A stretch of DNA of 64,000 bases, taken from the NCBI GenBank assembly GCA_964592785.1, contig CAZQHU010000003.1, positions 3,901-67,900 on the forward strand, given 5' to 3'. Source of the stretch: an uncultured Gammaproteobacteria bacterium. GTDB taxonomy: Bacteria > Patescibacteriota > Patescibacteriia > Magasanikbacterales > UBA922. Shown here piece by piece: positions 1 through 64,000 of this stretch. Positions within the stretch are counted from its first letter, which is position 1, and the number at the start of each line of letters is the position of its first letter. A program made the translations under genes and the position numbers. The notes below the pieces were generated by a model, which saw only the letters and a list, made by a program, of their open reading frames with translations, made no database searches and had not been told where the DNA came from.

Positions 1-3000
1 GACGACAAAGTTTTTCAAAACCAGTAGCATAGACCGATACTCCTCGAGAATTGGTGTAAGCTTTACAACCCAAGGCCGCACCTGGGAAAGCATCACTCGG
101 ATTATCATCACAAGCTAGAGGCACATCATAACCGGCTGAAGTTTTCCAAGAATCTTTGACCCTATATAGGTGATCATCCAAACGAGTAATTTGTATATTA
201 TCAAAGAAATAACTGACTGGTTGTGTTCCTTGAGAAATAACAAAACGTAATTTGGCTACTTGGCTACCATCCCCAGTAAACTGTACTGGACCAAGTTTGT
301 ATTGTTGCCAACCAGTGCCAATACTCACACTAAAATCACCTTGAATATCACTGGAAGTAAAGCGCCCCTGAACTCCATTTTCTTCAAAATAAATATTACT
401 AATCACTGTCTCTGAACTACCTGTGCCTCTGGCCCAAAAACTTATTTCATACCAATCATTCCTTTCCAAAGTATTGGTGGCAAAAACATATTCAAAAGCT
501 CCAGCTTCTCCGGCCACTTGAGCTTGAACGTTCAAAGAATATTGCCCGACGACGATCGATTCGGGGCGAACTCTAAGATTTACATTATCAGTGAGACTAG
601 ACCAACCCTCCATGGCCTCATTGAGAGCATCGCTAGAAGTACCGGTCGGTTCAAAAGCAAAAGTTAAAATTTGTTTGATATTATTGCCAGCATTACCAAT
701 ATAGGCGCGACAGCCATTGGCAATGGCTGGACAAGAAGTGGATTCTCCGGTCCGAGAAATAGTCCAATAAACACAAGAACCATTCTCATAAGTTCCCCCG
801 CGATAACAACGGTTACATTCTCCATTTTGCATTACCCCGCCTCTGTTTGAACAAATAGCTGGATCACTAATACTATCATCCACATAAAATTCTGAGACTG
901 TTTTTCGGAGTGGATGACAACTTTGGTCCACAGTCACAGTTTCTTTGAGTAAACGATAATAAACTTGACCTTGGTCATCATAGAGCGCCCGGCAATCTTG
1001 TAGAGCCGCTCCAACCAAAGCTGGGCTTTGGAGCAACAGAGCATAAGCACTGGCATTACAATAAGTATAATTAAACTCCAAAGTTTGTTTATTATCATCC
1101 ACATAAGCTGGTCCCACTGCCAGTTCATTTTGCATTTCTGGGCTAAGACCCAAACCAGGACTTTGTAAATAATTTGCCTCTTCACTATCTACCGGCATCA
1201 AGCGATGAGTTTTCAAAACATAACCTTGATTGGCATCCCCTTCCCAAGAGTAGTAAGTTTTTTGGTTATTAGTTGTCGGTCGTTCACAATAACGAAGATC
1301 AGTATAATATTCCAATCCTTCTCCACCTTTGTTCAATTCATCAATATTGGTAAATTCATCACAACCAGCATACTGTGGTTCACAAGCTCGACCATCCAAA
1401 GGATTGAAATACATTGGGAAAACCACTGGAGAAAAGTTGGTTTTTTCTTGTTTATAAGTATCATAACCAACACATTCTTGACTGCAACTATTCTCTCCCA
1501 CTATGCCAGGTATTGTCACTCCGCCAGCAGTTGGCCGATAATTTTCACAACCCACTTCATCGGCCAAACAGACCTGAGCAAAATTTTTACATTCTGCCGG
1601 ACGATCGGCCAAAGATGCCAGCTCGACTGTGGTCCCTGGCCAATCTATTTCATCATCGGTCAAGTCTATATCATAACAACCCAAATAATCCGGGGCCCGA
1701 CGTAAATATACATCACCTGCTAGTTGTCCATCGTCAGTAATGCCACTAAATAAACTACAACCATCAGCACCCGAAGAACAAGTGTAGTTCTTGACTTTGT
1801 CATTCAAAAATAAAACTTGCGTACGACCCAACTCTTTGCGATCTTGCCAATCAGGATCGTCATCTATTTGTTCGCTATTTATCCATTGACCATTATTTTT
1901 TTCCAAAGAATAAGCCCGACAACCCACTGACTCACTATTACAAACTCCATAATCCAGAGTCCTGGCCAAATAAGAAGTCAATCGGCCATTACGATCACTA
2001 AAAGTAGTACAGGTATTATAATAAGGTTCACAACTAGTACCACCAATATCCCAAATATTTTTTTCTTTCAAACAATAACTAAAATAGCCCAGATTTTCAG
2101 GATTTTCTTCTTCTACTATGCGAGTAGAAATATCCACACAAACTTCTTGCCTTTGGGCCGATTCGCTATTTGTAAGAATTGGTCCTACTACTTTGGTCTC
2201 GCAACGAGCTTCAGGACTCTTGATAATCCAGTTGGGGTCAATAAGATGACAAAAGGGATGCGCTGTGCTAGGTTTGGCTTTGTCTGAAACACCATTAACT
2301 GTATCACCCAACCTGCCACTATTATTGGTATCTTCATAATCACAATCATCAAAACCTTGCACCACTTTACCCAAAGTCCAATCCTGTGGATTGTCTGGGC
2401 TGGCTTTCAAAGCTGCCAATTCAAAACCAATCGGCAATACTCGGGCCTTGCGTAATTTTTGTAAATTGGAATAACAATACCCTCGTAAAAAACAACCTGC
2501 AACATCTGTATTATCTGTCACTCGACGTGGCGAAATAAGTGGCCAGTCAGCATGAAGCATCCCATCTGTCAGAGCTTGCGCTATGGTTACCGGTTGATTA
2601 GTGCGAGCTCGTTGCAGAGCATCCTGTAAACCAGTATCAATAACACAATTATTTAATCCAGGATTATCAGGACAAGCGGCAAATTCATCGCTTGGAACAT
2701 AATTTTGTAGCTGTTGTGTAGAAACAGAAGCAATCAAAAATCCAAAAGTTTGTTCAGCTTGTTTGCGATTGTTAGCCACTTGCTGGGAATAAAAATCTAT
2801 CACATTATTACCAGATGAACCGCTTTTGTCACCGCTCAAAAGTCCAGAAGCCCAGCTGGTCAAACTTTTCAAAAGTTGAGAGGTCAAAGTATTGAGAAAA
2901 ACAGAGGCGGCCATTGGTAAAAGTTGTAATGAACCAGAACCATAAACGCCGGCAATCTGGCTGGTGCTTAATTCTGAACTTTGTTTAGAAGAAATTGATT

Positions 3001-3778
3001 CAGTTTCTTTTTTCACCACCTCAGCAGGAGTTTTTATTTTGCCACTAATAAGATCAGTGACAGCTTTAAATCCACCACCCTCAAGCCGAGAAGTATTGGC
3101 CCCGGCAATGGCATTAGCATTTATACGATCGATCCTACCCATAGCCCCAAGAGCAATACCAAAATCACTTTCTTCTATGCGGATGGAGTTGGCAAAAGTT
3201 TGTGATAAAAATTTACTGGCCCCAGCCCCATATCTTTCTTCAAAAGAATCCGCACTCCAAGCATTGGAAAGTTTTTGCCAATTACAAGAAGACTGTGGAC
3301 CGGTGCCGGCTTGTTTTACTGTTGGATCTGAATAAAGATTACGCAAACCTACTTGCAAAAAAGTATTCAAACGAATATCTGGAGTCTGACAAAGATTCAA
3401 ACCAAACTCTGTACCCAACTGTTCAATGGCGCTGGCCGCGCTGTCTAGAGCCACTCCTTTGAAATAAGTGCCAGCATCTTGATCAAAAACTAACGGCTTT
3501 TGACCTTTGGAACCAGAGACTACCGCCATGGCCGCGTCATAAGCCAATTTGCGCATAAAATAAGAAGCTGCTTGAAGCAAGGCTGACAAAGCAGCTGACT
3601 CTAGAGATTTCAAAATCTGGTCAGCCGAAACTTTACCAGTAAAAGCCGCTGTAATCGCCGCATCCATCTGGGCTTGAGCTGGTTTGGCAAAAGCTAAAAT
3701 TCCAAATAACTGAACAAAAATAAAGATCGCTACCATTAGTCCGAAAAATCTTTTTTTTGTCCTAGTAAAATTGAACAT
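1..3778 (-). CDS. Giant secreted cysteine-rich surface protein, over 1259 aa; C-terminus lies beyond the left edge of the window
   Basis: The minus-strand frame starts at ATG 3778 and reads MFNFTRTKKRFFGLMVAIFIFVQLFGILAFAKPAQA-QMDAAITAAF..., a signal peptide with an AQA cleavage site. The codon phase was checked at both ends (triplets starting at plus-strand positions congruent to 2 mod 3) and spot-checked for stops in several stretches. It is missing from the ORF track because there is no stop inside the window. No other long ORF occupies 1-3780. The body is Cys/Gly/Asn/Asp-rich, typical of CPR giant surface proteins. Confidence 0.6.
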   Translation of the reverse strand, partial: MFNFTRTKKRFFGLMVAIFIFVQLFGILAFAKPAQAQMDAAITAAFTGKVSADQILKSLESAALSALLQAASYFMRKLAYDAAMAVVSGSKGQKPLVFDQDAGTYFKGVALDSAASAIEQLGTEFGLNLCQTPDIRLNTFLQVGLRNLYSDPTVKQAGTGPQSSCNWQKLSNAWSADSFEERYGAGASKFLSQTFANSIRIEESDFGIALGAMGRIDRINANAIAGANTSRLEGGGFKAVTDLISGKIKTPAEVVKKETESISSKQSSELSTSQIAGVYGSGSLQLLPMAASVFLNTLTSQLLKSLTSWASGLLSGDKSGSSGNNVIDFYSQQVANNRKQAEQTFGFLIASVSTQQLQNYVPSDEFAACPDNPGLNNCVIDTGLQDALQRARTNQPVTIAQALTDGMLHADWPLISPRRVTDNTDVAGCFLRGYCYSNLQKLRKARVLPIGFELAALKASPDNPQDWTLGKVVQGFDDCDYEDTNNSGRLGDTVNGVSDKAKPSTAHPFCHLIDPNWIIKSPEARCETKVVGPILTNSESAQRQEVCVDISTRIVEEENPENLGYFSYCLKEKNIWDIGGTSCEPYYNTCTTFSDRNGRLTSYLARTLDYGVCNSESVGCRAYSLEKNNGQWINSEQIDDDPDWQDRKELGRTQVLFLNDKVKNYTCSSGADGCSLFSGITDDGQLAGDVYLRRAPDYLGCYDIDLTDDEIDWPGTTVELASLADRPAECKNFAQVCLADEVGCENYRPTAGGVTIPGIVGENSCSQECVGYDTYKQEKTNFSPVVFPMYFNPLDGRACEPQYAGCDEFTNIDELNKGGEGLEYYTDLRYCERPTTNNQKTYYSWEGDANQGYVLKTHRLMPVDSEEANYLQSPGLGLSPEMQNELAVGPAYVDDNKQTLEFNYTYCNASAYALLLQSPALVGAALQDCRALYDDQGQVYYRLLKETVTVDQSCHPLRKTVSEFYVDDSISDPAICSNRGGVMQNGECNRCYRGGTYENGSCVYWTISRTGESTSCPAIANGCRAYIGNAGNNIKQILTFAFEPTGTSSDALNEAMEGWSSLTDNVNLRVRPESIVVGQYSLNVQAQVAGEAGAFEYVFATNTLERNDWYEISFWARGTGSSETVISNIYFEENGVQGRFTSSDIQGDFSVSIGTGWQQYKLGPVQFTGDGSQVAKLRFVISQGTQPVSYFFDNIQITRLDDHLYRVKDSWKTSAGYDVPLACDDNPSDAFPGAALGCKAYTNSRGVSVYATGFEKLCR

Positions 3779-3792
3779 AATTTGCTAATTTT

Positions 3793-4518
3793 TTATTGGG
3801 TTGAACCAGAGGGAGTGGTTTCTTTGAGATAATCCACTCCTGATTCCAAGGCTGAAGCTGAATCCAAAATCTGCTCTCCTCCAACTTGTCCACCGGTTTG
3901 TTCTGACAAAAGTTCACCAACCATTTTCATCAAAGTTTCATCATCAATCTTGCTCAATTCACTTTCAGAAATGCCACCAGAATCAATCAGGAGTTGTCTG
4001 ACCTTGGCTGGATCTGACAAAGTGTACAAAACATTGGAAATATCATCATTTTCTACACCAGTAAGCCCGGCTTGAGACAAGACATCCACTGGAGTTACAA
4101 AACCAGAAGCCACTGGAGAAGTCATAGGTTCCACTGGAAGATTGGGGATAGATTGAGCACTTTCACAAACTTGGCCCTTGGGACAAAGAGGATCAGAACC
4201 AGATGTTATTTCTTCTTTATCACTCATACCATCTGAATCTGAATCTGGTAAATAGGGGCTGGTAAAATAAAAATTTAATTCTTCCCAATCATTCAAGCCA
4301 TCGTGATCAGTATCAATACTTTGCAGACGAGCTTCTTGATTGTCCAAAAGTTCAGACAAACCACTATTGTCCGAAAGATGAATAGCAAAAGGATTATAAA
4401 TAGTATTACGCATCTGTAAGACTCCCAAACTAACCGCCAATAAACCAAAAACTAACAATAAGACAAAACCTGTCTTTTGTGTATTTGTAAGACCGTCTTT
4501 CTTCCGGCTATCAAGCAT
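3793..4518 (-). CDS. Membrane-anchored protein with two Ca-binding-type DxDxDG motifs (DTDHDGLNDWEE, DSDSDGMSDKEE; thrombospondin-3/dockerin-like); probably co-transcribed with the giant protein
   Basis: ORF track. N-terminal TM helix FVLLLVFGLLAVSLGVL. There is a 14-nt gap to the start of the giant ORF on the same strand. Confidence 0.55.
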   Translation of the reverse strand: MLDSRKKDGLTNTQKTGFVLLLVFGLLAVSLGVLQMRNTIYNPFAIHLSDNSGLSELLDNQEARLQSIDTDHDGLNDWEELNFYFTSPYLPDSDSDGMSDKEEITSGSDPLCPKGQVCESAQSIPNLPVEPMTSPVASGFVTPVDVLSQAGLTGVENDDISNVLYTLSDPAKVRQLLIDSGGISESELSKIDDETLMKMVGELLSEQTGGQVGGEQILDSASALESGVDYLKETTPSGSTQ

Positions 4519-4661
4519 AAATAGATAACCAATTATGATCCCATTATAACAAAAAAATCACTTTTGAGCAATTTTTTTGTTAAAACTGGGGATAACATAG
4601 ACTATATTATGACAAAGCTTAAATTTTCAATCACCAATTTCCAATTCTCAATAAATTTTAT

Positions 4662-5549
4662 TCACTTGATTCCCAAGTTTTTCAATTTCTCTATGATTCT
4701 TTTCCAATCATCTACAGCCAATTCTTCAGCCCTGATTTTTTCATTATTCAAAACATCTTTTAAAACATTTTTTACTTTTTCATTCTCAATTTTCAATCCA
4801 ACTGATAAATTTTTATGCAACTGTTTCCTCTTGTTTGCAAATCCAGCTCTCACTACTCTAAAAAACTCCTCATCACTAATCTTTTCCCTCCCCTCGTAGG
4901 GGAGGGAAGGGATGGGTTTTGCTTTATTGTTTTCATGTTTTAATGTTTTAATGTGTAAAATCGCACTATCCACTTTCGGACTGGGCCAAAAATTTCCTCG
5001 TGAAACAATATCCACAATTTTGGGCTCACTATAATATTGAACTGAAACTGCCAGTAAACTCATATCGCCAGGTTTTGAACAAATCCGTTCGGCCACTTCT
5101 TTTTGTACCATAATAGTAATTGATTCTGGTTTATTTTCCAATTCTAAAAGAGCGCGTAAAACATTGGAAGTAATTTGATAAGGAAGATTGGCTACAACTT
5201 TGTAATTTATAATTTGAAATTTGAAATTTGAAATTTGAGTGAGTGCATTTCCCCAAATGATTTCTAAATTTTTTAATTTCTTGATTTCTATTTCTTCTTG
5301 CCAATACTCCCTCAACTTTTTCTCAATTTCAAATGCTACTACTTGCCTCGCCTTTTCTGCCAGGGCAAAAGTAAGCACCCCAAAACCCGGCCCGATCTCG
5401 ATCACTGTATCAGTCTTAGCCACTCCCGCCGCCTCAATCATTTTTTTTATCGGCCAATCTTGAATAAGATAATTTTGACCATACTTCTTGCTGGGAGTAA
5501 GGTCGTATTTACTACAAAGAGATTTGAGGATTGTAGGAGTAAGGGACAT
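4662..5549 (-). CDS. rsmA: 16S rRNA (adenine1518/1519-N6)-dimethyltransferase RsmA/KsgA; contains an in-frame palindromic insert and a 7-nt x4 tandem repeat
   Basis: KsgA-like motifs (GQNYLI, EIGPGFGVLT, NLPY). Confidence 0.85.
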   Translation of the reverse strand: MSLTPTILKSLCSKYDLTPSKKYGQNYLIQDWPIKKMIEAAGVAKTDTVIEIGPGFGVLTFALAEKARQVVAFEIEKKLREYWQEEIEIKKLKNLEIIWGNALTQISNFKFQIINYKVVANLPYQITSNVLRALLELENKPESITIMVQKEVAERICSKPGDMSLLAVSVQYYSEPKIVDIVSRGNFWPSPKVDSAILHIKTLKHENNKAKPIPSLPYEGREKISDEEFFRVVRAGFANKRKQLHKNLSVGLKIENEKVKNVLKDVLNNEKIRAEELAVDDWKRIIEKLKNLGIK

Positions 5550-5658
5550 AGACAGAAAGAATTTGAGATTTTTAATTTAGAATTTAAAAACAATTTATAA
5601 TTTTAAAATTAATTAATTTAAAATTGTTTAAAAATTAAAAATTTTAAATTAAAAATTA

Positions 5659-6828
5659 TTACTCGGTCTTCAGTCCTGCACTCGTGTATCTGTTGGAAGC
5701 ATTCCACAGTAACCACCCGGCATCACTATATTTCTCCACCATATCTATCTGCTCTCTAATGCGTATACCATCTGAATAAATCGCCCCCATGTCAAATGCT
5801 TGAAGCCAAGGACGAACTTTGGCTCTTTTACCTTCAAAAGTTGGCAAACCTTTTTTCATGCCATTTTCAATAATCCGTCCGGCGATTTCAGCTGGGTTAT
5901 CGTGACCTAATGAATTCCAAGCATAGTGTGAAGGATACATCATCGGACAAATAAAATCTGCCGAGTCTACTGCATCTACCAAGCGCTGACCGATACGCAT
6001 ATCATCGGTTCTCTCCATCACATAGCCAAACATATCGAGCGATATCCAGGCTGGTTCGCGATCAAGTTTATGGCGCAGATAAGAATAAAAACGATGCATC
6101 ACTTCTTGACGCGATTCATCACCAATATTATAAACCACCAAACTCATGTTGCCGTCCGAAGGAAAACGCACATAATCAAAATTTATTTCATCAAACCCTA
6201 GACGAATAACTTCTTTGGCAATCGCCACATTATAATTCCAAACTTCCACTCGTGTCGGATCTACCCAAGACAAGCCTTTGTTATCTCGCCACAGACCGCC
6301 ATTTTTTGATTTGATGGCCCACTCAGGTTTTTTATTGGCCAGTAAAGGATCCTGAAAAACAGTCTGACGAGCAATAGTATAAATATTATTTTCATGTAAT
6401 TTTTTCAGTAAAGCTTTCAGATCTCCCAATTGATTGTACTCCGCCCCAAACTCTTCTACCCAAAGCAAATTACTATCATACAAAACCTTGCCAGAATAAT
6501 CCTTGATATCAATGACCACAGCATTCAATTCAGTTTTATTTATAAGATCAATTATTTGCTCCATTTTTTTAGCATTACCGGCTGAATATGCGGTCAAATA
6601 AATCCCTTTGACTGTTTGTAAATTGTTTTTTTCTCGCTTGGGCTGAAGATTGTAGGATGAATTATCTTGAGAAACGATCGCCAACTCTTGCGCTCGTGTA
6701 GTCCCAACCCATTGCCAACCAATCAACAAAAAAGCCATCATTCCGATGATCATTATAAAAATTAAAAATAAACGAGGATGGTTGGACATAAAATTAAAAA
6801 AATAAGAAACTAAGAAACAATTCCTCAA
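5659..6828 (-). CDS. Membrane-anchored putative glycoside hydrolase-like TIM-barrel protein (DUF4015-like)
   Basis: N-terminal TM segment followed by a block resembling DUF4015 (GIYLTAYSAG...VIDIKDYSGK...INFDYVRFPSDG). The family assignment is from memory, not a search. Confidence 0.5.
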   Translation of the reverse strand: MRNCFLVSYFFNFMSNHPRLFLIFIMIIGMMAFLLIGWQWVGTTRAQELAIVSQDNSSYNLQPKREKNNLQTVKGIYLTAYSAGNAKKMEQIIDLINKTELNAVVIDIKDYSGKVLYDSNLLWVEEFGAEYNQLGDLKALLKKLHENNIYTIARQTVFQDPLLANKKPEWAIKSKNGGLWRDNKGLSWVDPTRVEVWNYNVAIAKEVIRLGFDEINFDYVRFPSDGNMSLVVYNIGDESRQEVMHRFYSYLRHKLDREPAWISLDMFGYVMERTDDMRIGQRLVDAVDSADFICPMMYPSHYAWNSLGHDNPAEIAGRIIENGMKKGLPTFEGKRAKVRPWLQAFDMGAIYSDGIRIREQIDMVEKYSDAGWLLWNASNRYTSAGLKTE

Positions 6829-7442
6829 TTTCTCAATTTTTCAATTTCCAATTTTCCTTGCCGTAAAACTTTCAACTCATCATTTACCACACTGACAATA
6901 GTGCTGGGAGGATTGTGGGGCAAAACACCGGCGTCAATAATTGCATCGGGTTGAAATTCTCGGTCTTCATACATCTTGATTAATTCCTGAGAATCATAAA
7001 TATCTCCTGCATCAGCAAGATTGGCCGAAGTTGCCACCACTGGCCTGCCCAGTTGTTCTGAAAGATATTTTGGTATTTCTGCATTCGTAACACGAACTGC
7101 CACTGTCCCATCAGTGCCAACTACTCCTTTTGCCAATTCACTAACTTTTACCTTTTCACTTTTCACTTTTAACTTGCTCACCACTGTCAAAGCTCCGGGC
7201 CACAACTTACTTAACTTCTCCAATTTATCATTCCAAACAAGATATTCTTTTGCCATCTCCACAGTCGGTACCACAACCAAGAGTGGTTTATCTGGTCTCC
7301 GTCCTTTGATTTGAAAAATTTTGTCCACAGCTTTTTGATCACAAGCATCACAACCAAGACCGTATGATGTCTCCGTAGGAAAAATTATTATTTTACCACT
7401 TTGGAGATAATCTAAAGCTTCAGTTTGACTAATAAATTTCAT
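6825..7442 (-). CDS. tsaC: L-threonylcarbamoyladenylate synthase TsaC/YrdC
   Basis: YrdC/Sua5-like sequence (IIIFPTETSYGLGCDA, KGRRPDKPLLVVV). Confidence 0.8.
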   Translation of the reverse strand: MKFISQTEALDYLQSGKIIIFPTETSYGLGCDACDQKAVDKIFQIKGRRPDKPLLVVVPTVEMAKEYLVWNDKLEKLSKLWPGALTVVSKLKVKSEKVKVSELAKGVVGTDGTVAVRVTNAEIPKYLSEQLGRPVVATSANLADAGDIYDSQELIKMYEDREFQPDAIIDAGVLPHNPPSTIVSVVNDELKVLRQGKLEIEKLRN

Positions 7443-7462
7443 AAAACTACATCACTTTTATA

Positions 7463-7858
7463 CTACATCACAAAATCACCTTGTGACAATTTTTCTGCTA
7501 ATTTAATTTCTGACCAAAGCATAGCGCCAATTTCCTCACCCAATTTTATCGCATGTTTGTATTGTTCATTTTTTATCCAGTCTGTATCTAAAGCAAAATA
7601 ATATAAATATCTTGATTCTCCAAGCGAACCATAGGACATTTCATAAAAATTTAACTTAACTTTCGGCCTTCTTCTACAATATCCTTCTACATAATTTAAA
7701 ATAACTGACAATGATGTCCTGCGCAATTGAGAAACTGATGAATACATTTCTTGTTTTGGAAAATCTTCTGTTATTTTGTAAGTATATTTTACAAATTCAT
7801 GCATTAATTTTTTTAATTTATTCTGAAATGGCGTCATCGTTTTTTCAAGCATAATCAT
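7463..7858 (-). CDS. Four-helix-bundle protein of the 23S rRNA intervening-sequence family
   Basis: Typical CPR four-helix-bundle protein. The track ORF 7463..7915 overlaps prfB, so the start was trimmed to the internal Met (MIMLEK...). Confidence 0.6.
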   Translation of the reverse strand: MIMLEKTMTPFQNKLKKLMHEFVKYTYKITEDFPKQEMYSSVSQLRRTSLSVILNYVEGYCRRRPKVKLNFYEMSYGSLGESRYLYYFALDTDWIKNEQYKHAIKLGEEIGAMLWSEIKLAEKLSQGDFVM

Positions 7859-7890
7859 TGTATAATTTAGTGATGTTGTGATGTAATGAC

Positions 7891-9000
7891 TTAGTGATTC
7901 AGTGACTTTCGCCATCTCAAATAACTTTCTACAAACCCATCCAGATCTCCATTCAAAACTCCTTCATCATCAGTCGTTTCGTGATCAGTTCGCAAATCTT
8001 TTACCAAATGATAAGGATGAAGTACATAAGAACGAATCTGGCTCCCCCATTCTGGAGATTTGTATTCACCACGTAATTTTTGTTTTTCCGCTTCTTCTTC
8101 CTCGTCTTTTATTTTTTGTAATTTGGATAATAAAATCTTCATCGCCACTTCTTTATTTTGTTGTTGTGATCTTTCATTTTGGCATTGTACAGTAATACCG
8201 GTCGGCAGATGAACAATCCTCACTGCTGAATAAGTAGTATTCACGGATTGCCCACCCTTGCCACCACTCATAAAAGTGTCTATACGTAAATCTTTGGAAT
8301 CAATCTGAATTGTTTCAGATTCATCAAGCTCTGGAATAACTTCCACTAAAGCAAAAGAAGTATGGCGCATTTTCTCGGCATCAAAAGGTGAAATCCGCAC
8401 CAAACGATGCGTGCCGTGTTCTGATTTCAAATGTCCATACGCATGATCCCCCTCAACCCGAAAAATAATTGATTTAAACCCAGCTTCCTGCCCTCTGGTT
8501 TCATCCAGAATAAAAACTTGCCAGTCCTTTTTTTCACAATAACGAAAATACATACGACTAAGCATCTCTGCCCAATCTTGGGCTTCGGTCCCACCCGAGC
8601 CAGCATGAATCGCGACAATAGCACCGTGATCATCATATTTTTCACTCATCAATGTTGTAAATTCCAACTTTTCAACTTGTTCGCTTGCCAATTCATATTG
8701 TTTCTCAATCTCTTCCCGTAAATTTACATCCTTGTCTGCCTCATCAAATCTCGCCATTTCTAATAAATCATTTATTTGTTGAGACAATTTTAACCAATTA
8801 TTTTGTTCACTTTGTAAATAACTAAGTTGCTTGCTTATCTTGGCTGCATTTTCTTGATCATTCCAAAAATCAGGAATATTCATTTTTTCTTCCAAATTTT
8901 TTATTTCTTGCTTTTTTTGTTCCAATTTTAACATCACTTGTAAATCTACAAGTTTTTTATTTAACCTTTCCAAAGATTGAACAAGTTCATGCATTTCCAT
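7891..9000 (-). CDS. prfB: Peptide chain release factor 2
   Basis: SPF and GGQ motifs (RISPFDAEK; [12 protein letters not shown]). The ORF is continuous, with no programmed +1 frameshift. Confidence 0.9.
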   Translation of the reverse strand: MEMHELVQSLERLNKKLVDLQVMLKLEQKKQEIKNLEEKMNIPDFWNDQENAAKISKQLSYLQSEQNNWLKLSQQINDLLEMARFDEADKDVNLREEIEKQYELASEQVEKLEFTTLMSEKYDDHGAIVAIHAGSGGTEAQDWAEMLSRMYFRYCEKKDWQVFILDETRGQEAGFKSIIFRVEGDHAYGHLKSEHGTHRLVRISPFDAEKMRHTSFALVEVIPELDESETIQIDSKDLRIDTFMSGGKGGQSVNTTYSAVRIVHLPTGITVQCQNERSQQQNKEVAMKILLSKLQKIKDEEEEAEKQKLRGEYKSPEWGSQIRSYVLHPYHLVKDLRTDHETTDDEGVLNGDLDGFVESYLRWRKSLNH

Positions 9001-9007
9001 AATAAAT

Positions 9008-9367
9008 CTACAAATTTATCTTCCCAGCATACTGACCAATCCAAGGTAATTCTTTCATTTGTCCTTGAGCAGCATTGACAATACCTACAATCATGAGAAC
9101 CAGACAGGCGATATTACCCACAAAGCCGGCTATCCAACCAAGAACAGGAACAATCATCACAGCATTTACTATTACCCAAGCGATGAGTAATACCAAACCT
9201 TGTTTACCATGATATTGGGCATATTGACTATCTTTTTTGAGAAGCAATGGGATCAAACAAAGAATACCCAGATAACTAATCATTGCCAAAATTTTATTTT
9301 CTTGAATATCCTGAGGTCCTGATTTAACTTGAACTGGCTGGACAGGTTGATTTGACTGTTGATCCAT
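9008..9367 (-). CDS. Small integral membrane protein, 3 TM (DUF4870-like)
   Basis: ORF track; hydrophobic profile. Confidence 0.5.
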   Translation of the reverse strand: MDQQSNQPVQPVQVKSGPQDIQENKILAMISYLGILCLIPLLLKKDSQYAQYHGKQGLVLLIAWVIVNAVMIVPVLGWIAGFVGNIACLVLMIVGIVNAAQGQMKELPWIGQYAGKINL

Positions 9368-9423
9368 ATATTTTTCTTAAAAATTAAATTTATCTAACTA
9401 TATTTTAGCTTATTTTAAGAATA

Positions 9424-9452
9424 TTGACAACAAAACTATTCTATGTTAGCAT
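9424..9452 (+). promoter_or_regulatory. Sigma70-type promoter (TTGACA-17-TAGCAT) of GC-rich cassette a
   Basis: TTGACA at 9424-9429 followed by a 17-nt spacer. Confidence 0.4.
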
Positions 9453-9479
9453 AAAAATGCCTAAGAGAAGGAGTCCCAC

Positions 9480-9617
9480 ATGTTCTGGAAGGAAAGGCTC
9501 CTGGATTTCAAGGACTGGCTTCGAAGGATTTTCCGTCGAAGCGCCAAGATCGAGGTGGGGTTTGACTCCACCATGTTCCCTCCCCCCGGACACTCCCAGC
9601 CCACCAAGAAATCCTGA
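9480..9617 (+). CDS. GC-rich small ORF of 45 aa (cassette a); frame chosen by its Shine-Dalgarno site
   Basis: GAAGGAG sits 6 nt upstream of ATG 9480. The region is about 58% GC in an AT-rich genome. The motif tccgttcttt follows the TGA stop. The alternative 70-aa frame from ATG 9457 has no SD and a Pro/Ser-rich product. Confidence 0.4.
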   Translation: MFWKERLLDFKDWLRRIFRRSAKIEVGFDSTMFPPPGHSQPTKKS

Positions 9618-9706
9618 CTCTCCGTTCTTTCCCGCCTCCAACCCTCCAGTTCCTTCCCCAGAGTCTTGAATTTATTCAAAATTTTGGAAAAAACTGGAGG
9701 AACATA

Positions 9707-9740
9707 TAAAAACGACCGGATATTCTCCGATCGTTTTTTG
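9707..9740. terminator. Bidirectional intrinsic terminator (A-run, hairpin, T-run)
   Basis: aaaaACGACCGGatattctCCGATCGTtttttt. Confidence 0.5.
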
Positions 9741-9743
9741 ATT

Positions 9744-9810
9744 GTCATCCTGAATTTATTTCAGGATCTTTTATTTTTAAGGGAGATGCTGAAACAAGTT
9801 CAGCATGACA
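9744..9810. repeat. Two-hairpin MITE-like element, copy 1 (GTCATCCTGAAtttaTTCAGGATC ... GATGCTGAAacaagTTCAGCATGAC)
   Basis: Near-identical to the copy at 33606-33698 and to the ends of 51796-51920. It lies immediately after the groEL stop. Confidence 0.75.
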
Positions 9811-9812
9811 TT

Positions 9813-11453
<1,641 letters not shown>

Positions 11454-11566
11454 TTAAAATTTATTAAACTCAAAGTTCAAAACTCAAAATGCAAAATTTA
11501 AACTTCATAACTCAAAACTTTTTAGTTTTTAGTTGTAGTTTTGATTTTTGATATTTGAGTTTTGAG

Positions 11567-11857
11567 TTATTCAATAATAGCTAATATCTTCTCACTCTCA
11601 AGTATTTTATATTCTTCACCCTCAACTTTAACTTCCTCCCCTCCCCATTTTTCAAATAAAACTCGATCACCAACTTTTACTTCCATAGTAGCACGCTCAC
11701 CAGACTCTAATAATTTACCCGGACCAATAGCCACGATTTCACCTTCGGCTTTTTTTTGTTTATCGACTGTATCAGGGAGAACAATCCCAGACGCAGTCAC
11801 TTCTTCCTCCTTGATTGGTTTGACCAAGACTCGGTCACCCAGTGGTTTTATATTCAT
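11567..11857 (-). CDS. groES: Co-chaperonin GroES
   Basis: MNIKPLGDRVLVKP... The track ORF extends upstream through the CIRCE site; the start was trimmed to the conserved MNIKPL. Confidence 0.9.
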   Translation of the reverse strand: MNIKPLGDRVLVKPIKEEEVTASGIVLPDTVDKQKKAEGEIVAIGPGKLLESGERATMEVKVGDRVLFEKWGGEEVKVEGEEYKILESEKILAIIE

Positions 11858-11883
11858 AGGATTAAAAAAATTAAAAATAATTT

Positions 11884-11910
11884 TTATCACTCAATATGTA
11901 GGAGTGATAA
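11884..11910. promoter_or_regulatory. CIRCE-like HrcA operator (TTATCACTC-N9-GAGTGATAA)
   Basis: Perfect inverted repeat with a 9-nt spacer, about 27 nt upstream of groES. The established consensus is TTAGCACTC-N9-GAGTGCTAA. Confidence 0.7.
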
Positions 11911-11921
11911 ATAACTACCTC

Positions 11922-11949
11922 ATTTTACTATAACTAAATACTTTGTCAA
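11922..11949 (-). promoter_or_regulatory. groESL promoter (TTGACA-16-TAAAAT on the minus strand)
   Basis: The minus-strand sequence reads ggtcTTGACAaagtatttagttatagTAAAATgagg just upstream of CIRCE. Confidence 0.55.
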
Positions 11950-11979
11950 GACCTCAAAAAATCCACTTTTCCACAAACT

Positions 11980-12003
11980 AAAATAGCCCAAAAGGCTATT
12001 TTC
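11980..12003. terminator. Bidirectional terminator hairpin
   Basis: aaaaTAGCCcaaaaGGCTAtttt. Confidence 0.45.
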
Positions 12004-12373
12004 TTATCTCCTGCTTGCGGGCTTTCTTGATCCGTCTTTAATGCTATTTGGTCCAAAATAATTCACCCTTACCCTCCTTTTCAAGGGTTAAATTCTCTGG
12101 AACAAAAAAGCCCAAAGTAGGAGACAAGCCCAATATGCCGTCCAGATATGATTTCGTGATGCCTGTCAGTATGCACGAAATCGCTGGCGAACACTATGCG
12201 CCTGCCACCAACTTTAGGCTTTTACCACTTTGTCGCCAAACCCCACCTAAAGTTGGCGACGTCCCTAAGTTGTATCACAGTACCTTCATTATGCCACTAT
12301 CAGAAATTACTGTCAAAAATATTTATCCAAAAAATTTTGGCTAAAATTAGCCAAAGAGTGTATAAACCGTGGA

Positions 12374-13813
12374 TTAACTGGGGAGTTCTTGTGGGTTACT
12401 CTTCAAAATTAGGCCCCAAAAGACAGCTGAAAGTGCCAAACCAACAAAAGAAGAATAAAGATAATGGTCAAAAGACATTAAAACAAGAAAACAAAAAAAC
12501 AAAAAAACAAAATCGGGGAGATTTTTTGTTTTATCGCTTTCTTGATTTTTTGATAAAAAATAAATGATAAATGATACACTCACAAAAACTAACAAGATTA
12601 TCCCCACTATCCCCCCTTCAGCTATAAACAATACCAAAGTATTGTGTACTGGTTGATATTCCCAACCAACGCGAGCAGGGTCTGCGAGATAAGCTGACAG
12701 AGTATAATTCCCCGCCCCCACACCCAAGATCGGTTGTTTTTTAAACAATTGCCAGGCTTCATCATAACCAGAAATTCTCTCAGTAGCAGAACGAACTTCA
12801 GAAATTGATTGTCCGGAAAAACGAGTTTGAACCAACGGAAAATAAATTACTGACAAAATAACAAAACACGTAACGCCAAACACATACCATATAACCTTGA
12901 CTTTTTGATATGTGATATGTGATATGTGATATGTAATAAATAATCCAACCGCTATGGCCAACCAGGCACTTCTACTAAAGGTGAAAAATAATGCAACAAA
13001 CGATAAAAAATAAACAATAAAAAATAAAATATTTCTCATTCCTCGCCCCTCGTTCCTCAAATTAACAATATGACAATGTAACAATGTAACAATCACTACC
13101 ACCAAATACCCACCGAAAATATTCGGATGACTAAAAGGTCCATAAGCTCGGAGCCAACGCCCGATAGTTTCACTTTGAACAATTGAAGTCCCTGCTTGCC
13201 AAGAAGGATGATCCGCCAAACCCAAAAGGGTGCTGGCAAAAGTTGTTTGAGATAAAAACTGCCAAATACCTAAAATTGCTGGAAAAATCGTCCCATAAAT
13301 AAACCATTTAAGCAAATTTTCTTTTTCAAAAGGACCAATAAAAATAATTAAAAATAATAAAATTGCTTCCATCACACGCAGTGATTGTTGGAGAGCCAAA
13401 GATTTATCACTAGACCAGACGATAGATAATAAATTATAGACGATAAATAATAAACAAGTGAATAAAAATATTCTGTCTTTCGTCAAACTAAATTTCTTAA
13501 TTTCCAAATTTCTTAATTTTCTCTCTTTCCAAAACCAAACAATAAACAAAACAACAATTACCCAAAGTAAAATCTCCGTCCCACAAAAACCCAAAGTTCC
13601 ATATTCCCATTTCACCCCATTCAAAAAAGATTCCCGATAAATCCAAATCGTTTGCCAAGGCAAAACAAAAAGAAATAAGTAAGTTAAGAACTGTATTATT
13701 TTTTCTAATTTTAATTGTATATTTAATTTTTCTAACACAATACTTAATTTGAAATTTATAATTTTTAATTTAAAAACAATTTTAAATATTAAAATATTGT
13801 TTAAAAATTTCAA
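12374..13813 (-). CDS. O-antigen ligase / Wzy-like polytopic membrane protein; contains (tgatatg)x4
   Basis: More than 10 TM helices and a FTFSRSAWLA motif typical of the Wzy_C/O-antigen ligase family. Confidence 0.6.
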   Translation of the reverse strand: MKFLNNILIFKIVFKLKIINFKLSIVLEKLNIQLKLEKIIQFLTYLFLFVLPWQTIWIYRESFLNGVKWEYGTLGFCGTEILLWVIVVLFIVWFWKERKLRNLEIKKFSLTKDRIFLFTCLLFIVYNLLSIVWSSDKSLALQQSLRVMEAILLFLIIFIGPFEKENLLKWFIYGTIFPAILGIWQFLSQTTFASTLLGLADHPSWQAGTSIVQSETIGRWLRAYGPFSHPNIFGGYLVVVIVTLLHCHIVNLRNEGRGMRNILFFIVYFLSFVALFFTFSRSAWLAIAVGLFITYHISHITYQKVKVIWYVFGVTCFVILSVIYFPLVQTRFSGQSISEVRSATERISGYDEAWQLFKKQPILGVGAGNYTLSAYLADPARVGWEYQPVHNTLVLFIAEGGIVGIILLVFVSVSFIIYFLSKNQESDKTKNLPDFVFLFFCFLVLMSFDHYLYSSFVGLALSAVFWGLILKSNPQELPS

Positions 13814-13821
13814 ATTAAAAA

Positions 13822-14754
13822 TTAAAAAATCTTTTTACACTTCTCCAACCACTTATCTCTATACTCTTCCCTTTTGTCTTTCTCATGAAACTTGAGTATT
13901 GAATCGGAAACAACCACTCGTGTATCATTAGCATTTTGTACGCTTGTATAATTCAGTTTCATTTTGGCCAACTGTGCTCCCTTAGCCTGCTTCTCCAGTA
14001 AATTTCCATATTCTCCACCCCACATTTTCTCTATTAACCCCTTAAACCACTTTCCACTTTCCACTTTCCACTTTCCACTTTCCACATTTTTCAATCCATT
14101 CACCAAATATTTATTCACCCAACCATTAGCTCGCAAAACATCCTCGTGCAAATCATCTGGATCGTAGACTGGAATTAAATTATTCAACCAATTAACCAAA
14201 TAAATGTCATCTTTGATGGCGATCTTCTCTAAATTCAAATTATCATCAGCTAAATAAAAACTCAAACAAATTTTGTTATTTATTTTCTTCTTGGTACGGC
14301 GTAAACGGAACAAACTTAAGACTAAAACCGACAATACCCGCACCAAAAATATCCGCCCTTTTCTTGCAATAATCAAAATATCAATATCACTATCTTTGTC
14401 AGCTGTCCCCATGGCGACAGTATTGCAAACAAAAACCGCACGTACAAAAGGTATAGCAAATAACTTTTTAATTCCTCGCTTGGCGATCTTCATTTTCTTT
14501 TCTATCCATTTTACTTTATTCTGACGCACCGCGACTACTTCTTCCTGACCTGGCAAGAAATAAAACCCCCGGCTTTGCTCCACTACACCGTGCAAGCTGT
14601 CCAACTGAATCAAAAACTCAGTATAATCTAATTTAAAATCAGTATAATCAGTGTATAAAAACCGCCACAATTCTTCTTTTGTCAAAGGATATTCAAAAAT
14701 ATCCCAATAGGCCAAAGTTTGTAAAATTGATTTTTGTAGTTTTTCTTGTTCCAT
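13822..14754 (-). CDS. Nucleotidyltransferase-fold protein; contains (tttccac)x5
   Basis: GTADKDSDIDILII motif, characteristic of the Pol-beta-type NTase fold. Confidence 0.5.
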   Translation of the reverse strand: MEQEKLQKSILQTLAYWDIFEYPLTKEELWRFLYTDYTDFKLDYTEFLIQLDSLHGVVEQSRGFYFLPGQEEVVAVRQNKVKWIEKKMKIAKRGIKKLFAIPFVRAVFVCNTVAMGTADKDSDIDILIIARKGRIFLVRVLSVLVLSLFRLRRTKKKINNKICLSFYLADDNLNLEKIAIKDDIYLVNWLNNLIPVYDPDDLHEDVLRANGWVNKYLVNGLKNVESGKWKVESGKWFKGLIEKMWGGEYGNLLEKQAKGAQLAKMKLNYTSVQNANDTRVVVSDSILKFHEKDKREEYRDKWLEKCKKIF

Positions 14755-14842
14755 AACCTCACTATTCTATAACAAATCAAATAAAAACAAAAGACGCGTA
14801 TCCGCGTCTTTGTAAAATTTCTAAATTTCCTAATTTCTGAAT

Positions 14843-15154
14843 TTATTCACTCATCATTGTCACTTTGTCCTGAGCTACGCCGAAGGGTTCTGGCTCAGCT
14901 ACCACTTTCTCTTTTTCTTTTTCTTCTTTCTCACTCTCTCCAACGACAGTGTCTTCAACAATCATCTTTTCTTCATTAATATTCAAAACCTCCTCCCGAC
15001 TGACTAAATATTTTTTTCCTACTAATTTTCCAACTTCATACTGTAAAATATTCTGTCCTTCTGTTTCTAAAATCAAATCCTGAACTTTTCCCAAAATCAC
15101 ACCAGACTTAGTCTGTACCTCCAACTTTTTCAAATGTACCAAACTAATTCGCAT
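14843..15154 (-). CDS. PRC-barrel domain protein with an acidic C-terminal tail
   Basis: ORF track; YlmC/YmxH-like sequence pattern. Confidence 0.45.
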   Translation of the reverse strand: MRISLVHLKKLEVQTKSGVILGKVQDLILETEGQNILQYEVGKLVGKKYLVSREEVLNINEEKMIVEDTVVGESEKEEKEKEKVVAEPEPFGVAQDKVTMMSE

Positions 15155-15199
15155 ACTTTATAACTTTATGGACTTTATAAACTTGATAGACTTTCCATT

Positions 15200-15952
15200 C
15201 TACTCCACCTTCCCCTCAATCACAGTATTATCTTTCACTTTATTTCCACCATTCTTTTTGAACACTAATAATTGCTGTAAAGCAGTAAGCAAAGTGGACA
15301 AAAACCAATACAAGGTCAGACCAGCTGGAAGTTGAGCACCGATAAAAATTGTCAAAACCGGCATAAAATAAAGCATTTGTTTATTCATCATGGCCATCAT
15401 CCCCTCATCTTTAGCGCCAACTCCCGCTTCTTTGGGGGGTTGTTTTCTCATCATCATCTTGGCTTGCCACCATTGGGCCACGCCAGCCAAAACTGCCAAA
15501 ATGATACTAGCTTTTCCAAGTTCTACAAAACCCAAACTCATGGTCTTGATCATTTCTGGATTTTTTACAAAAGGATAGAGTAATTCAAAATTATTACTAG
15601 TCAAGCCTCTTTGTAAAACATAGTACAGCGCAATCAAAATCGGCAATTGAATCAAAAGAGGCAAACAAGAAGCAAAAGGATTTACCTGATTTTCTTTATA
15701 AAGTTTCATGGTTTCTTGAGCAATCAATTGTTGATTGCCAGCATGTTTCTTTTTTATCTCTTCCAACTTTGGCTGAAGTTCAGTCAAAGCCTTTTGTGAT
15801 TTTATAGACTTGGCGTTTAGAGGATACAGAATAAGCTTGATCAAAACAGTTATTATTAAAATAACTACGCCCACATCGGGAATTAAATTGTATAAAGCCA
15901 CAAAAGCATTGAAAATCGGCTGATAAAGTATGGTGGTAAAAAATTCGGTCAT
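15200..15952 (-). CDS. yidC: Membrane protein insertase YidC (short form)
   Basis: Conserved YidC/Oxa1 core (NPFASCLPLLIQLPILIALYYVL). Confidence 0.85.
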   Translation of the reverse strand: MTEFFTTILYQPIFNAFVALYNLIPDVGVVILIITVLIKLILYPLNAKSIKSQKALTELQPKLEEIKKKHAGNQQLIAQETMKLYKENQVNPFASCLPLLIQLPILIALYYVLQRGLTSNNFELLYPFVKNPEMIKTMSLGFVELGKASIILAVLAGVAQWWQAKMMMRKQPPKEAGVGAKDEGMMAMMNKQMLYFMPVLTIFIGAQLPAGLTLYWFLSTLLTALQQLLVFKKNGGNKVKDNTVIEGKVE

Positions 15953-16012
15953 AACATCTTAAATTAACAAATTTATTAAGTTTAACAATTATAACAAATT
16001 AGCTATTAATTA

Positions 16013-16732
16013 TCAAGATCGGTCCCAAAGATGATTGAACATTGCTTTTTCCATGTCAATTAGTTCTTTACTTTCAATTACTACACACACCAAATCACCA
16101 GTAAAAGAAAACATCGCTACTTTATTTTTCCAAATATATTTCACACCATGAAAAGAATAAACTGATGGAACAATTTTTACTTGTCGTAAATGTTTCTGCC
16201 CAAGAGCCTGCCTTTTCTTTGCCAGTTCGGATTCTTCCAAAATAACACGTAGAGGAATTTTATTTTTTATTCTTTTTTCTACAAATTTATGAAAAGATTC
16301 CAATTCCCTAAATAAATCGTCGGCAGATCCAAATGCCAAAAGAATATCTGCCTCATCCAAAATTTCTTCCAAAATTAATTTCATTTCATCTTTACCTTGA
16401 TAAAATCTCACAGTCGGTCTTTTGCGAAATTGCCCAGCAATCGCATTTAACTGCGGTAAAACATCACGTAAAATATTAACTTTGCTTTCAGCCAAACGTA
16501 CTATTTGTGCTGGATCCTCGGCTGAAAAATATTTTATTTTCTTTTTATTAAAAGTGGAAACAAAACCCTCATGTGACAAATGTTCCAAAATTTCATAAAC
16601 AGTGGAACGTGGCAACCCAGCTTTGGCGGATATTTTTACCACCGATGCCGAACCCAATTCTAAACAAGCCAAATATACTTTAGCTTGTTTTTCTGACAAA
16701 CCATAGGATTGGAGTATTTTAGACAGGTTCAT
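16013..16732 (-). CDS. TrmB-family HTH transcriptional regulator
   Basis: N-terminal TrmB-like HTH (LSEKQAKVYLACLELGSASVVKISAKAGLPRSTVYEILEHL). Confidence 0.6.
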   Translation of the reverse strand: MNLSKILQSYGLSEKQAKVYLACLELGSASVVKISAKAGLPRSTVYEILEHLSHEGFVSTFNKKKIKYFSAEDPAQIVRLAESKVNILRDVLPQLNAIAGQFRKRPTVRFYQGKDEMKLILEEILDEADILLAFGSADDLFRELESFHKFVEKRIKNKIPLRVILEESELAKKRQALGQKHLRQVKIVPSVYSFHGVKYIWKNKVAMFSFTGDLVCVVIESKELIDMEKAMFNHLWDRS

Positions 16733-16740
16733 ATTTTAAA

Positions 16741-17225
16741 TCCCCTCTAGAGAGGGGTGGCTCCGACGTCGCAGTCGGAGACGGGGTGTGTTACCGTTGG
16801 TTAGTGATATAATTTTCTATTGTATAAAGTACTGATTCAATATTTTTTCTTACTTCAGTTTCTGTAAATCTTAAAAATTTTAGGCCTTTATTTTCTAAAA
16901 ACTCTTGTCTCTGTTTATCGTAATCTGACTTCATATCATGACTAGCAAAACCATCTATTTCTATTGCTAACATTAATTTGGGGCAATAAAAGTCTACAAT
17001 ATAGTTGTGGATTGATTTTTGACGATGAAAGTCAAAACCCAACATTTGTTTATTTTTTAAATATTTCCAGAGTATTACTTCGCCTAGTGTGGAATGTTTG
17101 CGTAGTTCCCGGGCCTTTTGTTTTAATGATTGTTGGTAGTTAATAACTGGCATAATTTTGCAAACCACGGTCACACACCCCGCCCGCTCGAGCGGGCACC
17201 CCTCTCTAGAGGGGATTTTGTCGGT
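16741..17225. mobile_element. Putative mini mobile element: a DUF559 endonuclease gene flanked by about 55-bp structured terminal inverted repeats
   Basis: Left TIR (16742-16796): CCCCTCTAGAGAGGGGTG-[hairpin gctccgacgtcgcagtcggagac]-GGGGTGTGTTACCGTTGG. Right TIR (17163-17217, reverse complement): CCCCTCTAGAGAGGGGTG-[hairpin cccgctcgagcgggc]-GGGGTGTGTGACCGTGG. Confidence 0.6.
16791..17153 (-). CDS. DUF559 endonuclease-like protein (Vsr/restriction-endonuclease-like fold)
   Basis: GFDFHRQKSIHNYIVDFYCPKLMLAIEIDG...EFLENKGLKFLRF is typical DUF559. The ATG start MPVINYQQ was chosen; the track's GTG start lies inside the TIR. The stop codon is supplied by the inner end of the left TIR. Confidence 0.75.
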   Translation of the reverse strand: MPVINYQQSLKQKARELRKHSTLGEVILWKYLKNKQMLGFDFHRQKSIHNYIVDFYCPKLMLAIEIDGFASHDMKSDYDKQRQEFLENKGLKFLRFTETEVRKNIESVLYTIENYITNQR

Positions 17226-17390
17226 ATTTCCGACGTTTTTTTTATAGATAAATTATAGCATATTCAAGCTATTTTGTCAAGAGTGTTGATAACATTTAGA
17301 CAGAAATAGTGACAAGTTTTAAAAAATTTAATAAACTTTTCTATTCAGCTTAGGGCTGAATAAACGTTCCTTACAACGCAACCAAAAAGC

Positions 17391-17906
17391 ATGGAGGAAA
17401 CCATGGACAGAAACCAACTTCTCAAAAAGATCCAAACAAAGCTTCAAGAAGAAAGAAGCAAAAAAGAAAAAAGGGCTTTGTGGTTGAAATTGTTCAAGGC
17501 TTGTCGATGCCACCGAACTGATTTCATAGATCCAGAATATTTTCCCATCCATGATGAAGAAGGCGAATTCACCGAAAGAGACATACGCCCATATGTTGAG
17601 GAGTATGCCTTCCTCAATCCAGTCACTGGCTATGAAGCCGTTGAACAACTTCTAAAAGGAGGATATTATCTGCTTGAGATGAGGGACGGCCTACTCTACA
17701 TCGGACAGAAGCCCGAAGCAATTGAAAAGCATGAGCTGATAATCATCGGAGCGGTACGCGAAACTGATGATTACATGGCAGTCCCTATTTTCCGTACATC
17801 CAAGATCTTCAGAAGGCGCATAGCTGATTACTATTTCCTCCACTACACTTTCGACACCAACTGTCGCTTTTTGGTCTTCAAAGACAGGACCAGAACTAAT
17901 CCGTAG
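17391..17906 (+). CDS. Hypothetical protein, about 45% GC; possible cassette g
   Basis: GGAGG lies 4 nt upstream of the second ATG (17403). GC-rich palindromic mini-hairpins follow the stop. Confidence 0.5.
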   Translation: MEETMDRNQLLKKIQTKLQEERSKKEKRALWLKLFKACRCHRTDFIDPEYFPIHDEEGEFTERDIRPYVEEYAFLNPVTGYEAVEQLLKGGYYLLEMRDGLLYIGQKPEAIEKHELIIIGAVRETDDYMAVPIFRTSKIFRRRIADYYFLHYTFDTNCRFLVFKDRTRTNP

Positions 17907-18138
17907 CCCTCCACCCCGGCTGGCAGGGCCGTTCTCTCTGCCATTCCCACTCACCCCCCTTAATAAAGGGGGGCGAGGGGGGATGTTGACCAATATCCCT
18001 CCTAACCTCCCTTTACTAAGGGAGGAACCATGACCATCAAAAAACTCCCCCAACCTCTTAGTAAGAGGGGGACAATAAAACCGCCCTCACGGACGGTTTT
18101 AACTTATTAAACTTAGTTACTTAGTCAACTTAAAAAAC

Positions 18139-19434
18139 TTACTCCTCTTTATCCTGAGCGTCAGTCGAAGGATTTTCCTCAACAACTTCATCCACAACTG
18201 GCTCTACAGTTTCACTGGGCTTTTCTTCCAATACTTCCTCTACTTTTTCAACTTCGTCTTCACTACTTATCACTTTTTCTTCATTACCTTGCTCTACCAC
18301 ATTGATTTTCCAACCAGTGAGCTCAGCCGCCAAACGGACATTGGCGCCACCACGACCAATGGCCAAAGAAAATTGATCGGAAACAACATTAACTGTCGCT
18401 TCTTGTGTTTTTTCATCCAATTCCACACTTTCCACCTTGGCAGGAGAAAGTGCATGTTTGATGTATTCTTCTGTTTTTTCACTGTATTGAATAATATCTA
18501 TTTTTTCTCCACCCAATTCTTCAATAATAGTATTGATACGACTACCACGTTGACCAATACAAGAACCGATTGGATCAATAGACTCATCATCAGTGGCTAC
18601 TGCCACTTTGGAGCGTACTCCAGCTTCACGAGCAATACCCTTGATCACCACTGAACCAGAAGCAATCTCTGGAATTTCCTGAGCAAAAATAGCTTCCACC
18701 ATTTTGGGAGTAGCGCGAGATAAAATAATTTCCAAACCACGAGTGCCCATATTAACAGCCGAAATATAAAAACGCATTCTTGCTCCTGGACGATACATTT
18801 CACGCTGAATTTGTTCACTTACTGGCACCAAAGCCGTGGTTTTACCAAGATCAATAATAATTGCACCAGTTTTATCACGACGTTGCACCGTGCCCTGAAT
18901 TGTCTCGCCCACTTGTTCTTTCAATTCATCATAAACTGTACTGCGTTCAGCTTCACGCAAGCGCTGGATAATAACCTGCTTGGCGGTTTGTGCAGCCATA
19001 CGACCAAATTCCCCAGGAACTTCAAGGGGTATTTCCATAGTCTCACCTACTTTGACTTTCTTATCTATAGCTTTGGCTTCGGTAATCATCAACTGGGTTT
19101 TGGGATTGAAACGAGCCAAGTCGGCCATTTCTTCTTCTTCCAACTCTCGCCCTTCGGCATGAGCTTTTTCCCTACGAACGTTTAATTCTTCTTGATCGCG
19201 TTCCAATTTTTCCGGATCAATATCTTCTACTATTTCCTTGATATCCCAAGCTTTCATATCCTGAGTTTCTGGATCATATTTGACTTTGATATTTTGCTGA
19301 CGATTGCCAAAATCCTTGCGATAGGCGGCTGCGAGTGCTGCTTCAATAGACTCCAAAACTGCTTCATAAGTAAGACCTTTCTCAGCGCAAATGGCTTGAA
19401 TGGCTTTGGTGATTTCTGACATAGGATTATTCAT
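18139..19434 (-). CDS. nusA: Transcription termination/antitermination factor NusA
   Basis: NusA N-terminal, S1 and KH regions, plus an acidic C-terminal tail. Confidence 0.9.
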   Translation of the reverse strand: MNNPMSEITKAIQAICAEKGLTYEAVLESIEAALAAAYRKDFGNRQQNIKVKYDPETQDMKAWDIKEIVEDIDPEKLERDQEELNVRREKAHAEGRELEEEEMADLARFNPKTQLMITEAKAIDKKVKVGETMEIPLEVPGEFGRMAAQTAKQVIIQRLREAERSTVYDELKEQVGETIQGTVQRRDKTGAIIIDLGKTTALVPVSEQIQREMYRPGARMRFYISAVNMGTRGLEIILSRATPKMVEAIFAQEIPEIASGSVVIKGIAREAGVRSKVAVATDDESIDPIGSCIGQRGSRINTIIEELGGEKIDIIQYSEKTEEYIKHALSPAKVESVELDEKTQEATVNVVSDQFSLAIGRGGANVRLAAELTGWKINVVEQGNEEKVISSEDEVEKVEEVLEEKPSETVEPVVDEVVEENPSTDAQDKEE

Positions 19435-19623
19435 TCCGAGCGTAGCGAGGAATCTTTATTACCTCGTACTCTCTAAAAAAATTAAAATATTGAATTAAAA
19501 ATAAATTATTTTAGGAAGGATTTCTCACCCCGACCTGAATCAGGATTCGGAATGACCTAAAAATAAAAGCAGCATTTATAATGCTACCTAACAAAGATAT
19601 TATAACACAAGTAAATTTATTTG

Positions 19624-20622
19624 TCAAGGATTAAAAACTTTCAACTTTTTGTTTTGGTAATCTCCTATCAATACGCCCCTAACTTCTAATCTTTTTGCTT
19701 TCTTCAAAATATCGGCAAAATTTTTATCATTTAAACTCAAACGCTTTAATTTTTTATTTTCCAAATATAGTGGATCCAGATAACGAAATTTTTTTCTTAA
19801 AATTTTCTTTCTTTCTTCAACGGTAAAAAATAATTTCTTTTTACCCGATAACATAGAAAAAATAAACTCAATATCTGCATCTTTGGCTTGATAAATTTTT
19901 CCCATTATTTCTTGATCAAACCCCCAAAAATCCTGCCAACTGATAATTTTCTTATCCAAAGCAATCCTAATGGCCTTGGCAAATAAATAATAAACAACCA
20001 CATGCTTTGGTTCTCCCCAATATTCTCGCTGACATTTCAAAAAATCTTTAGCAAAAACCTGAGCTGCTTTTTTATTTTTCAAAACCACCCGACCATGACG
20101 GGCTGTTAAATTTTTTAAAATCAATTCAATATGTCCTGGAGCCAACCAATAAAAAATTTCCTCAAGAGAATATTCTATTCTATCAACACAAAGGCTTGGT
20201 AAATGACTTTCCAATAAAGTGAAATTTTTTTCTTCTGCCAAACGTCGCCAATCGTAGTGATACTTTTTCAAAATAGAAGGCAATTCTGAATTTTTAAAAA
20301 AATTAAGATGTGCTCTATCCTGATGATCCTCTCTTTGGCTATTATCATGAACCCAATCTATAATATGTGAAAAAGCTGAATGAGAAACATCATGAAGCAA
20401 ACCAGCCACTTGCTCTTCTATACTAGCCCCCAGACGACGAAGTAAGAGCATTACTCCCAAAGAATGTTGAAATCTAGAAAAACCTTTTTTTGAATCAAAT
20501 TCTTGTGGTAAACCGTGTTGAGAAATGCCTTTCAATCTTTGCACACTGGGAGAATTGATCAGATCCAACAAAATTGTCTCTTTGATATTGTATTTTCCGT
20601 AAATTTTATGACTAACAATCAT
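19624..20622 (-). CDS. HD-domain phosphohydrolase
   Basis: LLHDVSHSAFSH motif. Start trimmed to the internal Met to avoid a 56-nt overlap with yraN. Confidence 0.6.
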   Translation of the reverse strand: MIVSHKIYGKYNIKETILLDLINSPSVQRLKGISQHGLPQEFDSKKGFSRFQHSLGVMLLLRRLGASIEEQVAGLLHDVSHSAFSHIIDWVHDNSQREDHQDRAHLNFFKNSELPSILKKYHYDWRRLAEEKNFTLLESHLPSLCVDRIEYSLEEIFYWLAPGHIELILKNLTARHGRVVLKNKKAAQVFAKDFLKCQREYWGEPKHVVVYYLFAKAIRIALDKKIISWQDFWGFDQEIMGKIYQAKDADIEFIFSMLSGKKKLFFTVEERKKILRKKFRYLDPLYLENKKLKRLSLNDKNFADILKKAKRLEVRGVLIGDYQNKKLKVFNP

Positions 20623-20623
20623 A

Positions 20624-21001
20624 CTAATCAAGCTCCAAAATATATTTTTTAAATTTAATTGTTTTGGCTTCACGATCAAGATAAACGCTCACGTGTTCAA
20701 AACGCATCTCTGTATCATACATATCTATATTTTTATATTGGCAATACTGTTTAGCGGCAAAAAATAATTTTTTCATCTTCAGCTGGTCAGTAGCTTGTTC
20801 GGCATTGGCAAATTCTTCCCAATAAGTTCTGGTTTTTACTTCTATAAAACAGATAGCTTCGCCTTGTTTCCCCACAATATCTATTTCTCCACCTACTGCA
20901 TAAAAATTGCGATCCAAAATCTCATAACCCTGACGGATTAAAAAAGAGCACGCTTGGCTCTCTCCCCACTGGCCTATCTTTTTTCCATCTACTGAACACA
21001 C
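20624..21001 (-). CDS. yraN: YraN/UPF0102 family endonuclease
   Basis: GESQACSFLIRQGYEILDRNF...GEIDIV...FIEVKTR. Confidence 0.75.
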   Translation of the reverse strand: MCSVDGKKIGQWGESQACSFLIRQGYEILDRNFYAVGGEIDIVGKQGEAICFIEVKTRTYWEEFANAEQATDQLKMKKLFFAAKQYCQYKNIDMYDTEMRFEHVSVYLDREAKTIKFKKYILELD

Positions 21002-21053
21002 AAATAATAATTTAAAATTAAAATATTAAAAATTTTAAATTAAAAATTCAACA

Positions 21054-21608
21054 TCAGTCATGTTTAAACAACACCAACCCATGATGATACGGCCCCATGT
21101 CAAACTCTTCCTGAACTACGAAGCCGTGCAAAGTACACCAGCGCTTTATATCTGAAAAATCCACATAGCGCTCGCTTGGCGGCGCAAAAGGTAAACCACG
21201 TTTCGACCAATCAACCACCAAGAGTCTGGCTTTATCTTTTAATAAACGCCAAGCTTCTTCCAAAATAGCATGCCGGTTGTCGGACTGGTTTAGAACATTG
21301 ATAACAAAGGCTGCATCCAAACTGCGTGAAGGAATAGCTGTATGCCCCACTGCTTCCAAATTGGACCAAACTGTTTGTACTGCCGGCAGACATTCCATAT
21401 CAGCTCGTTTTTTAATTTCTGCCAAAATATCTTTCAAAACATCAACTGCATAAACAATGCCTCGCTCTCCCACAAAAGCTGCTGCTGGAAAAACCACATG
21501 ACCAACGCGACCGCAACCCAAATCAGCTATATGCATACCCGGATGTAGCTTGGCTTTGAGAAAAAGTTCTTCTACATCTATCAATTGACTGCCAGAGCTA
21601 TAAGTCAT
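21054..21608 (-). CDS. Class I SAM-dependent methyltransferase
   Basis: HIADLGCGRVGH glycine-rich SAM motif. Start trimmed to MTYSSG. Confidence 0.6.
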   Translation of the reverse strand: MTYSSGSQLIDVEELFLKAKLHPGMHIADLGCGRVGHVVFPAAAFVGERGIVYAVDVLKDILAEIKKRADMECLPAVQTVWSNLEAVGHTAIPSRSLDAAFVINVLNQSDNRHAILEEAWRLLKDKARLLVVDWSKRGLPFAPPSERYVDFSDIKRWCTLHGFVVQEEFDMGPYHHGLVLFKHD

Positions 21609-21612
21609 ATTT

Positions 21613-21861
21613 TTAAATTCCAAAAGTAAACAAACGGCCGACTGTGCCCATAATAAAACCACCCAAAAGCCCGGTCATACCCATCATGGCAATAAAAATT
21701 ATTGCCAAGCCGATTAACTTATAAAGCGTGCGAGTGCCACCGCTTGTACCAAAATGTTCTTCAGCCCAAGCGCTGTTCCCAAAATTTTGAATAAACCACT
21801 CAGTTTTCACTACCAAAAAAATTCCTATAGCCAAGCCCAATAGACCAAGAAAATATTTCAT
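21613..21861 (-). CDS. Small 2-TM membrane protein
   Basis: ORF track. Confidence 0.45.
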   Translation of the reverse strand: MKYFLGLLGLAIGIFLVVKTEWFIQNFGNSAWAEEHFGTSGGTRTLYKLIGLAIIFIAMMGMTGLLGGFIMGTVGRLFTFGI

Positions 21862-21915
21862 AAAAACCTAATGATAATATAATTATAATACCGGTTTAAA
21901 ATACTGACAAGAATT

Positions 21916-22908
21916 TTATCTTATACCCACCAGTTCCCGTACTTCTTCCATGGTTTCCGAAGCAATAATTTTGGCTTTTTCTTTACCTCGGAGCAAAATT
22001 TTTGCCAATTTATCAAAATCATCAGAAAGCAACTGATCCCGTCGCATTCGAAACTCAGCAAAATGATCCGCGATTGCTTCTGCCAATTCATTTTTCAAAT
22101 CTCCATAAAGAATAGTACCGGCTTTTTCTGCTCTTACAAACTTCTCATAAGTTTCCTGACTGCCAAAATTCTTAAGCAACAATAAGAGATTAGCAACACC
22201 CGGAGCCTTTTCTCCACCTTCGGTAGCTGTTACCGCTCTTTTTATTTTCTTCAAAATAATTTCCGGCGCATCGCCAATATTGATCACGTGATTGTCTCCC
22301 AGACTCTTACTCATCTTCTTCTCTGGTTCCAGAAGACTCATAACTTTGGGAATATCAGTAAGCAAGGCTTTGGCTTCAGGAAAATAATTTTTTTCAAAGC
22401 GATTATTAAACCAACGTGCTATATCACGAGTCAGCTCCACATGTTGAACTTGATCTTGGCCCACTGGCACAGTATCACCATGATAAAGTAAAATATCCGC
22501 GGCCTGAAGAATCGGATAAGTAAGCAAACCGGCATTAATATTTTTTTCTTGCCTAACTGACTTGTCTTTGAATTGTGTCATGCGATAAAGCTCGCTGATC
22601 GGCGTTACACAATTCAAAATCCAGGCCAGATCAGTGTGGGAAGTAATATCTGATTGAATAAAAAAAGTGGTTTTATCTGGATCAATGCCAGCAGCCAATA
22701 ACTCTGCTGCCAAACGCATAATTTGATGTCTTCTGTCTTCAGATTTCATATTGCCGGTAAGAGAATGTAAATCGGCAATAAAAATATACATTTCATATTT
22801 GCCCGAATTCTGTAAATCCACCCAGTTTTTCACAGCACCCAAATAATTACCTACATGAAGACTACCAGTAGGTTGAATACCAGAAACGATTACTTGTTTT
22901 TTAGGCAT
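21916..22908 (-). CDS. trpS: Tryptophanyl-tRNA synthetase
   Basis: Class I HIGH-like motif (TGSLHVGN) and KMSKS. Confidence 0.9.
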   Translation of the reverse strand: MPKKQVIVSGIQPTGSLHVGNYLGAVKNWVDLQNSGKYEMYIFIADLHSLTGNMKSEDRRHQIMRLAAELLAAGIDPDKTTFFIQSDITSHTDLAWILNCVTPISELYRMTQFKDKSVRQEKNINAGLLTYPILQAADILLYHGDTVPVGQDQVQHVELTRDIARWFNNRFEKNYFPEAKALLTDIPKVMSLLEPEKKMSKSLGDNHVINIGDAPEIILKKIKRAVTATEGGEKAPGVANLLLLLKNFGSQETYEKFVRAEKAGTILYGDLKNELAEAIADHFAEFRMRRDQLLSDDFDKLAKILLRGKEKAKIIASETMEEVRELVGIR

Positions 22909-22956
22909 AAAATTGTTATTTATTTACACCTATATTTTACCCAATTTAGCAAAAAA

Positions 22957-24090
22957 TCACAAGTTTATTCTCTCTGCCACATAATCCACGTCTTTGTCGC
23001 CTCGACCAGAAAGATTAACAATGATGATTTTACTCTTATCCAAAATTGGCGCCAATTTTATGGCCTCGGCCAAAGCATGTGAACTTTCCAAAGCCGGAAT
23101 AATACCTTCTGTCCTTGATAATTCTTGAAAAGCGTTTAGAGCTTCTGTATCATTAGCCGTCTTATACTCTACCCTACCCAAATCTTTTAAATATGAATGC
23201 TCTGGACCAACCCCCGGATAATCAAGACCTGAAGCAAGAGAATGCACAGGCGCTGGTTCACCAGATTCATCTTGAAGTAAATAAGTCACCATCCCATGCA
23301 AAATGCCCGGCTTGCCCAAAGTCAGCGTGGCTGCATGTTCTCCTAGTTTAAAACTCTTGCCGGCTGGCTCTACACCAATCATCTTTACTGTGGAATCATC
23401 CAAAAATTCATTAAAAAGTCCAATCGCATTGGAACCACCACCCACACAGGCAATCAAATAATCTGGTAATCTTTTTTCTTGTGTCAAAATTTGTTCCCGA
23501 GCTTCTCGTCCAACTACCGACTGGAAATCTCGCACCATTCCTGGATAAGGATGAGGCCCAACGACCGAACCAATGCCAAAAAAAGTATTTTGATAATCCT
23601 GCATATAAGCACCAAAAGCACTATCCACCGCATCTTTCAAACAACGCCCACCAGAATTTACTTCCACTACCTTGGCGCCAAGAAGTCTCATGCGAATAAC
23701 ATTGGGATGTTGTTTGGCAACATCAATCGCCCCCATATGAATCTCACACTCCAAACCAACAATGGCCGCCGCCGTGGCCAAAGCCACACCATGCTGGCCA
23801 GCACCGGTTTCTGCCAAGAGTTTTTTCTTGCCCAAACGTTTGGCCAAGAGCGCCTCACCCAAAGTGTGATTGATTTTATGTGCCCCCGTATGATTTAAAT
23901 CTTCGCGCTTCAAATAAATTTTGGCTCCGCCCAATTTAGCTGTCAGATTTTTGGCAAAATAAAGTGGCGAAGGACGACCCACATAATTTTTTAACAAATC
24001 TTCGTATTCATGAATAAATTCCGGATCATTTTTTGCTTTTTCATATTCACACGCTACTTCGTCCAAGGCTGGTTTTAATTGTGGTGGCAC
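22957..24090 (-). CDS. trpB: Tryptophan synthase beta chain (stand-alone TrpB)
   Basis: PLP-dependent TrpB motifs ([17 protein letters not shown]). GTG start. Confidence 0.85.
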
Positions 24091-24194
24091 GAGTTGTCCA
24101 CCATACTCTCCAAAATAACCAGAACTACTTGGTAAAGATTTAAATAAATTAAATTTTTTTTTTTTAATTTTTTTAAATTTAAATTTAATAAATT

Positions 24195-24370
24195 ATTTTT
24201 TTTTTTCTGGGCCCCCCCCCGCAACTGCGGGGCGCTCCACTAACCAGGACTCGACCCTAACAGCCGAGCAATGTCTTACCCTCCCGCCTCATCTGCTCTA
24301 GAACTTTGAGAAACATCGCGTAGCTGTAAGGACGTGGATCCATGGTCATGCCTCCCCATAAAGAACGAAC
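24195..24370. ncRNA. GC-rich (about 60%) structured element of unknown class between yerC and trpB-trpS
   Basis: Flanked by an extreme AT-rich, low-complexity stretch. It matched neither tmRNA, RNase P, SRP, T-box nor tRNA signatures when checked by eye. Confidence 0.3.
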
Positions 24371-24398
24371 AAAAAAACGTCCGGCTTAGGGCCGGACG
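24371..24398 (-). terminator. Intrinsic terminator of yerC
   Basis: Minus strand reads CGTCCGGCcctaaGCCGGACG followed by TTTTTTT. Confidence 0.6.
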
Positions 24399-24495
24399 AT
24401 GTTCACCAAAACACCATCAAACTAGACCCTTCGCCAGAGAAGATATTGCCACCAAGCAAATTGTCTAGTTTGACTATTTTTCATATAAATTCTCG

Positions 24496-24789
24496 TCATT
24501 CCCGCGTCGGCGGAAATCTTTTATTTTTTAAAATCTTATAAAAACCACCTTTTTTATCTAACATCTCTCGCGCTCCTCGCTCTACTTTGGAAATACTCAC
24601 CGCGAGCTTCTTGGCGACTTCACGTTGAGTCAAACCTTGATGTAGGAGTTTCACAATCTGCAAGCGCATGACCACATCTTTTATTTCCGCCGGAGTAAGT
24701 AAATCCGCCAAAAAATCTTCCATCAATTTTTCATCTTTAATACCTACTAAAACTTTTAATAATTCTTTTTTGGCTTGAACAAAACCCAT
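24496..24789 (-). CDS. yerC: TrpR-like YerC/YecD family DNA-binding protein
   Basis: 97-aa protein with the conserved C-terminal HTH (LTQREVAKKLAVSISKVERG). Confidence 0.75.
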   Translation of the reverse strand: MGFVQAKKELLKVLVGIKDEKLMEDFLADLLTPAEIKDVVMRLQIVKLLHQGLTQREVAKKLAVSISKVERGAREMLDKKGGFYKILKNKRFPPTRE

Positions 24790-24867
24790 ACATTATTACT
24801 TTATAAACTTTTTAACTTTACAAACTTTAAACTACCCCGTACTGCTGTACCAGTACAAAAGTATTAT

Positions 24868-24902
24868 ATAAAATAAAAAACCAGCCGTCAATCGACGGCT
24901 GG
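24868..24902 (-). terminator. Intrinsic terminator (or attenuator) at the 3' end of the GC-rich leader
   Basis: Minus strand reads CCAGCCGTCgattGACGGCTGG followed by TTTTTTATTTTAT. Confidence 0.6.
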
Positions 24903-24904
24903 GG

Positions 24905-25150
24905 ATAAAATTGAGCCTATACGAATTTTTTTGGGGAGGTGGACTGCTGCGCCAGTCCACCCCAAGTCTTGCGCTGCGTTCCCCTACTCGCAGAGGGGCG
25001 GTGGAGACGAAGATTGTCTGGGTGTTTATCCCTAAATACCTTCACTTTTCTTCGTCTACCCCGACGGGCCGGTAGGTTGGGACGTCGTCGCCCTACAACA
25101 CCACCACGCAGCGGCTGGAACGGCTGGCCATAGAGCACCTCCTGTTGGCC
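24905..25150 (-). ncRNA. GC-rich (about 60%) structured leader RNA upstream of yerC; riboswitch- or attenuator-like, class unknown
   Basis: Own promoter, AGGAGG SD plus a 12-codon ORF (MASRSSRCVVVL), mutually exclusive helices sharing one GGGG run, an anti-SD CACCTCC, and a terminator about 80 nt before yerC. Confidence 0.45.
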
Positions 25151-25159
25151 ATTACAAAA

Positions 25160-25188
25160 ATATTACTAAATAACCAATAAAAAAGCAA
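25160..25188 (-). promoter_or_regulatory. Promoter TTGCTT-17-TAATAT driving the leader and yerC
   Basis: Minus strand reads aaacTTGCTTttttattggttatttagTAATATttttgta. Confidence 0.5.
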
Positions 25189-25334
25189 GTTTATAAAAAA
25201 TTTTATAAATATAAATAAAGGCTAAACACCACCCTTGAAAAAGATAATTACTTATGTTAAATTTAGTTTAGACAAACACACTCGGAATGGTCCGGGTGGT
25301 GCAACTATGTCTTGCTTCGAAAAGGAGGAACACG

Positions 25335-25601
25335 ATGTACATGGGCATGACGTTCACATTTCCAAAGGAAGGTGTAGAGGATATGTTGACGGCCTTGCGG
25401 ACGTTACGGGGAGTCACCCAGGTGATGGTGCAGGAACCGTACATACCTGTACACCCAACGATCTTTGTCCTTGTCAAGGTGGAAAAAGGGCAAGAATCTG
25501 AAATGCAACGCTATTTCTCAGCTCTTCTCTCGGCCACATGTGGCCGAGATATCCACGACCTGCGTTTCTTCAAAGTCCATGTCTACCCCAATCAGGGGTG
25601 A
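25335..25601 (+). CDS. GC-rich small ORF of 88 aa (cassette c)
   Basis: AAGGAGG lies 6 nt upstream of ATG 25335. The region is about 50% GC. It is followed by the conserved 45-nt 3' module and a terminator. Confidence 0.5.
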   Translation: MYMGMTFTFPKEGVEDMLTALRTLRGVTQVMVQEPYIPVHPTIFVLVKVEKGQESEMQRYFSALLSATCGRDIHDLRFFKVHVYPNQG

Positions 25602-25677
25602 CCTATCTTCGACTGGGTACACCAATCGCACTTTTCCAACTTCGTTGGAGCACCTGAACCTGGAGGATTCAGGGTGA

Positions 25678-25745
25678 CTCAAGTGTTTATAAGTATTTTG
25701 TAAATAGTTGAGAATAAAAAATCCCGATTATATCGGGATTTTACT
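25678..25745 (+). repeat. Conserved cassette 3' module, copy A (caagtgtttataagtattttgtaaatagttgagaataaaaaat plus terminator hairpin)
   Basis: Near-identical to 35240-35306 and 35848-35925. The hairpin sequences differ but the structure is conserved (cccgattatatcggg). Confidence 0.8.
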
Positions 25746-25758
25746 TTATAAACTTAGT

Positions 25759-27546
25759 TTACACCTCAATCACCACTGGGAGAACCATCGGACGCTTTTC
25801 AGTTTTGCTAAATAAAAATTGTCCAACTTTATCGCGAATATTATTTTTTATCTGGTTGGTATCAGCCCAGCTCATAGGATCAGACTCGATCACCATCTTC
25901 TTTACTTTGTGACGAAGATCTTCTATTAGTTGTTTATTATCTTTCAAGAAAATAAAACCTCGAGAAATAATATCTGGATTTTGAATCAGTTTGCCGGTCT
26001 TACTATCTATAGTAGCAATCACCACCACCATACCGTCTTCAGCCAGAACTTGACGATCGCGAAGCACTACATTTTGAGTATCAGAAACTCCCAAACCATC
26101 TACAAACACATAGTTGGATGGCACTTTTTTATCCAGCATCCGCGCGCCAAACTCACCCACTTCGATGATTGAACCATTGTCTGGCACAAAAATCTTATTG
26201 GCATCAAAACCATTTCGAATTGCCAAATTTCTCGCTTCTTTGAGAAAATAGTGATTGGCATAAACGGGGATAAAATAGGTAGGCCGAATTTGTTTGATCA
26301 TTTCCACAATATCTTCGCGGGTAGCATGACCAGAAACATGCACGTCCATGATCTCACCGTGGATCACATTGTCACACTGACGATAAATATTGTCTTTGAG
26401 ACGTTGAATACTACGCTCATTACCAGGAATAATCGAAGAAGAAAAAATCACGGTATCATTTTTGCGCAAACGAATCTGCTTGTGTTCACCAGTAACAATC
26501 CGCACCAAAACTGCGTTTTCTTCACCTTGAGCGCCAGTACAGATAACCACGATTTGCTTGTCAGGATAGTCATCCACTTTTTTGATATCAATTAACAAAC
26601 CTTTGGGTATATTGATATAGCCAAGTTCTTTGGCAATCTCAATATTCATCTTCATAGAGTAGCCATCGAGCGCCACTTTCTTACCCAGTTTGTCTGCCGC
26701 TTCCAAAACCCATTTGATTCTTTCTATTTGCGAAGAAAAAGTGCCAATGATCACCCGCCCAGGAGCACTGTTCAAAATATTTTGTAAATTTTTGTACATT
26801 TCTTCATAGCTACCAGTATGACGATCATTTAGGGAACCCAAACTCTCAAGCATGAGCACTGTGGGTTTATTTAATTTTTGTAATTGAGAATAATTCAAAG
26901 TCGGCTGACCATTCTTGTCACGTTCCATTGTCCAATCGCCCGGATGAATCACTGTGCCCGAAGGAGTTTCAATGATCACTCCTACTGCATCCATGATCGA
27001 ATGTTCAACTTGAAAAAATTTAATTGTAAATTTACCTAGTTGGATACGATCGCCCACGCTTTTGATAAGAATACTCTTCAAACTCTTGGACATGCCTTTT
27101 TTATAATCTTCCAGCTTATGCTTGATAAGCGCCAAAGTCAGGTTACGGCCTACTACCAGAGGATTACCCAACTTTTCCAGTAAAATAGGGGCCGCCCCAA
27201 TGTGATCCAGATGACCATGAGAAAAAACTACTCCGCGAATATTTTTTTCTTTACCTTGTAAATATTTAGTATTAGGAATGATGTAATCAATCCCGGGCAT
27301 GTCTTCCTCAGGAAATTGAATTCCCATGTCCAAAATAACTATATCATTCTCATATTCAAACATCGTCATATTACGCCCCACTTCTTCACAACCACCAAGG
27401 GGGATGATTCTCAAAACTCCTGGGGCACTACCCTTTTCTTCTGGCGTTAAACGTTTGAATGTTGAAAAACCCGGCTTCTTGTGAGGGTGCTTACTACCGC
27501 CAAAACGCCGCTGGCGTCGTGGCTGTGTTTTTTCTTGTGCTATCAT
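25759..27546 (-). CDS. rnj: Ribonuclease J (beta-CASP metallo-beta-lactamase RNase)
   Basis: HGHLDHIG motif in an MBL/beta-CASP/RMMBL architecture, with a basic N-terminal tail. Confidence 0.9.
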   Translation of the reverse strand: MIAQEKTQPRRQRRFGGSKHPHKKPGFSTFKRLTPEEKGSAPGVLRIIPLGGCEEVGRNMTMFEYENDIVILDMGIQFPEEDMPGIDYIIPNTKYLQGKEKNIRGVVFSHGHLDHIGAAPILLEKLGNPLVVGRNLTLALIKHKLEDYKKGMSKSLKSILIKSVGDRIQLGKFTIKFFQVEHSIMDAVGVIIETPSGTVIHPGDWTMERDKNGQPTLNYSQLQKLNKPTVLMLESLGSLNDRHTGSYEEMYKNLQNILNSAPGRVIIGTFSSQIERIKWVLEAADKLGKKVALDGYSMKMNIEIAKELGYINIPKGLLIDIKKVDDYPDKQIVVICTGAQGEENAVLVRIVTGEHKQIRLRKNDTVIFSSSIIPGNERSIQRLKDNIYRQCDNVIHGEIMDVHVSGHATREDIVEMIKQIRPTYFIPVYANHYFLKEARNLAIRNGFDANKIFVPDNGSIIEVGEFGARMLDKKVPSNYVFVDGLGVSDTQNVVLRDRQVLAEDGMVVVIATIDSKTGKLIQNPDIISRGFIFLKDNKQLIEDLRHKVKKMVIESDPMSWADTNQIKNNIRDKVGQFLFSKTEKRPMVLPVVIEV

Positions 27547-27590
27547 AAAATATTTTATTTTTATTTAAATTAAAAAGAAGAAAAAATTTG

Positions 27591-27674
27591 TACCGCGAGA
27601 GAGACTTGAACTCTCATGGCCTTGCGGCCGCTGACACCTGAAGCCAGTGCGTCTACCAATTTCGCCATCGCGGC
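27591..27674 (-). tRNA. tRNA-Leu (anticodon CAG), type II with a long variable arm
   Basis: Minus strand: GCCGCGA-TG-GCGAAATTGGTAGACGC-A-CTGGC-TTCAGGT-GTCAG-CGGCCGCAAGGCCAT-GAGAG-TTCAAGT-CTCTC-TCGCGGT-A. The acceptor, D, anticodon and T stems all pair. The anticodon loop TTCAGGT gives CAG. Confidence 0.85.
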
Positions 27675-27731
27675 TAAGATTATAAATTTCATTTACCCGC
27701 CAAAGCTTTAGCGACGACGGGCCACAAAAGG

Positions 27732-29729
27732 CTATTTCCCAAAATTCCATTGACCGGCAGTTTTGAGATACCAAGAAGTAATGTCAGCAAACCTGTCAGC
27801 TGGCTGTGCAATGCGAGTGACATCCATACCTTTTATGCTGTCGGATAAAGCATAGGTATAAGTCGGAGTGTAGAGAAAAATCGCTGGCAATTCGCTTATC
27901 AAAGTTTCTTGAAATTTTTTATAAAGTTCATTTTTTTCCAACTCATCCATGGTTTCCCGAGCTTTTTGTAAAATAGTGTCAACATTGCGATTGACATAGC
28001 CGGCCAAATTCAAACCCGGATAATCCACTTGGCTAGAATGCCAAAAAGGAAACTGATCCGGATCACTGCCTACTATTTCACCATATAATAAAATATCATA
28101 ATTTCTGGTTCGCAAAACTTCTTTGGTAAAATCCCGAGCTGAAACATAACGCACATTGGCTTTGACACCAATGCCCTGCCAAAAACCAGCCAAGAGCCCG
28201 GCCGCCTGCTTGTACTCTTCTGTACCCACGGTCACCAAATTTACTTCCAAAATTTTTCCTTCTTTATTACGACGATAAAAAGTTTGAGCTTGATTCAATT
28301 CAGCTTCCACTTGAGTTTTAATCTCTTGTCTCACTAAATCTTCCGTGCTTGAGGCCATCTCCCCACTTCCTTGTTCTGGAGTAGTAGTGGCTGTTTCAGG
28401 ATTATTTTTTCGCCATTCTTCAAAAAGTTTCTTTTCCATTTCGATCTGATAGTCACTGGCTGAAATACGTGGCCAGTTTTTATCCAAAAGATTATTAGCC
28501 TCATCCAAATTGTAATTTATTTTACCCAAATTTTCGTCATAAGCAGGAAAACCCGGCAAAACTGGACTATGAATTACCTGCCCTTCACCATTCAAGGCCT
28601 CACGCAAAATTCTATCTTTATCCACTGCCTGGGCCAAAGCCAAACGAACATCCTTGTCTTTCAAAACTTCATTGTTGCGCTGATTGAAAAATAAAGCTGT
28701 ATACTGAGGTAACTGTAAAGTTCGCAAAGCCACATGTTTACGTTCCACCCGTTCACGCAAATTTTTGGGTACAAAACTCAAACTCTGAACTTTGCCTTCT
28801 CTCATGGCCTGCACAGCCCCTGTCTCTCCTTCATAGGCAGAATAAAATTGGAAAATAAATTCTTCAATAAAAGCTGACTGGCGATAAAAACGTTCAAATC
28901 TTTGCAATTCATAGGTATAGATCTTGCCACTGGAATCTTTGGAAAACTTTTTAAACTGAAAAGGTCCGGTGCCAACTGGCTGAATATTGGCTTGAGCCAA
29001 ACGCATTTGTTCAGGAGGAACATTGAACCAAACATGCTCTGGCAAAATACCCACTGTCAAAGACGAAAGAAATGAAGCATAAACTTCGGGGAGTCTAAAA
29101 ACTACAGTATATTCATCTGGTACTTCCACCTCAACTCCTTGAAAACCCAAATACAAAGGACTGGCCGCCAAAACATTTTGAATAGTTTCAACAGTAAATA
29201 ATACATCATTGGCCGTAAAACGCTCCCCATCATGCCAATAAATGTCCTGGCGTAAAACAAAGGTGTAGGTTTTTTTATCATCACTTAAACTATATTTAAC
29301 TGCCAAATCTGGCAACAAACGATTTTTTTTGTCATAACGCATTAACCCTGAAAAAACCAAACGGCTAATATCCGCATCCACTTCATTACTGGCAGCAAAA
29401 ATCGGGTTGATGTACTGGGGACTGCCCACTACCGCCTCGGTCACGATACCACCAACAGTGGGGGCTTCAAGCCGATGAACTCTAACCCAATTGTAACCCG
29501 CCCAAAAAAAACCAAATAAAAAAACTAAAAAACTTATTTTCAAAATCCATTTTTCACGCGGACTCAAAATCCTGGCAATCTGACGCAACTGACAAAAACG
29601 AGGCCAATATCGACCCTGAACCTTTTGTAAAAGTTTGGTATCATAATGATGGGCAACAATCGGCCGTGGATTTTTCCTTTGTTTTTTAATTTTCCATTTG
29701 ACAAACTTGGATCGAAGTAACGATAACAT
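27732..29729 (-). CDS. ABC transporter substrate-binding protein, family 5 (OppA/DppA-like), with an N-terminal membrane anchor
   Basis: SBP_bac_5-like sequence of about 665 aa. Confidence 0.75.
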   Translation of the reverse strand: MLSLLRSKFVKWKIKKQRKNPRPIVAHHYDTKLLQKVQGRYWPRFCQLRQIARILSPREKWILKISFLVFLFGFFWAGYNWVRVHRLEAPTVGGIVTEAVVGSPQYINPIFAASNEVDADISRLVFSGLMRYDKKNRLLPDLAVKYSLSDDKKTYTFVLRQDIYWHDGERFTANDVLFTVETIQNVLAASPLYLGFQGVEVEVPDEYTVVFRLPEVYASFLSSLTVGILPEHVWFNVPPEQMRLAQANIQPVGTGPFQFKKFSKDSSGKIYTYELQRFERFYRQSAFIEEFIFQFYSAYEGETGAVQAMREGKVQSLSFVPKNLRERVERKHVALRTLQLPQYTALFFNQRNNEVLKDKDVRLALAQAVDKDRILREALNGEGQVIHSPVLPGFPAYDENLGKINYNLDEANNLLDKNWPRISASDYQIEMEKKLFEEWRKNNPETATTTPEQGSGEMASSTEDLVRQEIKTQVEAELNQAQTFYRRNKEGKILEVNLVTVGTEEYKQAAGLLAGFWQGIGVKANVRYVSARDFTKEVLRTRNYDILLYGEIVGSDPDQFPFWHSSQVDYPGLNLAGYVNRNVDTILQKARETMDELEKNELYKKFQETLISELPAIFLYTPTYTYALSDSIKGMDVTRIAQPADRFADITSWYLKTAGQWNFGK

Positions 29730-29780
29730 AATAATAACCTTTCCCCACTTGAGGAAAGTAGAAGAAAAACACTGCCTCTA

Positions 29781-29996
29781 TTATATCATTAAATTGGCAA
29801 TAGAAACAGCAAAGAAAAGAATAGAGATAACAATTGTCACTTGAAAAAGCACTTTATCAACTCCACGACGGCTATTATAAACACTGCCACCGCCTCCAAA
29901 GGCACTGCCCAAACCTGAACCACGCTGTTGTAAAAGCACGGCCACGGTCAATAAAATCGCTAAAACTGCCTGTAAAACTGTCAAAACTTTATCCAT
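29781..29996 (-). CDS. secG: Preprotein translocase subunit SecG
   Basis: 71 aa, two TM helices, Gly-rich loop (GSGLGSAFGGGGS). Confidence 0.75.
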   Translation of the reverse strand: MDKVLTVLQAVLAILLTVAVLLQQRGSGLGSAFGGGGSVYNSRRGVDKVLFQVTIVISILFFAVSIANLMI

Positions 29997-30106
29997 AGAT
30001 GTTATTATAATACCCCTCTATTCGAGGTTCTATTAACTGATTTATTTTTTAAGACAAAACAATTATACACCAAGGCCAAAAATAAATCAAGGGGGATACG
30101 CCCCTA

Positions 30107-30135
30107 TTGACAACTTAAGCCACTTTTGCTATAAT
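30107..30135 (+). promoter_or_regulatory. Consensus sigma70 promoter TTGACA-17-TATAAT for rpmE
   Basis: TTGACAacttaagccacttttgcTATAAT lies 25 nt upstream of the ATG. Confidence 0.65.
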
Positions 30136-30159
30136 CACCGCACTTTAATATAAATAAAT

Positions 30160-30438
30160 ATGAGAAAAGACATTCACCCAGAATATTTTGAAAATGCCAA
30201 AGTCACTTGCGCTTGTGGCAACAGTTTTGAAGTTGGCTCCACCAAAAAGGAAATTCGCGTTGAGCTCTGCAATGCCTGCCACCCTTTTTATACCGGCAAG
30301 CAAAAATTTGTAGATACTGCCCGTCGCGTGGAAAAATACAAAGAAAAAATGGATAAAGTTGGCCAAGCAGCTGCTGTACGCAAAGGCAAAAAAGTGAAAA
30401 AAGCTGTGACCAAAGCCAAGAAGACCACCAAAAAATAG
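30160..30438 (+). CDS. rpmE: 50S ribosomal protein L31 with a Lys-rich C-terminal extension
   Basis: MRKDIHPEY...CxxC...CxxC. Confidence 0.85.
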
Positions 30439-30514
30439 CTTTACAAAATAAAAGACAGACTTGGAATTTTCCGGTCTGTTTTTATTTATTTTTTAAACTG
30501 GTATACTTAAATTT

Positions 30515-31573
30515 ATGAATAATAAATACAAGCAAATCAAAGAAAAATATTTAATACTCGAAAAACAACTACAAGACCCAGCTGTGCTTAATGATACACA
30601 AAAATTAAAAAAAACTTCCCAAGAATATGATGATCTAAAAAATACTTATGAAAAAATAGCTATTTTGGAAAATCTTGAAAGAAATCTTGGCGAAGCTGAA
30701 GTCATTGCCAATGACGAAAACAACGAAGAATTGAGACAGCTGGCAGAAATTGAAGTGGAAGAATTGAAAACTAAAAAACAAGAGCTGGAAAAAGAGTTAG
30801 AAGAACTTACTCGTCCTCAAGATCCATTGGATAAAAAAAATGTTATTATAGAAATTCGTGCTGGCGCTGGTGGTGATGAATCGGCTCTCTTTGCTGGTGA
30901 TCTCATGCGTATGTATCTCAAATATGGAGAAGGTAAAGATTGGAAAGCCAGTCTCATTAGTGAAAATCAAATCGGTATTGGCGGTTACAAAGAAGTCATT
31001 TTTTCTTTATCAGGAAAAAATGTTTATCGGGATATGAAATATGAAATGGGTGTGCATCGCGTACAAAGAGTGCCGGAAACTGAAAAATCTGGACGCATCC
31101 ACACTTCCACTGCTTCGGTGGTAGTGCTTCCTGAGATTGATGAGATTGAATTCAAAATCGATCCCAAGGATCTACGCATTGACACTTTCATGGCTGGCGG
31201 ACATGGCGGACAAAGCGTCAATACTACTTATTCAGCAGTCCGCATTACCCATATTCCTACCGGCCTCGTCACTCAATCACAGGATGAAAGATCTCAACTT
31301 CAAAATAAATTAAAAGCCATGAATGTGATGCGCGCCCGACTCTACGAAATGGAGAGAGAAAAGCAAACCGCGGAAATTGATGCCAAACGCAAAAGCCAAA
31401 TCGGCACTGGGGATCGTAGCGAAAAAATCCGCACTTACAACTATCCCCAAGATCGCATCACTGACCATCGCATCCACGAAAGCTGGAATAATATCGGAAC
31501 CATACTAAACGGAAACTTGAATCCAATAATTGATGCACTGAGAAAGGTTGACTATGAAAGACTTGATAGTTAA
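30515..31573 (+). CDS. prfA: Peptide chain release factor 1
   Basis: GGQ motif ([12 protein letters not shown]) and a PxT-type tripeptide region (PET). Confidence 0.9.
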
Positions 31574-31641
31574 AAAGTTCATCAAGTTCATAAAGTCTTT
31601 AAAGTCACCAACTTTATAAACTTTATAACTTTACAAACTTT

Positions 31642-33099
31642 ATGAACTGGTTCAAAAAATATTACCCTCTTCTTATCATTATTCTACTTGGCCTAATACT
31701 CCGTCTTTTTGTAATAATTAAGTATGGTTCATTCTGGGATGACGAAATGTTCAGCTTTGTTTTTAGTCAAAAATCCTGGACAGAAAGTTTTGTTTATTGG
31801 CTCTATGAAACCAACCCGCCTCTGCACTTGTTGTTTTTGAAAATTTGGTTTTATTTTTTACCGGCTAGCGAATTTTTCGCCAGATTACCCAGTCTCTTAT
31901 TTGCTCTCGCCACCATACCTCTCGTCTATTTACTGGGAAAAAATTGGCAAGGAAAAATGACCGGCTATATCACCGCTTTTTATCTAGCTCTTCATCCTTA
32001 CCATATCTTTTGGTCAGCTACTGCCAGGACTTATACCCTAACAATTTTTTTAACTACCGGCGCAGTTTATTTTTTTTATAAAATATTTTTTCTGGAAGAA
32101 AAAAATAGAAAAAATTATTTGGGTCTGGCCATTTTCAACCTACTCTCACTATTATCACACTTATCCGCTAGCTCAATCATACTCACACAAATTTTGTTAT
32201 TGCTCTACAAAAAAACAAATTTCAAACTCTGGTGGCAGATAAATATTACCCCTCTAATTCTCGCTGGCTCTTGGCTAATCTCTTCGCTTTGGTTGAAAAT
32301 GTCTAATCTAAATAAATCGTGGTTTTTCAATTTGAATCATGATCTAGATACATTTCTCACTCCTCTATCTAATATTTTCCTCGGCGTCTACCCACCAAAA
32401 ATGACTTTACTTTTCATTATTCCCCTACTAATTATTTTGTTTATTTTTCTCAGTAAAAAAATTAAAGAAAAAGCAGAAAAAACTTTTGTCATCTTGGCTA
32501 TCGCTCTCCTACCGATGTTTATTTCTTTTTTCTTAAATCTCTGGCATATCAAATTTTTCCTAGTCAGTTTGCCTTTTTGGCTCTTATTGGTAGCTGGAGC
32601 TTTTGCAGAAGTTTTGAAAAACAAAAAATTAATTTTTATAGCCTTGGGATTATTTTGTAGTAGTGGACTTATTTTTTTATGGTCTTTCTTGCCACTGACA
32701 AACTGGCAACCACTGCAAAAATATCTCACTACAAATTTTAATCCAGCCAAAAAACAAGCTCTGGTTTATAACAACTACATATTGGACCCACAAATAGAAA
32801 AGTACTTGAAACCGCCACAAGAAAACATGCCTTTTGTAATAGAATCAGAAAAAAATTGGGAAGATTGGGCAGTAAAAAGAAATTATCTTTATATTAAATA
32901 CTCCCAAGAACAGCTAACAAATTGGCTATCAAAAAATAATTTATTTGCCAATCAAGAAATCTTTCTTATTCAGGGCGAATATGATTACATGACCAATTTA
33001 AATAAATTACTGGAAAAAAATAATTATATTTTAGAGCAACCTGCTTGGCGTTTGCCTATTCTCGGTCGTTATTATCTCTATCACTATGTCAAAAATTGA
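31642..33099 (+). CDS. GT39/GT83-family glycosyltransferase (ArnT/PMT-like), polytopic
   Basis: N-terminal DDE-containing loop, more than 10 TM helices, and the family architecture. Confidence 0.65.
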   Translation: MNWFKKYYPLLIIILLGLILRLFVIIKYGSFWDDEMFSFVFSQKSWTESFVYWLYETNPPLHLLFLKIWFYFLPASEFFARLPSLLFALATIPLVYLLGKNWQGKMTGYITAFYLALHPYHIFWSATARTYTLTIFLTTGAVYFFYKIFFLEEKNRKNYLGLAIFNLLSLLSHLSASSIILTQILLLLYKKTNFKLWWQINITPLILAGSWLISSLWLKMSNLNKSWFFNLNHDLDTFLTPLSNIFLGVYPPKMTLLFIIPLLIILFIFLSKKIKEKAEKTFVILAIALLPMFISFFLNLWHIKFFLVSLPFWLLLVAGAFAEVLKNKKLIFIALGLFCSSGLIFLWSFLPLTNWQPLQKYLTTNFNPAKKQALVYNNYILDPQIEKYLKPPQENMPFVIESEKNWEDWAVKRNYLYIKYSQEQLTNWLSKNNLFANQEIFLIQGEYDYMTNLNKLLEKNNYILEQPAWRLPILGRYYLYHYVKN

Positions 33100-34006
33100 T
33101 CAGCGTGAAATTGAGTTAATTAAAGCATTTGTGTTGAAAAAACCACGCGAATTTTTTATTGCCCACCCGGAGTACCAAGTTAGCAAGTTAGCAAGTGAAC
33201 AAGTGAATAAGTTGATTAAAAAACGTACTCGTGGTATTCCACTCGCTTATTTACTTGGCAAAAAAGAATTTTTTGGGTTGAATTTTACAGTAAATAAAAA
33301 TGTTTTGATTCCTCGCCCAGAGACAGAACTGATGGTAGAAAAAGTTTTACAAAAAATCAAGAATTCAAAAAACCAAGAAATTATTTTAATTGATATTGGA
33401 ACTGGTACTGGATGTATTCCCATTTCAATCATAAAAACAATTAACCCCACCCTACCCTCCCCTACAAGGGGAGGGAAAGGGAGAGGTTTCGCCGTCTTTG
33501 CCACGGACATCTCCCAACCAGCTTTGTCTGTCGCCAAAAAAAACGCCAAAAAACATAATGTAAAAATAAAATTCCTTCACGGCAACTTGCTTGAACCATT
33601 TCTCTGTCATCCTGAATTTATTTCAGGATCTTTCCCAAAATCAAACCTGCTAAAAAGTATATCTGGAGAAAAGATGCTGAAACAAGTTCAGCATGACATC
33701 ATCATCACCGCCAACCTCCCCTATCTTACACCTCAACAACTTAAACAAGAACCCTCAATAAAACACGAACCTCACCTCGCCCTCGTCGCTGGCAAAGATG
33801 GACTAAAATACTACCGAGAACTTCTTAAACAAATTAATATATTGACTTCGGACTACAGACTACAGACTACAGTTTTTTGCGAAATAAATCCGGAACAAAC
33901 AAAAAATATAAAACTCCTTACTAAAAAAATTCTTCCCCAAGCCAAAATAACCCTCCACCAAGATCTGGCTGGAAAAAATAGAGTGGTGGAGATAATTCCC
34001 CTCTAG
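33086..34006 (+). CDS. prmC: Release factor glutamine N5-methyltransferase PrmC/HemK; contains two in-frame palindromic-element insertions
   Basis: SAM motif IDIGTGTG and NLPY (a variant of NPPY). Classic prfA...prmC linkage. Confidence 0.85.
   Translation: MSKIDQREIELIKAFVLKKPREFFIAHPEYQVSKLASEQVNKLIKKRTRGIPLAYLLGKKEFFGLNFTVNKNVLIPRPETELMVEKVLQKIKNSKNQEIILIDIGTGTGCIPISIIKTINPTLPSPTRGGKGRGFAVFATDISQPALSVAKKNAKKHNVKIKFLHGNLLEPFLCHPEFISGSFPKSNLLKSISGEKMLKQVQHDIIITANLPYLTPQQLKQEPSIKHEPHLALVAGKDGLKYYRELLKQINILTSDYRLQTTVFCEINPEQTKNIKLLTKKILPQAKITLHQDLAGKNRVVEIIPL
33606..33698. repeat. Two-hairpin MITE-like element, copy 2; 93 nt, inserted in frame in prmC
   Basis: It encodes LCHPEFISGSFPKSNLLKSISGEKMLKQVQHD between the SAM-binding region and the NLPY motif. 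Confidence 0.75.
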
Positions 34007-34150
34007 AGAGGGGTGCCCGCTCAAGCGGGTGGGGTGTGTTACAATAGCAAAAATTAAAAACAACGGTCACACACCCCGTCTGCCTCCCGCCTGCCATGCC
34101 TGGCACTGGCGGGCAGGGCGAAGGCATACACCCCTCTCCAGAGGGGATCG
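34001..34150. mobile_element. Cargo-less TIR pair (MITE) of the DUF559-element family
   Basis: CCCCTCTAGAGAGGGGTG-hairpin-GGGGTGTGTTAC, an 18-nt spacer, then CGGTCACACACCCC-long hairpin-CACCCCTCTCCAGAGGGG. Confidence 0.6.
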
Positions 34151-34164
34151 CCTCTTGACAAACC

Positions 34165-34193
34165 CATAAAAATAAGCTATAATGCCCTGTTCT
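34165..34193 (+). promoter_or_regulatory. Consensus promoter TTGACA-17-TATAAT of cassette d
   Basis: TTGACAaacccataaaaataagcTATAAT. Confidence 0.65.
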
Positions 34194-34393
34194 TTGAAAA
34201 TTTTCAAACGGCTTATAAATTAGCCAATTTTTGACTAATGTCTAGGCCGTTTGAGGCTTAGGGAACAGAAAAACTACTGTTGAAGGAGTGGCCTGTATAG
34301 GGGGCAACTACCGAGACCTTTTTGAAGGTCATTACAGCAAGTTTCTGTTTTCCCGACTTCCTGTTCCGCCCGAGGCGGACAAGAGGAGGTACC

Positions 34394-35161
34394 ATGCCCA
34401 GTTTCTCCAACAAGTTCCTGAAAGTGGAGAGCGACCGCTCTCCGGTGGGACAGCGGACCCGTCTGCTGGTCCTCTGGTCATACTTCATGGCCATTCTCCT
34501 GGGTGGCCTGTGGCTGATGCCCAGCTCGATGGCAGTGGCGAACCTGATCCTGATGGGTTTGAACACCCTCATCTTCGCCCGCTGGGTGTCCAAGAATGGG
34601 GTGGATTACTACCCCAAGAAGGAAAACAGAAAATACCCCCCGTTTCTTCCGAGATGGGGAGAGGGTACGCGTCGGTACTACTTCGTACCGGCGATCATGA
34701 CCAGCACGATCTGGTCGGCAGTGTTTTTCGGCTGGAACACCTGGTTCAGCGAAAACTTGTTGTGGATTGTTTTGGGTGTTATGTGCATCCTTCTCGCCAT
34801 CTTTCTGGTCCCCTACCTGTGGGGTAAGAGGGCATCCAGGAAAAGCAAGAGATTCATGGCCCAGCAAGACGAGGAGAGACGAAAGCAGAAGGAGATCGAC
34901 GAGCTGATTCAAGCGGCGATGGGAAGGAAGGAACTCGAGATTTACGAGAGGGAGAAAGAGTTCCTTCGTGACCTGGCAGTAATCATCGCCAACTTCCACT
35001 ACGAAAAGGGAAGAAAGCCCTCGAAGAGGGACGCCGAACTCCGGCAGAAACTCGAGGCGATCCTCGAGTACTTCGTCGGCCCGAGCGAGGCCGAGGCCAT
35101 GGTCGCCGAGGAGCTCTACCGCCTCACTCGTGAGGCGAAGAAGGCCACGGTGGCCACTTAG
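34394..35161 (+). CDS. GC-rich (about 57%) membrane protein of 255 aa: about 4 TM helices plus a charged coiled-coil C-terminus (cassette d)
   Basis: GAGGAGG lies 5 nt upstream of ATG 34394. The overlapping track ORFs 34258-34999 on other frames are GC artefacts. gttcgttcttt follows the stop. Confidence 0.6.
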   Translation: MPSFSNKFLKVESDRSPVGQRTRLLVLWSYFMAILLGGLWLMPSSMAVANLILMGLNTLIFARWVSKNGVDYYPKKENRKYPPFLPRWGEGTRRYYFVPAIMTSTIWSAVFFGWNTWFSENLLWIVLGVMCILLAIFLVPYLWGKRASRKSKRFMAQQDEERRKQKEIDELIQAAMGRKELEIYEREKEFLRDLAVIIANFHYEKGRKPSKRDAELRQKLEAILEYFVGPSEAEAMVAEELYRLTREAKKATVAT

Positions 35162-35180
35162 ACACTGTTCGTTCTTTAGA

Positions 35181-35232
35181 GGGGCGCCGACCGGTTGAGT
35201 TGAGATTTACTTCTCCTCCCGGTCGGCGCCCC
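35181..35232 (+). repeat. Conserved 3' hairpin of cassette d (14-bp stem GGGGCGCCGACCGG / CCGGTCGGCGCCCC)
   Basis: Cassette e carries GTCCGACCGG/CCGGTCGGAC, a compensatory variant, and shares the loop start ttgagtt. Confidence 0.7.
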
Positions 35233-35239
35233 GATGTAA

Positions 35240-35306
35240 TCAAGTGTTTGTAAAATATTTTGTAAATAGTTGAAAATAAAAAATCCGCTGATAAGGCGGT
35301 TTTTTT
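35240..35306 (+). repeat. Conserved cassette 3' module, copy B, plus terminator
   Basis: tcaagtgtttgtaaaatattttgtaaatagttgaaaataaaaaat-CCGCTGataaGGCGG-ttttttt. Confidence 0.8.
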
Positions 35307-35341
35307 GTTTGTCATCCCTTTTGTAAAAGGTAAGATGGGTA

Positions 35342-35370
35342 TTGACAAAAACACAAAAATAAGCCAATAT
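35342..35370 (+). promoter_or_regulatory. Promoter TTGACA-17-CAATAT of cassette e
   Basis: Shares the spacer motif aaaataagc with the promoter at 34165. Confidence 0.55.
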
Positions 35371-35408
35371 TGTTATAGGAAATTCGTCATCTACAGGAGG
35401 TTTTCTCA

Positions 35409-35747
35409 ATGGCAAATAATTATCACTTGTCTGGTCCTTTTTCCTTCGGTATCCTATCTCCAAAGAACAAGGAGGAAAAGTACAGTATTTTCTTCCTGTC
35501 AATTCTTAGGGGCGACGAAGTGCACCGAGCCTATCTCTGCTACTCCAAGCAACAAGTTCGAAACGTGTTTGACCAGTTCAGACCTTGTATTGCACCAGAC
35601 GAACTCAAGATAGCGGAAGATTTCGTAACCCATAACCAGCACGTACCCGAATTCTCGAACCACAAGATGAGGGAATACAACGGACGAGAGGCCGAAGTGT
35701 TCACCGCGCTCATGTCCACTGGGCACTACGCAAGCATTGCCAACTGA
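35409..35747 (+). CDS. GC-rich small protein of 112 aa (cassette e)
   Basis: AGGAGG lies 8 nt upstream of the ATG. A tttcgttctttag motif and a hairpin follow the stop. Confidence 0.55.
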   Translation: MANNYHLSGPFSFGILSPKNKEEKYSIFFLSILRGDEVHRAYLCYSKQQVRNVFDQFRPCIAPDELKIAEDFVTHNQHVPEFSNHKMREYNGREAEVFTALMSTGHYASIAN

Positions 35748-35792
35748 CCATCCGCCCGAGTCAGGGCAAACCAAATTGTTTCGTTCTTTAGC

Positions 35793-35841
35793 GGGTCCGA
35801 CCGGTTGAGTTAATGCCTCCTTGGCATTCTCCCGGTCGGAC
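35793..35841 (+). repeat. Conserved 3' hairpin of cassette e
   Basis: GTCCGACCGG-ttgagtt...-CCGGTCGGAC. Confidence 0.65.
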
Positions 35842-35847
35842 AATCCA

Positions 35848-35925
35848 ATCAAATGTTTGTAAAAATTATTTTGTAAATAGTTGAGAATAAAAAATCACTT
35901 AATAATCTAAGTGATTTTTTATTTT
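35848..35925 (+). repeat. Conserved cassette 3' module, copy C, plus terminator
   Basis: atcaaatgtttgtaaaaattattttgtaaatagttgagaataaaaaat-CACTTaataatctAAGTG-tttttt. Confidence 0.8.
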
Positions 35926-36172
35926 TTAGAACGACAATTGGCTGGGGTTTGGGGCCGCCAACCTGTTTGAGCTAGAAGTGCTTGATGGATATGTATATTA
36001 TTAGTATGGCGAGTCTTGGCGGCCCCAAAACTTTTTTGTTACTTTTTTGGTTACAAAAAAGTAAAGAGTGATTATTTTGTCATAAACTTCGGCAAACTCT
36101 CCTGGCCTACGGGCCACCCTCTCTTGGAAAGAGAGGGATGACAAACATCCACCTATATTTTTATTTTTTGTT

Positions 36173-36577
36173 TCACTGTCTCCTCCACCACAACCCAACA
36201 CAAAACAACACTGCGCCGGTAAGACCATTTGCCAAATCTGCCATAGTGTCTAGTGCTCCTGCTTGATAACGCCAGCCTTGAAAAAGTAAATCATGATAAA
36301 ATTCATATACTTCCCAAACGACAGCAGCAAAACAAGCAAAACCAACCAATAAAAAATACTTAAGCCAAACAGGTTTGAATTCTGCTTTTATATATTTCAA
36401 AAATAAATAAGCGGTCCAAGCAGCCACCAGTCCTCCAATAATATGAAATGGCAAATCTACCCAAGGAAAATTTTCTACAAAAAAATCTTTAAAAAATCTG
36501 AACAAAAATTCATTGAGCAAAAACACCACCCACATTGGTGAGGTGATACGAAAAAATGTTTTTAAAAATTTATTCAT
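36173..36577 (-). CDS. Small polytopic membrane protein (VanZ-like?)
   Basis: ORF track. Start trimmed to MNKF to limit overlap with the upstream gene. Confidence 0.45.
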   Translation of the reverse strand: MNKFLKTFFRITSPMWVVFLLNEFLFRFFKDFFVENFPWVDLPFHIIGGLVAAWTAYLFLKYIKAEFKPVWLKYFLLVGFACFAAVVWEVYEFYHDLLFQGWRYQAGALDTMADLANGLTGAVLFCVGLWWRRQ

Positions 36578-37664
36578 AATTAATTTTGGTATTTTGATTT
36601 GCCACTTCAATCCAAATCTTACCTGGATTAAAAATTATTTCTTCACCATTGACCCCATAAAAACGCGTTCGACCTACCCTATCTTTCTTCACCCAAGTAC
36701 CAGTATAATCCAAACCATTTTGAAAAACTACTGCCTCGCCAGAACCAATAGTTTCCATACCCAGTCTCCCAATACTATCCAAAATTTCAGTTTCAACCTT
36801 TTGGACTATCACCACATCGGCCGCGATCGACATACCATCGGCATCCACATGCGGACGACCCATCTGATAACGTTCATATTTATTGGTGGAAGTATTGTAT
36901 TTCCACACTGCTTCATACACTGGCGGAAGAAATGAGACAGTTAGACTACCAACAATTTCGGAATTTCCTAATTTCTCAATTTCTTCTTTTGTAGTTGTCA
37001 CAAATTTCCAGCTTTTATATTCATCATTCAAATAATTTTCTGAATAACTATTCAAGGCTCTACTACCCAACTCGCTAGAAGTATAAACATTATGCGGAGC
37101 GCTTCTTTCCTGCGCTCGCCAATAATATTGCCCATTATAAAATTCATTTAGATCATTTATTTTATATTTTTTAATCAAATCCAAAGCCTCTGGTGAACCA
37201 CCGACATGCATATAAACCGGTGTACCATATTCTGAAAGCCAATCTAGATAATAAGACCGGGCACTACGCACTGGGCCGATCTTTCCAACTTCCGAGTCAG
37301 CTGGATAAATCGCCAAAAATCTAGTATAGTTGGCTTCTACCGGCGCTTCATAAACAACACTGGCTTTGGATAAGCCCGCCTGCGGACGTGCTTCACTATG
37401 GTTTTCTATCATCACCGCCAAAAGCCGAGGATTCATTTGATCGGACTCTTCCACACAAACTCCATCCAAAAAACGACGAAATTCGCAATCTTTTTGTTCT
37501 TCCAAATTTGACAAATCCACCAAGGCAATTCTATCAATCTTATCAGTGAAATATTGCCAACCAAACCAGACCAATAAAAATAGTCCTACCAAAAAAACCA
37601 ACCCTGCCAAAAGATAGACAAATTGTGCTTGAGTAAATTTAAATTTTTTGAAATTATTCTTCAT
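36570..37664 (-). CDS. DUF3048-domain lipoprotein-like protein (YerB-like)
   Basis: VMIENHSEARPQAGLSKASVVYEAPVE block characteristic of the DUF3048 N-terminal domain, plus an N-terminal TM segment. Confidence 0.65.
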   Translation of the reverse strand: MKNNFKKFKFTQAQFVYLLAGLVFLVGLFLLVWFGWQYFTDKIDRIALVDLSNLEEQKDCEFRRFLDGVCVEESDQMNPRLLAVMIENHSEARPQAGLSKASVVYEAPVEANYTRFLAIYPADSEVGKIGPVRSARSYYLDWLSEYGTPVYMHVGGSPEALDLIKKYKINDLNEFYNGQYYWRAQERSAPHNVYTSSELGSRALNSYSENYLNDEYKSWKFVTTTKEEIEKLGNSEIVGSLTVSFLPPVYEAVWKYNTSTNKYERYQMGRPHVDADGMSIAADVVIVQKVETEILDSIGRLGMETIGSGEAVVFQNGLDYTGTWVKKDRVGRTRFYGVNGEEIIFNPGKIWIEVANQNTKINYE

Positions 37665-37700
37665 AACTTTGACATCATACTACAAAAAAATCAAAAAATC

Positions 37701-37733
37701 AAAAACCGCCCCGCAATATGCGGGGCTGTTTTT
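37701..37733. terminator. Bidirectional terminator
   Basis: aaaaaccGCCCCGCaatatGCGGGGCtgttttt. Confidence 0.6.
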
Positions 37734-37806
37734 GACTGTCCCCGACTGTTCGGTGCGACAGTCGGGATCTCCTTGCTTGTTTGCCCTGAGACGGGCAGAG
37801 AGAACC

Positions 37807-38319
37807 CTAGTTCCAAAGACGCTGAAGCCCTGTGGCTTCCTGTCGCACGATTCCCAAAGCGACAACAGCATCCTTGATGTAGACAGCGATGAGCTGAGAC
37901 AATTCCATCCAAAAGATCCCGGAGTGAATCATGCTGTATTGCATGTTCTTCTTTTCCCTCAGGAATCCTTGGCTCAGCCAATCGGGAAAGTCTATTCCGT
38001 ACAAACTCTCGTCAACAATGAACGAAAGAAACACTGCGAAATAGTCCTCCAAGAGAACGAAACGATCCCTTGGAAAAAACAAATCTGTCAGTTCACGAAT
38101 CCTCTGCTGTTGAACTTGCGGTGCCCGAACAATATCCTTGGGATGACTGGGGAAACCCCAAGTCTGCAAAAGAGGCGCAATCACTCGATGTCCGGGAAAT
38201 TCCAAAAAGGCACGACCCTCCCTTACAAAACCTCCGAAAATCAAACGCCCGGTGACTTGGATTTGTAACTCCCTGTCTCTGTCAGTAACCAAAGAATAAT
38301 CCACCATTTCTCCCTCCAT
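37807..38319 (-). CDS. GC-richer (about 50%) hypothetical protein of 170 aa (cassette f); the overlapping plus-strand 206-aa ORF is the alternative
   Basis: A TTGACA-17-TAAGCT promoter (38344-38372) lies immediately upstream on the minus strand. A stem-loop and the terminator at 37701-37733 lie downstream. Confidence 0.4.
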   Translation of the reverse strand: MEGEMVDYSLVTDRDRELQIQVTGRLIFGGFVREGRAFLEFPGHRVIAPLLQTWGFPSHPKDIVRAPQVQQQRIRELTDLFFPRDRFVLLEDYFAVFLSFIVDESLYGIDFPDWLSQGFLREKKNMQYSMIHSGIFWMELSQLIAVYIKDAVVALGIVRQEATGLQRLWN

Positions 38320-38382
38320 CTTGCTAACAAGCTGTCAGAGACAAGCTTAACAAAAGCATTCTTGACTGTCAATAATTACACA

Positions 38383-38416
38383 TAAAAAAATACCCTCTGG
38401 ATTTTGGGGGTATTTT
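38383..38416 (-). terminator. rplY terminator
   Basis: Minus strand: a hairpin TACCC...GGGTA followed by TTTTTTT. Confidence 0.5.
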
Positions 38417-38431
38417 TTCAATAAAGTTTTA

Positions 38432-39103
38432 TTAATCTTTCTTTTCTTCAGTTTTCTCGCCTTCACCTTCAGTTTCTTCTTTTCCTTTCTTCTCCACTTC
38501 GATCTGGTCAATAGCTGGAGCAGCTGCTTCTTCCATAGCCTTGAGTTCATCCTCACTAAGTGGAGCAGCCACTTTGACAATAACTTGTCCAGCATCCTCA
38601 TTGGCAATAATACCAGCTGGCAATGACAAATCTTTCACATGAATAACTTTTTCAAAAGTATCCAAAACACCCAAATCAATATCAATTTCATTGACCAAAT
38701 CTTTTGGCAAACATTTGATATCTAGAGTATCTTGAGCTTTTACCAAAGTACCACCAAGGGCTTTGACAGCTGGGGCTTCGCCTACAAAATTCAATTTCAC
38801 TGTAGCTTCCATTTCTTTATTCATATTGATCTGACGAAAATCTACATGAGTGACTACGCCCTTGACTGGATCATGTTGTAAATCCTGAATCAACACCTTG
38901 AGCGGAGCACCGCCATCTATACTTAAATCAATAATACTAGCTTCACCAGCTTCATTATAAAGTTTCAAAAACTCATTATAATCAAAAGCCAAAGAAACCG
39001 GTTCCAAACCTGGTCCATAGAGCACACCGGGCAATTGACTTTGGGCACGCAAATCGGCCGCCTGTCCGGCAGTTCTCTTTTTAACAGAAAAACTAAGAGT
39101 CAT
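38432..39103 (-). CDS. rplY: 50S ribosomal protein L25 / general stress protein Ctc
   Basis: Two-domain L25/Ctc sequence with an acidic tail. Confidence 0.85.
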   Translation of the reverse strand: MTLSFSVKKRTAGQAADLRAQSQLPGVLYGPGLEPVSLAFDYNEFLKLYNEAGEASIIDLSIDGGAPLKVLIQDLQHDPVKGVVTHVDFRQINMNKEMEATVKLNFVGEAPAVKALGGTLVKAQDTLDIKCLPKDLVNEIDIDLGVLDTFEKVIHVKDLSLPAGIIANEDAGQVIVKVAAPLSEDELKAMEEAAAPAIDQIEVEKKGKEETEGEGEKTEEKKD

Positions 39104-39106
39104 AAA

Positions 39107-39433
39107 TTAATATTTAAAATTAAATTGATTAGTTTTTAAAAATTGATGAAAATTAAGCAACTCTTCTTCACTCACCGGTCCCCTAGCCAACAACCTCTTG
39201 GCGTCGGCAAAATCCAAATCTGTAAGCATACCAACTGAACTGGCTCCAAAAGGTGTGGAAACCATCAATGCCACCACTGCATGCCGACAACTGCCACAAA
39301 ACAAATGCAATAAACTGGCGCTTTCCTTTTCTTCCAAAACTCGGGACTGCTCCTTGGTATATTGATTTTGACAAACCGGACAATGTTGCAAAGAACGAAG
39401 ATTGTCGGGAAAAGAATTTTCTAATTTAGACAT
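39107..39433 (-). CDS. Zinc-ribbon hypothetical protein (CPVC...CGSC)
   Basis: ORF track. Confidence 0.45.
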   Translation of the reverse strand: MSKLENSFPDNLRSLQHCPVCQNQYTKEQSRVLEEKESASLLHLFCGSCRHAVVALMVSTPFGASSVGMLTDLDFADAKRLLARGPVSEEELLNFHQFLKTNQFNFKY

Positions 39434-39497
39434 AAAATTATTCTGTCCCCGCGTTAACCTGCGGTGGACATTACTCTACCATTATTATAAAAAAAAG

Positions 39498-40622
39498 TCA
39501 AGACTCATACAACTCGTGTTTGGCAATAGTGCCACTTTGCGCCACACTTTCCACCATACCCAACAATAATAAGTTGATAATCAACGAAGAGCCACCATAA
39601 CTCAAAAATGGCAAAGTCACCCCAACTACTGGCATGAAACCCATGGCTGCTCCCAAATTGATGACAATTTGTGTAAGAAATAATAACAAAACCCCGGATA
39701 CCAAAAAAGCAGAAAAATCATTTTTGGCCCGCCGAATAATAGTGATCAAACGCCATAAAAATAAAAAATATAATAAAAGCACCAAACCACCACCCACAAA
39801 CCCCAACTCTTCAGCAATCACTGAAAAAATAAAATCTGTTTGTGCCTCTGGTAAAAAATGTAGTTGTGATTGGGAACCAAAACCCAAACCGCGCCCAACA
39901 ATCTGTCCAGAGCCAATGGCAATCATTGATTGAGTCACATTGTAGCCCGAACCCAAAGGATCCAATTCCGGATTGATAAAAGTCAAAATTCTGCCTCGCT
40001 GATAATCTTGAAAAAGAAAAAACCAAGCAAAAATCACCATCAATACCGCCAAAATTACCAAAGCAAAAATATAACGTTTTTTAGTTCCTGAAAGACATAA
40101 AATTCCAAACCAAATGGCGCTCAAAACAATGGCTGAACCCAGATCTGGTTGCAATAAAATCAAACCAGCCAAAAATAAAGTAACCAAAGCACTGGTAAAA
40201 ACAAACTGCCATTTTTCAAAACGTCGACCAAATCTCTCCAACCACCAGGCAAGCATAATAATAAGACCAACTTTGGCAAATTCAGCTGGTTGAAAAGAAA
40301 AACCAAAAAAATGAAACCAGCCGCGAGTGCCACGAATTGTTTCCCCAAAAATTAAAACTCCCAACAAAAGTAAAAATGCCAACAAATAAAAAAACTTGGC
40401 CTTTTGACGATAAAAACTTACATGAAAAAAACTGGCAAACAAAAAAAACACCAGACCAATGACAACCGCACTGCTCTGGGTGGAAAAATAATCAAGTTCT
40501 GCACCTCGGGATAAATCTACACTGTAAATCGCTACCAAACTTATGGCCACCAAACCCGCCACCAATAATACTAAAATCCAATCAAAATTACGCGCCAATT
40601 GTTTGAATCTAGACAAATCCAT
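39498..40622 (-). CDS. ftsW: SEDS-family peptidoglycan glycosyltransferase (FtsW/RodA)
   Basis: About 10 TM helices and conserved SEDS blocks. Start could alternatively be at 40667. Confidence 0.8.
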   Translation of the reverse strand: MDLSRFKQLARNFDWILVLLVAGLVAISLVAIYSVDLSRGAELDYFSTQSSAVVIGLVFFLFASFFHVSFYRQKAKFFYLLAFLLLLGVLIFGETIRGTRGWFHFFGFSFQPAEFAKVGLIIMLAWWLERFGRRFEKWQFVFTSALVTLFLAGLILLQPDLGSAIVLSAIWFGILCLSGTKKRYIFALVILAVLMVIFAWFFLFQDYQRGRILTFINPELDPLGSGYNVTQSMIAIGSGQIVGRGLGFGSQSQLHFLPEAQTDFIFSVIAEELGFVGGGLVLLLYFLFLWRLITIIRRAKNDFSAFLVSGVLLLFLTQIVINLGAAMGFMPVVGVTLPFLSYGGSSLIINLLLLGMVESVAQSGTIAKHELYES

Positions 40623-40629
40623 AAAAACC

Positions 40630-41556
40630 TTACCTTTCTCCTGCCCGCAAATACTCCCTGGAATCAAAGATATTTATAAGTGGATGCACTCTAATTTCCG
40701 TCACATAAAGACCATCAATATAAGAACGCAAATCCACATGGCGAGTCTCCCGAGAAGTAAATTCTGCCTCTGGTAAATAGAGAATGCCCACTCGACTGCC
40801 CTGGTCCAAAAGCTCTACATAAAAATTGGCTTCCCAAAAACCATAAGCAGAATTATTGGTCAGGTCAAATTCAATAAAATTGGCTGGACTACCACTAATG
40901 CGACTGATGGGAGAAAATTCAAAATTTTCTACTAGCCAAAGATTACGTTCTGCTGTGTAGCCCGAAATATCCGGGTAAATATGACGATCCAAATGATACC
41001 ACTTGATATTTTTGATAACCAATCTGGCTCCACTGGGAAAATAATCACTGGTAAAACCCAAATAAACCAGCGGTCGCGTGCCTGGTAAAACAATTGCCTG
41101 CGCCAAAGGGGTTTCTCCACCGCTAAAAACAAACTGATATTGAATGCCAGCAAGCCAGCGTTCATTATTATTAGTCAAATCCACAACAAAATCATAACTA
41201 GATGGGCTTACTGTTTGGTAAACCTGAGGACTGCTAATGATAAATGGACGAGGCGCGTAAAAACTTTTTAAATTGTCATAATTTTCTATTTCCAAAACCT
41301 GACTATTCAACATCTCTTGGTCTCGCCAATAGCCGGTCGTAAAATAATACCCCCAATAAAATAAACTATAACCAACCGTAACGACACAAAACAAAATCAA
41401 AGCCCCCAAACCTATCTGACGCAAACGCAGTTTATGCTCCACATACCAACGGGACAACTTAAACTGACTATTGGTAAACTCCCCAGTAGGATCAATATAT
41501 TTTTCCAATTTATCTTCGGTTTTTTTGATAAACATATTATCAATATTATACAACAA
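40630..41556 (-). CDS. Membrane-anchored hypothetical protein
   Basis: ORF track; one TM segment after a charged N-terminus. Confidence 0.45.
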   Translation of the reverse strand: MLYNIDNMFIKKTEDKLEKYIDPTGEFTNSQFKLSRWYVEHKLRLRQIGLGALILFCVVTVGYSLFYWGYYFTTGYWRDQEMLNSQVLEIENYDNLKSFYAPRPFIISSPQVYQTVSPSSYDFVVDLTNNNERWLAGIQYQFVFSGGETPLAQAIVLPGTRPLVYLGFTSDYFPSGARLVIKNIKWYHLDRHIYPDISGYTAERNLWLVENFEFSPISRISGSPANFIEFDLTNNSAYGFWEANFYVELLDQGSRVGILYLPEAEFTSRETRHVDLRSYIDGLYVTEIRVHPLINIFDSREYLRAGER

Positions 41557-41620
41557 ATCAAAAAATAATTAAACAGCCAATCATTGTTTCCCTATTGCTT
41601 TATCTACTCAAAAATGATAA

Positions 41621-43906
<2,286 letters not shown>

Positions 43907-43980
43907 CAGCTTGTCCGACGCAACGAAGTAAAGCCGGATGAAAAATCTGGATATATAAAAATAAAAAATAGATATATATA

Positions 43981-44011
43981 AAAACATCCCGGCTAAGCCG
44001 GGATGTTTTTC
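43981..44011. terminator. Bidirectional terminator shared by gyrB and cassette h
   Basis: aaaaaCATCCCGGCtaaGCCGGGATGttttt. Confidence 0.65.
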
Positions 44012-44151
44012 CCTCAATCTCTTCTAAAATTTAAAAAAGATATTTGGGATGTGAAGTCTGGCGCCACAGACTTCACTCCCTCCTTGTCACACGGATAAAC
44101 GATCACACCCTTTGGCGCGCCAGCCTCCGCAAGCTGGAAAGGAACGGCTGA

Positions 44152-45006
44152 TCAGTCCTCTTGACCGAGCGGGAAAAACTTCCAGACCATCTCAGGTGGA
44201 GGTGGATAGCCGAGTCCAGTCCAGTAGTTGCGATAGCAGAGAGTTTTCTCATCGGACACAGCCAGCCTGAATTGAACACACCTCACGTCGTACCCTTCGA
44301 AAGGCAAACGTCTGCAAATCTTGAAATTCTCTGCTCCCAAGTTCAAAGCCTGCTTCATCCGCAGGAAAAGATCCGGCTTGTGACGTATGATGGCCAGAAG
44401 GATCGCCACCCCCTGCACCACCCCAAGAGGACGAGAGTCACTCATAATGGGCGACCTCGTGGCCTCGCGCCAGGATTTGGCCGTTGGGTTCGGGAAATGG
44501 CCCATAGTGTCCGCTAGTGTTGGATAGAATGCCATAACCCCCGCGGGCATTTCGGCATCTATCTGGAGATCTTCACCCACTTCGTACTTGCGGTCCTCAG
44601 ACAGTTCCAAGCCGGCCGCTTTCACCAAGTCCTGAACAGTCACGCCCGGAAGGCAATGGAAAAGGAGAGGCATCTCTCCATCCCCAAACACCGCTCCGAT
44701 ATCGGTGATGAACTGCTGGAGTTCCTGCCCCCCTTTCCGACCAAATTCCGGCTGAATGAGGTTGAGCGCCTCTTCGACCGAGAGCAAATGGGGGGTGTAC
44801 TTTTCGCCCCAGATATCCCTCTTCCACCAATCCTGCACGGCGCTGACCACGCAGTTCACCAAGGACTCCCTGAGGACAGCCTTGGCGTCGATCGCCGCCT
44901 GCACCACCTCACGGGGGGCATGTTTGGCCACCAGCTTCATCACCTTGGCGAACTCGTCGGCCTGACCAGCAGAAACCGCGCTTTCTCCGTCCCTTTTCAT
45001 GACCAT
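44152..45006 (-). CDS. GC-rich (about 58%) hypothetical protein of 284 aa (cassette h)
   Basis: Long ORF in a GC island. gccgttcctttcc follows the stop. Overlapping track ORFs on other frames are GC artefacts. Confidence 0.55.
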   Translation of the reverse strand: MVMKRDGESAVSAGQADEFAKVMKLVAKHAPREVVQAAIDAKAVLRESLVNCVVSAVQDWWKRDIWGEKYTPHLLSVEEALNLIQPEFGRKGGQELQQFITDIGAVFGDGEMPLLFHCLPGVTVQDLVKAAGLELSEDRKYEVGEDLQIDAEMPAGVMAFYPTLADTMGHFPNPTAKSWREATRSPIMSDSRPLGVVQGVAILLAIIRHKPDLFLRMKQALNLGAENFKICRRLPFEGYDVRCVQFRLAVSDEKTLCYRNYWTGLGYPPPPEMVWKFFPLGQED

Positions 45007-45163
45007 ACTCCTCTGGCAGCTGATACCCGAGAGTGGACTCCGGGCCTGACCGCCATTCGAACCACCTTGTGGCCGTATACTCCAACGAAGTGGAGCCTTG
45101 CCACAATTGAGTTAGCCTAGGACCACCCCAGACTACGCTTTTAACCTAACATATTTATCCACT

Positions 45164-45203
45164 TCTGTCAAAGCTTGACAAATCCTCGAAAATAAGATAT
45201 TAT
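45164..45203. promoter_or_regulatory. Divergent promoter region with palindromic -35 boxes (TTGTCAAagcTTGACAA); the plus-strand promoter is TTGACA-17-TATTAT
   Basis: TTGACAaatcctcgaaaataagaTATTAT again contains the aaaataag spacer motif. Confidence 0.55.
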
Positions 45204-45333
45204 TAAATCATAAAAATCAGCCCCAGGGCTGTTTTAAAAACCTTATTTATTGGACCACAGACAACAGACTACTGACAACAGAAATAAAACTGTGAGTCCG
45301 TAGACTGTAAACTGTAGTCCGTAGTCCAACTTT

Positions 45334-45519
45334 ATGAATAAAGTCACTAACTATTTCAAAGAAGCGGTGGCAGAAATGAAAAAAGTCGTCTGGCCCACCA
45401 AAAAACAAACTACTAATTACACTTTGATTGTCATTAGCATGAGTATTGGCGTGGCTCTTTTTTTCGGTATTTTGGACTATGTTTTCAATTTAGGATTAGC
45501 TCAACTTATCACTAAATAA
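45334..45519 (+). CDS. secE: Preprotein translocase subunit SecE
   Basis: 61 aa, single C-terminal TM helix, immediately upstream of nusG. Confidence 0.8.
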   Translation: MNKVTNYFKEAVAEMKKVVWPTKKQTTNYTLIVISMSIGVALFFGILDYVFNLGLAQLITK

Positions 45520-45521
45520 TT

Positions 45522-46067
45522 ATGGCCAAACAAACCCTCAACCTCGGCCGACGTTGGTATGTGCTCCATACCTACTCTGGGTACGAGGAAAATGTAAAAA
45601 GTAATTTGGAACAACGTATTGAATCTTTTGACATGCAAGATAAGATTTTTAATGTTTTGGTCCCCAAAGAAAAAAAAATTAAAATCAAAAACGGCAAACG
45701 TAATACTATTGAAGAAAAAATCTTTCCTGGCTATGTATTGGTTGAAATGATTGTAACCGATGATTCTTGGTATGTAGTCCGAAACACTCCCAATGTCACT
45801 GGCTTTATTGGTTCTGGCACTACTCCGACTCCCATTGACCAAAAGGAAATGGAAAGTCTCATGAAACGCACCGCAGCCGAAGAACCAACTCACAAGATTG
45901 ATGTGGCTGTAAATGATCCAGTAAGAATCTCTGATGGTCCTTTCAAAAATTTTGAAGGTAAAGTATCCAATGTAGATGAAGCTCGTGGCAAGATCAAAGT
46001 TTTGGTAAATATGTTTGGTCGCGAAACTCCGGTAGAGTTGGATGCCCTACAAGTGAAAAAAATCTAA
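45522..46067 (+). CDS. nusG: Transcription antiterminator NusG
   Basis: NGN plus KOW domains, in the secE-nusG-rplK order. Confidence 0.9.
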   Translation: MAKQTLNLGRRWYVLHTYSGYEENVKSNLEQRIESFDMQDKIFNVLVPKEKKIKIKNGKRNTIEEKIFPGYVLVEMIVTDDSWYVVRNTPNVTGFIGSGTTPTPIDQKEMESLMKRTAAEEPTHKIDVAVNDPVRISDGPFKNFEGKVSNVDEARGKIKVLVNMFGRETPVELDALQVKKI

Positions 46068-46148
46068 ACAATTTTCAAAATTGTTTGCTTGTAAAAGCGC
46101 TTCTAAACAATTTTAAATAAAAAATTATAAATTAAAAATTTCAAGTAT

Positions 46149-46574
46149 ATGGCTAAAAAATTACTTACTCAAATCAAACTACAAATAGTTGGTGGGGCAG
46201 CCAATCCAGCACCACCAGTCGGCCCAGCTTTGGGACAACATGGTGTGAACATCCAGGGTTTTTGCAAAGAATTCAATGATAAAACCCAAGATAAAAAAGG
46301 TGAAGTGGTACCGGTAGTTATCAATGTTTACGAAGATCGCAGTTTTGACTTTATTATGAAAGTGGCTCCGGCCTCTGAACTAATCAAAAAAGCCGCCGGT
46401 ATCAAATCTGGAGCCCACAATGCTCTCAAGGAAAAAGTTGGCAAGCTAACCAAAAAACAACTCCGCGAAATCGCTGAAAAGAAAATGCCTGATATGAATG
46501 CTAATGATGTGGAAGCAGCCATGAAAATCCTGGCTGGCACTGCCCGACAGATGGGTGTGCAGATTGAAGAGTAG
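46149..46574 (+). CDS. rplK: 50S ribosomal protein L11
   Basis: Conserved L11 sequence. Confidence 0.9.
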
Positions 46575-46690
46575 ACTAGTCAAAATCCAAAAAACCCAAA
46601 ACTCGCCAATTTATCCTGAGAGCAATTGAAGGAACCGGCGAGTTTTGTTATAATATGCTTAGAATTTTTAAAAAATTAAAATACAATTTT

Positions 46691-47629
46691 ATGTCTGAAT
46701 CAAAATTCACCAAAACCAAAATTGCGATCATTGGCGCTGGGGCTGTCGGCTCTACCACTGCCTATGTGGCCACACTAAAAAACCTAGCAGCAGAAATACT
46801 CCTGATTGATGTAAATGAAACCAAAGAAGCAGGTGAAGTAATGGACATTACTGACGGACTTTGTTTTGTAGAAACTGGGTGTATCAAAGGCGCGGGTTTT
46901 CGTGATGCTAGAAACGCAGATATTGTGGTGATCACTGCCGGCGCTCCTCAAAAACCAGGAGAAACCCGCTTACAACTGGTACAAAAAAATGTAGCCATTC
47001 TCAAATCAATTTTCCAAAAAATTGGCCAGCTCAAAAAAACTGCCATTATCATTATGGTGGCCAACCCTGTAGATATTTTGACTTATATAGCCCAAGAGAT
47101 TAGTGGTCTGCCCAAAAACCAAGTTTTTGGCAGTGGCACCACCTTAGACACAGCCCGGTTACGTTCTGAAATCGGAAAAATTTTAAATGTTAGTTCTTGG
47201 AGTGTAGATGGTTTTGTACTCGGAGAACATGGGGACAGTGAATTTGTGGCCTGGAGCTCAGTAACTATAGGTGGCATGTCAGCCAACAATATAAAAAGCC
47301 TGAACAGTCAAACAAGAAAAAAAATAGAAAACCGTGTCAAACATGAGGCCTATGAAATCATCAACAGAAAAGGCGCCACTTTTTATGGCATCGCTCTGGT
47401 TCTTTCTGATATCATCGAAGCCATAATTTATGACCAACATAAAATCTTACCAATCTCCAGTCGTCTCAATAATTGGAACGGAGTAAATAATATTTGTCTC
47501 GGCAGTCCGGCTGTAGTTGGCCGAAGTGGTGTACAAAAAGTTTGGGATCTAAAATTAACCGCTATTGAAAAGAAAAAATTGAAACAATCAGCCGACACTC
47601 TCAAAAAATATCTCAATCAAATCAAATAA
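46691..47629 (+). CDS. mdh: L-lactate/malate dehydrogenase
   Basis: Rossmann motif IAIIGAGAVG and LDH/MDH core blocks. Start trimmed to MSESKF. Confidence 0.8.
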   Translation: MSESKFTKTKIAIIGAGAVGSTTAYVATLKNLAAEILLIDVNETKEAGEVMDITDGLCFVETGCIKGAGFRDARNADIVVITAGAPQKPGETRLQLVQKNVAILKSIFQKIGQLKKTAIIIMVANPVDILTYIAQEISGLPKNQVFGSGTTLDTARLRSEIGKILNVSSWSVDGFVLGEHGDSEFVAWSSVTIGGMSANNIKSLNSQTRKKIENRVKHEAYEIINRKGATFYGIALVLSDIIEAIIYDQHKILPISSRLNNWNGVNNICLGSPAVVGRSGVQKVWDLKLTAIEKKKLKQSADTLKKYLNQIK

Positions 47630-47638
47630 TAAAAAACT

Positions 47639-48439
47639 ATGAAAAAAATACTGGCTCTGGCTTTTTTCTTAATTTTGATTGGCGCTGCCTGCTCCCAATC
47701 CAAACCAGTAGCAAACCAAGAACAAAAAACTGCACCCACAGTGATCCGTAAACCAACTACTGAACAAAATCTTAGTCCGATTTATGATTTTTGTGAAAAA
47801 AACGGCAATGAAATTATTATTCGTTTTGATTCAGAAACCCAGAGTTCCAAAGCTTATTGTCGTTTTCCAGATACCACCGAATGTCCAGCTTTGGAATATC
47901 AAGCTGGCACCTGTCTCCCTGGGCAAAACAGTCAAACCTATAAAGCAGAAAATACAGTAAATGCCACTGAAGTTTGCATCCAAACTTACGATCCAGTCTG
48001 CGGAGAAGATGGCATCACCTACACCAATGATTGCGTGGCCAAGATGCAAGGAATCAAAATCACCAAAACTGGTGTTTGCGCTCCTGTTCCACCAGTTGTC
48101 ACCCAACCCAGTCTTCCCCTACCCGAAAAAAATAACAATATTTCCCCTATCAATTCGAACATACCCACAAATATTGAACAAAATCCTGATTGGTTGGAAT
48201 TGATTAAAAAATTTGTCACTTCACAAACAGCCAAGTCTCCCCGAACTCGCATCAACCGTTGTTCCTACAATGGACAAACAGCTTATTTGCAACTTGATAC
48301 CTGTACTTCTTGCTATAGCACACTCTACAATAGTTTGGGAAGAGTGATTTGTTATCCTGATCATGATTTTTCCAATTCCTGTCCAAATTTTTCCCTAAAT
48401 ACTGCCAACTGTACTCGGATTTGGACCGATAATCGCTGA
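47639..48439 (+). CDS. Secreted cysteine-rich protein containing a Kazal-type protease-inhibitor domain
   Basis: Signal peptide MKKILALAFFLILIGAAC. Kazal signature YDPVCGEDGITYTNDCVAKMQGIKITKTGVC. About 20 Cys in total. Confidence 0.65.
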   Translation: MKKILALAFFLILIGAACSQSKPVANQEQKTAPTVIRKPTTEQNLSPIYDFCEKNGNEIIIRFDSETQSSKAYCRFPDTTECPALEYQAGTCLPGQNSQTYKAENTVNATEVCIQTYDPVCGEDGITYTNDCVAKMQGIKITKTGVCAPVPPVVTQPSLPLPEKNNNISPINSNIPTNIEQNPDWLELIKKFVTSQTAKSPRTRINRCSYNGQTAYLQLDTCTSCYSTLYNSLGRVICYPDHDFSNSCPNFSLNTANCTRIWTDNR

Positions 48440-48494
48440 TAACAATTTATCCCCTTGACATTTTTTTTATAATTTGGTATAAATATATTCCAAA

Positions 48495-48545
48495 TTAAAT
48501 CATCGGTGGGACCCGCCGAAACGGCGTGGGTTCGTACCACTAAAA
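48495..48545 (+). promoter_or_regulatory. GC-rich stem-loop in the rplA 5' UTR; candidate L1 autoregulatory binding site
   Basis: cggtGGGACCCGCCGaaaCGGCGTGGGTTCgtaccac lies directly upstream of the rplA SD. Confidence 0.4.
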
Positions 48546-48552
48546 AAGAAAT

Positions 48553-49230
48553 ATGTCCAAAAGAATTTCTGCCCTGAAAGCTCAGGTAGACAAAAACAAA
48601 GTCTACACTCTTTCCGAGGCTGTAGCGCTAGTGAAGAAAACTAGCAATGTTAAATTTGACGCTAGTGTAGAAGTACATGTGGTTTTGGGAATTGATCCTA
48701 AAAAAACTGAACAACAAATCCGCACTACCGTAGCCCTACCTCATGGTACGGGCAAAACCAAAATCGTTGCCGCTTTTGTCGGACCAAATGATGAGAAAAA
48801 AGCCAAAGAAGGTGGCGCTGATTTTGTCTATGGTGAAGAGGATATCAAAAAAATTAAAGATAGCGGTAAAATAGAATTTGAAATCGCTGTCGCCACTCCG
48901 GAAATGATGCCCAAACTAGCTATCGCTGCCAAAGTTTTGGGGCCCAAAGGCCTGATGCCCAATCCCAAGACCGGTACTGTTAGCCCTGATGTGAAAAAAA
49001 TGGTGGAAGAATTGAAAAAAGGCAAAGTCACTTTCAAAAATGATGATGGTGCCAATGTTCATTTGGCAATCGGGAAAGTCAGTTTTGATGAGACACAACT
49101 TCAAGAAAACTTTCTGGCCTTTGTAGAAGCCTTGAAAAAGGCCAAACCTCAGTCGGCCAAAGGCACTTATATTAAAACTCTTTTCCTTTCCAGCTCCATG
49201 GGACCAAGCATTAGAGTAGAAAATAACTAA
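48553..49230 (+). CDS. rplA: 50S ribosomal protein L1
   Basis: Conserved L1 sequence. Confidence 0.9.
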   Translation: MSKRISALKAQVDKNKVYTLSEAVALVKKTSNVKFDASVEVHVVLGIDPKKTEQQIRTTVALPHGTGKTKIVAAFVGPNDEKKAKEGGADFVYGEEDIKKIKDSGKIEFEIAVATPEMMPKLAIAAKVLGPKGLMPNPKTGTVSPDVKKMVEELKKGKVTFKNDDGANVHLAIGKVSFDETQLQENFLAFVEALKKAKPQSAKGTYIKTLFLSSSMGPSIRVENN

Positions 49231-49257
49231 AAACTTAACACCCTGTTTTTTAGCAGG

Positions 49258-50274
49258 GTGTTTTCATCTGGTATGATCATTATCGCCAGTATCAACCTTA
49301 ACAATTTTTCTGAAGAGAAAATCCGTAAAGCCATCCTCACCGGCGCTGATATCATGCGTTTCAATTTTGGCTACGAACTTACTCAAGAAAAAATAGAACA
49401 TCTTCAAAAAGTAGATGAACTAATAGAAGATTTGCATTCTGATACAAAAATTCTAGCTGATTTACCCACCAACCATATTCGCCTGGGAGATTTTTATGAT
49501 CATTATTTTCCAATCAAAGAAAGTGAAGAAATGATTTTCAAGTCCGCCAATTATTCTGCTGACTGTAATGAATTTATACCCATTAATTCTGAAAATTTTG
49601 CCCGAGGTTTGCGACCCAACCAAAGTATTATCATTGGTAACGGCGAAGTAGTAGTAGAAATTCTTGAAATCATTGATGAAAATAATATTAGAGTCAAAGC
49701 CCTGAACAATGGCACTATTCAAGCCGCTCGCAGTTTAAGCATTACTGCTGACGCTGAAGAATATTTGAAAAAACTGACTGAAAAAATAGCCACTTTTTCT
49801 TTGGTGGACCCAGATTTTGTAGCTTTGCCATATCTCAATAAAGAACTCAATGAAAAAATTCAACAGTTGCCAGGAATAACTAGACACGGACGAAAAATTA
49901 TTATCAAAATTGATGATAAAAATGGTCTAAATAATCTGGAAGAAGTTTGCGCCAATCCCCTGTATGATTTCGTCATGCTTGATCGAGGAAAAATGGCCAA
50001 CGCTCTCCCTTACGAAGAATTCGGTATCTTGCAAAAACAAATTATCCGTCAAGTAAAAAATTGTAAAAAACCTCTAATAGTCTCCACTCAAATTTTGGAA
50101 AGCACTATCAATAATACTATCCCCTCCAAAGCCGATATTACTGATTTGACTGAATTAATTCTAGAAAAAGTCGATGGCATTGTGCTTTGCAAAGAAACTG
50201 ACCCCAACCAACGACCGGCCTATACCATTTCTGTCGCCAAAAAAATTATCAAAGCTGTAGAAAAATACCAATAA
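49258..50274 (+). CDS. Pyruvate kinase-like barrel-domain protein lacking the C-terminal regulatory domain
   Basis: Pyruvate-kinase-like blocks (MRFNFGY, DRGKMANALPYEE, STQILESTI, PSKADITDL), but only 338 aa. Confidence 0.5.
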   Translation: MFSSGMIIIASINLNNFSEEKIRKAILTGADIMRFNFGYELTQEKIEHLQKVDELIEDLHSDTKILADLPTNHIRLGDFYDHYFPIKESEEMIFKSANYSADCNEFIPINSENFARGLRPNQSIIIGNGEVVVEILEIIDENNIRVKALNNGTIQAARSLSITADAEEYLKKLTEKIATFSLVDPDFVALPYLNKELNEKIQQLPGITRHGRKIIIKIDDKNGLNNLEEVCANPLYDFVMLDRGKMANALPYEEFGILQKQIIRQVKNCKKPLIVSTQILESTINNTIPSKADITDLTELILEKVDGIVLCKETDPNQRPAYTISVAKKIIKAVEKYQ

Positions 50275-50338
50275 ACAACACTTGTCATAATACCCCCAAT
50301 CGTGTTAAAATTGATACGCAAGGGGTATTTTTTTTAAC

Positions 50339-50818
50339 TTGAAAAATATGCAAAAACCTCGTGAAAACTATATTTCCTGGGATGAATGCTTCATGCGCAT
50401 GACCCATGTCATCGCCGAACGTTCCAAAGATCCTTCAACACAAAATGGGGCAGTAATCGTCAATGAAAAAAATGTGGTAGTCGGCATGGGTTACAACGGC
50501 TTTCCCCGAGGAGTTGGTGAAAATGATTTTCCTTGGGAAAGAGAGGGCAAGCTATCTGACACCAAGTACGCCTATGTTTGCCATGCTGAAGAAAACGCAA
50601 TTTACAATGCCAATTCACAAGTAAGAGACTGTAAAATTTATACCGGACTTTTTCCTTGTAATGAGTGCACCAAAGCTCTCATCCAGACTGGCATCAAAGA
50701 GGTAATTTACGAAAGCGATAAATACCATGATGATGATATTTGGTTGGCTTCCAGAAAAATGTTGGATGCGGCGGGAATTAAATACCGCCAATATATTTGT
50801 GATTGGAGCAAAAAATAA
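50339..50818 (+). CDS. comEB: dCMP deaminase (ComEB family)
   Basis: HAEENAI ... PCNECTKAL zinc motifs. Confidence 0.85.
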   Translation: MKNMQKPRENYISWDECFMRMTHVIAERSKDPSTQNGAVIVNEKNVVVGMGYNGFPRGVGENDFPWEREGKLSDTKYAYVCHAEENAIYNANSQVRDCKIYTGLFPCNECTKALIQTGIKEVIYESDKYHDDDIWLASRKMLDAAGIKYRQYICDWSKK

Positions 50819-50820
50819 TT

Positions 50821-51381
50821 ATGAATAAACTAATAATCGGGATTGTCGCCAAAAACGCCGGGGGGAAAACTACCGCCACTGAATATTTAAAAGAAAAATA
50901 TCAGGCGATCTCTTTTCGTTTTTCCGACCCTTTGAAAGACATACTCACCAGACTACATCTGGAACCTAGCCGACAAAATTTTCAAACACTCTCAACAATT
51001 TTACGCCAAAATTTTTCTGAGGATATTTTATCCCAAGTAATTGCCGAGGATGTAAAAAATTCTTCAGCGAAAATAATTATTACTGAAGGAGTCAGAAGGC
51101 CAACTGATGTAAAATATCTAAAAGATCTGCCTGGATATCAGCTTGTCTACATTGAAGCTGATCCAAAAATCCGCTATGAAAGACTCAAACAACGAATAGA
51201 AAAGCCCGGAGATCAAAATAAAACTTGGGAAGAATTTTTAGCTGAAGAAAATCAAGAATCCGAACAAAAAATTGATGAGATCGCCACGACAGCTAAGTTT
51301 AAACTAAATAATAATGGCAGTTTAGAAGAATTGTATAAACAACTTGATGAATTGTTAAAAAAATATGCAAGTGAAAATTAA
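50821..51381 (+). CDS. P-loop nucleotide kinase; possible dNMP kinase
   Basis: Walker A GIVAKNAGGKTT. The context is a dTMP-synthesis cluster. Confidence 0.5.
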   Translation: MNKLIIGIVAKNAGGKTTATEYLKEKYQAISFRFSDPLKDILTRLHLEPSRQNFQTLSTILRQNFSEDILSQVIAEDVKNSSAKIIITEGVRRPTDVKYLKDLPGYQLVYIEADPKIRYERLKQRIEKPGDQNKTWEEFLAEENQESEQKIDEIATTAKFKLNNNGSLEELYKQLDELLKKYASEN

Positions 51382-51787
51382 ACTTATTGATAAAAACCTA
51401 CCTTTACCAGAATACCACACTTCTGGCGCTGTGGCCTTTGATCTCTATAGTCGAGTTGATATAGATATTCCTCCAAAAACAGTCGAACGAATCCCCACAA
51501 ATTTAATAATCAAAATCCCTGAAGGTTTTTTATTACAAATCAAAGGACGTTCAAGCACCCCCAAGAAAAAAAATCTCTGGGTGGATGTTGGTTATATTGA
51601 TCAAGACTATTGCGGAGAAAATGATGAGATTTTATTACAAGTATATAATTTTTCTAACGAGATAACAAAAGTTGAAAAAGGTGAAAGACTCGGGCAAGCG
51701 GCATTTGTAAAAATTGAAAAAGCCCAATGGGAAGAAGTAGAAAAAATGGATGATAAAAATCGCGGAGGTTTTGGCAGTACTGGATAA
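51365..51787 (+). CDS. dut: dUTP diphosphatase
   Basis: dUTPase/dCTP-deaminase family sequence (FDLYS, GRSS). Confidence 0.8.
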   Translation: MQVKIKLIDKNLPLPEYHTSGAVAFDLYSRVDIDIPPKTVERIPTNLIIKIPEGFLLQIKGRSSTPKKKNLWVDVGYIDQDYCGENDEILLQVYNFSNEITKVEKGERLGQAAFVKIEKAQWEEVEKMDDKNRGGFGSTG

Positions 51788-51795
51788 TTTTAACT

Positions 51796-51920
51796 GTCAT
51801 CCCGAACTTGCCTGCCCGCCAATGCCAGGCAAGGCAGGTGAGTTTTAGGATCTCTCATAAAATAATTTTACTAAGCAAAACAATCTAACGGAAAGATGCT
51901 GAAATAAATTCAGCATGACA
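51796..51920. repeat. Two-hairpin MITE-like element, copy 3, with a nested GC-rich hairpin insertion; fills the dut-thyA spacer
   Basis: Ends GTCATCCcgaa... and ...GATGCTGAAataaaTTCAGCATGACA. The nested segment cttgcctgcccgccaatgccaggcaaggcagg resembles the inner hairpin of the 34001-34150 TIR. Confidence 0.65.
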
Positions 51921-51926
51921 AACGTT

Positions 51927-52799
51927 ATGCAATCATATTTAAACATTGTAAAAAATATTCTAGAAAACGGGGTGAAAAAATCCGACCGCACTGGTACTGG
52001 CACTTTGGCAGTTGCTGGAGCTATGTTCCAACATGATATGGCCGATGGTTTCCCCTTGCTCACAACCAAAAAAATGCCCTACCGTCTAATTGCTTCAGAA
52101 TTGGAATTTTTTATCAAAGGCATTTGTGATAAACAATGGCTGTTGGACAAAAACAATCACATCTGGGATGAATGGTGCACTCCACTAAAAGTCCCCTATG
52201 CGCATGATGAAGAAACTAAGAAAAAAATGTTGGCTGAACGCGATCTTGGACCAATCTACGGTTGGCAGTGGCGACATTTTGGAGCCAAATACGTAAGTTA
52301 TGACACAGATTACACTGGTCAAGGTGTAGATCAATTGAAAAGATTGGTTGATGACCTAAAAAAAACTCCCCATAGCCGGCAAATGCTGGTACTTGCTTGG
52401 AACCCCATGGATCGCGATATTGTGGTGCCACCATTTTGTCATTATGGTTTTCAAGTCACGGTGCTTGATGGCAAACTAAATTTATTCTGGAGTCAACGCT
52501 CGGTGGATACTATGCTTGGACTGCCATTTAATATTGCCAGTTATGCTACTCTGCTTCATTTACTAGCAAAAGAAACTGGATATAAGGAAGGCAAACTCAC
52601 TGGTTTTTTGGCTGATGTGCATATTTACACAGACCATCTTGAAGGTGCCCGTGAACAACTCACGCGCGATCCCAATCTCTACCCACTACCACAGATTCAG
52701 ACTAATAAATTTACTAATATTTTTGATTGGGAGTATACGGATACAGAGTTGATTGGATATCAATCATACCCTGGTATAAAATTTCCCATTGCTATATAA
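51927..52799 (+). CDS. thyA: Thymidylate synthase ThyA
   Basis: RTGTGT and active-site Cys in the PPCH block. Start at MQSYLN, aligned to ThyA N-termini. Confidence 0.9.
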   Translation: MQSYLNIVKNILENGVKKSDRTGTGTLAVAGAMFQHDMADGFPLLTTKKMPYRLIASELEFFIKGICDKQWLLDKNNHIWDEWCTPLKVPYAHDEETKKKMLAERDLGPIYGWQWRHFGAKYVSYDTDYTGQGVDQLKRLVDDLKKTPHSRQMLVLAWNPMDRDIVVPPFCHYGFQVTVLDGKLNLFWSQRSVDTMLGLPFNIASYATLLHLLAKETGYKEGKLTGFLADVHIYTDHLEGAREQLTRDPNLYPLPQIQTNKFTNIFDWEYTDTELIGYQSYPGIKFPIAI

Positions 52800-52866
52800 A
52801 TAAACAGTGAATAAGTGTGCAAGTATATAAGTCAATAAGTACTTACAAACCTACACACTTGCATAC

Positions 52867-53352
52867 TTGCACACTCCTATGTTTAGTCTCATCGCCGCTG
52901 TAGCTGACAACAATTGTATTGGTGTAAATAACAAAATACCTTGGAATATTCCTGAGGATTTTAAATATTTCAAAGAAAAAACTCTAGGTAAAACTTGTCT
53001 CATGGGCCAAGCAACTTTTGAATCCATTCTTGGTTACCTTGGTAAGCCACTACCTGGACGCCAAACTGTAGTTCTCAGTAAAAATCCAGATTTCAAAGCA
53101 CCAGAAAACGTGCGTGTTTATGATGACATTGATAAAGCTTGGGAAGAACTTAAAAACGAAGATGTTTTTGTTTGTGGTGGGGCAACGATTTATCGACTGG
53201 CTATCAACCGCGTGGACACTCTCTATATCACTGAAGTACACATGGAGCCTGTTGGTGATGTCTTTTTTCCTGAGATAGATAAAAATATCTGGCAAGAAGT
53301 CTGGCGGGAAAACCACGAAAGATTTTCATTTGTAAAATACGAAAAAATATGA
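52867..53352 (+). CDS. folA: Dihydrofolate reductase
   Basis: MFSLIAAVADNNCIGVNNKIPW... Confidence 0.85.
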   Translation: MHTPMFSLIAAVADNNCIGVNNKIPWNIPEDFKYFKEKTLGKTCLMGQATFESILGYLGKPLPGRQTVVLSKNPDFKAPENVRVYDDIDKAWEELKNEDVFVCGGATIYRLAINRVDTLYITEVHMEPVGDVFFPEIDKNIWQEVWRENHERFSFVKYEKI

Positions 53353-53951
53353 GTGAAGAAGAAAGAAGTAGAGAATTAGCTTATTTAGAAACTTTAACAA
53401 CTCTACAAAGCAGAGCTGACATTGAAAATGGTAGGGTAATATACCAAAAACAAAATTTAGTTTTCTCCCCTTTTCTCTACGAAAACACCAAACAAATAGT
53501 CCAATCACGACAAGAAACAAGAGGAATTATTTTATCCAATCAACAAACAACTGGTGACAAAAAGTTTTTTCTGGCCCTATACATGCAAATACTAGGAATG
53601 GGAGATGAAGTAAGTGTCTATGTTGATCCTGATAAGAAAAAAGCTATAATGGAACTACTACAAAGACACCCTGAGTTAAAAGCTGTTGAATTCCACAGCC
53701 ACACTACAGAGACAGGTAAAATATGGGAACAAAGATTTTCTCCTGGCGATTACAATTCAATACACCAAATGCGAAAGAAAAATCCAGATTATACCCACGT
53801 ATTATTTACTCCAACACATATTCTAACAAACGGTAGAGAAAAAACCTCTTTTGTGTTGGCTAGATCTGGAGCTGACCAAACTCCTCATGAAGAAAATTAT
53901 GAAAGATTTGATACTGAATACAGAAGTATTTTAGAAAGAATAAAACAATAA
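53349..53951 (+). CDS. Hypothetical protein; weak JAB/MPN-like H-x-H...S-x-x-D arrangement
   Basis: EFHSHTTE...SPGD. The spacing is atypical, so this is low confidence. Confidence 0.35.
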   Translation: MSEEERSRELAYLETLTTLQSRADIENGRVIYQKQNLVFSPFLYENTKQIVQSRQETRGIILSNQQTTGDKKFFLALYMQILGMGDEVSVYVDPDKKKAIMELLQRHPELKAVEFHSHTTETGKIWEQRFSPGDYNSIHQMRKKNPDYTHVLFTPTHILTNGREKTSFVLARSGADQTPHEENYERFDTEYRSILERIKQ

Positions 53952-53952
53952 T

Positions 53953-54681
53953 ATGAACTCTGAACCCCAAACTCGGAACCCTGAACTCCCAAAAGGACTC
54001 TTCATCATGATCGAAGGCACAGACGGTTCAGGCAAAAGCCTGCAAACCGGTCTTTTGCTTGAACGGCTAAAAAAAGAAGGAAAAGATGTGGAACAAATAA
54101 GCTTTCCTCAATATGGAGAAAAAAGCGCTGGTTTAGTTGAATCCTATTTAAATGGTGAATTTGGCACTGCCCAAGAAGTTGGACCTTATCGTGCTTCTAT
54201 TCTTTATGCTGTAGATCGTTTTGCCGCCGCTCCAAAAATCAAACAATGGTTAGAGGCTGGAAAAATAGTAATCGCCAATCGCTATGTAGCTTCCAATATG
54301 GGACACCAAGGCGGAAAAATAAAAAATGAAGAAGAAAGAAAAAAATATTTTGAATGGAATTATAATTTGGAATACAATATTTTGGGAATTCCTCGTCCTC
54401 AAGTAAACTTAATTCTTCATGTCACTCCAGAAATTTCTCAACAACTGGTTGATAAAAAGGATGAACGTGAATATCTGCATGGGAAAAAAAGAGATATTCA
54501 CGAAGATGACCTAAGCCATCTTCACGATGCTGAACAAGCATATTTAAATATTGCCAAACTGTATCCAGAATTTAAACTGGTTGAATGTGTAAAAAACGAC
54601 CAAATCTTACCTCCAGAGGAAATTCATGCTATAATATGGGAAGAAATAAATAAACATTTAATTCAAAAGCCTAAAAGCTAA
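53953..54681 (+). CDS. tmk: Thymidylate kinase
   Basis: Walker A IEGTDGSGKS, DRY-like motif, LID region. Confidence 0.85.
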   Translation: MNSEPQTRNPELPKGLFIMIEGTDGSGKSLQTGLLLERLKKEGKDVEQISFPQYGEKSAGLVESYLNGEFGTAQEVGPYRASILYAVDRFAAAPKIKQWLEAGKIVIANRYVASNMGHQGGKIKNEEERKKYFEWNYNLEYNILGIPRPQVNLILHVTPEISQQLVDKKDEREYLHGKKRDIHEDDLSHLHDAEQAYLNIAKLYPEFKLVECVKNDQILPPEEIHAIIWEEINKHLIQKPKS

Positions 54682-54707
54682 CAGCTAGAAGCTATAAGCT
54701 AAAAAAT

Positions 54708-55499
54708 ATGTTAATCAAAGCTTCGGAAATAATCACTCAAAGCCTGGAACTTTACCAGAAAAATTATAAAGTAATTGGCCGTTATTTATTGCTTTTATTT
54801 ATCCCGACTGCCTTACTTACTCTAGTGGAATTGTTTTTTGGTTCCACTACCGGAGTTTTTCTAATTTTTGGTTTAAGCGCGCCGCTTTTTGTTTATTTTG
54901 CTTTTATCATTATTGCTTCTTTGGTAACCATGTGGCTTACTATCGCCCTATCTAGAAATATTTATTCAGAATATTCCACTAACCAGAGTCTGTCCATCAA
55001 ACCAGAACTACAAAAGAGCCTACATCTTGTTTTACCGGCTATTCTTGTTTCTATTTTAACTTTTTTAATTATTACCGGTGGCATGATTTTGTTAATTATC
55101 CCCGGAATAATTTTTGCAGTCTGGCTCGCTTTTTCATTTTACGCAGTAATTTTGGATGAACACAAAGCTACTGAATCATTAACCCTCAGTAAAAATTTGG
55201 TAAAAGGACGCTGGTGGCCAGTACTCTGGAGATTATTTGCTCCGGCAGCTGTTTTTGGTGTCTTCCTACTCCTGGTACAATGGTTGGTAGCCATACCCGT
55301 AGAAATGATTGTCAACAATGTTACTGAAGGAAGTTTGGCTTTCAATATTTGGCTAACTTTCTTTTCTCTAGTAGGCGTGGCTTTGGCTTTGGCTTTTACC
55401 CCGCTTACTTCGGCTGCCACTATTATTCTTTATCAGGAATTGAAAAAAACTCCCATTCAACAGCCTGAACCAATTTCAGAAACTTTGAACGAAAATTAA
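54708..55499 (+). CDS. Polytopic membrane protein (about 6 TM)
   Basis: ORF track; hydrophobicity. Confidence 0.5.
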   Translation: MLIKASEIITQSLELYQKNYKVIGRYLLLLFIPTALLTLVELFFGSTTGVFLIFGLSAPLFVYFAFIIIASLVTMWLTIALSRNIYSEYSTNQSLSIKPELQKSLHLVLPAILVSILTFLIITGGMILLIIPGIIFAVWLAFSFYAVILDEHKATESLTLSKNLVKGRWWPVLWRLFAPAAVFGVFLLLVQWLVAIPVEMIVNNVTEGSLAFNIWLTFFSLVGVALALAFTPLTSAATIILYQELKKTPIQQPEPISETLNEN

Positions 55500-55503
55500 A
55501 ATT

Positions 55504-57081
55504 ATGAATGAAAAATACGTGGCAATTATTGGCATGGAGGTTCATGTAGAACTCAAAACCAAGAGCAAAATGTTTTGCTCTTGTTTTAACGATCCTCTCG
55601 CAAAAGAACCAAATACCAATATCTGCCCCATCTGTCTGGCTCACCCTGGCACTCTACCTGTACCCAATAAACAAGCTATTGTTTGGACAGTTTTGATTGG
55701 TAAAGCATTGAATTGTCAGATTCGTGAATTATCCAAATTTGATCGCAAACATTATTTTTATCCAGATCTACCAAAAGGTTACCAAATTTCCCAATACGAC
55801 GAACCGATTGCTGAGCGTGGCTTCATCGCTCTCAAATTTCCGCTTGAAGAAAATATTCGACAAGAAGCCAGGATTGGCATTACCAGAGTTCACCTAGAAG
55901 AAGATACAGCTAAACTTTTACATGATAACGATGGTTCAACCCTAGTTGATTTCAATCGCGCCGGCACCCCACTAGTAGAGATAGTTACTGACCCAGATTT
56001 CAAAACTGCCATTGAAGCCAAGACCTACTGTCAAGAATTACGCGCCATTTTTAGATATTTGGAAGTAAGCGATGCTGACATGGAAAAAGGTCAGATGCGT
56101 TGTGAGGCCAATGTCTCGGTTCAAGAAGCTGGAAAATTTGAAATTGTTGACGGTGTGGTCAAACCTCTAGGTGACTATAAACTAAACAATAAAATAGAAG
56201 TAAAAAATATTAATTCTTTCCGGGCGGTGGAAAAAGCCATTGAGTTTGAAATTCAAAGACAGATTAAACTACTCGAAGAAGAAGAAAATTGGGGTCAAGA
56301 AACTCGTGGCTGGGATGAGAACAAAGGAGAAACTGTTTTACAACGGGTAAAAGAAAATGCTGCTGACTATCGTTATTTTCCTGATCCAGATATTCCCCCC
56401 TTTCACCCACTCAAAATCGCCACCGCCTCGAAGCGGGGCACCGCTGTAGCGATGGCTGGAAAAATTTCTCTGCCAGAATTACCCTCACAAAAAAGAAATC
56501 GCTTTCATGAAGAGCTGGGTTTTTCCTACGCGGATGCACAAATTTTGACTGAAAATAGAGAACTGGCAAATTTTACTGAAAATGTTATGACTGAACTCCA
56601 AGAATGGCTAGACGAAATGCCGGAAAGCAAAAACAAAGCTGAAGATTTGCCTCAAAAAATGGCGCGCTTAGCCGGCGGTTGGATTACTAGCAAACTTTTA
56701 GGAATTTTAAATGAAAAAAATCTCTCAATAGCTGATATAAAATTTACCCCGGAAAATTTTGCTGAGTTAATCGCTCTTATCTATAATAACCGAGTCAATT
56801 CTACCAATGCTTATAAAATTCTCTTAATCATGGTTGGTTCTGACAAAGATAAAGACCCTACTCATATTTTGGAAGATAAAGGTTGGGGCCAAGTAGCTGA
56901 TGAAAATAAACTAAGCGAAGTAATAGTTGAAGTAGTCAAAAGTTACCCGCAACAAGTTGAACAATTTCGGACAGGCAAAGAACCAGTACTCCAATTTCTC
57001 AAAGGCATGGTCATGAAAGCCACCGAAGGCTCGGCTGATCCAGAAGTGGTGGAGAAGTTGTTAAGGGAGAAATTGAAATAA
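55504..57081 (+). CDS. gatB: Asp/Glu-tRNA amidotransferase subunit B
   Basis: Full-length GatB sequence. Confidence 0.9.
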   Translation: MNEKYVAIIGMEVHVELKTKSKMFCSCFNDPLAKEPNTNICPICLAHPGTLPVPNKQAIVWTVLIGKALNCQIRELSKFDRKHYFYPDLPKGYQISQYDEPIAERGFIALKFPLEENIRQEARIGITRVHLEEDTAKLLHDNDGSTLVDFNRAGTPLVEIVTDPDFKTAIEAKTYCQELRAIFRYLEVSDADMEKGQMRCEANVSVQEAGKFEIVDGVVKPLGDYKLNNKIEVKNINSFRAVEKAIEFEIQRQIKLLEEEENWGQETRGWDENKGETVLQRVKENAADYRYFPDPDIPPFHPLKIATASKRGTAVAMAGKISLPELPSQKRNRFHEELGFSYADAQILTENRELANFTENVMTELQEWLDEMPESKNKAEDLPQKMARLAGGWITSKLLGILNEKNLSIADIKFTPENFAELIALIYNNRVNSTNAYKILLIMVGSDKDKDPTHILEDKGWGQVADENKLSEVIVEVVKSYPQQVEQFRTGKEPVLQFLKGMVMKATEGSADPEVVEKLLREKLK

Positions 57082-57216
57082 ATAAAAACAAAAAATATCC
57101 ACAGTTCTATTTGTCTCATAAATAAAAATTTGGTACACTTGGACACGGTATGAATAAAACGCCATTCAAAAAGAAAAGAAAAGCCCCAGAACAATTTTTA
57201 AATTTTATTATTTCCA

Positions 57217-57244
57217 ATCCCGACATTTAGTCGGGATTTTTTTA
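57217..57244 (+). terminator. gatB terminator
   Basis: ATCCCGACatttaGTCGGGATttttttt. Confidence 0.6.
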
Positions 57245-57348
57245 TCAAGAAATTTATCGGTACAAGTATAAGTTTAGGACCAAACCGGTCCAAAATAACT
57301 TTCTTGCATCGAGATGCTCTTGGTAAAACTCAAACCAATAGGTGCAAT

Positions 57349-57612
57349 ATGTCCAGTCAGCTCATGCCCCCGGCTCCGGCTCAGGTAATCGTGGACGCCA
57401 ACTGGGATGAATGGGTGGAGAAGTACAGTGGTCTCCCGATCGTGCCCATTCAAGTGGAATTTCGTTTCACCTACCCCACCTTGTTTGGATGCGGTTGTTC
57501 CGGCACTCAATTCATCTGCACTTTCAACAGTGCGGGCATCCTCACCCACAACCGCTGTCCTCGACAGATCGAAGTCCACCGCAAATACTTCAACAGACCA
57601 CAAGCCAATTGA
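57349..57612 (+). CDS. GC-rich (about 52%) Cys-rich small ORF of 87 aa (cassette i)
   Basis: AGGTG lies 4 nt upstream of the ATG. It sits between two terminators. Antisense track ORFs are artefacts. Confidence 0.4.
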   Translation: MSSQLMPPAPAQVIVDANWDEWVEKYSGLPIVPIQVEFRFTYPTLFGCGCSGTQFICTFNSAGILTHNRCPRQIEVHRKYFNRPQAN

Positions 57613-57624
57613 CCAATTCCAAGA

Positions 57625-57663
57625 GCGAAAAGCCGACCCTTCGGGGTCGGCTTCGCCTTTTTT
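57625..57663. terminator. Terminator hairpin
   Basis: GCGAAaaGCCGACCCttcgGGGTCGGCTTCGCcttttt. Confidence 0.6.
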
Positions 57664-57670
57664 AAAAAAT

Positions 57671-58381
57671 TTAATGTGGAAGATTGTCTGTAAACTTTTT
57701 CAAATCTCTGGCATCTTCCAAGCTAATCACTCCTTTACGGCGATCCCGCTCTATTTGCATTTTTATTCCTTTACGAACCTGCCTGCCCAGCCCTGTACCC
57801 ACGCGCACTTTGGTAGCATGTTTTTCCACCAAATCAAGAAAATATTTCCTATCACTTTTATCAAGATGTTTGAAAGAAGCCCGCGATTGTTTTTGAGCGG
57901 TTTTGAAAAATTTACGATCCAACCCAACTTGAAACTTGCGGCCAAATCCCGTGCCAGTAGTCACGCCGATATCATATTTATTTGGCTCTGGTTTGGCTGA
58001 TAAGGCACTCGCTTCTGCTTCTTTTTTTTGGCGTCTGGCCATTGCCAAGCGACGCACATATTCATAACGCTTATCATCTGCCTCAGAATCAGAGTTGGTT
58101 GATTCTTGATTCAAATCTCTTTTTTTACCATTTATTGAAGTGGAAACTGTATTTTTGTTATTCAAACGTGAAATAGAACTCAAAGCTCTGGCGCCAGGAT
58201 TACTTACTTGATTAGTAGAAACTTTGGCGTTGTCTATGCTCTTCTGATAATTGAGCCGAGACACGGAAAGATTTTGCGCTCGAGGATTGACGCCCCCCAT
58301 CCGACCCGAAGCAAAGCTAGAACCACTAGCCAAAGAAGGGGTCAAAGAATTTAAAGGTTTAATAGCAACCATAAAAAACAT
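57671..58381 (-). CDS. Hypothetical basic protein with a low-complexity N-terminal half
   Basis: ORF track. Confidence 0.45.
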   Translation of the reverse strand: MFFMVAIKPLNSLTPSLASGSSFASGRMGGVNPRAQNLSVSRLNYQKSIDNAKVSTNQVSNPGARALSSISRLNNKNTVSTSINGKKRDLNQESTNSDSEADDKRYEYVRRLAMARRQKKEAEASALSAKPEPNKYDIGVTTGTGFGRKFQVGLDRKFFKTAQKQSRASFKHLDKSDRKYFLDLVEKHATKVRVGTGLGRQVRKGIKMQIERDRRKGVISLEDARDLKKFTDNLPH

Positions 58382-59317
58382 TTAATTTTTCAAAAAATCA
58401 TCAACTATAACTTCTGCTTCTGACAAATTTTCCACCCACTGAATATTTTTATTTTTACGAAACCAAGTGAGCTGACGTTTGGCATACTGCCTAGTATCTT
58501 TTTTGAGTTTTTCTACTGCTTGCTCCAAGGAAATTTGTCCTTCAAAATAATCTTTAAATTGTCGGTAACCAATACCACTCATGCTGGGTAAACTCCAGGC
58601 GTATTTTTGCTTTAATAAACTCTTTACTTCTTCAAGCAAGCCCTTTTCAATTTGTTCTTCTGTTCTTTTTTCAATATTATTATACAATAATTCTCGGGGT
58701 CTGGCTATGCCAATTTGTAAAAAATCAAACAAAGGTTCACCTTGTTTTTTTTGTTGTGAAAAAGATTCACCAGTGGTCAGAGTGACTTCCAACGCCCTCA
58801 CCAAACGTCGTTTGTTTTTGGTGTCAATCTTCGCAAAAGTATCTGGATCCATTTTTTTCAACCAAACTTGTAATTCTTCCAAACTTTTATTTTCCAAACT
58901 TTCACGCAATTTTTTATTGGGAACAACCTTGGGAATATGAAAATTATTCACCAAAGCATCAAGATAGAGCCCGGTGCCACCTATGACTATTGGTAAACGA
59001 TTGTTTTGCAAAGCCAATTTAATATATTTAACGGCCTTGTCGCGAAATTCAGCTACAGTAAAAATCTTCCCCGGATCTAAAAAATCCAATAAATGATGCG
59101 GAATACCCCGAACAAAATAAGTTCGACGCAAGCCATTCCAACGCCATTCCCCTGGCTCTTTGGCTGTGCCAATACTCATTTTTTTATAAATTTGCCGAGA
59201 ATCTGCAGAAATTATTTCACCATTATATTTTTCAGCCAAATCCAAACTCCAAGCCGTCTTACCGCTGGCTGTCGGTCCACAAATTACAATAACTTTGGGC
59301 AATTTATTTTTTGACAT
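58382..59317 (-). CDS. miaA: tRNA dimethylallyltransferase
   Basis: GPTASGKT P-loop and MiaA blocks. Confidence 0.9.
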   Translation of the reverse strand: MSKNKLPKVIVICGPTASGKTAWSLDLAEKYNGEIISADSRQIYKKMSIGTAKEPGEWRWNGLRRTYFVRGIPHHLLDFLDPGKIFTVAEFRDKAVKYIKLALQNNRLPIVIGGTGLYLDALVNNFHIPKVVPNKKLRESLENKSLEELQVWLKKMDPDTFAKIDTKNKRRLVRALEVTLTTGESFSQQKKQGEPLFDFLQIGIARPRELLYNNIEKRTEEQIEKGLLEEVKSLLKQKYAWSLPSMSGIGYRQFKDYFEGQISLEQAVEKLKKDTRQYAKRQLTWFRKNKNIQWVENLSEAEVIVDDFLKN

Positions 59318-59332
59318 TTTATTTTTTAGTTT

Positions 59333-60673
59333 TTAATTCGCCAATTTTCCGTATAATATCCATTCCCCAGCTTCCACTATTTCTACTGTCAAAATTTGTC
59401 CGATCATTTCTTCTGCACCAGGGAGACAAACCAATTTCATTTCATTTGAATTGCCATAGATATAGCCATCCTCATACCTATCTGCCAAAACTGAAACCTT
59501 TTTTCCAAGATATTTTTGATTTTTTTTAAAAACTGTTTCTTCCATCAAATCTTGTAATATTTGCCAGCGTCTTTTCTTTTCTTCACGGCTAATATCATCC
59601 AAAAACTTTTTGGCTGCCACTGTGCCACTTCGTTCACTATACATGGCATGATAAGAAATATCAAACTCGCACTGATGATACAAACCCACAGTATTTTGAA
59701 ATTGTTCCTCGGTTTCTCCACAAAAGCCCACGATGATATCAGTCCCCAAAGCCATATCTGGGCGAACTTGTTTGATTTTTTTTATCAATTCAAGATATTG
59801 TTCTCGGGTATATTTACGGTTCATCTTTTTGAGTATTTCATTATCGCCAGATTGTACTGGTAAATGCAAATAATTCACTTGATGTGACAATTTCAAAGCC
59901 TCAATCTGATAATCACTAAAATATTGAGGGTCGGCCGCTGTCCAGTTTATCCTCTCTATACCCTCTATTTGATTTATTTCCCAAAGTAAAGCTGAAAAAT
60001 CATCTTTTTCAGCAAACAAATTACCCTCACTCAATAGTCCATAGTCCGTAGTCTGTAGTCGATAATTATTCACCACTTGACCAAGCAATGTCACTTCTTT
60101 ACAACCATGTTTGGCTAAATCTCTAATTTCATCCAAAATACTTTTCAAAGAACGATTTTTCTCTCGACCGCGGGCATAAGGTACAACGCAATAGGTACAA
60201 AAATTATCACAACCAGTCTGAATACTGACAAAAGCGCGAAAATTTTCTGCACGCTTGGGTATAAACTGCCAATAATTTTCCAAATCAGTAAAATCTGTAT
60301 TAAATAAATCCGGATTGAATTCACGCAAACGTTTCGGAAGCTGAGGCAAATCGTCTATGGGGAAAAACCAATCTACGCCTGGTAATTTCTTTTGTAGTTT
60401 TCCGTCTTTATCACGCCCTGGCATACAGCCGGTCACGCCGATAAATAAATTCGCTTTATTTTTTCTAAATTTTTGCCATTCACGTACAAAACCAAAAACC
60501 CGATCTTCAGCCTGTTGGCGCACGCTACAAGTATTGATCAACAAAACTTCGGCTTCCTCCGGCTCCTCTGCTTCACTTAAACCCAAACTAGACAATAAGC
60601 CAACAATTCTTTCTGAATCATTTTTGTTCATCTGACATCCGAAAGTTAAGATGTGATATTTATGCTTTTCCAT
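59333..60673 (-). CDS. miaB: tRNA-i6A37 methylthiotransferase (radical SAM MTTase)
   Basis: UPF0004 N-terminal cysteines, CxxxCxxC radical-SAM motif, TRAM domain. Start trimmed to MEKHKYHILTFGCQMN. Confidence 0.85.
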   Translation of the reverse strand: MEKHKYHILTFGCQMNKNDSERIVGLLSSLGLSEAEEPEEAEVLLINTCSVRQQAEDRVFGFVREWQKFRKNKANLFIGVTGCMPGRDKDGKLQKKLPGVDWFFPIDDLPQLPKRLREFNPDLFNTDFTDLENYWQFIPKRAENFRAFVSIQTGCDNFCTYCVVPYARGREKNRSLKSILDEIRDLAKHGCKEVTLLGQVVNNYRLQTTDYGLLSEGNLFAEKDDFSALLWEINQIEGIERINWTAADPQYFSDYQIEALKLSHQVNYLHLPVQSGDNEILKKMNRKYTREQYLELIKKIKQVRPDMALGTDIIVGFCGETEEQFQNTVGLYHQCEFDISYHAMYSERSGTVAAKKFLDDISREEKKRRWQILQDLMEETVFKKNQKYLGKKVSVLADRYEDGYIYGNSNEMKLVCLPGAEEMIGQILTVEIVEAGEWILYGKLAN

Positions 60674-60798
60674 ATGGGGGTATATTATAGACAGGTAAAT
60701 AAAAAAAAGCAACAGTTAGCTAAATTTAGCTAAAAAAATTGACAAATCAGCTAAAATATGATATAATCTCTTTAGATTATAAATTTTAACCAAAAAAT

Positions 60799-61470
60799 AT
60801 GACTGTAGCTTCTCATGAAATAACTCCAAATCATCCAAGACCAAAAAGAAAAAAACATGAAGACCCTGATTTTGCAGGTTTGCCTTTAGATCCAAAAGCA
60901 CCAAATTGGAAAGAATTAGCACAAAGAACAGATGAACAGGATGCAATAAACCGTGAAAAAAGAGCAAAAATATTCAATTTAAAAAAAGAGCTAGGATTGG
61001 GTCGGGTAAATGTGGAAGAACGAGCAGCAAAAGAATCACGTGAACAAGCTGCTATACATGCCGAAGATCAAGCCAAATTAGAAGAATTAAAAGAAAGATT
61101 TGGTCTGAGTAAAAAAACAGCCGAACCAAATGTCCAAGAATCAACTGAAAACACATCACATTTAACAGTTGATCAAATTCTTGGGGCAGCTGCTTCTGGC
61201 TCTTTGAGCGATATTGAAATAATAACCCCAGCTGATAGAAATATTTTTGACCAAGCTTGGCAAAAAGCTTCCAGTCAAGTAGAAGAAGAGGATGCCCAAA
61301 CCAGTTTTTTTGGTAAATTGAAAAGAATGTTTTCAAAACCAAGTCAAATAGAAAAAACTTTTGATATCCTAGAAAATCGCCGAATAGAACTTGATGGTGG
61401 ACATGCTGGAGAAATGGCCAGAAAAATTCTTGACCAACGTGAAAAAGAATATCCTGAATTGGAAAGATAA
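60799..61470 (+). CDS. Highly charged hypothetical protein
   Basis: ORF track. Confidence 0.45.
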   Translation: MTVASHEITPNHPRPKRKKHEDPDFAGLPLDPKAPNWKELAQRTDEQDAINREKRAKIFNLKKELGLGRVNVEERAAKESREQAAIHAEDQAKLEELKERFGLSKKTAEPNVQESTENTSHLTVDQILGAAASGSLSDIEIITPADRNIFDQAWQKASSQVEEEDAQTSFFGKLKRMFSKPSQIEKTFDILENRRIELDGGHAGEMARKILDQREKEYPELER

Positions 61471-61482
61471 AAAAATAAATCC

Positions 61483-61580
61483 AAAACCCCCAGGCTTCAC
61501 TTCGTTACGCCTGGTAAACTAGTATAATTATTACAATACTAGCTTGCCAGGCGTAGCCCGAAGGGCGAAGCCTGGGGGTT
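61483..61580. repeat. About 100-nt three-tier near-perfect hairpin (12-bp outer stem CCCCCAGGCTTC/GAAGCCTGGGGG)
   Basis: Nested inverted repeats acgcctgg...ccaggcgt and ctagtat...atactag, in a convergent intergenic spacer. Confidence 0.6.
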
Positions 61581-61581
61581 T

Positions 61582-62298
61582 TTATTCCAAAATATATTCA
61601 AAATTACTCCTTTGCCAAAAACGCAGACGACTAGCCACAGAATGCTCCCCAATAGCAAATTTCCCTTCTTGGGGTGCCCAGACAAAATACTGCGACAAGG
61701 CCGCGCTTTTTTTCTCCAATATCTTGTTATTCAATCTGATCTGTAATTGTGGTGTCAAAAAATCAGTATAAAAATGTTTTTCCTGTATAGGAAAATCACG
61801 CAAAGCCTTTTCCAAAGCCAAATGATCCCCATGAGGATAAAAAGAATACCGCGAATCGCCAATAATAGTAATATAAATACCATCGCCAAAACGTTCAAAA
61901 ATCTGACCAATAACCTCAGTCGCCTGCTCTCTAGCAAGCTGGCCGTCACGATATTTTGGATTTTTGCTCGAAGTATTAGCAAAAATAATATTTTCTTTTT
62001 TGACACCCAATTTTAACATCGAACGAATAAATTCATCATTGCGTGACTGGCTAAAAAACTCTCTGTTAAAATCACGATAACCCTGTTTTACAAATACAGA
62101 TCGAACAGCCGAAGCCCCACCATCAGTCACCATGATCACCTTCACTTCCTGACCTTGTTCCAAATAAGAAATAATTCCTCCAGCCAAAATCATTTCATCA
62201 TCTTGATGTGGTAAAAAGAAAAACACTGGCAATTCTTTGGCTGAAACCGAAAAAACTAAAAATAAACTCAAAATAATAAATAAAACTACCCTCCCCAT
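61582..62298 (-). CDS. PIG-L/LmbE-family N-acetylglucosaminyl deacetylase
   Basis: PHQDDE, VTDGG, HGDH motifs. Confidence 0.7.
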   Translation of the reverse strand: MGRVVLFIILSLFLVFSVSAKELPVFFFLPHQDDEMILAGGIISYLEQGQEVKVIMVTDGGASAVRSVFVKQGYRDFNREFFSQSRNDEFIRSMLKLGVKKENIIFANTSSKNPKYRDGQLAREQATEVIGQIFERFGDGIYITIIGDSRYSFYPHGDHLALEKALRDFPIQEKHFYTDFLTPQLQIRLNNKILEKKSAALSQYFVWAPQEGKFAIGEHSVASRLRFWQRSNFEYILE

Positions 62299-62302
62299 AA
62301 AA

Positions 62303-64000
62303 TTAGAGACGATTTTTTATTTCATTTTGCAGACGTTCCAAAAATTTCTTTTTATCCATTTTTTCTTGTTTTTCTTGCCCGCGAATGCGTATCATCCATT
62401 CTTCACCAGTCAGTTCTTTGTCACCCACAGCCACAATGTAAGGGATCTTTTGCCCCACAGCTTTTCGTACTCGATTACCCAAAGTTTCGTCAGCATTATC
62501 CACTTCCGCCCGAATACCCAGATTTTTCAATTCTTCTTGCAACTTTTTCGCGCCTGCTGCATGCTTATCATTTGATACTGGGATGAATTGCACTTGCACT
62601 GGTGAAAGCCAAGTAGGAAAGGAACCTGCATGATGCTCGATCAAAATTGAAAGAAAACGTTCAATAGAACCCATAATGGCCGCATGAACCATAACCACTT
62701 GTTCATCTTTACCATCCTCACTAGTACAAAATAGACCAAAGTTCTTGGGCATACTCCTGTCTGCTTGAATGGTGGCTACTTGCCATTCCCGACCCAAAGA
62801 ATCTTCGGCCATAAAATCAATCTTGGGCCCATAAAAAGCTGCTTCACCAACACCTTCATAAAAATCTGCCCCGCGGGATCTAATAAAACCTCGTAATTGT
62901 TCCTCAGCTTGATCCCAAATTTTTCTATCACCCAAATATTTTTCCATATGTTCAGGGTCAGACAGAGATAATCTTATTTTTAATTTTGGAAAACCACACT
63001 TGGCATAAAATGTTTCAATAATATCCCAAATCGCAAAAAATTCTACCTGTAGTTGTGATTCGCGACAAAAAACATGAGCATCATCCTGAGTGATACAGCG
63101 CACACGTGAAAGACCATTCAACTCTCCAGTTTGCTCATCACGATAAACCATAGTAGTTTCAGCATAGCGCTGTGGCAGATCACGGTAGCTCCTATGTTCA
63201 CAAGCATAAATTTGCGTATGATGCGGGCAATTCATTGGTTTCATCGCAAACTCATGCCCTTCACGGGTATTTATTTTAAACAAATCATTGGAAAACTTGG
63301 CCCAATGCCCACTGGTTTCATATAAATCTTTTTTGGTGATATGAGGTATTGTCACTTTCTCATAACCTTTGGCATGACGCAGCTCCCAAACAAACTCATC
63401 CAAAGTATTACGAAGCAATGTTCCCTTTGGAGTCCAAAGCGGGAGCCCAGCTCCAACGAGATCAGAAAAAGTAAACAGACCCAACTCTTTTCCCAACTTT
63501 TTGTGGTCGCGCTTTTTGGCTTCTTCCAAAAAATTTAGATATTTTTCCAGTTCTTCTTTGCTCTCAAAATATACTCCATAGACTCTGGTCATCATCGGGT
63601 TCTTTTCACTACCACGCCAGTAAGCACCAGCTAAACGCATTAACTTTAACCCAGCCAAATTTAAATCCTTGGTATTCTCTACATGGGGACCACGACAAAG
63701 ATCCACAAAATCTCCAGTGCGATAAATAGACACCACCTCTACTGAATTTCCAAGATCCTGAAGTTCCTCACCAGTCATTTTGGTGGTACCACGTTTTTTT
63801 AAATCTTCCAAAAGTTCAACTTTATAAGTTTGATTGATTTTCTCAAAAAATTTTATGGCTTCAGCAATTTTCATCTCCTCACGTTCAAAGTTTAATTTCT
63901 GTTTTGCTAACTCTCTCACCTTTTTTTCTATTTTTTCCAATACTTCTTCTCCGACTTTTTCACCAAAATCTATATCATAATAAAAACCATTTTCCACAAT
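62303..64000 (-). CDS. thrS: Threonyl-tRNA synthetase; N-terminal part lies beyond the right edge
   Basis: Class II aaRS core plus anticodon-binding domain. The window starts within the N2-like region (ENGFYYDIDF). Confidence 0.85.
   Translation of the reverse strand: MVENGFYYDIDFGEKVGEEVLEKIEKKVRELAKQKLNFEREEMKIAEAIKFFEKINQTYKVELLEDLKKRGTTKMTGEELQDLGNSVEVVSIYRTGDFVDLCRGPHVENTKDLNLAGLKLMRLAGAYWRGSEKNPMMTRVYGVYFESKEELEKYLNFLEEAKKRDHKKLGKELGLFTFSDLVGAGLPLWTPKGTLLRNTLDEFVWELRHAKGYEKVTIPHITKKDLYETSGHWAKFSNDLFKINTREGHEFAMKPMNCPHHTQIYACEHRSYRDLPQRYAETTMVYRDEQTGELNGLSRVRCITQDDAHVFCRESQLQVEFFAIWDIIETFYAKCGFPKLKIRLSLSDPEHMEKYLGDRKIWDQAEEQLRGFIRSRGADFYEGVGEAAFYGPKIDFMAEDSLGREWQVATIQADRSMPKNFGLFCTSEDGKDEQVVMVHAAIMGSIERFLSILIEHHAGSFPTWLSPVQVQFIPVSNDKHAAGAKKLQEELKNLGIRAEVDNADETLGNRVRKAVGQKIPYIVAVGDKELTGEEWMIRIRGQEKQEKMDKKKFLERLQNEIKNRL

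Follow-up and report, generated by a model that had tools for sequence, protein, structure and literature searches.

A DUF559 endonuclease gene between inverted structured units, a candidate selfish element in Magasanikbacterales

At positions 16738–17218 of the window, i.e. the whole 64,000-nucleotide stretch of a Magasanikbacterales genome analysed here, a two-hairpin unit present as an inverted duplicate brackets a gene for a 120-aa DUF559 protein of the Vsr fold. With a probability of roughly 60%, we consider this locus to be a copy of a widespread selfish family that combines a promoter-less DUF559 gene with inverted structured units. Other members of the family are doublets without the ORF, of which the window has one, and single units, some of which lie in frame inside genes. 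It has no description in the literature that we searched, and on our best reading it is likened to RAYT/REP or IS/MITE systems, built here on an endonuclease of the EDxHD/Vsr type.

Anatomy of the element and its variants in the window

The element extends from about 16738/16742 to 17214/17218, which corrects the limits of 16741–17225 given in the original prediction. Its left outer arm (16738–16759) is composed of AAAT, a 16-bp pseudopalindrome termed O (CCCCTCT-AG-AGAGGGG, 16742–16757) and TG, and is the final part of the element ahead of the start codon of a TrmB-family gene on the minus strand. The right outer arm (17197–17218) consists of CA, O (CCCCTCTCTAGAGGGG, 17199–17214) and ATTT. 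Over their 22 nt the outer arms are 100% complementary, which confirms that the DUF559 gene is placed between inverted copies of one structured unit; the 21-nt inner arms (16782–16802 and 17162–17182) show 86% complementarity. The left inner arm I (GGGGTGTGTTACCGTTGG, 16783–16800) houses the DUF559 stop codon, TAA at 16791–16793, exactly as had been proposed for the left inner end, and its complement, the right inner arm (ACCACGGTCACACACCCC, 17164–17181), is located 10 nt 5' of the DUF559 ATG on the gene strand (20 nt for the GGGGTGTGT core). Between outer and inner arms are variable hairpins, on the left gctccgac-gtcgca-gtcggagac (16760–16782), at a position that shows covariation across the family, and on the right GCCCGCTCGAGCGGGC (17182–17197), a perfect hairpin unlike the left one; the earlier description of these hairpins as different yet each perfect was correct. 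Allowing up to three mismatches, CCCCTCTAGAGAGGGGTG occurs four times in the window versus 0.00 times expected (100 shuffles), and the inner-arm pattern occurs three times versus 0.06 expected.

The sole ORF of the element is the DUF559/Vsr-fold (EDxHD-type) endonuclease gene (16791–17153, minus strand, ATG start, 120 aa). Its product matches Pfam PF04480 (E = 6e-32) and PDB 3HRL (E = 5e-12), and searches of Pfam, NCBIfam and PDB all return DUF559 or Vsr-like endonucleases. The E-x-D...H-D residues are intact in the window protein, with E65, D67 and H72 invariant in the DUF559 comparison and D73 seen in the window protein only. The nuclease domain also gives weak matches to phage homing-endonuclease families, and a PADLOC search for membership in a defence system returned weak nuclease-domain matches only. 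DUF559 is a large family, with 20,274 cluster representatives (50% identity) matching at E <= 1e-3.

A second copy in the window, overlooked in the original prediction, is an ORF-less mini-element of 149 bp (33998–34146) with outer and inner arms as in the full element, arranged in the order O, hairpin, I (34031–34039), AT-rich loop, I' (34069–34077), 51-nt hairpin and O'. Its hairpins differ from those of the full copy, and the two have the sub-terminal sequences GACCGTtGTTT and GTAACAC in common; the left O of the mini-element is the source of the stop codon for a PrmC-like gene (33086–34006). Together with a mini-element at another locus that retains the 3' end of the ORF (L012) and a 3' remnant of ycjD in E. 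coli, this shared sub-terminal sequence makes the ORF-less copies look like deletion derivatives of full elements.

Direct reading of the sequence also reveals a variant mini-doublet at 17954–18025 with the architecture of the element (CCCCCCTTAATAAAGGGGGG-cga-GGGGGGATGTT / ATCCCTCC-taa-CCTCCCTTTACTAAGGGAGG). Two variant single units lie on the plus strand, one at 4886–4918 (CCCTCCCC-TCGTA-GGGGAGGG-AA-GGGATGGGTT) and one at 33455–33488 (CCCTCCCC-TACAA-GGGGAGGG-AAA-GGGAGAGGTT), the latter in frame within the PrmC-like ORF, where it codes for ..PSPTRGGKGRGF...

Insertion into the leader of a TrmB-family gene

The TrmB-family gene starts at 16732, 9 nt away from the end of the element, whose minus-strand sequence there is GAGGGGATTTAAAATATG. 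On the far side of the element, also on the minus strand, is a host promoter (TTGACA-17-TATAAT, 17252–17280; 12/12 matches and a TG before the -10 hexamer), which is directed through the element into TrmB and is kept in element-free relatives. Between promoter and element is a host leader hairpin (CGTCGG..CCGAC, 17219–17235) that relatives have likewise conserved ahead of TrmB; it delimits the insertion point on the host side. In three related Magasanikbacteria loci (L204, L206 and L208), the same TTGACA-N17-TAtAAT promoter and CGTCGG..CCGAC hairpin are followed directly by the ATG, with the element missing. By this comparison, the element is evidently an insertion in the 5' leader of the TrmB-family gene, between promoter plus leader hairpin and start codon, and an empty site, as originally anticipated, does exist. 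As the closest TrmB relative has 74% identity, it is an empty site at the family level only. A strain-level empty site at the window locus was not found with the exact DUF559 and TrmB proteins in Logan, where both proteins appear on short contigs only that are either occupied or broken within the unit; for the ORF downstream of the window locus, no record was found. Joined-flank BLAST over all fetched loci yielded one paralogue case (L006, with 12 nt in place of a 36-nt unit) and one boundary case (L080 versus L025, where the sequences part right after GGGGTGTGT, i.e. at the exact unit boundary). Identical full copies at separate sites of one genome were not seen among these loci.

At the TrmB leader the element is co-directional with host transcription, and in 54 of 69 loci the neighbour upstream of the element is likewise co-directional (p = 3e-6), a pattern suggesting that the full element rides on host transcription. 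The original prediction that GAGGGG in the outer end provides the Shine–Dalgarno sequence of the TrmB gene is plausible as a putative assignment; in relatives, a GAGGGG-type motif is missing ahead of the TrmB ATG.

In the 149-bp mini-element, either strand is predicted to fold as a stable four-way junction (z -7.3 to -8.2). The structure might act as RNA, i.e. as a four-way-junction RNA with an ORF in its loop, comparable to an RNase III intervening sequence, a ribozyme or an intron. The element is probably transcribed from the host promoter in the TrmB leader, and a 22-bp stem such as that of the outer arms would be a substrate of RNase III. However, a palindrome folds alike on both strands, so that RNA and DNA cannot be told apart by these fold scores. 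In Rfam 15, searched over the window and both loci at gathering and E-value thresholds, only a tRNA-Leu elsewhere in the window reaches its gathering score; at the element the best match is anti-hemB (32 bits versus a gathering score of 49.5), reflecting a generic hairpin-hairpin-terminator pattern, and neither a tRNA or tmRNA at either locus nor an intron family at the element was found. Moreover, units occur in both orientations relative to genes, those in frame are evidently translated, and the loops belong to the GNA triloops, not to the GNRA or UNCG tetraloops. We therefore regard a function as RNA as highly improbable.

Distribution of the unit across genomes

Across genomes the unit reads T-CCCCTCT-NG-AGAGGGG-(TG+hairpin or ATTTA)-GGGGTGTGT and comprises 45–55 bases, consisting of O (the 16-bp C-tract/G-tract pseudopalindrome), a linker (a GC hairpin whose sequence varies, or else only a short ATTTA/TTA) and the G-rich arm I (GGGGTGTGT). 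With or without a DUF559 gene, it recurs in bacteria of more than 12 phyla. The terminal sequence is thus not unique to the locus first described, since the window has its ORF-less copy and the exact 26-nt unit pattern was retrieved from at least 119 stretches of genomes, mostly as single units rather than bounded elements; because the scan required this exact pattern, the conservation of single units stems in part from this selection. Among the matches listed are Verrucomicrobiota, Ignavibacteria, Pelosinus, Zixibacteria, Glassbacteria, Nitrospinota, Aminicenantes, Bacteroidota, Gemmatimonadota, CPR groups, two archaeal bins and the isolate Aliifodinibius salipaludis.

Among these listed matches, 118 of the 119 unit stretches come from metagenome-assembled genomes, and Logan contigs break within the unit, as might be expected if chance or an assembly artefact had produced the pattern. 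Contig breaks at the unit, however, are the outcome of a dispersed repeat. With essentially no matches expected by chance in the window, a window locus that recurs in independent samples, units also present in complete long-read chromosomes and one isolate among the matches listed, hairpins that vary and covary, and related forms in cultured cyanobacteria, Deinococcus and E. coli, such an origin is refuted for practical purposes. Complete genomes with canonical units include CP096135.1, OZ252051.1, JAWLBI010000001.1 and Aliifodinibius salipaludis WN023. The covariation amounts to 15 double-change cells versus 3.9 in shuffles, with none of 500 shuffles as high, and by this measure the unit hairpin is under selection. 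Its triloops are of the GNA type in 53 of 84 cases, and GNA triloops are characteristic of stable DNA mini-hairpins.

The association with DUF559 also emerges when loci are selected by protein alone. In a scan built on four closer DUF559 sequences, 80 loci were chosen in this way, 63 of which had enough flank; C-tract palindromes lie beside the gene in 52 of these 63 (on both sides in 41, on one side in 11), as compared to 16 of 738 control windows (2%). In other phyla DUF559 genes are bracketed by units just as in the window, with the orientation of the gene relative to the units fixed, which supports the original interpretation of the locus as a unit bounded by terminal inverted repeats. DUF559 is the sole non-host protein family recurring beside units, and a search for a recurrent recombinase family near them found none. 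Gene-bearing copies are sometimes tandem or multi-copy. The DUF559 proteins of the family share only 45–60% identity with each other, while the unit is near-identical across phyla, so mobility alone is insufficient as an explanation.

Bounded, ORF-bearing copies occupy many unrelated intergenic sites. At 41 bounded copies no target-site duplication was detected, direct 3-mers being found at 3 copies versus 3.97 expected, and the flanking direct repeats considered in the original prediction are accordingly absent; the flanks read A-N-T on both sides, with weak inverted symmetry. A bias of unit strand relative to local GC skew was not found, although the test was a weak one (42 versus 45, p = 0.83). 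The canonical unit was not found in PLSDB plasmids and has five matches in IMG/VR; plasmids and viruses are thus no evident vector.

Such a distribution could in principle also reflect units that are useful to their hosts, be it as mRNA-stabilizing or terminator-like hairpins, as sites for nucleoid proteins or as translation signals, with DUF559 being domesticated and the bracket a relic. Outside genes lie 111 of 155 units, and the 44 of 155 inside ORFs are probably an inflated number due to spurious ORFs in GC-rich genomes. Conservation of the sequence across phyla suggests constraint, the 3' half of the unit resembles a Shine–Dalgarno sequence 9 nt before the TrmB ATG, and ycjD, the DUF559 gene of E. 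coli, is single-copy; a domesticated maintenance role has also been proposed for RAYTs. Against this, the 155 units were not found to keep to one position or orientation with respect to the genes beside them, and some units lie in frame within coding regions, i.e. in T9SS C-terminal domains and PrmC. Furthermore, the hairpins come without a following U-tract, the element is patchily distributed, and close relatives manage without it at the TrmB leader. Taken together, host utility as the primary explanation seems improbable to us, and a selfish family remains our preferred reading.

Units of the same architecture but different sequence accompany distant DUF559 genes in cultured organisms, i.e. 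in Pseudanabaena, PCC 7002, Deinococcus (a 56-nt inverted repeat between paaD and paaZ), Sphingomonas and Azospirillum. The unit sequence varies by DUF559 clade, with canonical, cyanobacterial, Deinococcus, Sphingomonas and E. coli forms, as would fit a protein that reads its own unit. The E. coli form is BoxC, a repeat of 56 bp with about 22–32 copies, which was presumably first described beside envM/fabI, the neighbour gene of ycjD. By direct reading, BoxC has the architecture of the unit (C-rich arm, loop, G-rich arm, TTA, G-rich arm): in unit orientation it reads CCCCTCGCCCC-TTTG-GGGGAGAGGG-TTA-GGGTGAGGGG, as compared to CCCCTCT-TG-AGAGGGG-ATTTA-GGGGTGTGT for the canonical unit, and the Azospirillum unit (GGGGGAGGG-TTA-GGGTGGGGGC) shows a BoxC-like architecture. 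BoxC differs from the window unit in having its own sequence and an imperfect hairpin, and only the E. coli unit beside ycjD, not the window unit, matches published BoxC sequences.

Downstream of ycjD in E. coli lie, in this order, a partial BoxC, a leftover of the gene's own 3' end and a complete BoxC; the bracket is only a degenerate trace and not clean on both sides. BoxC is present in all 5426 complete E. coli genomes (5426/5426; median 16 places per genome) and ycjD in 3378 of the 5426, i.e. it is absent from 38%; units therefore persist without the gene. E. coli Nissle, which lacks ycjD, was considered as an empty site and rejected, since a TetR/RND block replaces the region and leaves no clean allele. 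Literature searches for DUF559 with repeats, MITEs or homing, for REPIN/RAYT variants, for the literal sequences and for BoxC with envM found the association undescribed, and a link between BoxC and ycjD or DUF559 was likewise not found.

Likeness to known systems and possible modes of spread

The closest parallel is provided by REP/REPIN–RAYT systems, i.e. dispersed hairpin units, occurring as singlets and inverted doublets, with a bracketed enzyme gene (PMC3116915, PMC3733652). The family described here shares with them palindromic units in singlets and inverted doublets, an enzyme gene flanked by inverted units, unit sequences that differ between enzyme clades, and a gene that is single-copy in E. 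coli (here ycjD). It differs in its enzyme, a Vsr-fold PD-(D/E)XK hydrolase and not a Y1 HUH transposase resembling TnpA of IS200/IS605. Also, its unit is made up of a G-rich tail and two modules, lacks a GTAG or CGTC tag and instead starts with A-N-T-CCCC and ends with GGGGTGTGT, and has the same sequence across phyla, whereas REPs are lineage-specific; finally, its gene-bearing copies may be tandem or multi-copy.

With IS elements and MITEs, the family has in common terminal inverted repeats, gene-bearing and deleted ORF-less forms sharing their ends, multiple copies and insertion polymorphism between related species. Unlike these, it shows neither a target-site duplication nor a DDE, serine, tyrosine or HUH transposase, its ends are structured modules instead of simple repeats, and half-elements, i.e. 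single units with exact boundaries, dominate. A TnpA gene and, in the weak GC-skew test, an orientation bias of the lagging-strand type, both typical of IS200/IS605, were not found, and in contrast to integron cassettes the units are inverted around the gene, with no recombinase (IntI) recurring nearby. Rickettsia palindromic elements (RPEs), small palindromic repeats that insert into coding genes in frame and are translated, resemble the units found in T9SS domains and PrmC; RPEs, however, are confined to one lineage, and we know of no nuclease gene associated with them.

For the enzyme itself a precedent is provided by I-Bth0305I, a homodimer with a Vsr-fold nuclease domain that cuts in the middle of a 14-bp pseudopalindrome (PMC3239194). 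The DUF559-type nuclease domain has been grouped with it in the EDxHD clade (PMC3424549). The two share nuclease fold and E-x-D...H-D residues, and the 16-bp pseudopalindrome O is reminiscent of the 14-bp core. With 120 aa, the DUF559 protein lacks the large DNA-binding domain of EDxHD homing endonucleases, and it has no methyltransferase partner as Vsr does. In contrast to homing endonuclease genes, the element carries its own structured inverted repeats and is linked neither to an intron or intein nor to one conserved host gene.

How the family spreads we infer by analogy to the homodimeric I-Bth0305I. A DUF559 dimer would recognize the units of its own element, with O as the likeliest target, either as pseudopalindrome or in its hairpin form, and would nick or cut there; host repair or replication would then copy units into other sites and, between doublets, the gene as well. 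Spread would thus resemble that of REP/REPIN with RAYT, or that of a homing endonuclease with dispersed repeats as its homing sites. The hydrolytic nuclease fold, the missing target duplication and the case in which a unit replaces a short stretch all fit copying by repair better than cut-and-paste of the transposase type. As a PD-(D/E)XK hydrolase is incapable of strand transfer, insertion at non-homologous sites such as the TrmB leader is not explained by this scheme.

Alternatively, DUF559 could be a free-standing homing gene residing in the central loop of unit doublets, with BoxC-like units spreading by another route. The alike ends of ORF-less doublets and full elements, the large excess of single units over gene-bearing copies, the universal presence of BoxC in E. 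coli genomes of which many lack ycjD, the weak phage homing-endonuclease match and the membership in the clade of I-Bth0305I (PMC3424549) would all be consistent with such a gene. Yet the mini-elements with their 3' ORF remnants resemble deletion derivatives and not naive targets, the unit sequence shifts together with the DUF559 clade, as that of a protein-read unit would, and a second recurrent enzyme near units was not found. A homing gene with independently spreading units thus appears rather unlikely, and we retain the reading of gene and units as one selfish family.

A more far-reaching version, which we put forward tentatively and at clearly less than even odds, is that of transposase-free mobile DNA with a minimal EDxHD nuclease as its sole protein and a BoxC-like unit of ~40 nt as its cognate site. 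In this version, the enzyme would introduce a nick either at the unit or across from it; the unit, being self-pairing, would be extruded where the DNA is heteroduplex or single-stranded, and its copies would enter new DNA through short-patch repair, with the gene being copied between doublets. If true, this could account for the sporadic multi-copy distribution of DUF559, for the origin of BoxC and the function of YcjD in E. coli, and for the hairpins inserted in frame into proteins of uncultured bacteria. If the nuclease does drive spread, this would represent a second, independent instance of the REP/RAYT life-style with another enzyme fold and no need for a transposase.

In any case, DUF559 is linked to a structured repeat in one clade and apparently in several distant ones, from which the hypothesis follows that the nuclease reads its flanking units, and E. 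coli YcjD with BoxC could provide a cultivable test system. On the practical side, units break short-read assemblies and extend predicted ORFs, and in PrmC and T9SS sorting domains they insert translated segments of 12–13 residues.

The element in the TrmB leader and its ORF-less copy

The original prediction placed the DUF559 gene between structured inverted ends, and sequence reading of positions 16400-17600 together with a repeat finder bears this out. The outer arms of 22 nt (16738-16759, AAATCCCCTCTAGAGAGGGGTG; 17197-17218, CACCCCTCTCTAGAGGGGATTT) are perfectly complementary, the inner arms of 21 nt located by the repeat finder (16782-16802 and 17162-17182) are 86% complementary, and the outer and inner arm of either side are separated by a perfect hairpin that differs between the two sides, as had been claimed. 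The DUF559 ORF, which starts with ATG on the minus strand (16791..17153; PF04480, E = 6e-32) and whose product matches the solved structure 3HRL ('endonuclease-like protein', E = 5e-12), indeed has its stop codon inside the left inner arm, and the TrmB-family start codon lies 9 nt past the left outer arm. The proposed search for the 18-nt terminal sequence yielded further matches within the window, with four occurrences of CCCCTCTAGAGAGGGGTG at up to 3 mismatches (0.00 expected) and three of the inner-arm pattern (0.06 expected); the extra matches of both patterns mark a second copy, a mini-element of 149 bp at 33998-34146. Chance or an assembly artefact is hardly a credible source of such an arrangement.

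In the mini-element, the outer palindrome and inner arms of the full element are combined with two other hairpins and a short AT-rich loop in place of the gene. Since sub-terminal bases beyond the arms are common to both copies (GACCGTtGTTT on one side, GTAACAC on the other), the mini-element looks like an internal deletion derivative of the gene-bearing form. Its left palindrome provides the stop codon of a PrmC-like gene. On either strand, both copies are predicted to fold into a four-way junction of outer stem, hairpin, central stem and hairpin (z = -7.3 to -8.2), with the central stem enclosing the ORF in the full copy and the loop in the mini-element.

The closest TrmB homologues, 67-74% identical, belong to Candidatus Magasanikbacteria, on whose contigs the gene order NusA, then TrmB, YidC and PRC is kept. 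Upstream of TrmB, these relatives have a TTGACA-N17-TAtAAT promoter and a CGTCGG..CCGAC hairpin in common with the window, with the ATG following 6-60 nt on, and so provide, at family level, the empty sites that were to be looked for. In the window, promoter (17280-17252, minus strand, score 12/12) and hairpin are kept too, with the 473-bp element between hairpin and TrmB ATG. Judged by this comparison of leaders, the element is an insertion into the TrmB leader and would be read from the host promoter. The suggested flanking direct repeats, by contrast, did not materialize, with no duplication in 41 bounded copies (3-mers: 3 observed versus 4.0 expected). The flanks of these copies read A-N-T on both sides, and elements with DUF559 proteins 92-98% identical sit in different flanks. 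Logan contigs with an identical TrmB gene all break off within the unit, the behaviour to be expected of a dispersed repeat.

The leader hairpin itself (CGTCGG-loop-CCGAC, 17219-17235), situated between promoter and start and kept in three relatives (L204, L206 and L208; TrmB 70-72% identical), may serve the TrmB/YidC operon as an operator or leader structure. The ORF that lies between the element and NusA, orf171 (17391-17906, plus strand), matches no family and has no identical counterpart on record; at the corresponding position L204 has a periplasmic-binding-protein gene, so that side of the locus is variable too.

A dispersed unit and its association with DUF559

Each end of the element is a unit consisting of an outer C-tract/G-tract pseudopalindrome (O), a linker or variable hairpin, and a G-rich inner arm (I). 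An exact scan for CCCCTCTNGAGAGGGGTG-N10-40-GGGGTGTG in 185,579 species-representative genomes found at least 119 stretches; an identical 26-nt sequence is shared between phyla. The matches listed include Verrucomicrobiota, Ignavibacteria, Pelosinus, Zixibacteria, Glassbacteria, Nitrospinota, Aminicenantes, Bacteroidota, Gemmatimonadota, Peribacteria, Parcubacteria, two archaeal bins and one isolate, Aliifodinibius salipaludis. The consensus reads T-CCCCTC-TNGA-GAGGGG-TG-[hairpin]-GGGGTGTG-T, and among these listed matches the flanking T is nearly invariant (195/204 upstream, 191/204 downstream) and single units make up the majority of copies; the others are inverted doublets with either the inner arms face to face, enclosing DUF559 or a short spacer, or the outer palindromes face to face. 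Aligned sequences indicate exact boundaries of the unit: in one Gemmatimonadales bin, two contigs match as far as GGGGTGTGT and diverge straight after, and on one Ignavibacteria contig a T9SS sorting-domain paralogue has 12 nt in place of the 36-nt unit.

Pairing in the variable hairpin is kept by compensatory changes (15 double-change cells versus 3.9 in shuffles, with 0 of 500 shuffles that high), and GNA triloops predominate in its loops (53 of 84 triloops), a type that marks stable DNA mini-hairpins, not RNA tetraloops. An Rfam search at both window copies returned nothing beyond one generic sub-threshold match. That the element acts at the RNA level, to be weighed with these loops and the folds predicted for either strand, is very improbable.

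Translated in frame (..FxIP-LLRGVSEGRGV..), the canonical unit occupies the same loop of several T9SS C-terminal sorting domains in Ignavibacteria (L006, L034, L066, L077, L094). In Lacunisphaera (L012, 1900-2400 and 5650-6500) and in P0121 and P0128, units and whole DUF559 elements are arrayed in tandem with a conserved spacer of 16 nt. Variants with the same architecture (C-tract hairpin, short linker, G-rich tail) lie in the window at 33455-33488, 4886-4918 and 17954-18025, the last being a mini-doublet beside orf171 and NusA, and thus the genome carries several sub-families; of these three, the unit at 33455-33488 lies inside the PrmC-like methyltransferase gene and is translated in frame (..PSPTRGGKGRGF..).

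In ORFs located up to 800 nt from units, DUF559 is the only non-host protein family that recurs across loci, in a constant order of unit, 20-90 nt, ATG, a stop overlapping the complementary inner arm, and inverted unit. To remove the bias of a DNA-based search, 80 DUF559 loci from JGI metagenomes were picked by protein patterns alone. For the 63 with enough flank, a perfect C-tract palindrome was present on both sides in 41, on one side in 11 and on neither in 11, compared with 16 of 738 control windows (2.2%) from the same contigs. Many of these copies dispense with the variable hairpin (O-ATTTA-I or O-TTA-I only), the O centre is oriented (TG then CG at both ends, in unit orientation), and sub-clades have variant palindromes (CCCTCCT, CCCCCTT, CCCCTCC). 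The clade's DUF559 proteins are just 45-60% identical; the units are nearly alike. The most serious rival reading, in which DUF559 only parasitizes repeats that spread without its help, has to be weighed with both the majority of single units and the deletion derivatives in view; we consider it unlikely.

DUF559 is co-directional with its upstream neighbour at 54 of 69 loci (p = 3e-6) and with the downstream one at 45 of 62, which suggests dependence on host transcription. The DUF559 family is very large (20,274 representatives at E <= 1e-3), and some of its representatives have two or three tandem copies; some database proteins hold two or three DUF559 domains in one predicted ORF, suggesting that gene callers read through arrays and GC-rich units.

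Cultured bacteria and E. coli BoxC

A tblastn search of plasmid records revealed DUF559 genes of isolates that share about 40% identity with the window protein and lie in flanks of the same architecture but other sequences. Doublets of TCCCCCCAGAATTGGGGGG-CTA-GGGGGGC stand on either side of the gene in Pseudanabaena, where they occur at seven places in the same plasmid, and are also found in pSYSA and pSYSM of Synechocystis 6803; Picosynechococcus PCC 7002 has a similar arrangement. In Deinococcus psychrotolerans, 56-nt inverted repeats (98% complementary) frame a gene located between paaD and paaZ, Sphingomonas has CCCCTCCCGC-CTGC-GGGAGGGG twice on either side, and Azospirillum ..GGGGGAGGG-TTA-GGGTGGGGGC.

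In E. coli K-12 (1351039-1351828), the DUF559 gene ycjD (b1289) is followed 3' by a degenerate unit, a 40-nt remnant of the ycjD 3' end and then CCCCTCGCCCCTCTGGGGAGAGGGTTAGGGTGAGGGG, which is a BoxC repeat by its match to published members (Additional file 1 of PMC2267715); BoxC has an architecture in common with the element's unit. Every one of the 5,426 complete E. coli genomes carries this BoxC sequence (median 16 places per genome); ycjD is accessory (just 3,378 of 5,426). That the repeats are useful to the host and the enzyme domesticated is less likely still than parasitism. The literature searched contained no paper tying DUF559 or YcjD to such repeats. Upstream of fabI, strain Nissle has a TetR/AcrR regulator and an RND adaptor in place of ycjD and BoxC, and in one ETEC strain the ycjD locus contains IS1, with two annotated DUF559 features under the match.

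Possible modes of spread and GC-rich neighbours

Anatomy, family, DUF559 association, deletion derivatives, insertion into a host leader and lack of target duplication are matters of observation; the mechanism is proposed by analogy. The characterized enzyme most closely related in fold is I-Bth0305I, which acts as a homodimer and cleaves a 14-bp pseudopalindrome at its centre (PMC3239194). The O module is also pseudopalindromic, over 16 bp, and its centre is oriented; a DUF559 dimer may likewise read its own units. Because the Vsr fold does nothing but hydrolyse DNA, spread would need host repair or replication: the gene might spread by homing-like conversion between repeat copies, and the unit by short-patch copying of its self-pairing sequence. 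Such spread is in keeping with the absence of duplications and with the exchange of 12 nt for a unit between T9SS paralogues. It does not so far account for insertion at non-homologous sites, the surplus of single units or the persistence of BoxC without ycjD. The element would work like REP/REPIN-RAYT systems, but has neither HUH enzyme nor GTAG tag, and like IS/MITE pairs, but without DDE enzyme or target duplication; by its enzyme it groups with the EDxHD homing endonucleases, yet it is neither intron- nor intein-borne nor site-bound.

Directly adjoining the mini-element (region 34150-35920) are two GC-rich ORFs, 34322..35161 and 35409..35747 (GC 0.5-0.62 versus a background of about 0.38), for which Pfam, PADLOC and PHROG gave no significant match beyond one marginal hit in PHROG (E = 0.008). 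Both have the same block of about 130 nt (gttcgttctttag..ccgaccggttgagtt..cccggtcgg..tgtttgtaaaa(t)attttgtaaatagttga(a/g)aataaaaaatc) on their 3' side and then a terminator hairpin, and the two look like tandem foreign cassettes. Another GC-rich ORF just past gyrB (44152-45006, minus strand, 284 aa; regional GC 0.55 in an otherwise AT-rich genome) is probably foreign as well.

Follow-up and report, generated by a model that had tools for sequence, protein, structure and literature searches.

The locus raises the question of how a trpB gene that stands beside trpS, with no trpA in view, is controlled in a candidate-phyla-radiation (CPR) bacterium, and whether a GC-rich element ahead of trpB is a regulatory RNA, as the original prediction had proposed. 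The window, that is, the whole 64,000-nt (64-kb) stretch of DNA that was analyzed, carries trpS, trpB, and a TrpR-family gene (called yerC at first reading) as a single minus-strand run, and the gene calls were correct (TIGR00233, TIGR00263, and PF01371; Table 1). The claim that trpA and other trp genes are missing from view also held: homologs of TrpA, TrpC, TrpD, and TrpF, sought with queries from the mostly non-CPR trp operons returned by a TrpB contig scan, were absent from the 64 kb. TrpA was likewise absent within 3 to 6 kb of trpB in nine CPR loci; trpA is present in some Patescibacteria (PMC8672522). We conclude with good confidence, from sequence, that the locus is one tryptophan-responsive operon with two layers of control and that the GC-rich element lies outside the switch. 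A single promoter would serve the trpR-like repressor gene, a leader peptide, an attenuator, a 28-codon small ORF, a hairpin, trpB, and trpS. The predicted regulatory RNA is the attenuator, which adjoins the GC-rich element and was missed at first reading.

Table 1. Features of the trpR-trpB-trpS locus, in order of transcription (positions are those of the window)
Feature	Position	Strand	Detail
Terminator of upstream unit	24881-24902	minus	9 bp and T-run
trpR promoter, -10 hexamer TATAAT	24863-24868	minus	promoter matches 11/12 positions
Predicted TrpR-type operator TGTACTGGTACAGCAGTACG	24838-24857	minus	begins 6 nt past -10
TrpR-family repressor gene, 97 aa	24496-24789	minus	PF01371, 1e-18
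Putative Trp leader peptide, 20 codons, MKNSQTRQFAWWQYLLWRRV	24422-24484 (ATG at 24484)	minus	ORF with Trp codons
Predicted attenuator RNA	24371-24436	minus	antiterminator/terminator pair
Antiterminator 5' strand UGGCGAAGGGUC	24425-24436	minus	competes for terminator
Attenuator terminator CGTCCGGCCCTAAGCCGGACG	24378-24398	minus	scored terminator; T7 run at 24371-24377
12-mer GTTCGTTCTTTA at 5' edge of GC-rich element	24359-24370	minus	
Small ORF with ribosome-binding site	24257-24355	minus	GGAGG at 24351-24355, ATG at 24343
Small ORF product MDPRPYSYAMFLKVLEQMRREGKTLLGC		minus	28 aa (30 aa from ATG at 24349)
GC hairpin	24209-24240	minus	in relatives, perfect 14-bp stem GTGGAGCGCCCCGC-AGTT-GCGGGGCGCTCCAC, without U-tract
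Patch disagreeing with related assemblies	24140-24225		substitutions toward A/T and G runs
trpB, canonical TrpB1 type	22957-24168	minus	TIGR00263, 580 bits, for full-length relative P0001
trpS	21916-22908	minus	TIGR00233, 315 bits; no terminator in 48-nt gap after trpB

The first layer of control was examined at the trpR promoter. Its -35 hexamer, TTGACG (24886-24891), lies inside the loop and 3' arm of the terminator of the upstream unit, an overlap that is common to the window and two sister lineages (L134 and L137). Past the -10 hexamer is a palindromic site that overlaps the promoter targeted by the candidate repressor and matches 14 of the 16 specified positions of the gammaproteobacterial TrpR motif, TGTAcTnGTnnACnAgTACA (PMC9413887). 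This site is the sole match within the 64-kb window, where its core, GTACTNGTAC, would be expected 0.01 times. Operator sites lie just past the -10 hexamer in five lineages, with the same position kept in L085, L134, L137, and L006. When viral contigs were scanned with the operator pattern, two phage coding sequences were returned, both coincidental. A TrpR-type operator with autoregulation is probable: when tryptophan is plentiful, the TrpR-family protein would bind just past the -10 hexamer and repress its own operon.

The identity of the repressor was assessed with family models. Its Trp_repressor domain scored 67.5 bits against PF01371 (cutoff, 27). TrpR (TIGR01321) was the best-scoring family, at 57 bits and still under the cutoff of 67.25, and YerC/YecD (TIGR02531) reached 29.6 bits, under the cutoff of 42.2. 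The gene had been described as a "TrpR-like YerC/YecD" gene; the TrpR-like part of that description stands and the YerC/YecD label does not, with both scores below cutoff (57 versus 30 bits). BLASTP aligned the protein to E. coli TrpR with 33% identity across 46 aa (E = 5e-6). Of the Trp-contacting residues, T44-P45, R54, I57-V58, and R84-G85 are identical in this 46-residue alignment and T81 and S88 differ; the recognition helix reads SKVE in the repressor versus ATIT in E. coli TrpR. The best sequence matches among solved structures were the HisR-like proteins 3G1C and 3KOR. The YerC/YecD (HisR) branch shares the fold family PF01371; in B. subtilis, YerC has a predicted role as histidine repressor, and HisR controls histidine genes via the motif cacTTTAnnnnnnTAAAgtg (PMC9413887). 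A HisR identity is nevertheless not supported, because TIGR02531 scored below cutoff and was outscored by the TrpR model, the operator is of the TrpR type and not cacTTTAnnnnnnTAAAgtg, and the neighbors are trp genes.

The second layer of control was located in the 125-nt interval that separates the trpR-like gene from the GC-rich element. This interval was ruled out as a mere terminator, since a Trp leader peptide and an attenuator are predicted there. The leader has three Trp codons, a tandem pair at 24449-24454 and a single one at 24434-24436. In a longer form (beginning MTRIY-MKNS), the ATG at 24499 overlaps the trpR stop codon as ATGA (ORF 24422-24499). No ribosome-binding site was found ahead of the leader, and its coupling to trpR is therefore an assumption, namely, that ribosomes ending trpR would reinitiate at the leader start, which either overlaps the trpR stop or lies directly beside it.

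Constrained folds were used to model two ribosome positions, with nt 1 to 48 masked for a stall at the tandem Trp codons, nt 1 to 75 masked for a ribosome at the leader stop codon, and the ribosome footprint assumed. With the ribosome stalled, the antiterminator formed (-25.1 kcal/mol) and the terminator was absent; with the ribosome at the stop codon, the terminator alone formed. The same switch was obtained for L086 and L134. For L085 with a stalled ribosome, the minimum-energy fold retained the terminator, so that an antiterminator there would need to act kinetically, as in E. coli. The window-type attenuator is represented by only two diverged versions (that of the window and L002 and that of L085), and covariation for this type is weak. 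The Rfam Trp_leader model (RF00513) did not match 24371-24499 even at E ≤ 10, and its weak matches fell only on unrelated terminators. We consider a leader-peptide attenuator very likely. When charged tRNA-Trp is scarce, a ribosome would stall at the tandem UGG codons, freeing the UGGCGAAGGGUC segment to pair with the terminator loop and arms, and RNA polymerase would continue through the small ORF to trpB and trpS. With charged tRNA-Trp available, a ribosome at the leader stop codon would cover this segment, the terminator would form, and transcription would stop at the T-run.

Comparison of trpB neighborhoods across CPR genomes showed that the predicted trp regulation recurs but that the GC-rich element does not: the element is present in two lineages only, and about nine related lineages retain the regulation without it. 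In about ten other lineages of Patescibacteria, trpB is preceded by a leader rich in Trp codons (WW or WxW) and then a terminator. Leaders with WW or WxW were found in L085, L086 to L090, L005, L134, and L137, where the target is trpB or a TrpB2-type gene, and a terminator is present between leader and structural gene in all relatives. In relatives with an attenuator of the ACUGC/GCAGU type, pairing reaches 95% in the 1:2 and 3:4 helices, with four compensated pairs, and 90% in the 2:3 antiterminator, with three, versus at most 52% in a slid-register control; RNAalifold independently predicted the 2:3 helix, with five compensated pairs. In six relatives without TrpR, the leader ATG lies exactly 6 nt past the -10 hexamer (6/6), a distance that implies a leaderless leader mRNA. 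In the sister lineages L134 and L137, the gene that follows the same repressor and leader is of the TrpB2 type. Arrangements at these loci form a series, with the leader either leaderless or coupled to the repressor stop and, possibly, with the Trp codons carried by the repressor tail itself. A C-terminal WW tail like that of L006 was found in none of the 26 TrpR homologs checked. In the sister lineages, an unrelated small ORF with one Trp codon fills the slot of the 28-codon ORF.

The GC-rich element itself was then analyzed. A GC-rich stretch between the TrpR-family gene and trpB is present as originally described, with a GC content of 54% (24195-24370) or 58% (24212-24360), versus 38.9% for the window. 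Its small ORF was compared with that of L085, a relative at the 90% TrpB level. The 28 nucleotide differences are distributed 8/5/15 by codon position and comprise 10 synonymous and 7 nonsynonymous codon changes, leaving 75% amino acid identity at 32% nucleotide divergence. When substitutions were placed at random, none of 100,000 simulated trials retained equal amino acid identity. The ribosome-binding site and the position of the stop codon are also conserved. There is a strong likelihood that the core of the element is a translated small ORF, and the element would then be a lineage-specific insertion downstream of the switch, one that encodes a protein of 28 aa and brings a strong ribosome-binding site of its own.

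This finding bears directly on the proposal that two GC-rich elements are regulatory RNAs of trpB-trpS, which did not survive: the first is predicted to be coding, and the second (24905-25150) lies in a strain-variable islet missing in L001, L085, L134, and L137 and so falls outside the trp control region. That the first element is a cis-regulatory RNA controlling trpB (a riboswitch, a T-box-like RNA, or a protein-binding leader) is suggested by its location in the trpB 5' region, by its GC richness within an AT-rich genome, and by the folding of the whole intergenic region, which is better than that of shuffled sequences (z = -4.2). However, that score is accounted for by the hairpins of the attenuator together with the terminal hairpin. 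The body of the element has no folding advantage over shuffled sequence (z = -0.9 and +1.2), and none of its 41 predicted pairs shows compensatory change in alignments. Moreover, substitutions in the element track codon positions, and lineages that keep the leader and trpB lack it. Rfam gave no match to the element, either in the whole window at gathering score or in 24050-25800 at E ≤ 10. The judgment by eye that tmRNA, RNase P, signal recognition particle, and T-box signatures do not fit was borne out by Rfam and ARAGORN: the T-box model RF00230 had no match at gathering score or at E ≤ 10, and ARAGORN reported a tRNA-Leu only. The cis-regulatory reading is therefore already largely refuted and is very improbable. 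A different possibility is that a mobile or foreign insertion left the element behind as a remnant in decay, with no function and a fortuitous ORF. Its confinement to two lineages fits such a remnant, as do an edge motif shared with other GC-rich orphan cassettes and the failure to find any homolog among 1.84 billion representative proteins or in DNA scans. The codon-level conservation of the ORF, which includes the ten synonymous changes and which no simulation reached, and the retention of its ribosome-binding site and stop position argue against decay, and we regard a remnant as quite unlikely.

A translated small ORF remains the preferred reading, and relatives of its product were sought. 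HMMER searches with the 28-aa peptide gave no matches among the representative proteins, nor were any found in Pfam, PHROGs, or NCBIfam or, with the back-translated pattern, in viral contigs. A pattern of the same kind gave 43 matches in JGI metagenomes, all of which were an unrelated HD-domain gene or random, including the look-alike L094. No repeats of the element occur inside the 64-kb window. Two further copies of the 12-mer at its 5' edge, one exact (35167-35178) and one with a single mismatch (35779-35790), occur on the plus strand, directly after two other GC-rich orphan genes; among 141 loci, the 12-mer is confined to those bearing the element. The element resembles other GC-rich orphan-gene cassettes of the same genome. 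Integron attC-like cassette ends were considered and rejected, because the core sites do not fit. Two further ideas are, even taken jointly, a long shot. In one, the 28-aa protein would be made only on attenuator read-through (the ORF of the sister lineages may behave alike), as a starvation-induced microprotein acting on TrpB1 or TrpRS, for example by replacing activation by TrpA. In the other, the element would belong to an undescribed family of GC-rich microcassettes that insert into operons and share the GTTCGTTCTTTA edge, each consisting of an orphan ORF, its strong ribosome-binding site, and a hairpin.

Between the small ORF and trpB, the sequence of the window required scrutiny. The element had been described as flanked by poly-A/T sequence; an AT-rich stretch is present on the trpB side only (14.7% GC, 24100-24194), and it is largely a patch that disagrees with related assemblies. 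The patch has about 20 differences in 85 nt relative to nearly identical contigs assembled from four further sequencing runs (of these, L001 extends only to about 24217), versus 0 to 3 differences per 100 nt and 99.1 to 99.7% identity in the rest of the locus. The related contigs have an ordinary AT-rich spacer here, followed by the trpB start, and three of the four break at the hairpin. The patch removes the trpB ATG and the 3' arm of the hairpin, which in the window is degraded to a G-run. The start codon of trpB in the window is ATT (24166-24168) versus ATG in relatives, with the frame conserved up to 24168, and none of ATG, GTG, and TTG occurs before the conserved GYFGEYGG motif. As annotated, with a GTG start at 24090, the protein loses part of its conserved N terminus. 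If the window sequence were correct, trpB here would lack a canonical start codon.

The A/T and G runs most likely represent an assembly error, in which case the true sequence within 24100-24260 is probably GCGGGGCGCTCCACTGAAAAATAAATTT...ATATGCAAACAG and a probable sequence error accounts for the truncated trpB annotation in the deposited record. Real runs, with trpB freshly inactivated or starting at a noncanonical ATT, would agree with the deposited record, which holds the same truncated TrpB (P0003, 377 aa), and with the kept reading frame, every difference being a substitution. Against this, the related assemblies are concordant wherever they span the patch, the disagreement is limited to 85 nt beside a hairpin at which three assemblies break, the changes are all toward homopolymers, and the remainder of trpB is intact; we therefore think real runs unlikely. 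The hairpin itself has z-scores of -8.5 and -6.3, has a stem that is invariant between L002 and L085, and is unique within the 64-kb window. It was not scored as a terminator and has no T-run, and no promoter-like site was found in the 45-nt spacer between it and trpB in L002 or L085, all of which supports a single transcription unit. The hairpin could instead be a terminator without a U-tract that ends a trpR-leader-small ORF transcript, with trpB-trpS transcribed from a promoter of their own, possibly leaderless, in the AT-rich spacer. The very stable, perfectly conserved stem, the AT-rich region downstream, and the leaderless-type promoters of the six relatives noted above speak for such a break, but the three clearest intergenic terminators near the locus carry T-runs, the spacer offers no promoter-like site, and the attenuator directly fronts trpB in relatives and would be wasted if separated from it. 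A break at the hairpin is thus improbable. An alternative antiterminator between the small ORF and the hairpin was rejected because the candidate segment is not conserved in L085, and a search of viral contigs with the hairpin sequence gave one match, an unrelated phage terminator. Rather than a terminator, we tentatively favor an RNA stability or processing element, a doubtful assignment that is the least certain step of the single-operon model.

The predicted mechanism is a known one, but the clade and the arrangement are new, and the small ORF comes in addition; a search of one literature library found no paper on such a locus. As in the E. coli trp operon (mechanism summarized in PMC7755916), the locus pairs a TrpR-family repressor with a promoter-overlapping operator, a 20-bp palindrome whose sequence is almost identical, and, as in trpL, a short leader with tandem Trp codons precedes alternative antiterminator and terminator hairpins and a U-tract. 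Unlike in E. coli, the operon opens with the gene for the repressor that would regulate it; the leader has no ribosome-binding site and begins at the repressor stop (or is leaderless, in the relatives without TrpR); trpB and trpS alone replace trpEDCBA; and similarity to RF00513 is undetectable. The trpR-IGR-trpBA locus of Chlamydia trachomatis has the same order of trpR, intergenic regulatory region, and trpB in a host-dependent organism that lacks the upstream pathway and salvages indole. Its trpR is cotranscribed with trpB, and its annotated TrpL is long, has no tandem Trp codons, and is unvalidated, attenuation being ascribed to YtgR (PMC7755916). In contrast to the present locus, Chlamydia retains trpA; here, trpA is not adjacent, trpS is attached, and the WW leader and terminator are canonical. 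Stand-alone TrpB2 proteins are reportedly "indole rescue" enzymes (Hettwer and Sterner, 2002), and the window likewise has a lone beta subunit proposed to make tryptophan from free indole; unlike TrpB2, it is a canonical TrpB1, the type that normally works with TrpA. Actinobacteria have leaderless short-ORF attenuators that sense amino acids. The leaderless leaders implied in the six relatives without TrpR are similar, although the clade and the amino acid differ and the leader in the window would be coupled to trpR.

The suggestion that indole salvage feeds tRNA charging gains from these results to the extent that the operon looks dedicated to tryptophan supply and charging. The two independent tryptophan-responsive devices predicted here, the TrpR-type operator and the WW leader attenuator, fit a lone TrpB that makes tryptophan from indole for TrpRS. 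The combination of WW leader and operator also provides a clean sequence-level marker for tryptophan-responsive genes in uncultivated genomes. CPR bacteria are thought to be minimally regulated and dependent on neighbors for amino acids. Here, a lineage with almost no biosynthesis is predicted to keep, in full, the two-layer tryptophan control of E. coli, with one salvage enzyme and the Trp-tRNA ligase as its targets. Indole salvage in these organisms would thus be regulated and is presumably important to them.

The trpS, trpB and TrpR-family genes lie in series on one strand, as the original prediction had it. For both TrpB and the repressor, the nearest named relatives carry the annotation Candidatus Magasanikbacteria or Patescibacteria. 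TrpA, TrpC, TrpD and TrpF proteins of conventional trp operons, verified with Pfam and used as queries, gave no tblastn match within the 64-kb window, in agreement with the claim that neither trpA nor other trp genes are in view. Since a minority of the Patescibacteria genomes in one survey had trpA as well as trpB (PMC8672522), trpA may lie elsewhere in the genome of this organism. The logic of indole salvage proposed for this locus stands.

Features of the trp run, GC-rich orphan genes and leader peptides of related loci
Feature	Coordinates	Strand	Details
trpS	21916-22908	minus	TIGR00233, 315 bits
trpB (as ORF)	22957-24090	minus	Full-length relative P0001 scores 580 bits on TIGR00263; canonical TrpB1 type
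Hairpin			Part 3 of GC-rich element, trpB side
28-codon ORF MDPRPYSYAMFLKVLEQMRREGKTLLGC	24257-24343		Part 2 of element; GC-rich orphan gene, GGAGG-led, 7 nt downstream of GGAGG
GGAGG ribosome-binding site	24351-24355		Part 1 of element
Terminator	24371-24398		8-bp GC hairpin and T7 run; 3' of leader ORF
Leader peptide ORF MKNSQTRQFAWWQYLLWRRV	24422-24484		20 codons; directly 3' of repressor stop codon
TrpR-family gene	24496-24789	minus	97 aa; PF01371, 1e-18
Predicted TrpR-type operator TGTACTGGTACAGCAGTACG	24838-24857		6 nt past promoter -10
Orphan gene, 88 aa	25338-25601	+	GC-rich, GGAGG-led; sole database match is itself
Orphan gene, 255 aa	34394-35161	+	GC-rich, GGAGG-led
Orphan gene, 112 aa	35409-35747	+	GC-rich, GGAGG-led
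Leader peptide, L085			MKHSQTRQFAWWQYFLWRRV
Leader peptide, L086			MNKIHLQLNAWWTAPNCGQ
Leader peptide, L087			MTQTNLQLTSWWTAL
Leader peptide, L088			MNKLALQLNAWWTALTFRQ
Leader peptide, L089			MNKINLQLNSWWTALPNEQ
Leader peptide, L090			MIKLLQQLNWWTAPALGQ
Leader peptide, L137			MKGNGNLLNWWNCWRS
Leader peptide, L134			MYRNMCILSRVWRWASRD
Leader peptide, L005			MKFIKTNWQWSYTHSGESSF

The predicted regulatory RNA of the run is a leader and attenuator located 10 nt upstream of the GC-rich element and missed in the original prediction. Constrained RNA folding, in which the ribosome-covered region was kept unpaired, showed that when the ribosome stalls at the two adjacent UGG codons, UGGCGAAGGGUC (24425-24436) base-pairs with the terminator's loop and arms (-25.1 kcal/mol) and the terminator does not form; with the ribosome at the leader stop codon, the terminator alone remains. 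A second, upstream in-frame ATG of the leader ORF overlaps the trpR stop as ATGA, and ribosomes terminating on trpR would re-initiate on the leader, which is the simplest reading of how the leader is translated.

For comparison, trpB-upstream regions were taken from other Patescibacteria. In every region fetched, a U-tract hairpin comes after a short ORF rich in Trp codons. In attenuators of the ACUGC/GCAGU type segment 1 equals segment 3 and segment 2 equals segment 4 in sequence, which is the classical four-segment arrangement. In a five-sequence alignment of this type, helices 1:2 and 3:4 were 95% paired (four compensated pairs) and antiterminator 2:3 was 90% paired (three compensated pairs), while slid control registers reached at most 52%. 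RNAalifold on six sequences independently predicted the 2:3 helix, with five compensated pairs. The covariation pattern is consistent, in a small sample of five to six sequences. In two loci, L134 and L137, the device precedes a TrpB2-type enzyme (TIGR01415; 644 bits for L134). In the six lineages that have no repressor gene, the leader ATG stands exactly 6 nt past a TTGACA-17-(-10) promoter, a spacing that implies a leaderless leader mRNA, as judged from sequence. In four lineages with a repressor, the leader start overlaps the repressor stop or lies 2 to 22 nt past it, and these leaders have no ribosome-binding site. On a Gracilibacteria contig (L006, 2611-2940), a TrpR-like C terminus (...RWWKDFKSW) stands directly before the terminator, and GAGCUGGUG is able to pair with the terminator 5' arm as a plausible antiterminator. 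This repressor tail may double as the attenuator leader, in a single case, since none of 26 other TrpR homologues has a WW-type tail.

A strong promoter (TTGACG-17-TATAAT) precedes trpR. The predicted operator matches the gammaproteobacterial TrpR motif TGTAcTnGTnnACnAgTACA (PMC9413887) at 14 of 16 specified positions, and no other such site occurs in the window; the site recurs at the equivalent position in L085 (a relative with a 90%-identical TrpB), L134 and L137, and in variant form in L006. The repressor had been called a TrpR-like YerC/YecD protein. It scored 57 bits on the TrpR model (cut-off, 67) versus 30 bits on YerC/YecD (cut-off, 42), it aligned with E. coli TrpR across the ligand and helix-turn-helix region, and B. 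subtilis YerC is predicted to act as HisR, a histidine repressor whose operator differs (PMC9413887). "TrpR-like" is therefore the better label, at a score below the cut-off for TrpR proper. The terminator of the preceding gene (24881-24902) contains the trpR -35 hexamer in its loop and 3' arm, an overlap common to three lineages (the window, L134 and L137). The trpR 5' UTR (24790-24835) carries, between operator and start codon, two direct, nearly palindromic copies of AAAGTTTRTAAAGT, partially conserved in L085.

The GC-rich element (24195-24370), which starts straight after the attenuator T-run, is real, at 54% GC (58% over 24212-24360) rather than the ~60% first estimated, versus 38.9% for the window. 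L085 also carries its unit of GGAGG, ORF and hairpin. Between window and L085, 28 of 87 nt of the ORF differ (8, 5 and 15 at the three codon positions), with 10 synonymous and 7 nonsynonymous codon changes; none of 100,000 random-substitution trials retained equal amino acid identity. As RNA, the ORF region had no folding advantage over shuffled sequences (z = -0.9 and +1.2), its consensus structure had no compensated pairs among 41, and the element was absent from all other lineages compared, all of which speaks against the proposal that it is a regulatory RNA. The hairpin is the sole structured part (z = -8.5 and -6.3), and its sequence is invariant. It has no U-tract, in contrast to the three clearest terminators scored in intergenic regions nearby. 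Because it was not called as a terminator and no promoter-like site was found between it and trpB, transcription of trpB and trpS appears to rely on polymerase reading through from the promoter of the repressor gene. No search made detected a homologue of the 28-aa peptide. The element's slot is empty in L134 and L137 and is occupied in the remaining lineages by a small conserved ORF, unrelated to that of the element and containing one Trp codon, between attenuator terminator and trpB (L086 3907-3966, L089 2884-2943, L090 2916-2966, L087 3913-3996 and L005 ~1913; products, e.g., MKSLYHNYSRFSWQKINTG, MTKYFFYNRCTEYWRK and MNHFIHKNHCTEFWHN); L090 and L087 differ synonymously in the shared core.

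The poly-A/T low-complexity flank described beside the element (GC of 24100-24194, 14.7%) is probably mostly assembly error. Contigs from four other sequencing runs (L001 to L004), compared over up to 10.7 kb, were 99.1 to 99.7% identical to the window and agreed mutually wherever they overlapped; ~20 differences from the window fell inside 24140-24225 (L001 coverage stops at ~24217), versus 0 to 3 per 100 nt elsewhere. In these contigs the element terminates in a perfect 14-bp hairpin, GTGGAGCGCCCCGC-AGTT-GCGGGGCGCTCCAC, followed by a 45-nt AT-rich spacer and ATG-CAA-ACA-GAA..., the TrpB N terminus (24 residues); the window has G and A runs instead. The relatives' start ATG reads ATT (24166-24168), and because no ATG, GTG or TTG precedes the conserved GYFGEYGG motif, the deposited TrpB (P0003, 377 aa) begins at an internal GTG. 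Taken at face value, the patch would be real and the trpB start codon lost very recently. The differences are substitutions only, all towards homopolymers, and the hairpin is exactly where three of the four related assemblies break, which is why assembly error is the preferred reading.

The window has only 13 sites at which GGAGG leads into a start codon and an ORF 25 or more codons long, and 4 of these ORFs are GC-rich orphan genes. The 12-mer GTTCGTTCTTTA at the element's 5' edge is repeated just past the 255-aa and 112-aa orphan genes and, among 141 loci, was found only in element-bearing ones, which is suggestive of a set of foreign-looking cassettes that includes the element. A ~50-nt conserved motif, AATCAAGTGTTTGTAAAATATTTTGTAAATAGTTGAGAATAAAAAATC, lies downstream of the 88-, 255- and 112-aa genes (25679-25724, 35240-35286 and 35849-35896, + strand), each copy followed by a different terminator hairpin; two of the three also have a GC hairpin and the 12-mer. 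These three proteins matched no Pfam family, and the motif was not found in viral contigs. The noncoding minus-strand region 33940-34200 has several GC-rich hairpins and a below-threshold Rfam match to anti-hemB only (31.9 versus 49.5 bits).

The other GC-rich element (24905-25150), also proposed as a trp regulatory RNA, forms with the 88-aa gene a strain-variable islet (24905-25700). The islet is outside the conserved trp control region, since it is swapped for another gene in L001 and absent from L085, L134 and L137. Its ~250-nt GC-rich minus-strand unit ends in a terminator; it is a small RNA or, alternatively, an arginine-rich ORF of 73 codons (start codon GTG in the window, ATG in L002). 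In L002, a 99%-identical strain, a 123-nt insertion (2396-2518; window ~27651) splits tRNA-Leu(CAG) in the D-arm and carries a different, complete tRNA-Leu(CAG), flanked by short inverted repeats; the window tRNA-Leu (27590-27674) is intact.

The predicted mechanism would pair TrpR repression with trpL-type attenuation, as in E. coli. The Chlamydia trachomatis salvage operon has the same order of trpR, regulatory region and trpB but differs in having an atypical, unvalidated annotated leader (PMC7755916). A literature search found no account of Trp attenuator/operator control of this kind in this clade. New here are the clade, a cargo cut down to trpS and a lone canonical trpB, and the mode of leader translation. 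The locus combines an unexplained small gene with a mechanism that is known but was not expected here.

What the first reader, a model, noticed from the sequence alone, without database searches (positions are those of the whole stretch)
25235..25755. Distant third copy of the cassette architecture, carrying the same 45-nt 3' module
An 88-aa GC-rich ORF with AAGGAGG 6 nt before the ATG is followed at 25678-25745 by ctcaagtgtttataagtattttgtaaatagttgagaataaaaaat plus a terminator hairpin. That is the same module as at 35240 and 35848. This copy lies about 9 kb away and is wedged against the convergent rnj gene. The ORFs themselves are unrelated, so what is conserved is the non-coding chassis.
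Basis: seen in the sequence. Interest (0 to 1): 0.7.

Follow-up and report, generated by a model that had tools for sequence, protein, structure and literature searches.

The report
Conserved 3' RNA module on orphan-gene cassettes
Three unrelated, unusually GC-rich genes of unknown function in this candidate-phylum bacterium end in the same AU-rich RNA hairpin plus terminator; distant relatives carry a self-cleaving hammerhead ribozyme at that spot, so this is probably an undescribed signal for shaping mRNA ends on swappable accessory genes.

Summary
A 45-nt block (27-nt core identical) occurs three times in the window, at 25678, 35240 and 35849 (0 expected by chance). Each copy lies between a GC3-rich orphan ORF and an intrinsic terminator. 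The three ORFs are unrelated.

The block is a 13-bp AU-rich hairpin (P2) plus the A-tract of a bidirectional terminator. GC-rich hairpins upstream covary. The terminator stem downstream differs in every copy.

The same block follows other unrelated GC-rich ORFs in Ca. Magasanikbacteria GW2011_GWC2_37_14 and in two metagenome contigs. Four copies carry a ~29-nt hairpin inserted exactly in the P2 loop.

Between strains 99.5% identical elsewhere, the ORF of cassette 2 is replaced while its promoter and 3' UTR persist. In more distant relatives the syntenic cassette has a canonical type III hammerhead where P2 sits.

No Rfam family, integrase, transposase or phage signal accounts for the module.

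Best reading: a lineage-specific cis-acting 3'-UTR RNA module (3'-end processing or stability, plus termination) on moron-like accessory-gene cassettes. The architecture is shown; the function is inferred.

The parts
25235..25263 (+). Promoter-like site of cassette 1 (TTGAAA-17-TAAATT with TG extension)
25322..25328 (+). Shine-Dalgarno AAGGAGG, 6 nt before the ATG
   Evidence: read directly
25335..25601 (+). Cassette 1 ORF, 88 aa. Orphan (only itself among 5.8 billion proteins). GC by codon position 0.56/0.35/0.60. AF2 single-sequence model has pLDDT 80 and a ferredoxin-like beta-alpha-beta-beta-alpha-beta fold.
25634..25650 (+). 3'-UTR hairpin P0 (UUCCAAC/GUUGGAG), type A
   Evidence: fold. 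Five of 7 pairs change on both sides across family members (alignment fitted to the model).
25651..25676 (+). 3'-UTR hairpin P1 type A (CACCUGAA...UUCAGGGUG, loop CCUGGAGGA)
   Evidence: fold. Three compensatory pairs versus GW2011_GWC2_37_14 and Ga0172379 copies.
25678..25712 (+). P2, the AU-rich hairpin that forms most of the '45-nt module' (UCAAgUGUUUAUAA / UUGUAAAUAgUUGA)
25713..25722 (+). A-tract AAUAAAAAAU, the rest of the module. It pairs with the downstream U-tract, extending the terminator stem.
25718..25745 (.). P3, a bidirectional intrinsic terminator (core CCCGAU-UAU-AUCGGG, 25723-25737) shared with convergent rnj
   Evidence: One search reports it on the minus strand as 25742-25718.
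25759..27546 (-). rnj (RNase J), convergent neighbour
34155..34183 (+). Cassette 2 promoter, a perfect TTGACA-17-TATAAT
34184..34393 (+). Cassette 2 5' leader, conserved at the nucleotide level in distant relatives. The predicted fold sequesters the SD.
34394..35161 (+). Cassette 2 ORF, 255 aa, predicted membrane protein, GC3 0.78. Three relatives among 1.84 billion representatives.
35181..35232 (+). P1 type B hairpin (GGGGCGCCGACCGG...CCGGUCGGCGCCCC) of cassette 2
35240..35284 (+). Module copy 2 (P2 35240-35273 plus A-tract)
35285..35306 (+). Terminator of cassette 2 (CCGCU-GAUAA-GGCGG plus U7)
   Evidence: Three compensatory pairs versus allele L034.
35342..35371 (+). Cassette 3 promoter-like site (TTGACA-18-AATATT)
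35409..35747 (+). Cassette 3 ORF, 112 aa, no family, GC3 0.58
35795..35841 (+). P1 type B hairpin of cassette 3
35849..35897 (+). Module copy 3 (P2 35849-35884 plus A-tract)
35887..35922 (+). Terminator of cassette 3 (A-tract / CACUUA...UAAGUG / U-tract, 15-bp stem)

Best explanation
The 45-nt block is the 3'-terminal part of a modular, transcribed 3' UTR. This UTR belongs to a class of self-contained accessory-gene cassettes in a narrow clade of Candidatus Magasanikbacteria (CPR/Patescibacteria).

Each cassette has, in order:
- a sigma-70-type promoter;
- a leader with a strong RBS;
- a GC3-rich, fast-evolving or replaceable ORF;
- a short post-stop motif (CGUUCUUU / CUUUUCC);
- one or two GC-rich hairpins (P0/P1, in two types);
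- the sequence-invariant AU-rich hairpin P2;
- an A-tract;
- a variable GC hairpin and U-tract, which together with the A-tract form a bidirectional intrinsic terminator.

Shown: the anatomy, the strand specificity, the conservation pattern, the restriction to GC3-rich cassettes and the cassette turnover.

Inferred: P2 acts in the mRNA as a sequence-specifically recognised element that sets the mature 3' end or the stability of the cassette transcript. For example, it could be a site for an endoribonuclease or an RNA-binding protein, leaving the GC-rich P1 hairpin as a protective 3' end. This would be the same job the self-cleaving hammerhead would do at the identical position in distant relatives. 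The A-tract/P3/U-tract insulates the cassette from its neighbours in both directions.
For: Position and strand:
- All copies lie on the sense strand between the stop codon and the terminator.
- P2 is predicted in every copy independently, with whole-UTR folding z-scores of -4.5 to -7.7.
- P2 has two invariant G-U pairs and one A-U/G-U switch. It is therefore a hairpin only on the sense strand. The antisense strand scores 13-17 bits against 72-77 bits for the sense strand.

Structure tolerance:
- The ~29-nt extra hairpin in L002, L025, L030 and L034 sits exactly in the P2 loop.
- A dimeric DNA-binding site or a Xer-type site would not tolerate this insertion.

Selection on sequence:
- P2 is invariant while the adjacent P0/P1 covary (8 pairs with double changes; 98% of cells paired against 45-54% in slid controls).
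- The terminator stem is different in every copy, with compensatory changes even between alleles.
- The block is conserved in GW2011_GWC2_37_14, whose RNase J is 82% identical.

Association:
- 3 of 3 window copies and 5 of 5 copies elsewhere follow ORFs with GC3 of 0.58-0.88; housekeeping genes have 0.33-0.38.

Hammerhead link:
- L035 and L036, the syntenic cassette after prmC, have full-length Hammerhead_3 matches with all core bases. Scores are 35.5 and 37.1 bits, local E-values 2e-6 and 7e-7.
- These hammerheads lie between P1 and the A-tract/terminator, where P2 lies in the window.

Terminators and promoters.
Against: - There are no transcript data, so transcription, 3' ends and processing are all inferred.
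- P2 shows no covariation because it never varies. Its pairing rests on energy prediction, the loop insertion and the G-U pattern.
- The alignment used was fitted to the model and leans towards the structure.
- Only 8 sequences from about 5 genomes or populations are available. Collection scans were capped and used exact matching, so the true distribution and copy number are unknown.
- Nucleotide-level homology between P2 and the hammerhead region is uncertain. Positional equivalence does not prove equivalent function.
- Several GC3-rich cassettes in the window lack P2, so it is not required for such genes.
Confidence: 0.5

Rival explanations
1. The module is a recombination feature. Either the conserved flanks (promoter plus GTTCTTT on one side, GTTCTTT plus P1/P2/terminator on the other) serve as homology arms for cassette exchange, or P2 is a folded single-stranded-DNA site for a site-specific recombinase (attC-like). 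Under this reading the chassis is a docking platform for incoming GC-rich genes.
For: - Cassette 2 has three alleles among near-identical strains. The window and L030 share the promoter (86%) and 3' UTR (93%), but the ORF DNA cannot be aligned. L034 is 86% identical to the window.
- The edges of the variable segment coincide with GTTCTTT on both sides.
- The rnj-trpR gap holds different GC-rich content in GW2011_GWC2_37_14.
- P2 is strand-specific and has a loop of variable length, as attC sites have.
Against: - No integrase, transposase or reverse transcriptase was found among the window ORFs checked.
- The R-box consensus is missed on both arms: ACTCAAG versus RYYYAAC, and GTTGAGA versus GTTRRRY.
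- No extrahelical bases are predicted.
- The cassettes are dispersed, carry their own promoters and are not in an array.
- GTTCTTT is not enriched in the window (20 found, 18.8 expected).
- Cassette 2 has stayed at the same locus across distant relatives.
Confidence: 0.15
2. The block has no function beyond termination. It is the upstream part of one terminator region, copied along when a cassette was duplicated (cassettes 2 and 3 are adjacent) and kept similar by gene conversion.
For: - Ten of the 45 nt are the terminator A-tract.
- Cassettes 2 and 3 also share promoter and P1 type, consistent with tandem duplication.
- Rfam's only weak matches are terminator-containing leaders.
Against: - The part that should matter least for termination (P2) is invariant, while the terminator stem itself differs in every copy.
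- The block is joined to two unrelated P1 types and to unrelated ORFs.
- It is conserved across genomes with 82% RNase J identity.
- The loop insertion preserves both arms.
Confidence: 0.15
3. P0/P1/P2, or P2 with its flanks, is an undescribed self-cleaving ribozyme, or the core of a 3'-UTR-derived small RNA, that took over from the hammerhead.
For: - A hammerhead occupies the same slot in the syntenic cassette of relatives.
- According to the review PMC6155905, prokaryotic hammerheads flank small non-conserved ORFs, and new ribozyme classes were found through exactly this association.
- The near-invariant nucleotides in and around P2 resemble a catalytic or recognition core more than a simple stem.
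Against: - No known ribozyme family scores even at E<=10 on the window 3' UTRs.
- The predicted fold is three simple adjacent hairpins, with no junction or pseudoknot evident.
- Types A and B share only P2, which alone is a plain AU-rich hairpin.
Confidence: 0.1
4. P2 is a double-stranded DNA operator or a Xer/dif-like site bound by a dimeric protein.
For: The two arms are an imperfect inverted repeat (11 of 14 positions). By eye they resemble the 11-6-11 layout and the ATAA/TTAT inner bases of dif sites. This is my own recollection of dif, not a tested match.
Against: - Spacing between the arms is 5, 6, 8 or about 37 nt in different copies.
- All three non-complementary positions are G-U or G-G on the sense strand only.
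- The site always lies inside a transcribed 3' UTR in one orientation.
Confidence: 0.05

Closest known systems
Prokaryotic hammerhead ribozymes (type III, Rfam RF00008) flanking small non-conserved ORFs
   Same: Small, poorly conserved ORFs of unknown function carry a conserved structured RNA next to them. In relatives L035 and L036 the element in this very slot is a canonical type III hammerhead. The biological role of such bacterial hammerheads is an open question (PMC6155905).
   Different: The window copies lack the CUGANGA/GAAA core and score for no ribozyme family. The context is housekeeping chromosome, not prophage.
Phage 'morons' (promoter-gene-terminator units of deviant base composition)
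   Same: Both are autonomous units with their own sigma-70 promoter and intrinsic terminator. Both have composition unlike the neighbours and are inserted between unrelated genes.
   Different: These units are not in a prophage and have no PHROG or phage matches. They share a conserved structured 3' UTR, which is not a moron feature.
Integron gene cassettes with attC sites (e.g. Vibrio cholerae repeats)
   Same: Unrelated ORFs are each followed by the same species-specific imperfect palindrome with a variable loop, and cassette content differs between strains.
   Different: No intI. The cassettes have promoters and terminators, are dispersed and are not in an array. The R-box consensus and extrahelical bases are not met. 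Conservation extends well beyond the palindrome.
REP-type extragenic palindromes and 3' stabiliser stem-loops
   Same: Both are an imperfect palindrome in the 3' UTR between stop codon and terminator, and both are plausibly mRNA-stabilising.
   Different: There are only 3 copies in 64 kb, all tied to one gene class. There is no GTAG head and no RAYT gene was seen. The genome's abundant palindromic repeats are different sequences.
Bidirectional intrinsic terminators
   Same: An A-tract, a GC hairpin and a U-tract sit between convergent genes (cassette 1 and rnj).
   Different: This explains only the last 10 nt of the module and the following hairpin. It does not explain the invariant P2.

Membership tests
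Hammerhead ribozyme type III (RF00008) | Core CUGANGA ... GAAA with cleavage site UH, joined by three helices | tested here: not met
   No hammerhead match at E<=5-10 in window 24100-25800, 33900-36200 or 25595-25790. My regex and stem scan finds none at the module sites. The feature is met in relatives L035 4800-4866 (35.5 bits) and L036 2784-2850 (37.1 bits), both full length but below the gathering score of 48.5.
Any Rfam 15 family | Score at or above the family's gathering threshold | tested here: not met
   The only hit in the window is tRNA-Leu. Sub-threshold hits at the module are terminator-bearing leaders and sRNAs.
Intrinsic (Rho-independent) terminator, bidirectional | GC-containing hairpin followed by a U-tract, with a matching A-tract upstream | tested here: met
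   This applies to positions 25713-25745, 35274-35306 and 35885-35922, not to P2.
Integron attC site | R'' RYYYAAC and R' GTTRRRY boxes that pair | tested here: not met
   The arms read ACTCAAG and GTTGAGA (GTTGAAA in copy 2), 6 of 7 each. The C-G pair of AAC/GTT is replaced by a G-G mismatch.
Integron attC site | Extrahelical bases in the L box; bottom-strand folding | tested here: not met
   The predicted P2 has one 1x1 internal mismatch and no bulged bases. The G-U pairs favour the top (sense) strand.
Integron | intI integrase with attI next to an array of promoterless cassettes | tested here: not met
   No integrase among about 30 window ORFs scanned with Pfam. The cassettes have promoters and lie 9.5 kb apart between housekeeping genes. 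The rest of the genome could not be examined.
REP element / RAYT system | Many copies spread over intergenic regions, conserved GTAG head, a RAYT (Y1 transposase) gene | tested here: inconclusive
   There are three copies in 64 kb, all behind GC3-rich ORFs, with no GTAG head (read directly) and no Y1 transposase in the window. Genome-wide count and RAYT presence are not testable here.
Xer/dif-type site | Two 11-bp arms separated by a fixed 6-8 bp spacer | tested here: not met
   The spacer between arms is 5-8 nt in four copies and about 37 nt in four others.
Phage moron | Promoter-ORF-terminator unit of deviant composition | tested here: met
Phage moron | Located within a prophage or phage genome | tested here: not met
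   The neighbours are trpR-like, rnj, prmC, DUF3048, L25, gyrB and nusG. There are no PHROG hits, no viral-contig match to the module and no tblastn hits in phages.
3'-UTR-derived small RNA | A discrete stable RNA released from the mRNA 3' end | not testable with these tools
   This needs RNA-seq or a Northern blot.

The most novel reading that the evidence does not exclude
The P0/P1/P2 3' UTR may be a new RNA class that replaced a hammerhead: either a new self-cleaving motif or a dedicated protein-dependent processing site. The 'chassis' (promoter-GTTCTTT ... GTTCTTT-P1-P2-terminator) may be an integrase-independent docking platform through which Magasanikbacteria exchange GC3-rich orphan genes. 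This would link the long-unexplained bacterial association of hammerheads with small ORFs to a cassette-exchange system in CPR bacteria.
Probability: 0.1. Interest if true: 0.85.

Novelty: new variant of a known kind. Interest (0 to 1): 0.6.

Why it matters
CPR/Patescibacteria genomes are small and full of genes of unknown function, and almost nothing is known about their RNA-level regulation.

This finding gives a concrete, testable unit: accessory genes that differ between near-identical strains, keep a codon usage foreign to the genome, and share a conserved promoter and a structured 3' UTR.

The same slot holds a hammerhead in some lineages and an invariant hairpin in others. That gives a natural experiment on what bacterial hammerheads next to small orphan ORFs are for, which is an open question. 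It also gives a specific candidate RNA to test for cleavage or protein binding.

There is also a practical warning. Public gene calls in these GC-rich islands can be on the wrong strand.

Tried and rejected
- Known RNA families: Rfam at gathering and at permissive thresholds on the window and 9 loci found nothing for the module.
- Protein families for the cassette ORFs: Pfam, PHROGs and PADLOC gave nothing.
- Phage or plasmid origin: no viral-contig match to the module and no tblastn hits for two cassette proteins in phages or plasmids.
- Recent horizontal transfer as the sole cause of GC-richness: rejected for cassette 2. It sits after prmC in distant relatives and keeps GC3 of 0.66-0.78 there. 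Transfer does look right for the thiolase-containing island of GW2011_GWC2_37_14.
- Non-coding GC-rich RNA instead of ORFs: rejected. GC3 is far above GC2. Alleles differ in frame, with 24 synonymous and 40 non-synonymous codon changes. The 88-aa protein has a confident AF2 fold.
- Pistol ribozyme: I recalled a UAAAUAGUUG stretch from a published pistol sequence, but Rfam's pistol model does not score, so I dropped it.
- Remote homology between the two cassette-2 ORF variants (window versus L030): BLASTP E = 0.05-0.5, not established.
- Exact-protein look-ups for five window proteins were 'not on record'. The downstream side of the L030 contig therefore could not be fetched.
- MAFFT misplaced one gap in P1, so the pair counts were made on a model-fitted alignment instead.
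- GTTCTTT as an enriched motif: it is not enriched.

Full report
**1. Observation**

AAGGAGG lies at 25322-25328, followed by 6 nt and then ATG at 25335. The ORF runs to 25601 and encodes 88 aa. The block ctcaagtgtttataagtattttgtaaatagttgagaataaaaaat lies at 25678-25722. It is followed by the hairpin CCCGATtatATCGGG and a run of T. The stop codon of a convergent 595-aa gene lies at 25759. Pfam confirms that gene as RNase J.

The 27-nt core TTTTGTAAATAGTTGARAATAAAAAAT occurs exactly three times, at 25696, 35258 and 35869, all on the + strand. None is expected in shuffles. A covariance model of the block scores 72-77 bits at these three sites and at most 23.9 bits elsewhere in the window. The three upstream ORFs (88, 255 and 112 aa) show no mutual similarity.

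**2. Organism and context**

The window is about 39% GC and carries housekeeping genes. These include trpB, a TrpR-like gene, rnj, tRNA-Leu, secG, rpmE, prfA, prmC, a DUF3048 gene, rplY, ftsW, gyrB, nusG, rplK, nusA and yidC. Its RNase J is 82% identical to that of Candidatus Magasanikbacteria GW2011_GWC2_37_14, the nearest named relative. No integrase, transposase or reverse transcriptase was found among about 30 ORFs scanned.

**3. The cassettes**

Each module-bearing unit has a sigma-70-like promoter: 25235-25263; a perfect TTGACA-17-TATAAT at 34155-34183; and 35342-35371. Each also has a strong RBS and an ORF richer in GC than its surroundings.

GC by codon position shows real coding sequence with a foreign codon usage. 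GC3 is 0.60, 0.78 and 0.58 for the three cassette ORFs. It is 0.33-0.38 for rnj, gyrB, prmC and trpB.

The ORFs are orphans:
- The 88-aa protein matches only itself among 5.8 billion proteins.
- The 255-aa protein has three relatives among 1.84 billion representatives.
- None has a Pfam, PHROG or PADLOC family.

The 88-aa protein nevertheless gives a confident single-sequence AlphaFold model (pLDDT 80, pTM 0.69). The fold is a generic ferredoxin-like beta-alpha-beta-beta-alpha-beta, which does not indicate a function.

Further GC3-rich orphan units exist in the window without the module. They lie at 9425-9745, 17391-17906, 37700-38330, 44020-45250 and 57300-57665.

**4. Anatomy of the module**

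Folding each 3' UTR on its own gives the same layout every time:
- one or two GC-rich hairpins;
- a hairpin P2 made of the two halves of the '45-nt module' (UCAAgUGUUUAUAA / UUGUAAAUAgUUGA: 13 pairs and one G-G mismatch);
- the A-tract AAUAAAAAAU;
- a GC hairpin and a U-tract.

The A-tract pairs with the U-tract. The last 10 nt of the module are therefore the upstream half of a bidirectional intrinsic terminator. For copy 1 that terminator is shared with rnj.

The upstream hairpins come in two types. Type A is P0 plus P1 with a GGAGGA loop, found in copy 1. Type B is a 14-bp GGGGCGCCGACCGG stem, found in copies 2 and 3.

**5. Relatives**

An exact-match scan of one genome per species found the core in a single genome, GW2011_GWC2_37_14. 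A metagenome scan gave 28 stretches. Five of them, from three or four contigs, are true members. A viral scan gave none.

Every true copy follows a 57-64% GC ORF unrelated to those in the window: a 352-aa protein, its 67%-identical homologue, and a 277-aa membrane protein.

In L002, L025, L030 and L034 a ~29-nt hairpin (for example CCCUCCCACCUAUGUAUAGGUGAAAGGGU) is inserted exactly in the P2 loop, leaving both arms intact.

On a model-fitted alignment of seven copies:
- P0 has 5 of 7 pairs with changes on both sides.
- P1 type A has 3 such pairs.
- P2 has 12 of 13 pairs invariant and one A-U/G-U switch.
- 98% of cells pair, against 45-54% when partners are slid by 1-3 columns.

Two invariant G-U pairs make P2 a hairpin on the sense strand only.

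The terminator stem is different in every copy. Between two alleles of cassette 2 it differs by three compensatory pairs: CCGCU/GGCGG versus UCACC/GGUGA.

The pattern is therefore an invariant P2 flanked by freely covarying helices. This argues for sequence-specific recognition of P2, not mere stem formation.

**6. Cassette turnover**

Logan contigs carrying the 88-aa protein are 99.4-99.5% identical to the window over 24233-33585. In L030 the similarity then changes along the locus:

| Region | Identity of L030 to window |
|---|---|
| 3' half of prmC | 79% |
| Cassette 2 promoter | 86% |
| Leader and ORF | Cannot be aligned |
| Start of the 3' UTR onward | 93% |

L030 encodes a different 300-aa membrane protein plus a 31-aa peptide there.

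A third allele, L034, is 86% identical in DNA. It has 24 synonymous and 40 non-synonymous codon differences and one in-frame indel.

The two edges of the replaced segment each carry GTTCTTT, although that 7-mer is not enriched in the window.

At the rnj-trpR gap, GW2011_GWC2_37_14 holds a 4-kb island of 62-71% GC instead of cassette 1. The island has a thiolase and two unknown genes (GC3 0.81-0.90), oriented like cassette 1.

**7. The hammerhead**

The two distant relatives of the cassette 2 protein (30-34% identity) lie at the same place, directly after prmC. They are in genomes whose neighbouring proteins are 55-76% identical to the window's. They are still GC3-rich (0.66-0.72 against 0.30 for prmC). 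For this cassette, then, GC-richness is maintained rather than a trace of recent transfer.

Their ~210-nt leader is conserved at the DNA level with the window. It is predicted to sequester the SD.

Their 3' UTR has the same post-stop CGUUCUUU motif, a P1-like hairpin and the A-tract plus terminator. Between those elements, where the window has P2, lies a complete type III hammerhead: AAAUGUC|, stem I, CUGAUGA, stem II, GAAAC, stem III. It matches Rfam Hammerhead_3 over the full model at 35.5 and 37.1 bits (local E-values 2e-6 and 7e-7). This is below the gathering score of 48.5, apparently because stem II carries a long loop.

The window's 3' UTRs have no hammerhead core and no match to any ribozyme family, even at E<=10. 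MAFFT aligns parts of P2 with parts of the hammerhead region. I treat this as positional equivalence, not demonstrated homology.

**8. Interpretation**

The best-supported reading is a cis-acting RNA module of the cassette mRNA. The terminator part insulates the cassette from neighbours in both directions. P2 is a recognised hairpin that most likely governs 3'-end processing or stability.

A hammerhead at that place would cut off the terminator and leave the GC-rich P1 hairpin as the 3' end. An endonuclease or binding protein acting at P2 could do the same. This step is inference; no transcript data exist.

The rivals, in order of my confidence:
- A recombination role for the conserved flanks, or an attC-like single-stranded site. 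Turnover supports it; the absence of an integrase, the failed attC features and the dispersed promoter-bearing units count against it.
- A functionless copy of a terminator region. The invariance of P2 next to variable terminator stems, and its conservation across genomes, count against it.
- A new ribozyme or a 3'-UTR small RNA. This is attractive because, per the review PMC6155905, prokaryotic hammerheads flank small non-conserved ORFs and new ribozyme classes were found through that association. There is no positive evidence for it here.
- A DNA operator or dif-like site. Arm spacing of 5 to about 37 nt counts against it.

**9. Comparison and novelty**

Horizontal transfer and genomic islands in Patescibacteria are documented in general (PMC12455944). 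I found no paper linking Magasanikbacteria to GC-rich genes, or Patescibacteria to hammerhead ribozymes.

The unit works like a phage moron but is not in a prophage. It resembles integron cassettes in having unrelated ORFs followed by a common palindrome, but it fails the attC and intI tests. It belongs to the known but unexplained pattern of hammerheads beside small orphan ORFs, yet carries a different, uncatalogued RNA.

I rate it a new variant of a known kind. It is of moderate to good interest, mainly as a lead for RNA biology in CPR bacteria.

**10. Limits**

The source genome outside the window could not be searched. The genome and metagenome scans were single, exact-match scans. Only about eight module sequences exist. 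The pair counts come from a model-fitted alignment. All functional statements are inferred from sequence.

Noticed in passing
window 33661-33698; also 9773-9810 and 51883-51920: The palindromic repeat GATGCTGAAACAAGTTCAGCATGACA occurs three times. One copy sits in frame inside prmC (...GEKMLKQVQHD...). The 99.5%-identical strain L030 lacks it: its prmC is 290 aa rather than 306 aa, and it has a different palindrome (CCCCTTTTTAAAGGGGGG) at that spot. It looks like a RPE/MITE-like element that tolerates coding insertion.
   Followed up: partly
window 34184-34393 (L035:3672-3885, L036:1661-1874): The ~210-nt 5' leader of cassette 2 is about 80% conserved in DNA with distant relatives, although the protein is only 30% identical. 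RNAalifold predicts several helices, and the last one pairs CUUCCU with the Shine-Dalgarno sequence. There is no Rfam match. It is a candidate riboswitch-like or regulatory leader.
   Followed up: partly
window 25160-24881, minus strand: A GC-rich unit of about 270 nt is transcribed divergently from cassette 1. It has a promoter-like TTGCTT-17-TAATAT, an RBS followed by only 12 codons, several GC hairpins and its own terminator (24902-24881). It is a candidate small RNA or leader. It is conserved in the near-identical strains, and I did not see it in GW2011_GWC2_37_14 by eye.
   Followed up: no
window about 24248-24343, minus strand: A 31-codon GC-rich ORF with RBS GGGAGG lies between the TrpR-like gene and trpB. 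It is preceded by TTCGTTCTTTA, the motif that otherwise follows cassette stop codons.
   Followed up: no
window 9425-9745 (+), 17391-17906 (+), 37700-38330 (-), 44020-45250 (-), 57300-57665 (+): Five further GC-richer orphan units lack the P2 module. I read promoter-like sequences by eye upstream of the 9425 and 44020 units, terminator hairpins at four of the five, and GC3 is 0.48-0.68 in the four measured. The 9425 unit has the post-stop CGTTCTTTCC motif. The 44020 unit has a loosely similar ...AGAUUGAGGGAAAAACAUCCCGG... before its terminator.
   Followed up: partly
L039 4780-8690 (LBSX01000003.1, GW2011_GWC2_37_14): A 4-kb island of 62-71% GC lies between rnj and trpR, with a thiolase (Pfam) and two unknown genes. 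The gene calls on record there are on the wrong strand: their GC1 is 0.84-0.90, whereas the opposite-strand ORFs have GC3 of 0.81-0.90.
   Followed up: partly
window 27651 / L030 3419-3542: Strain L030 has 123 extra bases next to tRNA-Leu that hold a second tRNA gene (L030 3440-3521). This is a tRNA-gene presence/absence polymorphism between 99.5%-identical strains.
   Followed up: no
window 34189-34195 and 35171-35177 (also L030, L035, L036): GTTCTTT sits a few bases after the -10 box of the cassette 2 promoter and again just after the stop codon. These are exactly the two edges of the segment that differs between the window and L030. The 7-mer is not enriched overall (20 found, 18.8 expected). 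It could be a crossover or duplication site, or a coincidence.
   Followed up: partly
window 15146-15186, 24798-24829, 31585-31642, 41623-41654: A phased AT-rich repeat, ACTTTATAAACTTT(A/T)TAACTTTACAAACTTTA, lies immediately upstream of several start codons (TrpR-like gene, PMT_2 gene, gyrB). Its orientation relative to the gene is not constant. It may be curved DNA or a UP-like promoter element.
   Followed up: no
window 46072-46127: The best sub-threshold match to the module model (23.9 bits) lies between nusG and rplK. It is an AU-rich hairpin followed by AAAUAAAAAAU. It is probably just another A-tract terminator region.
   Followed up: no
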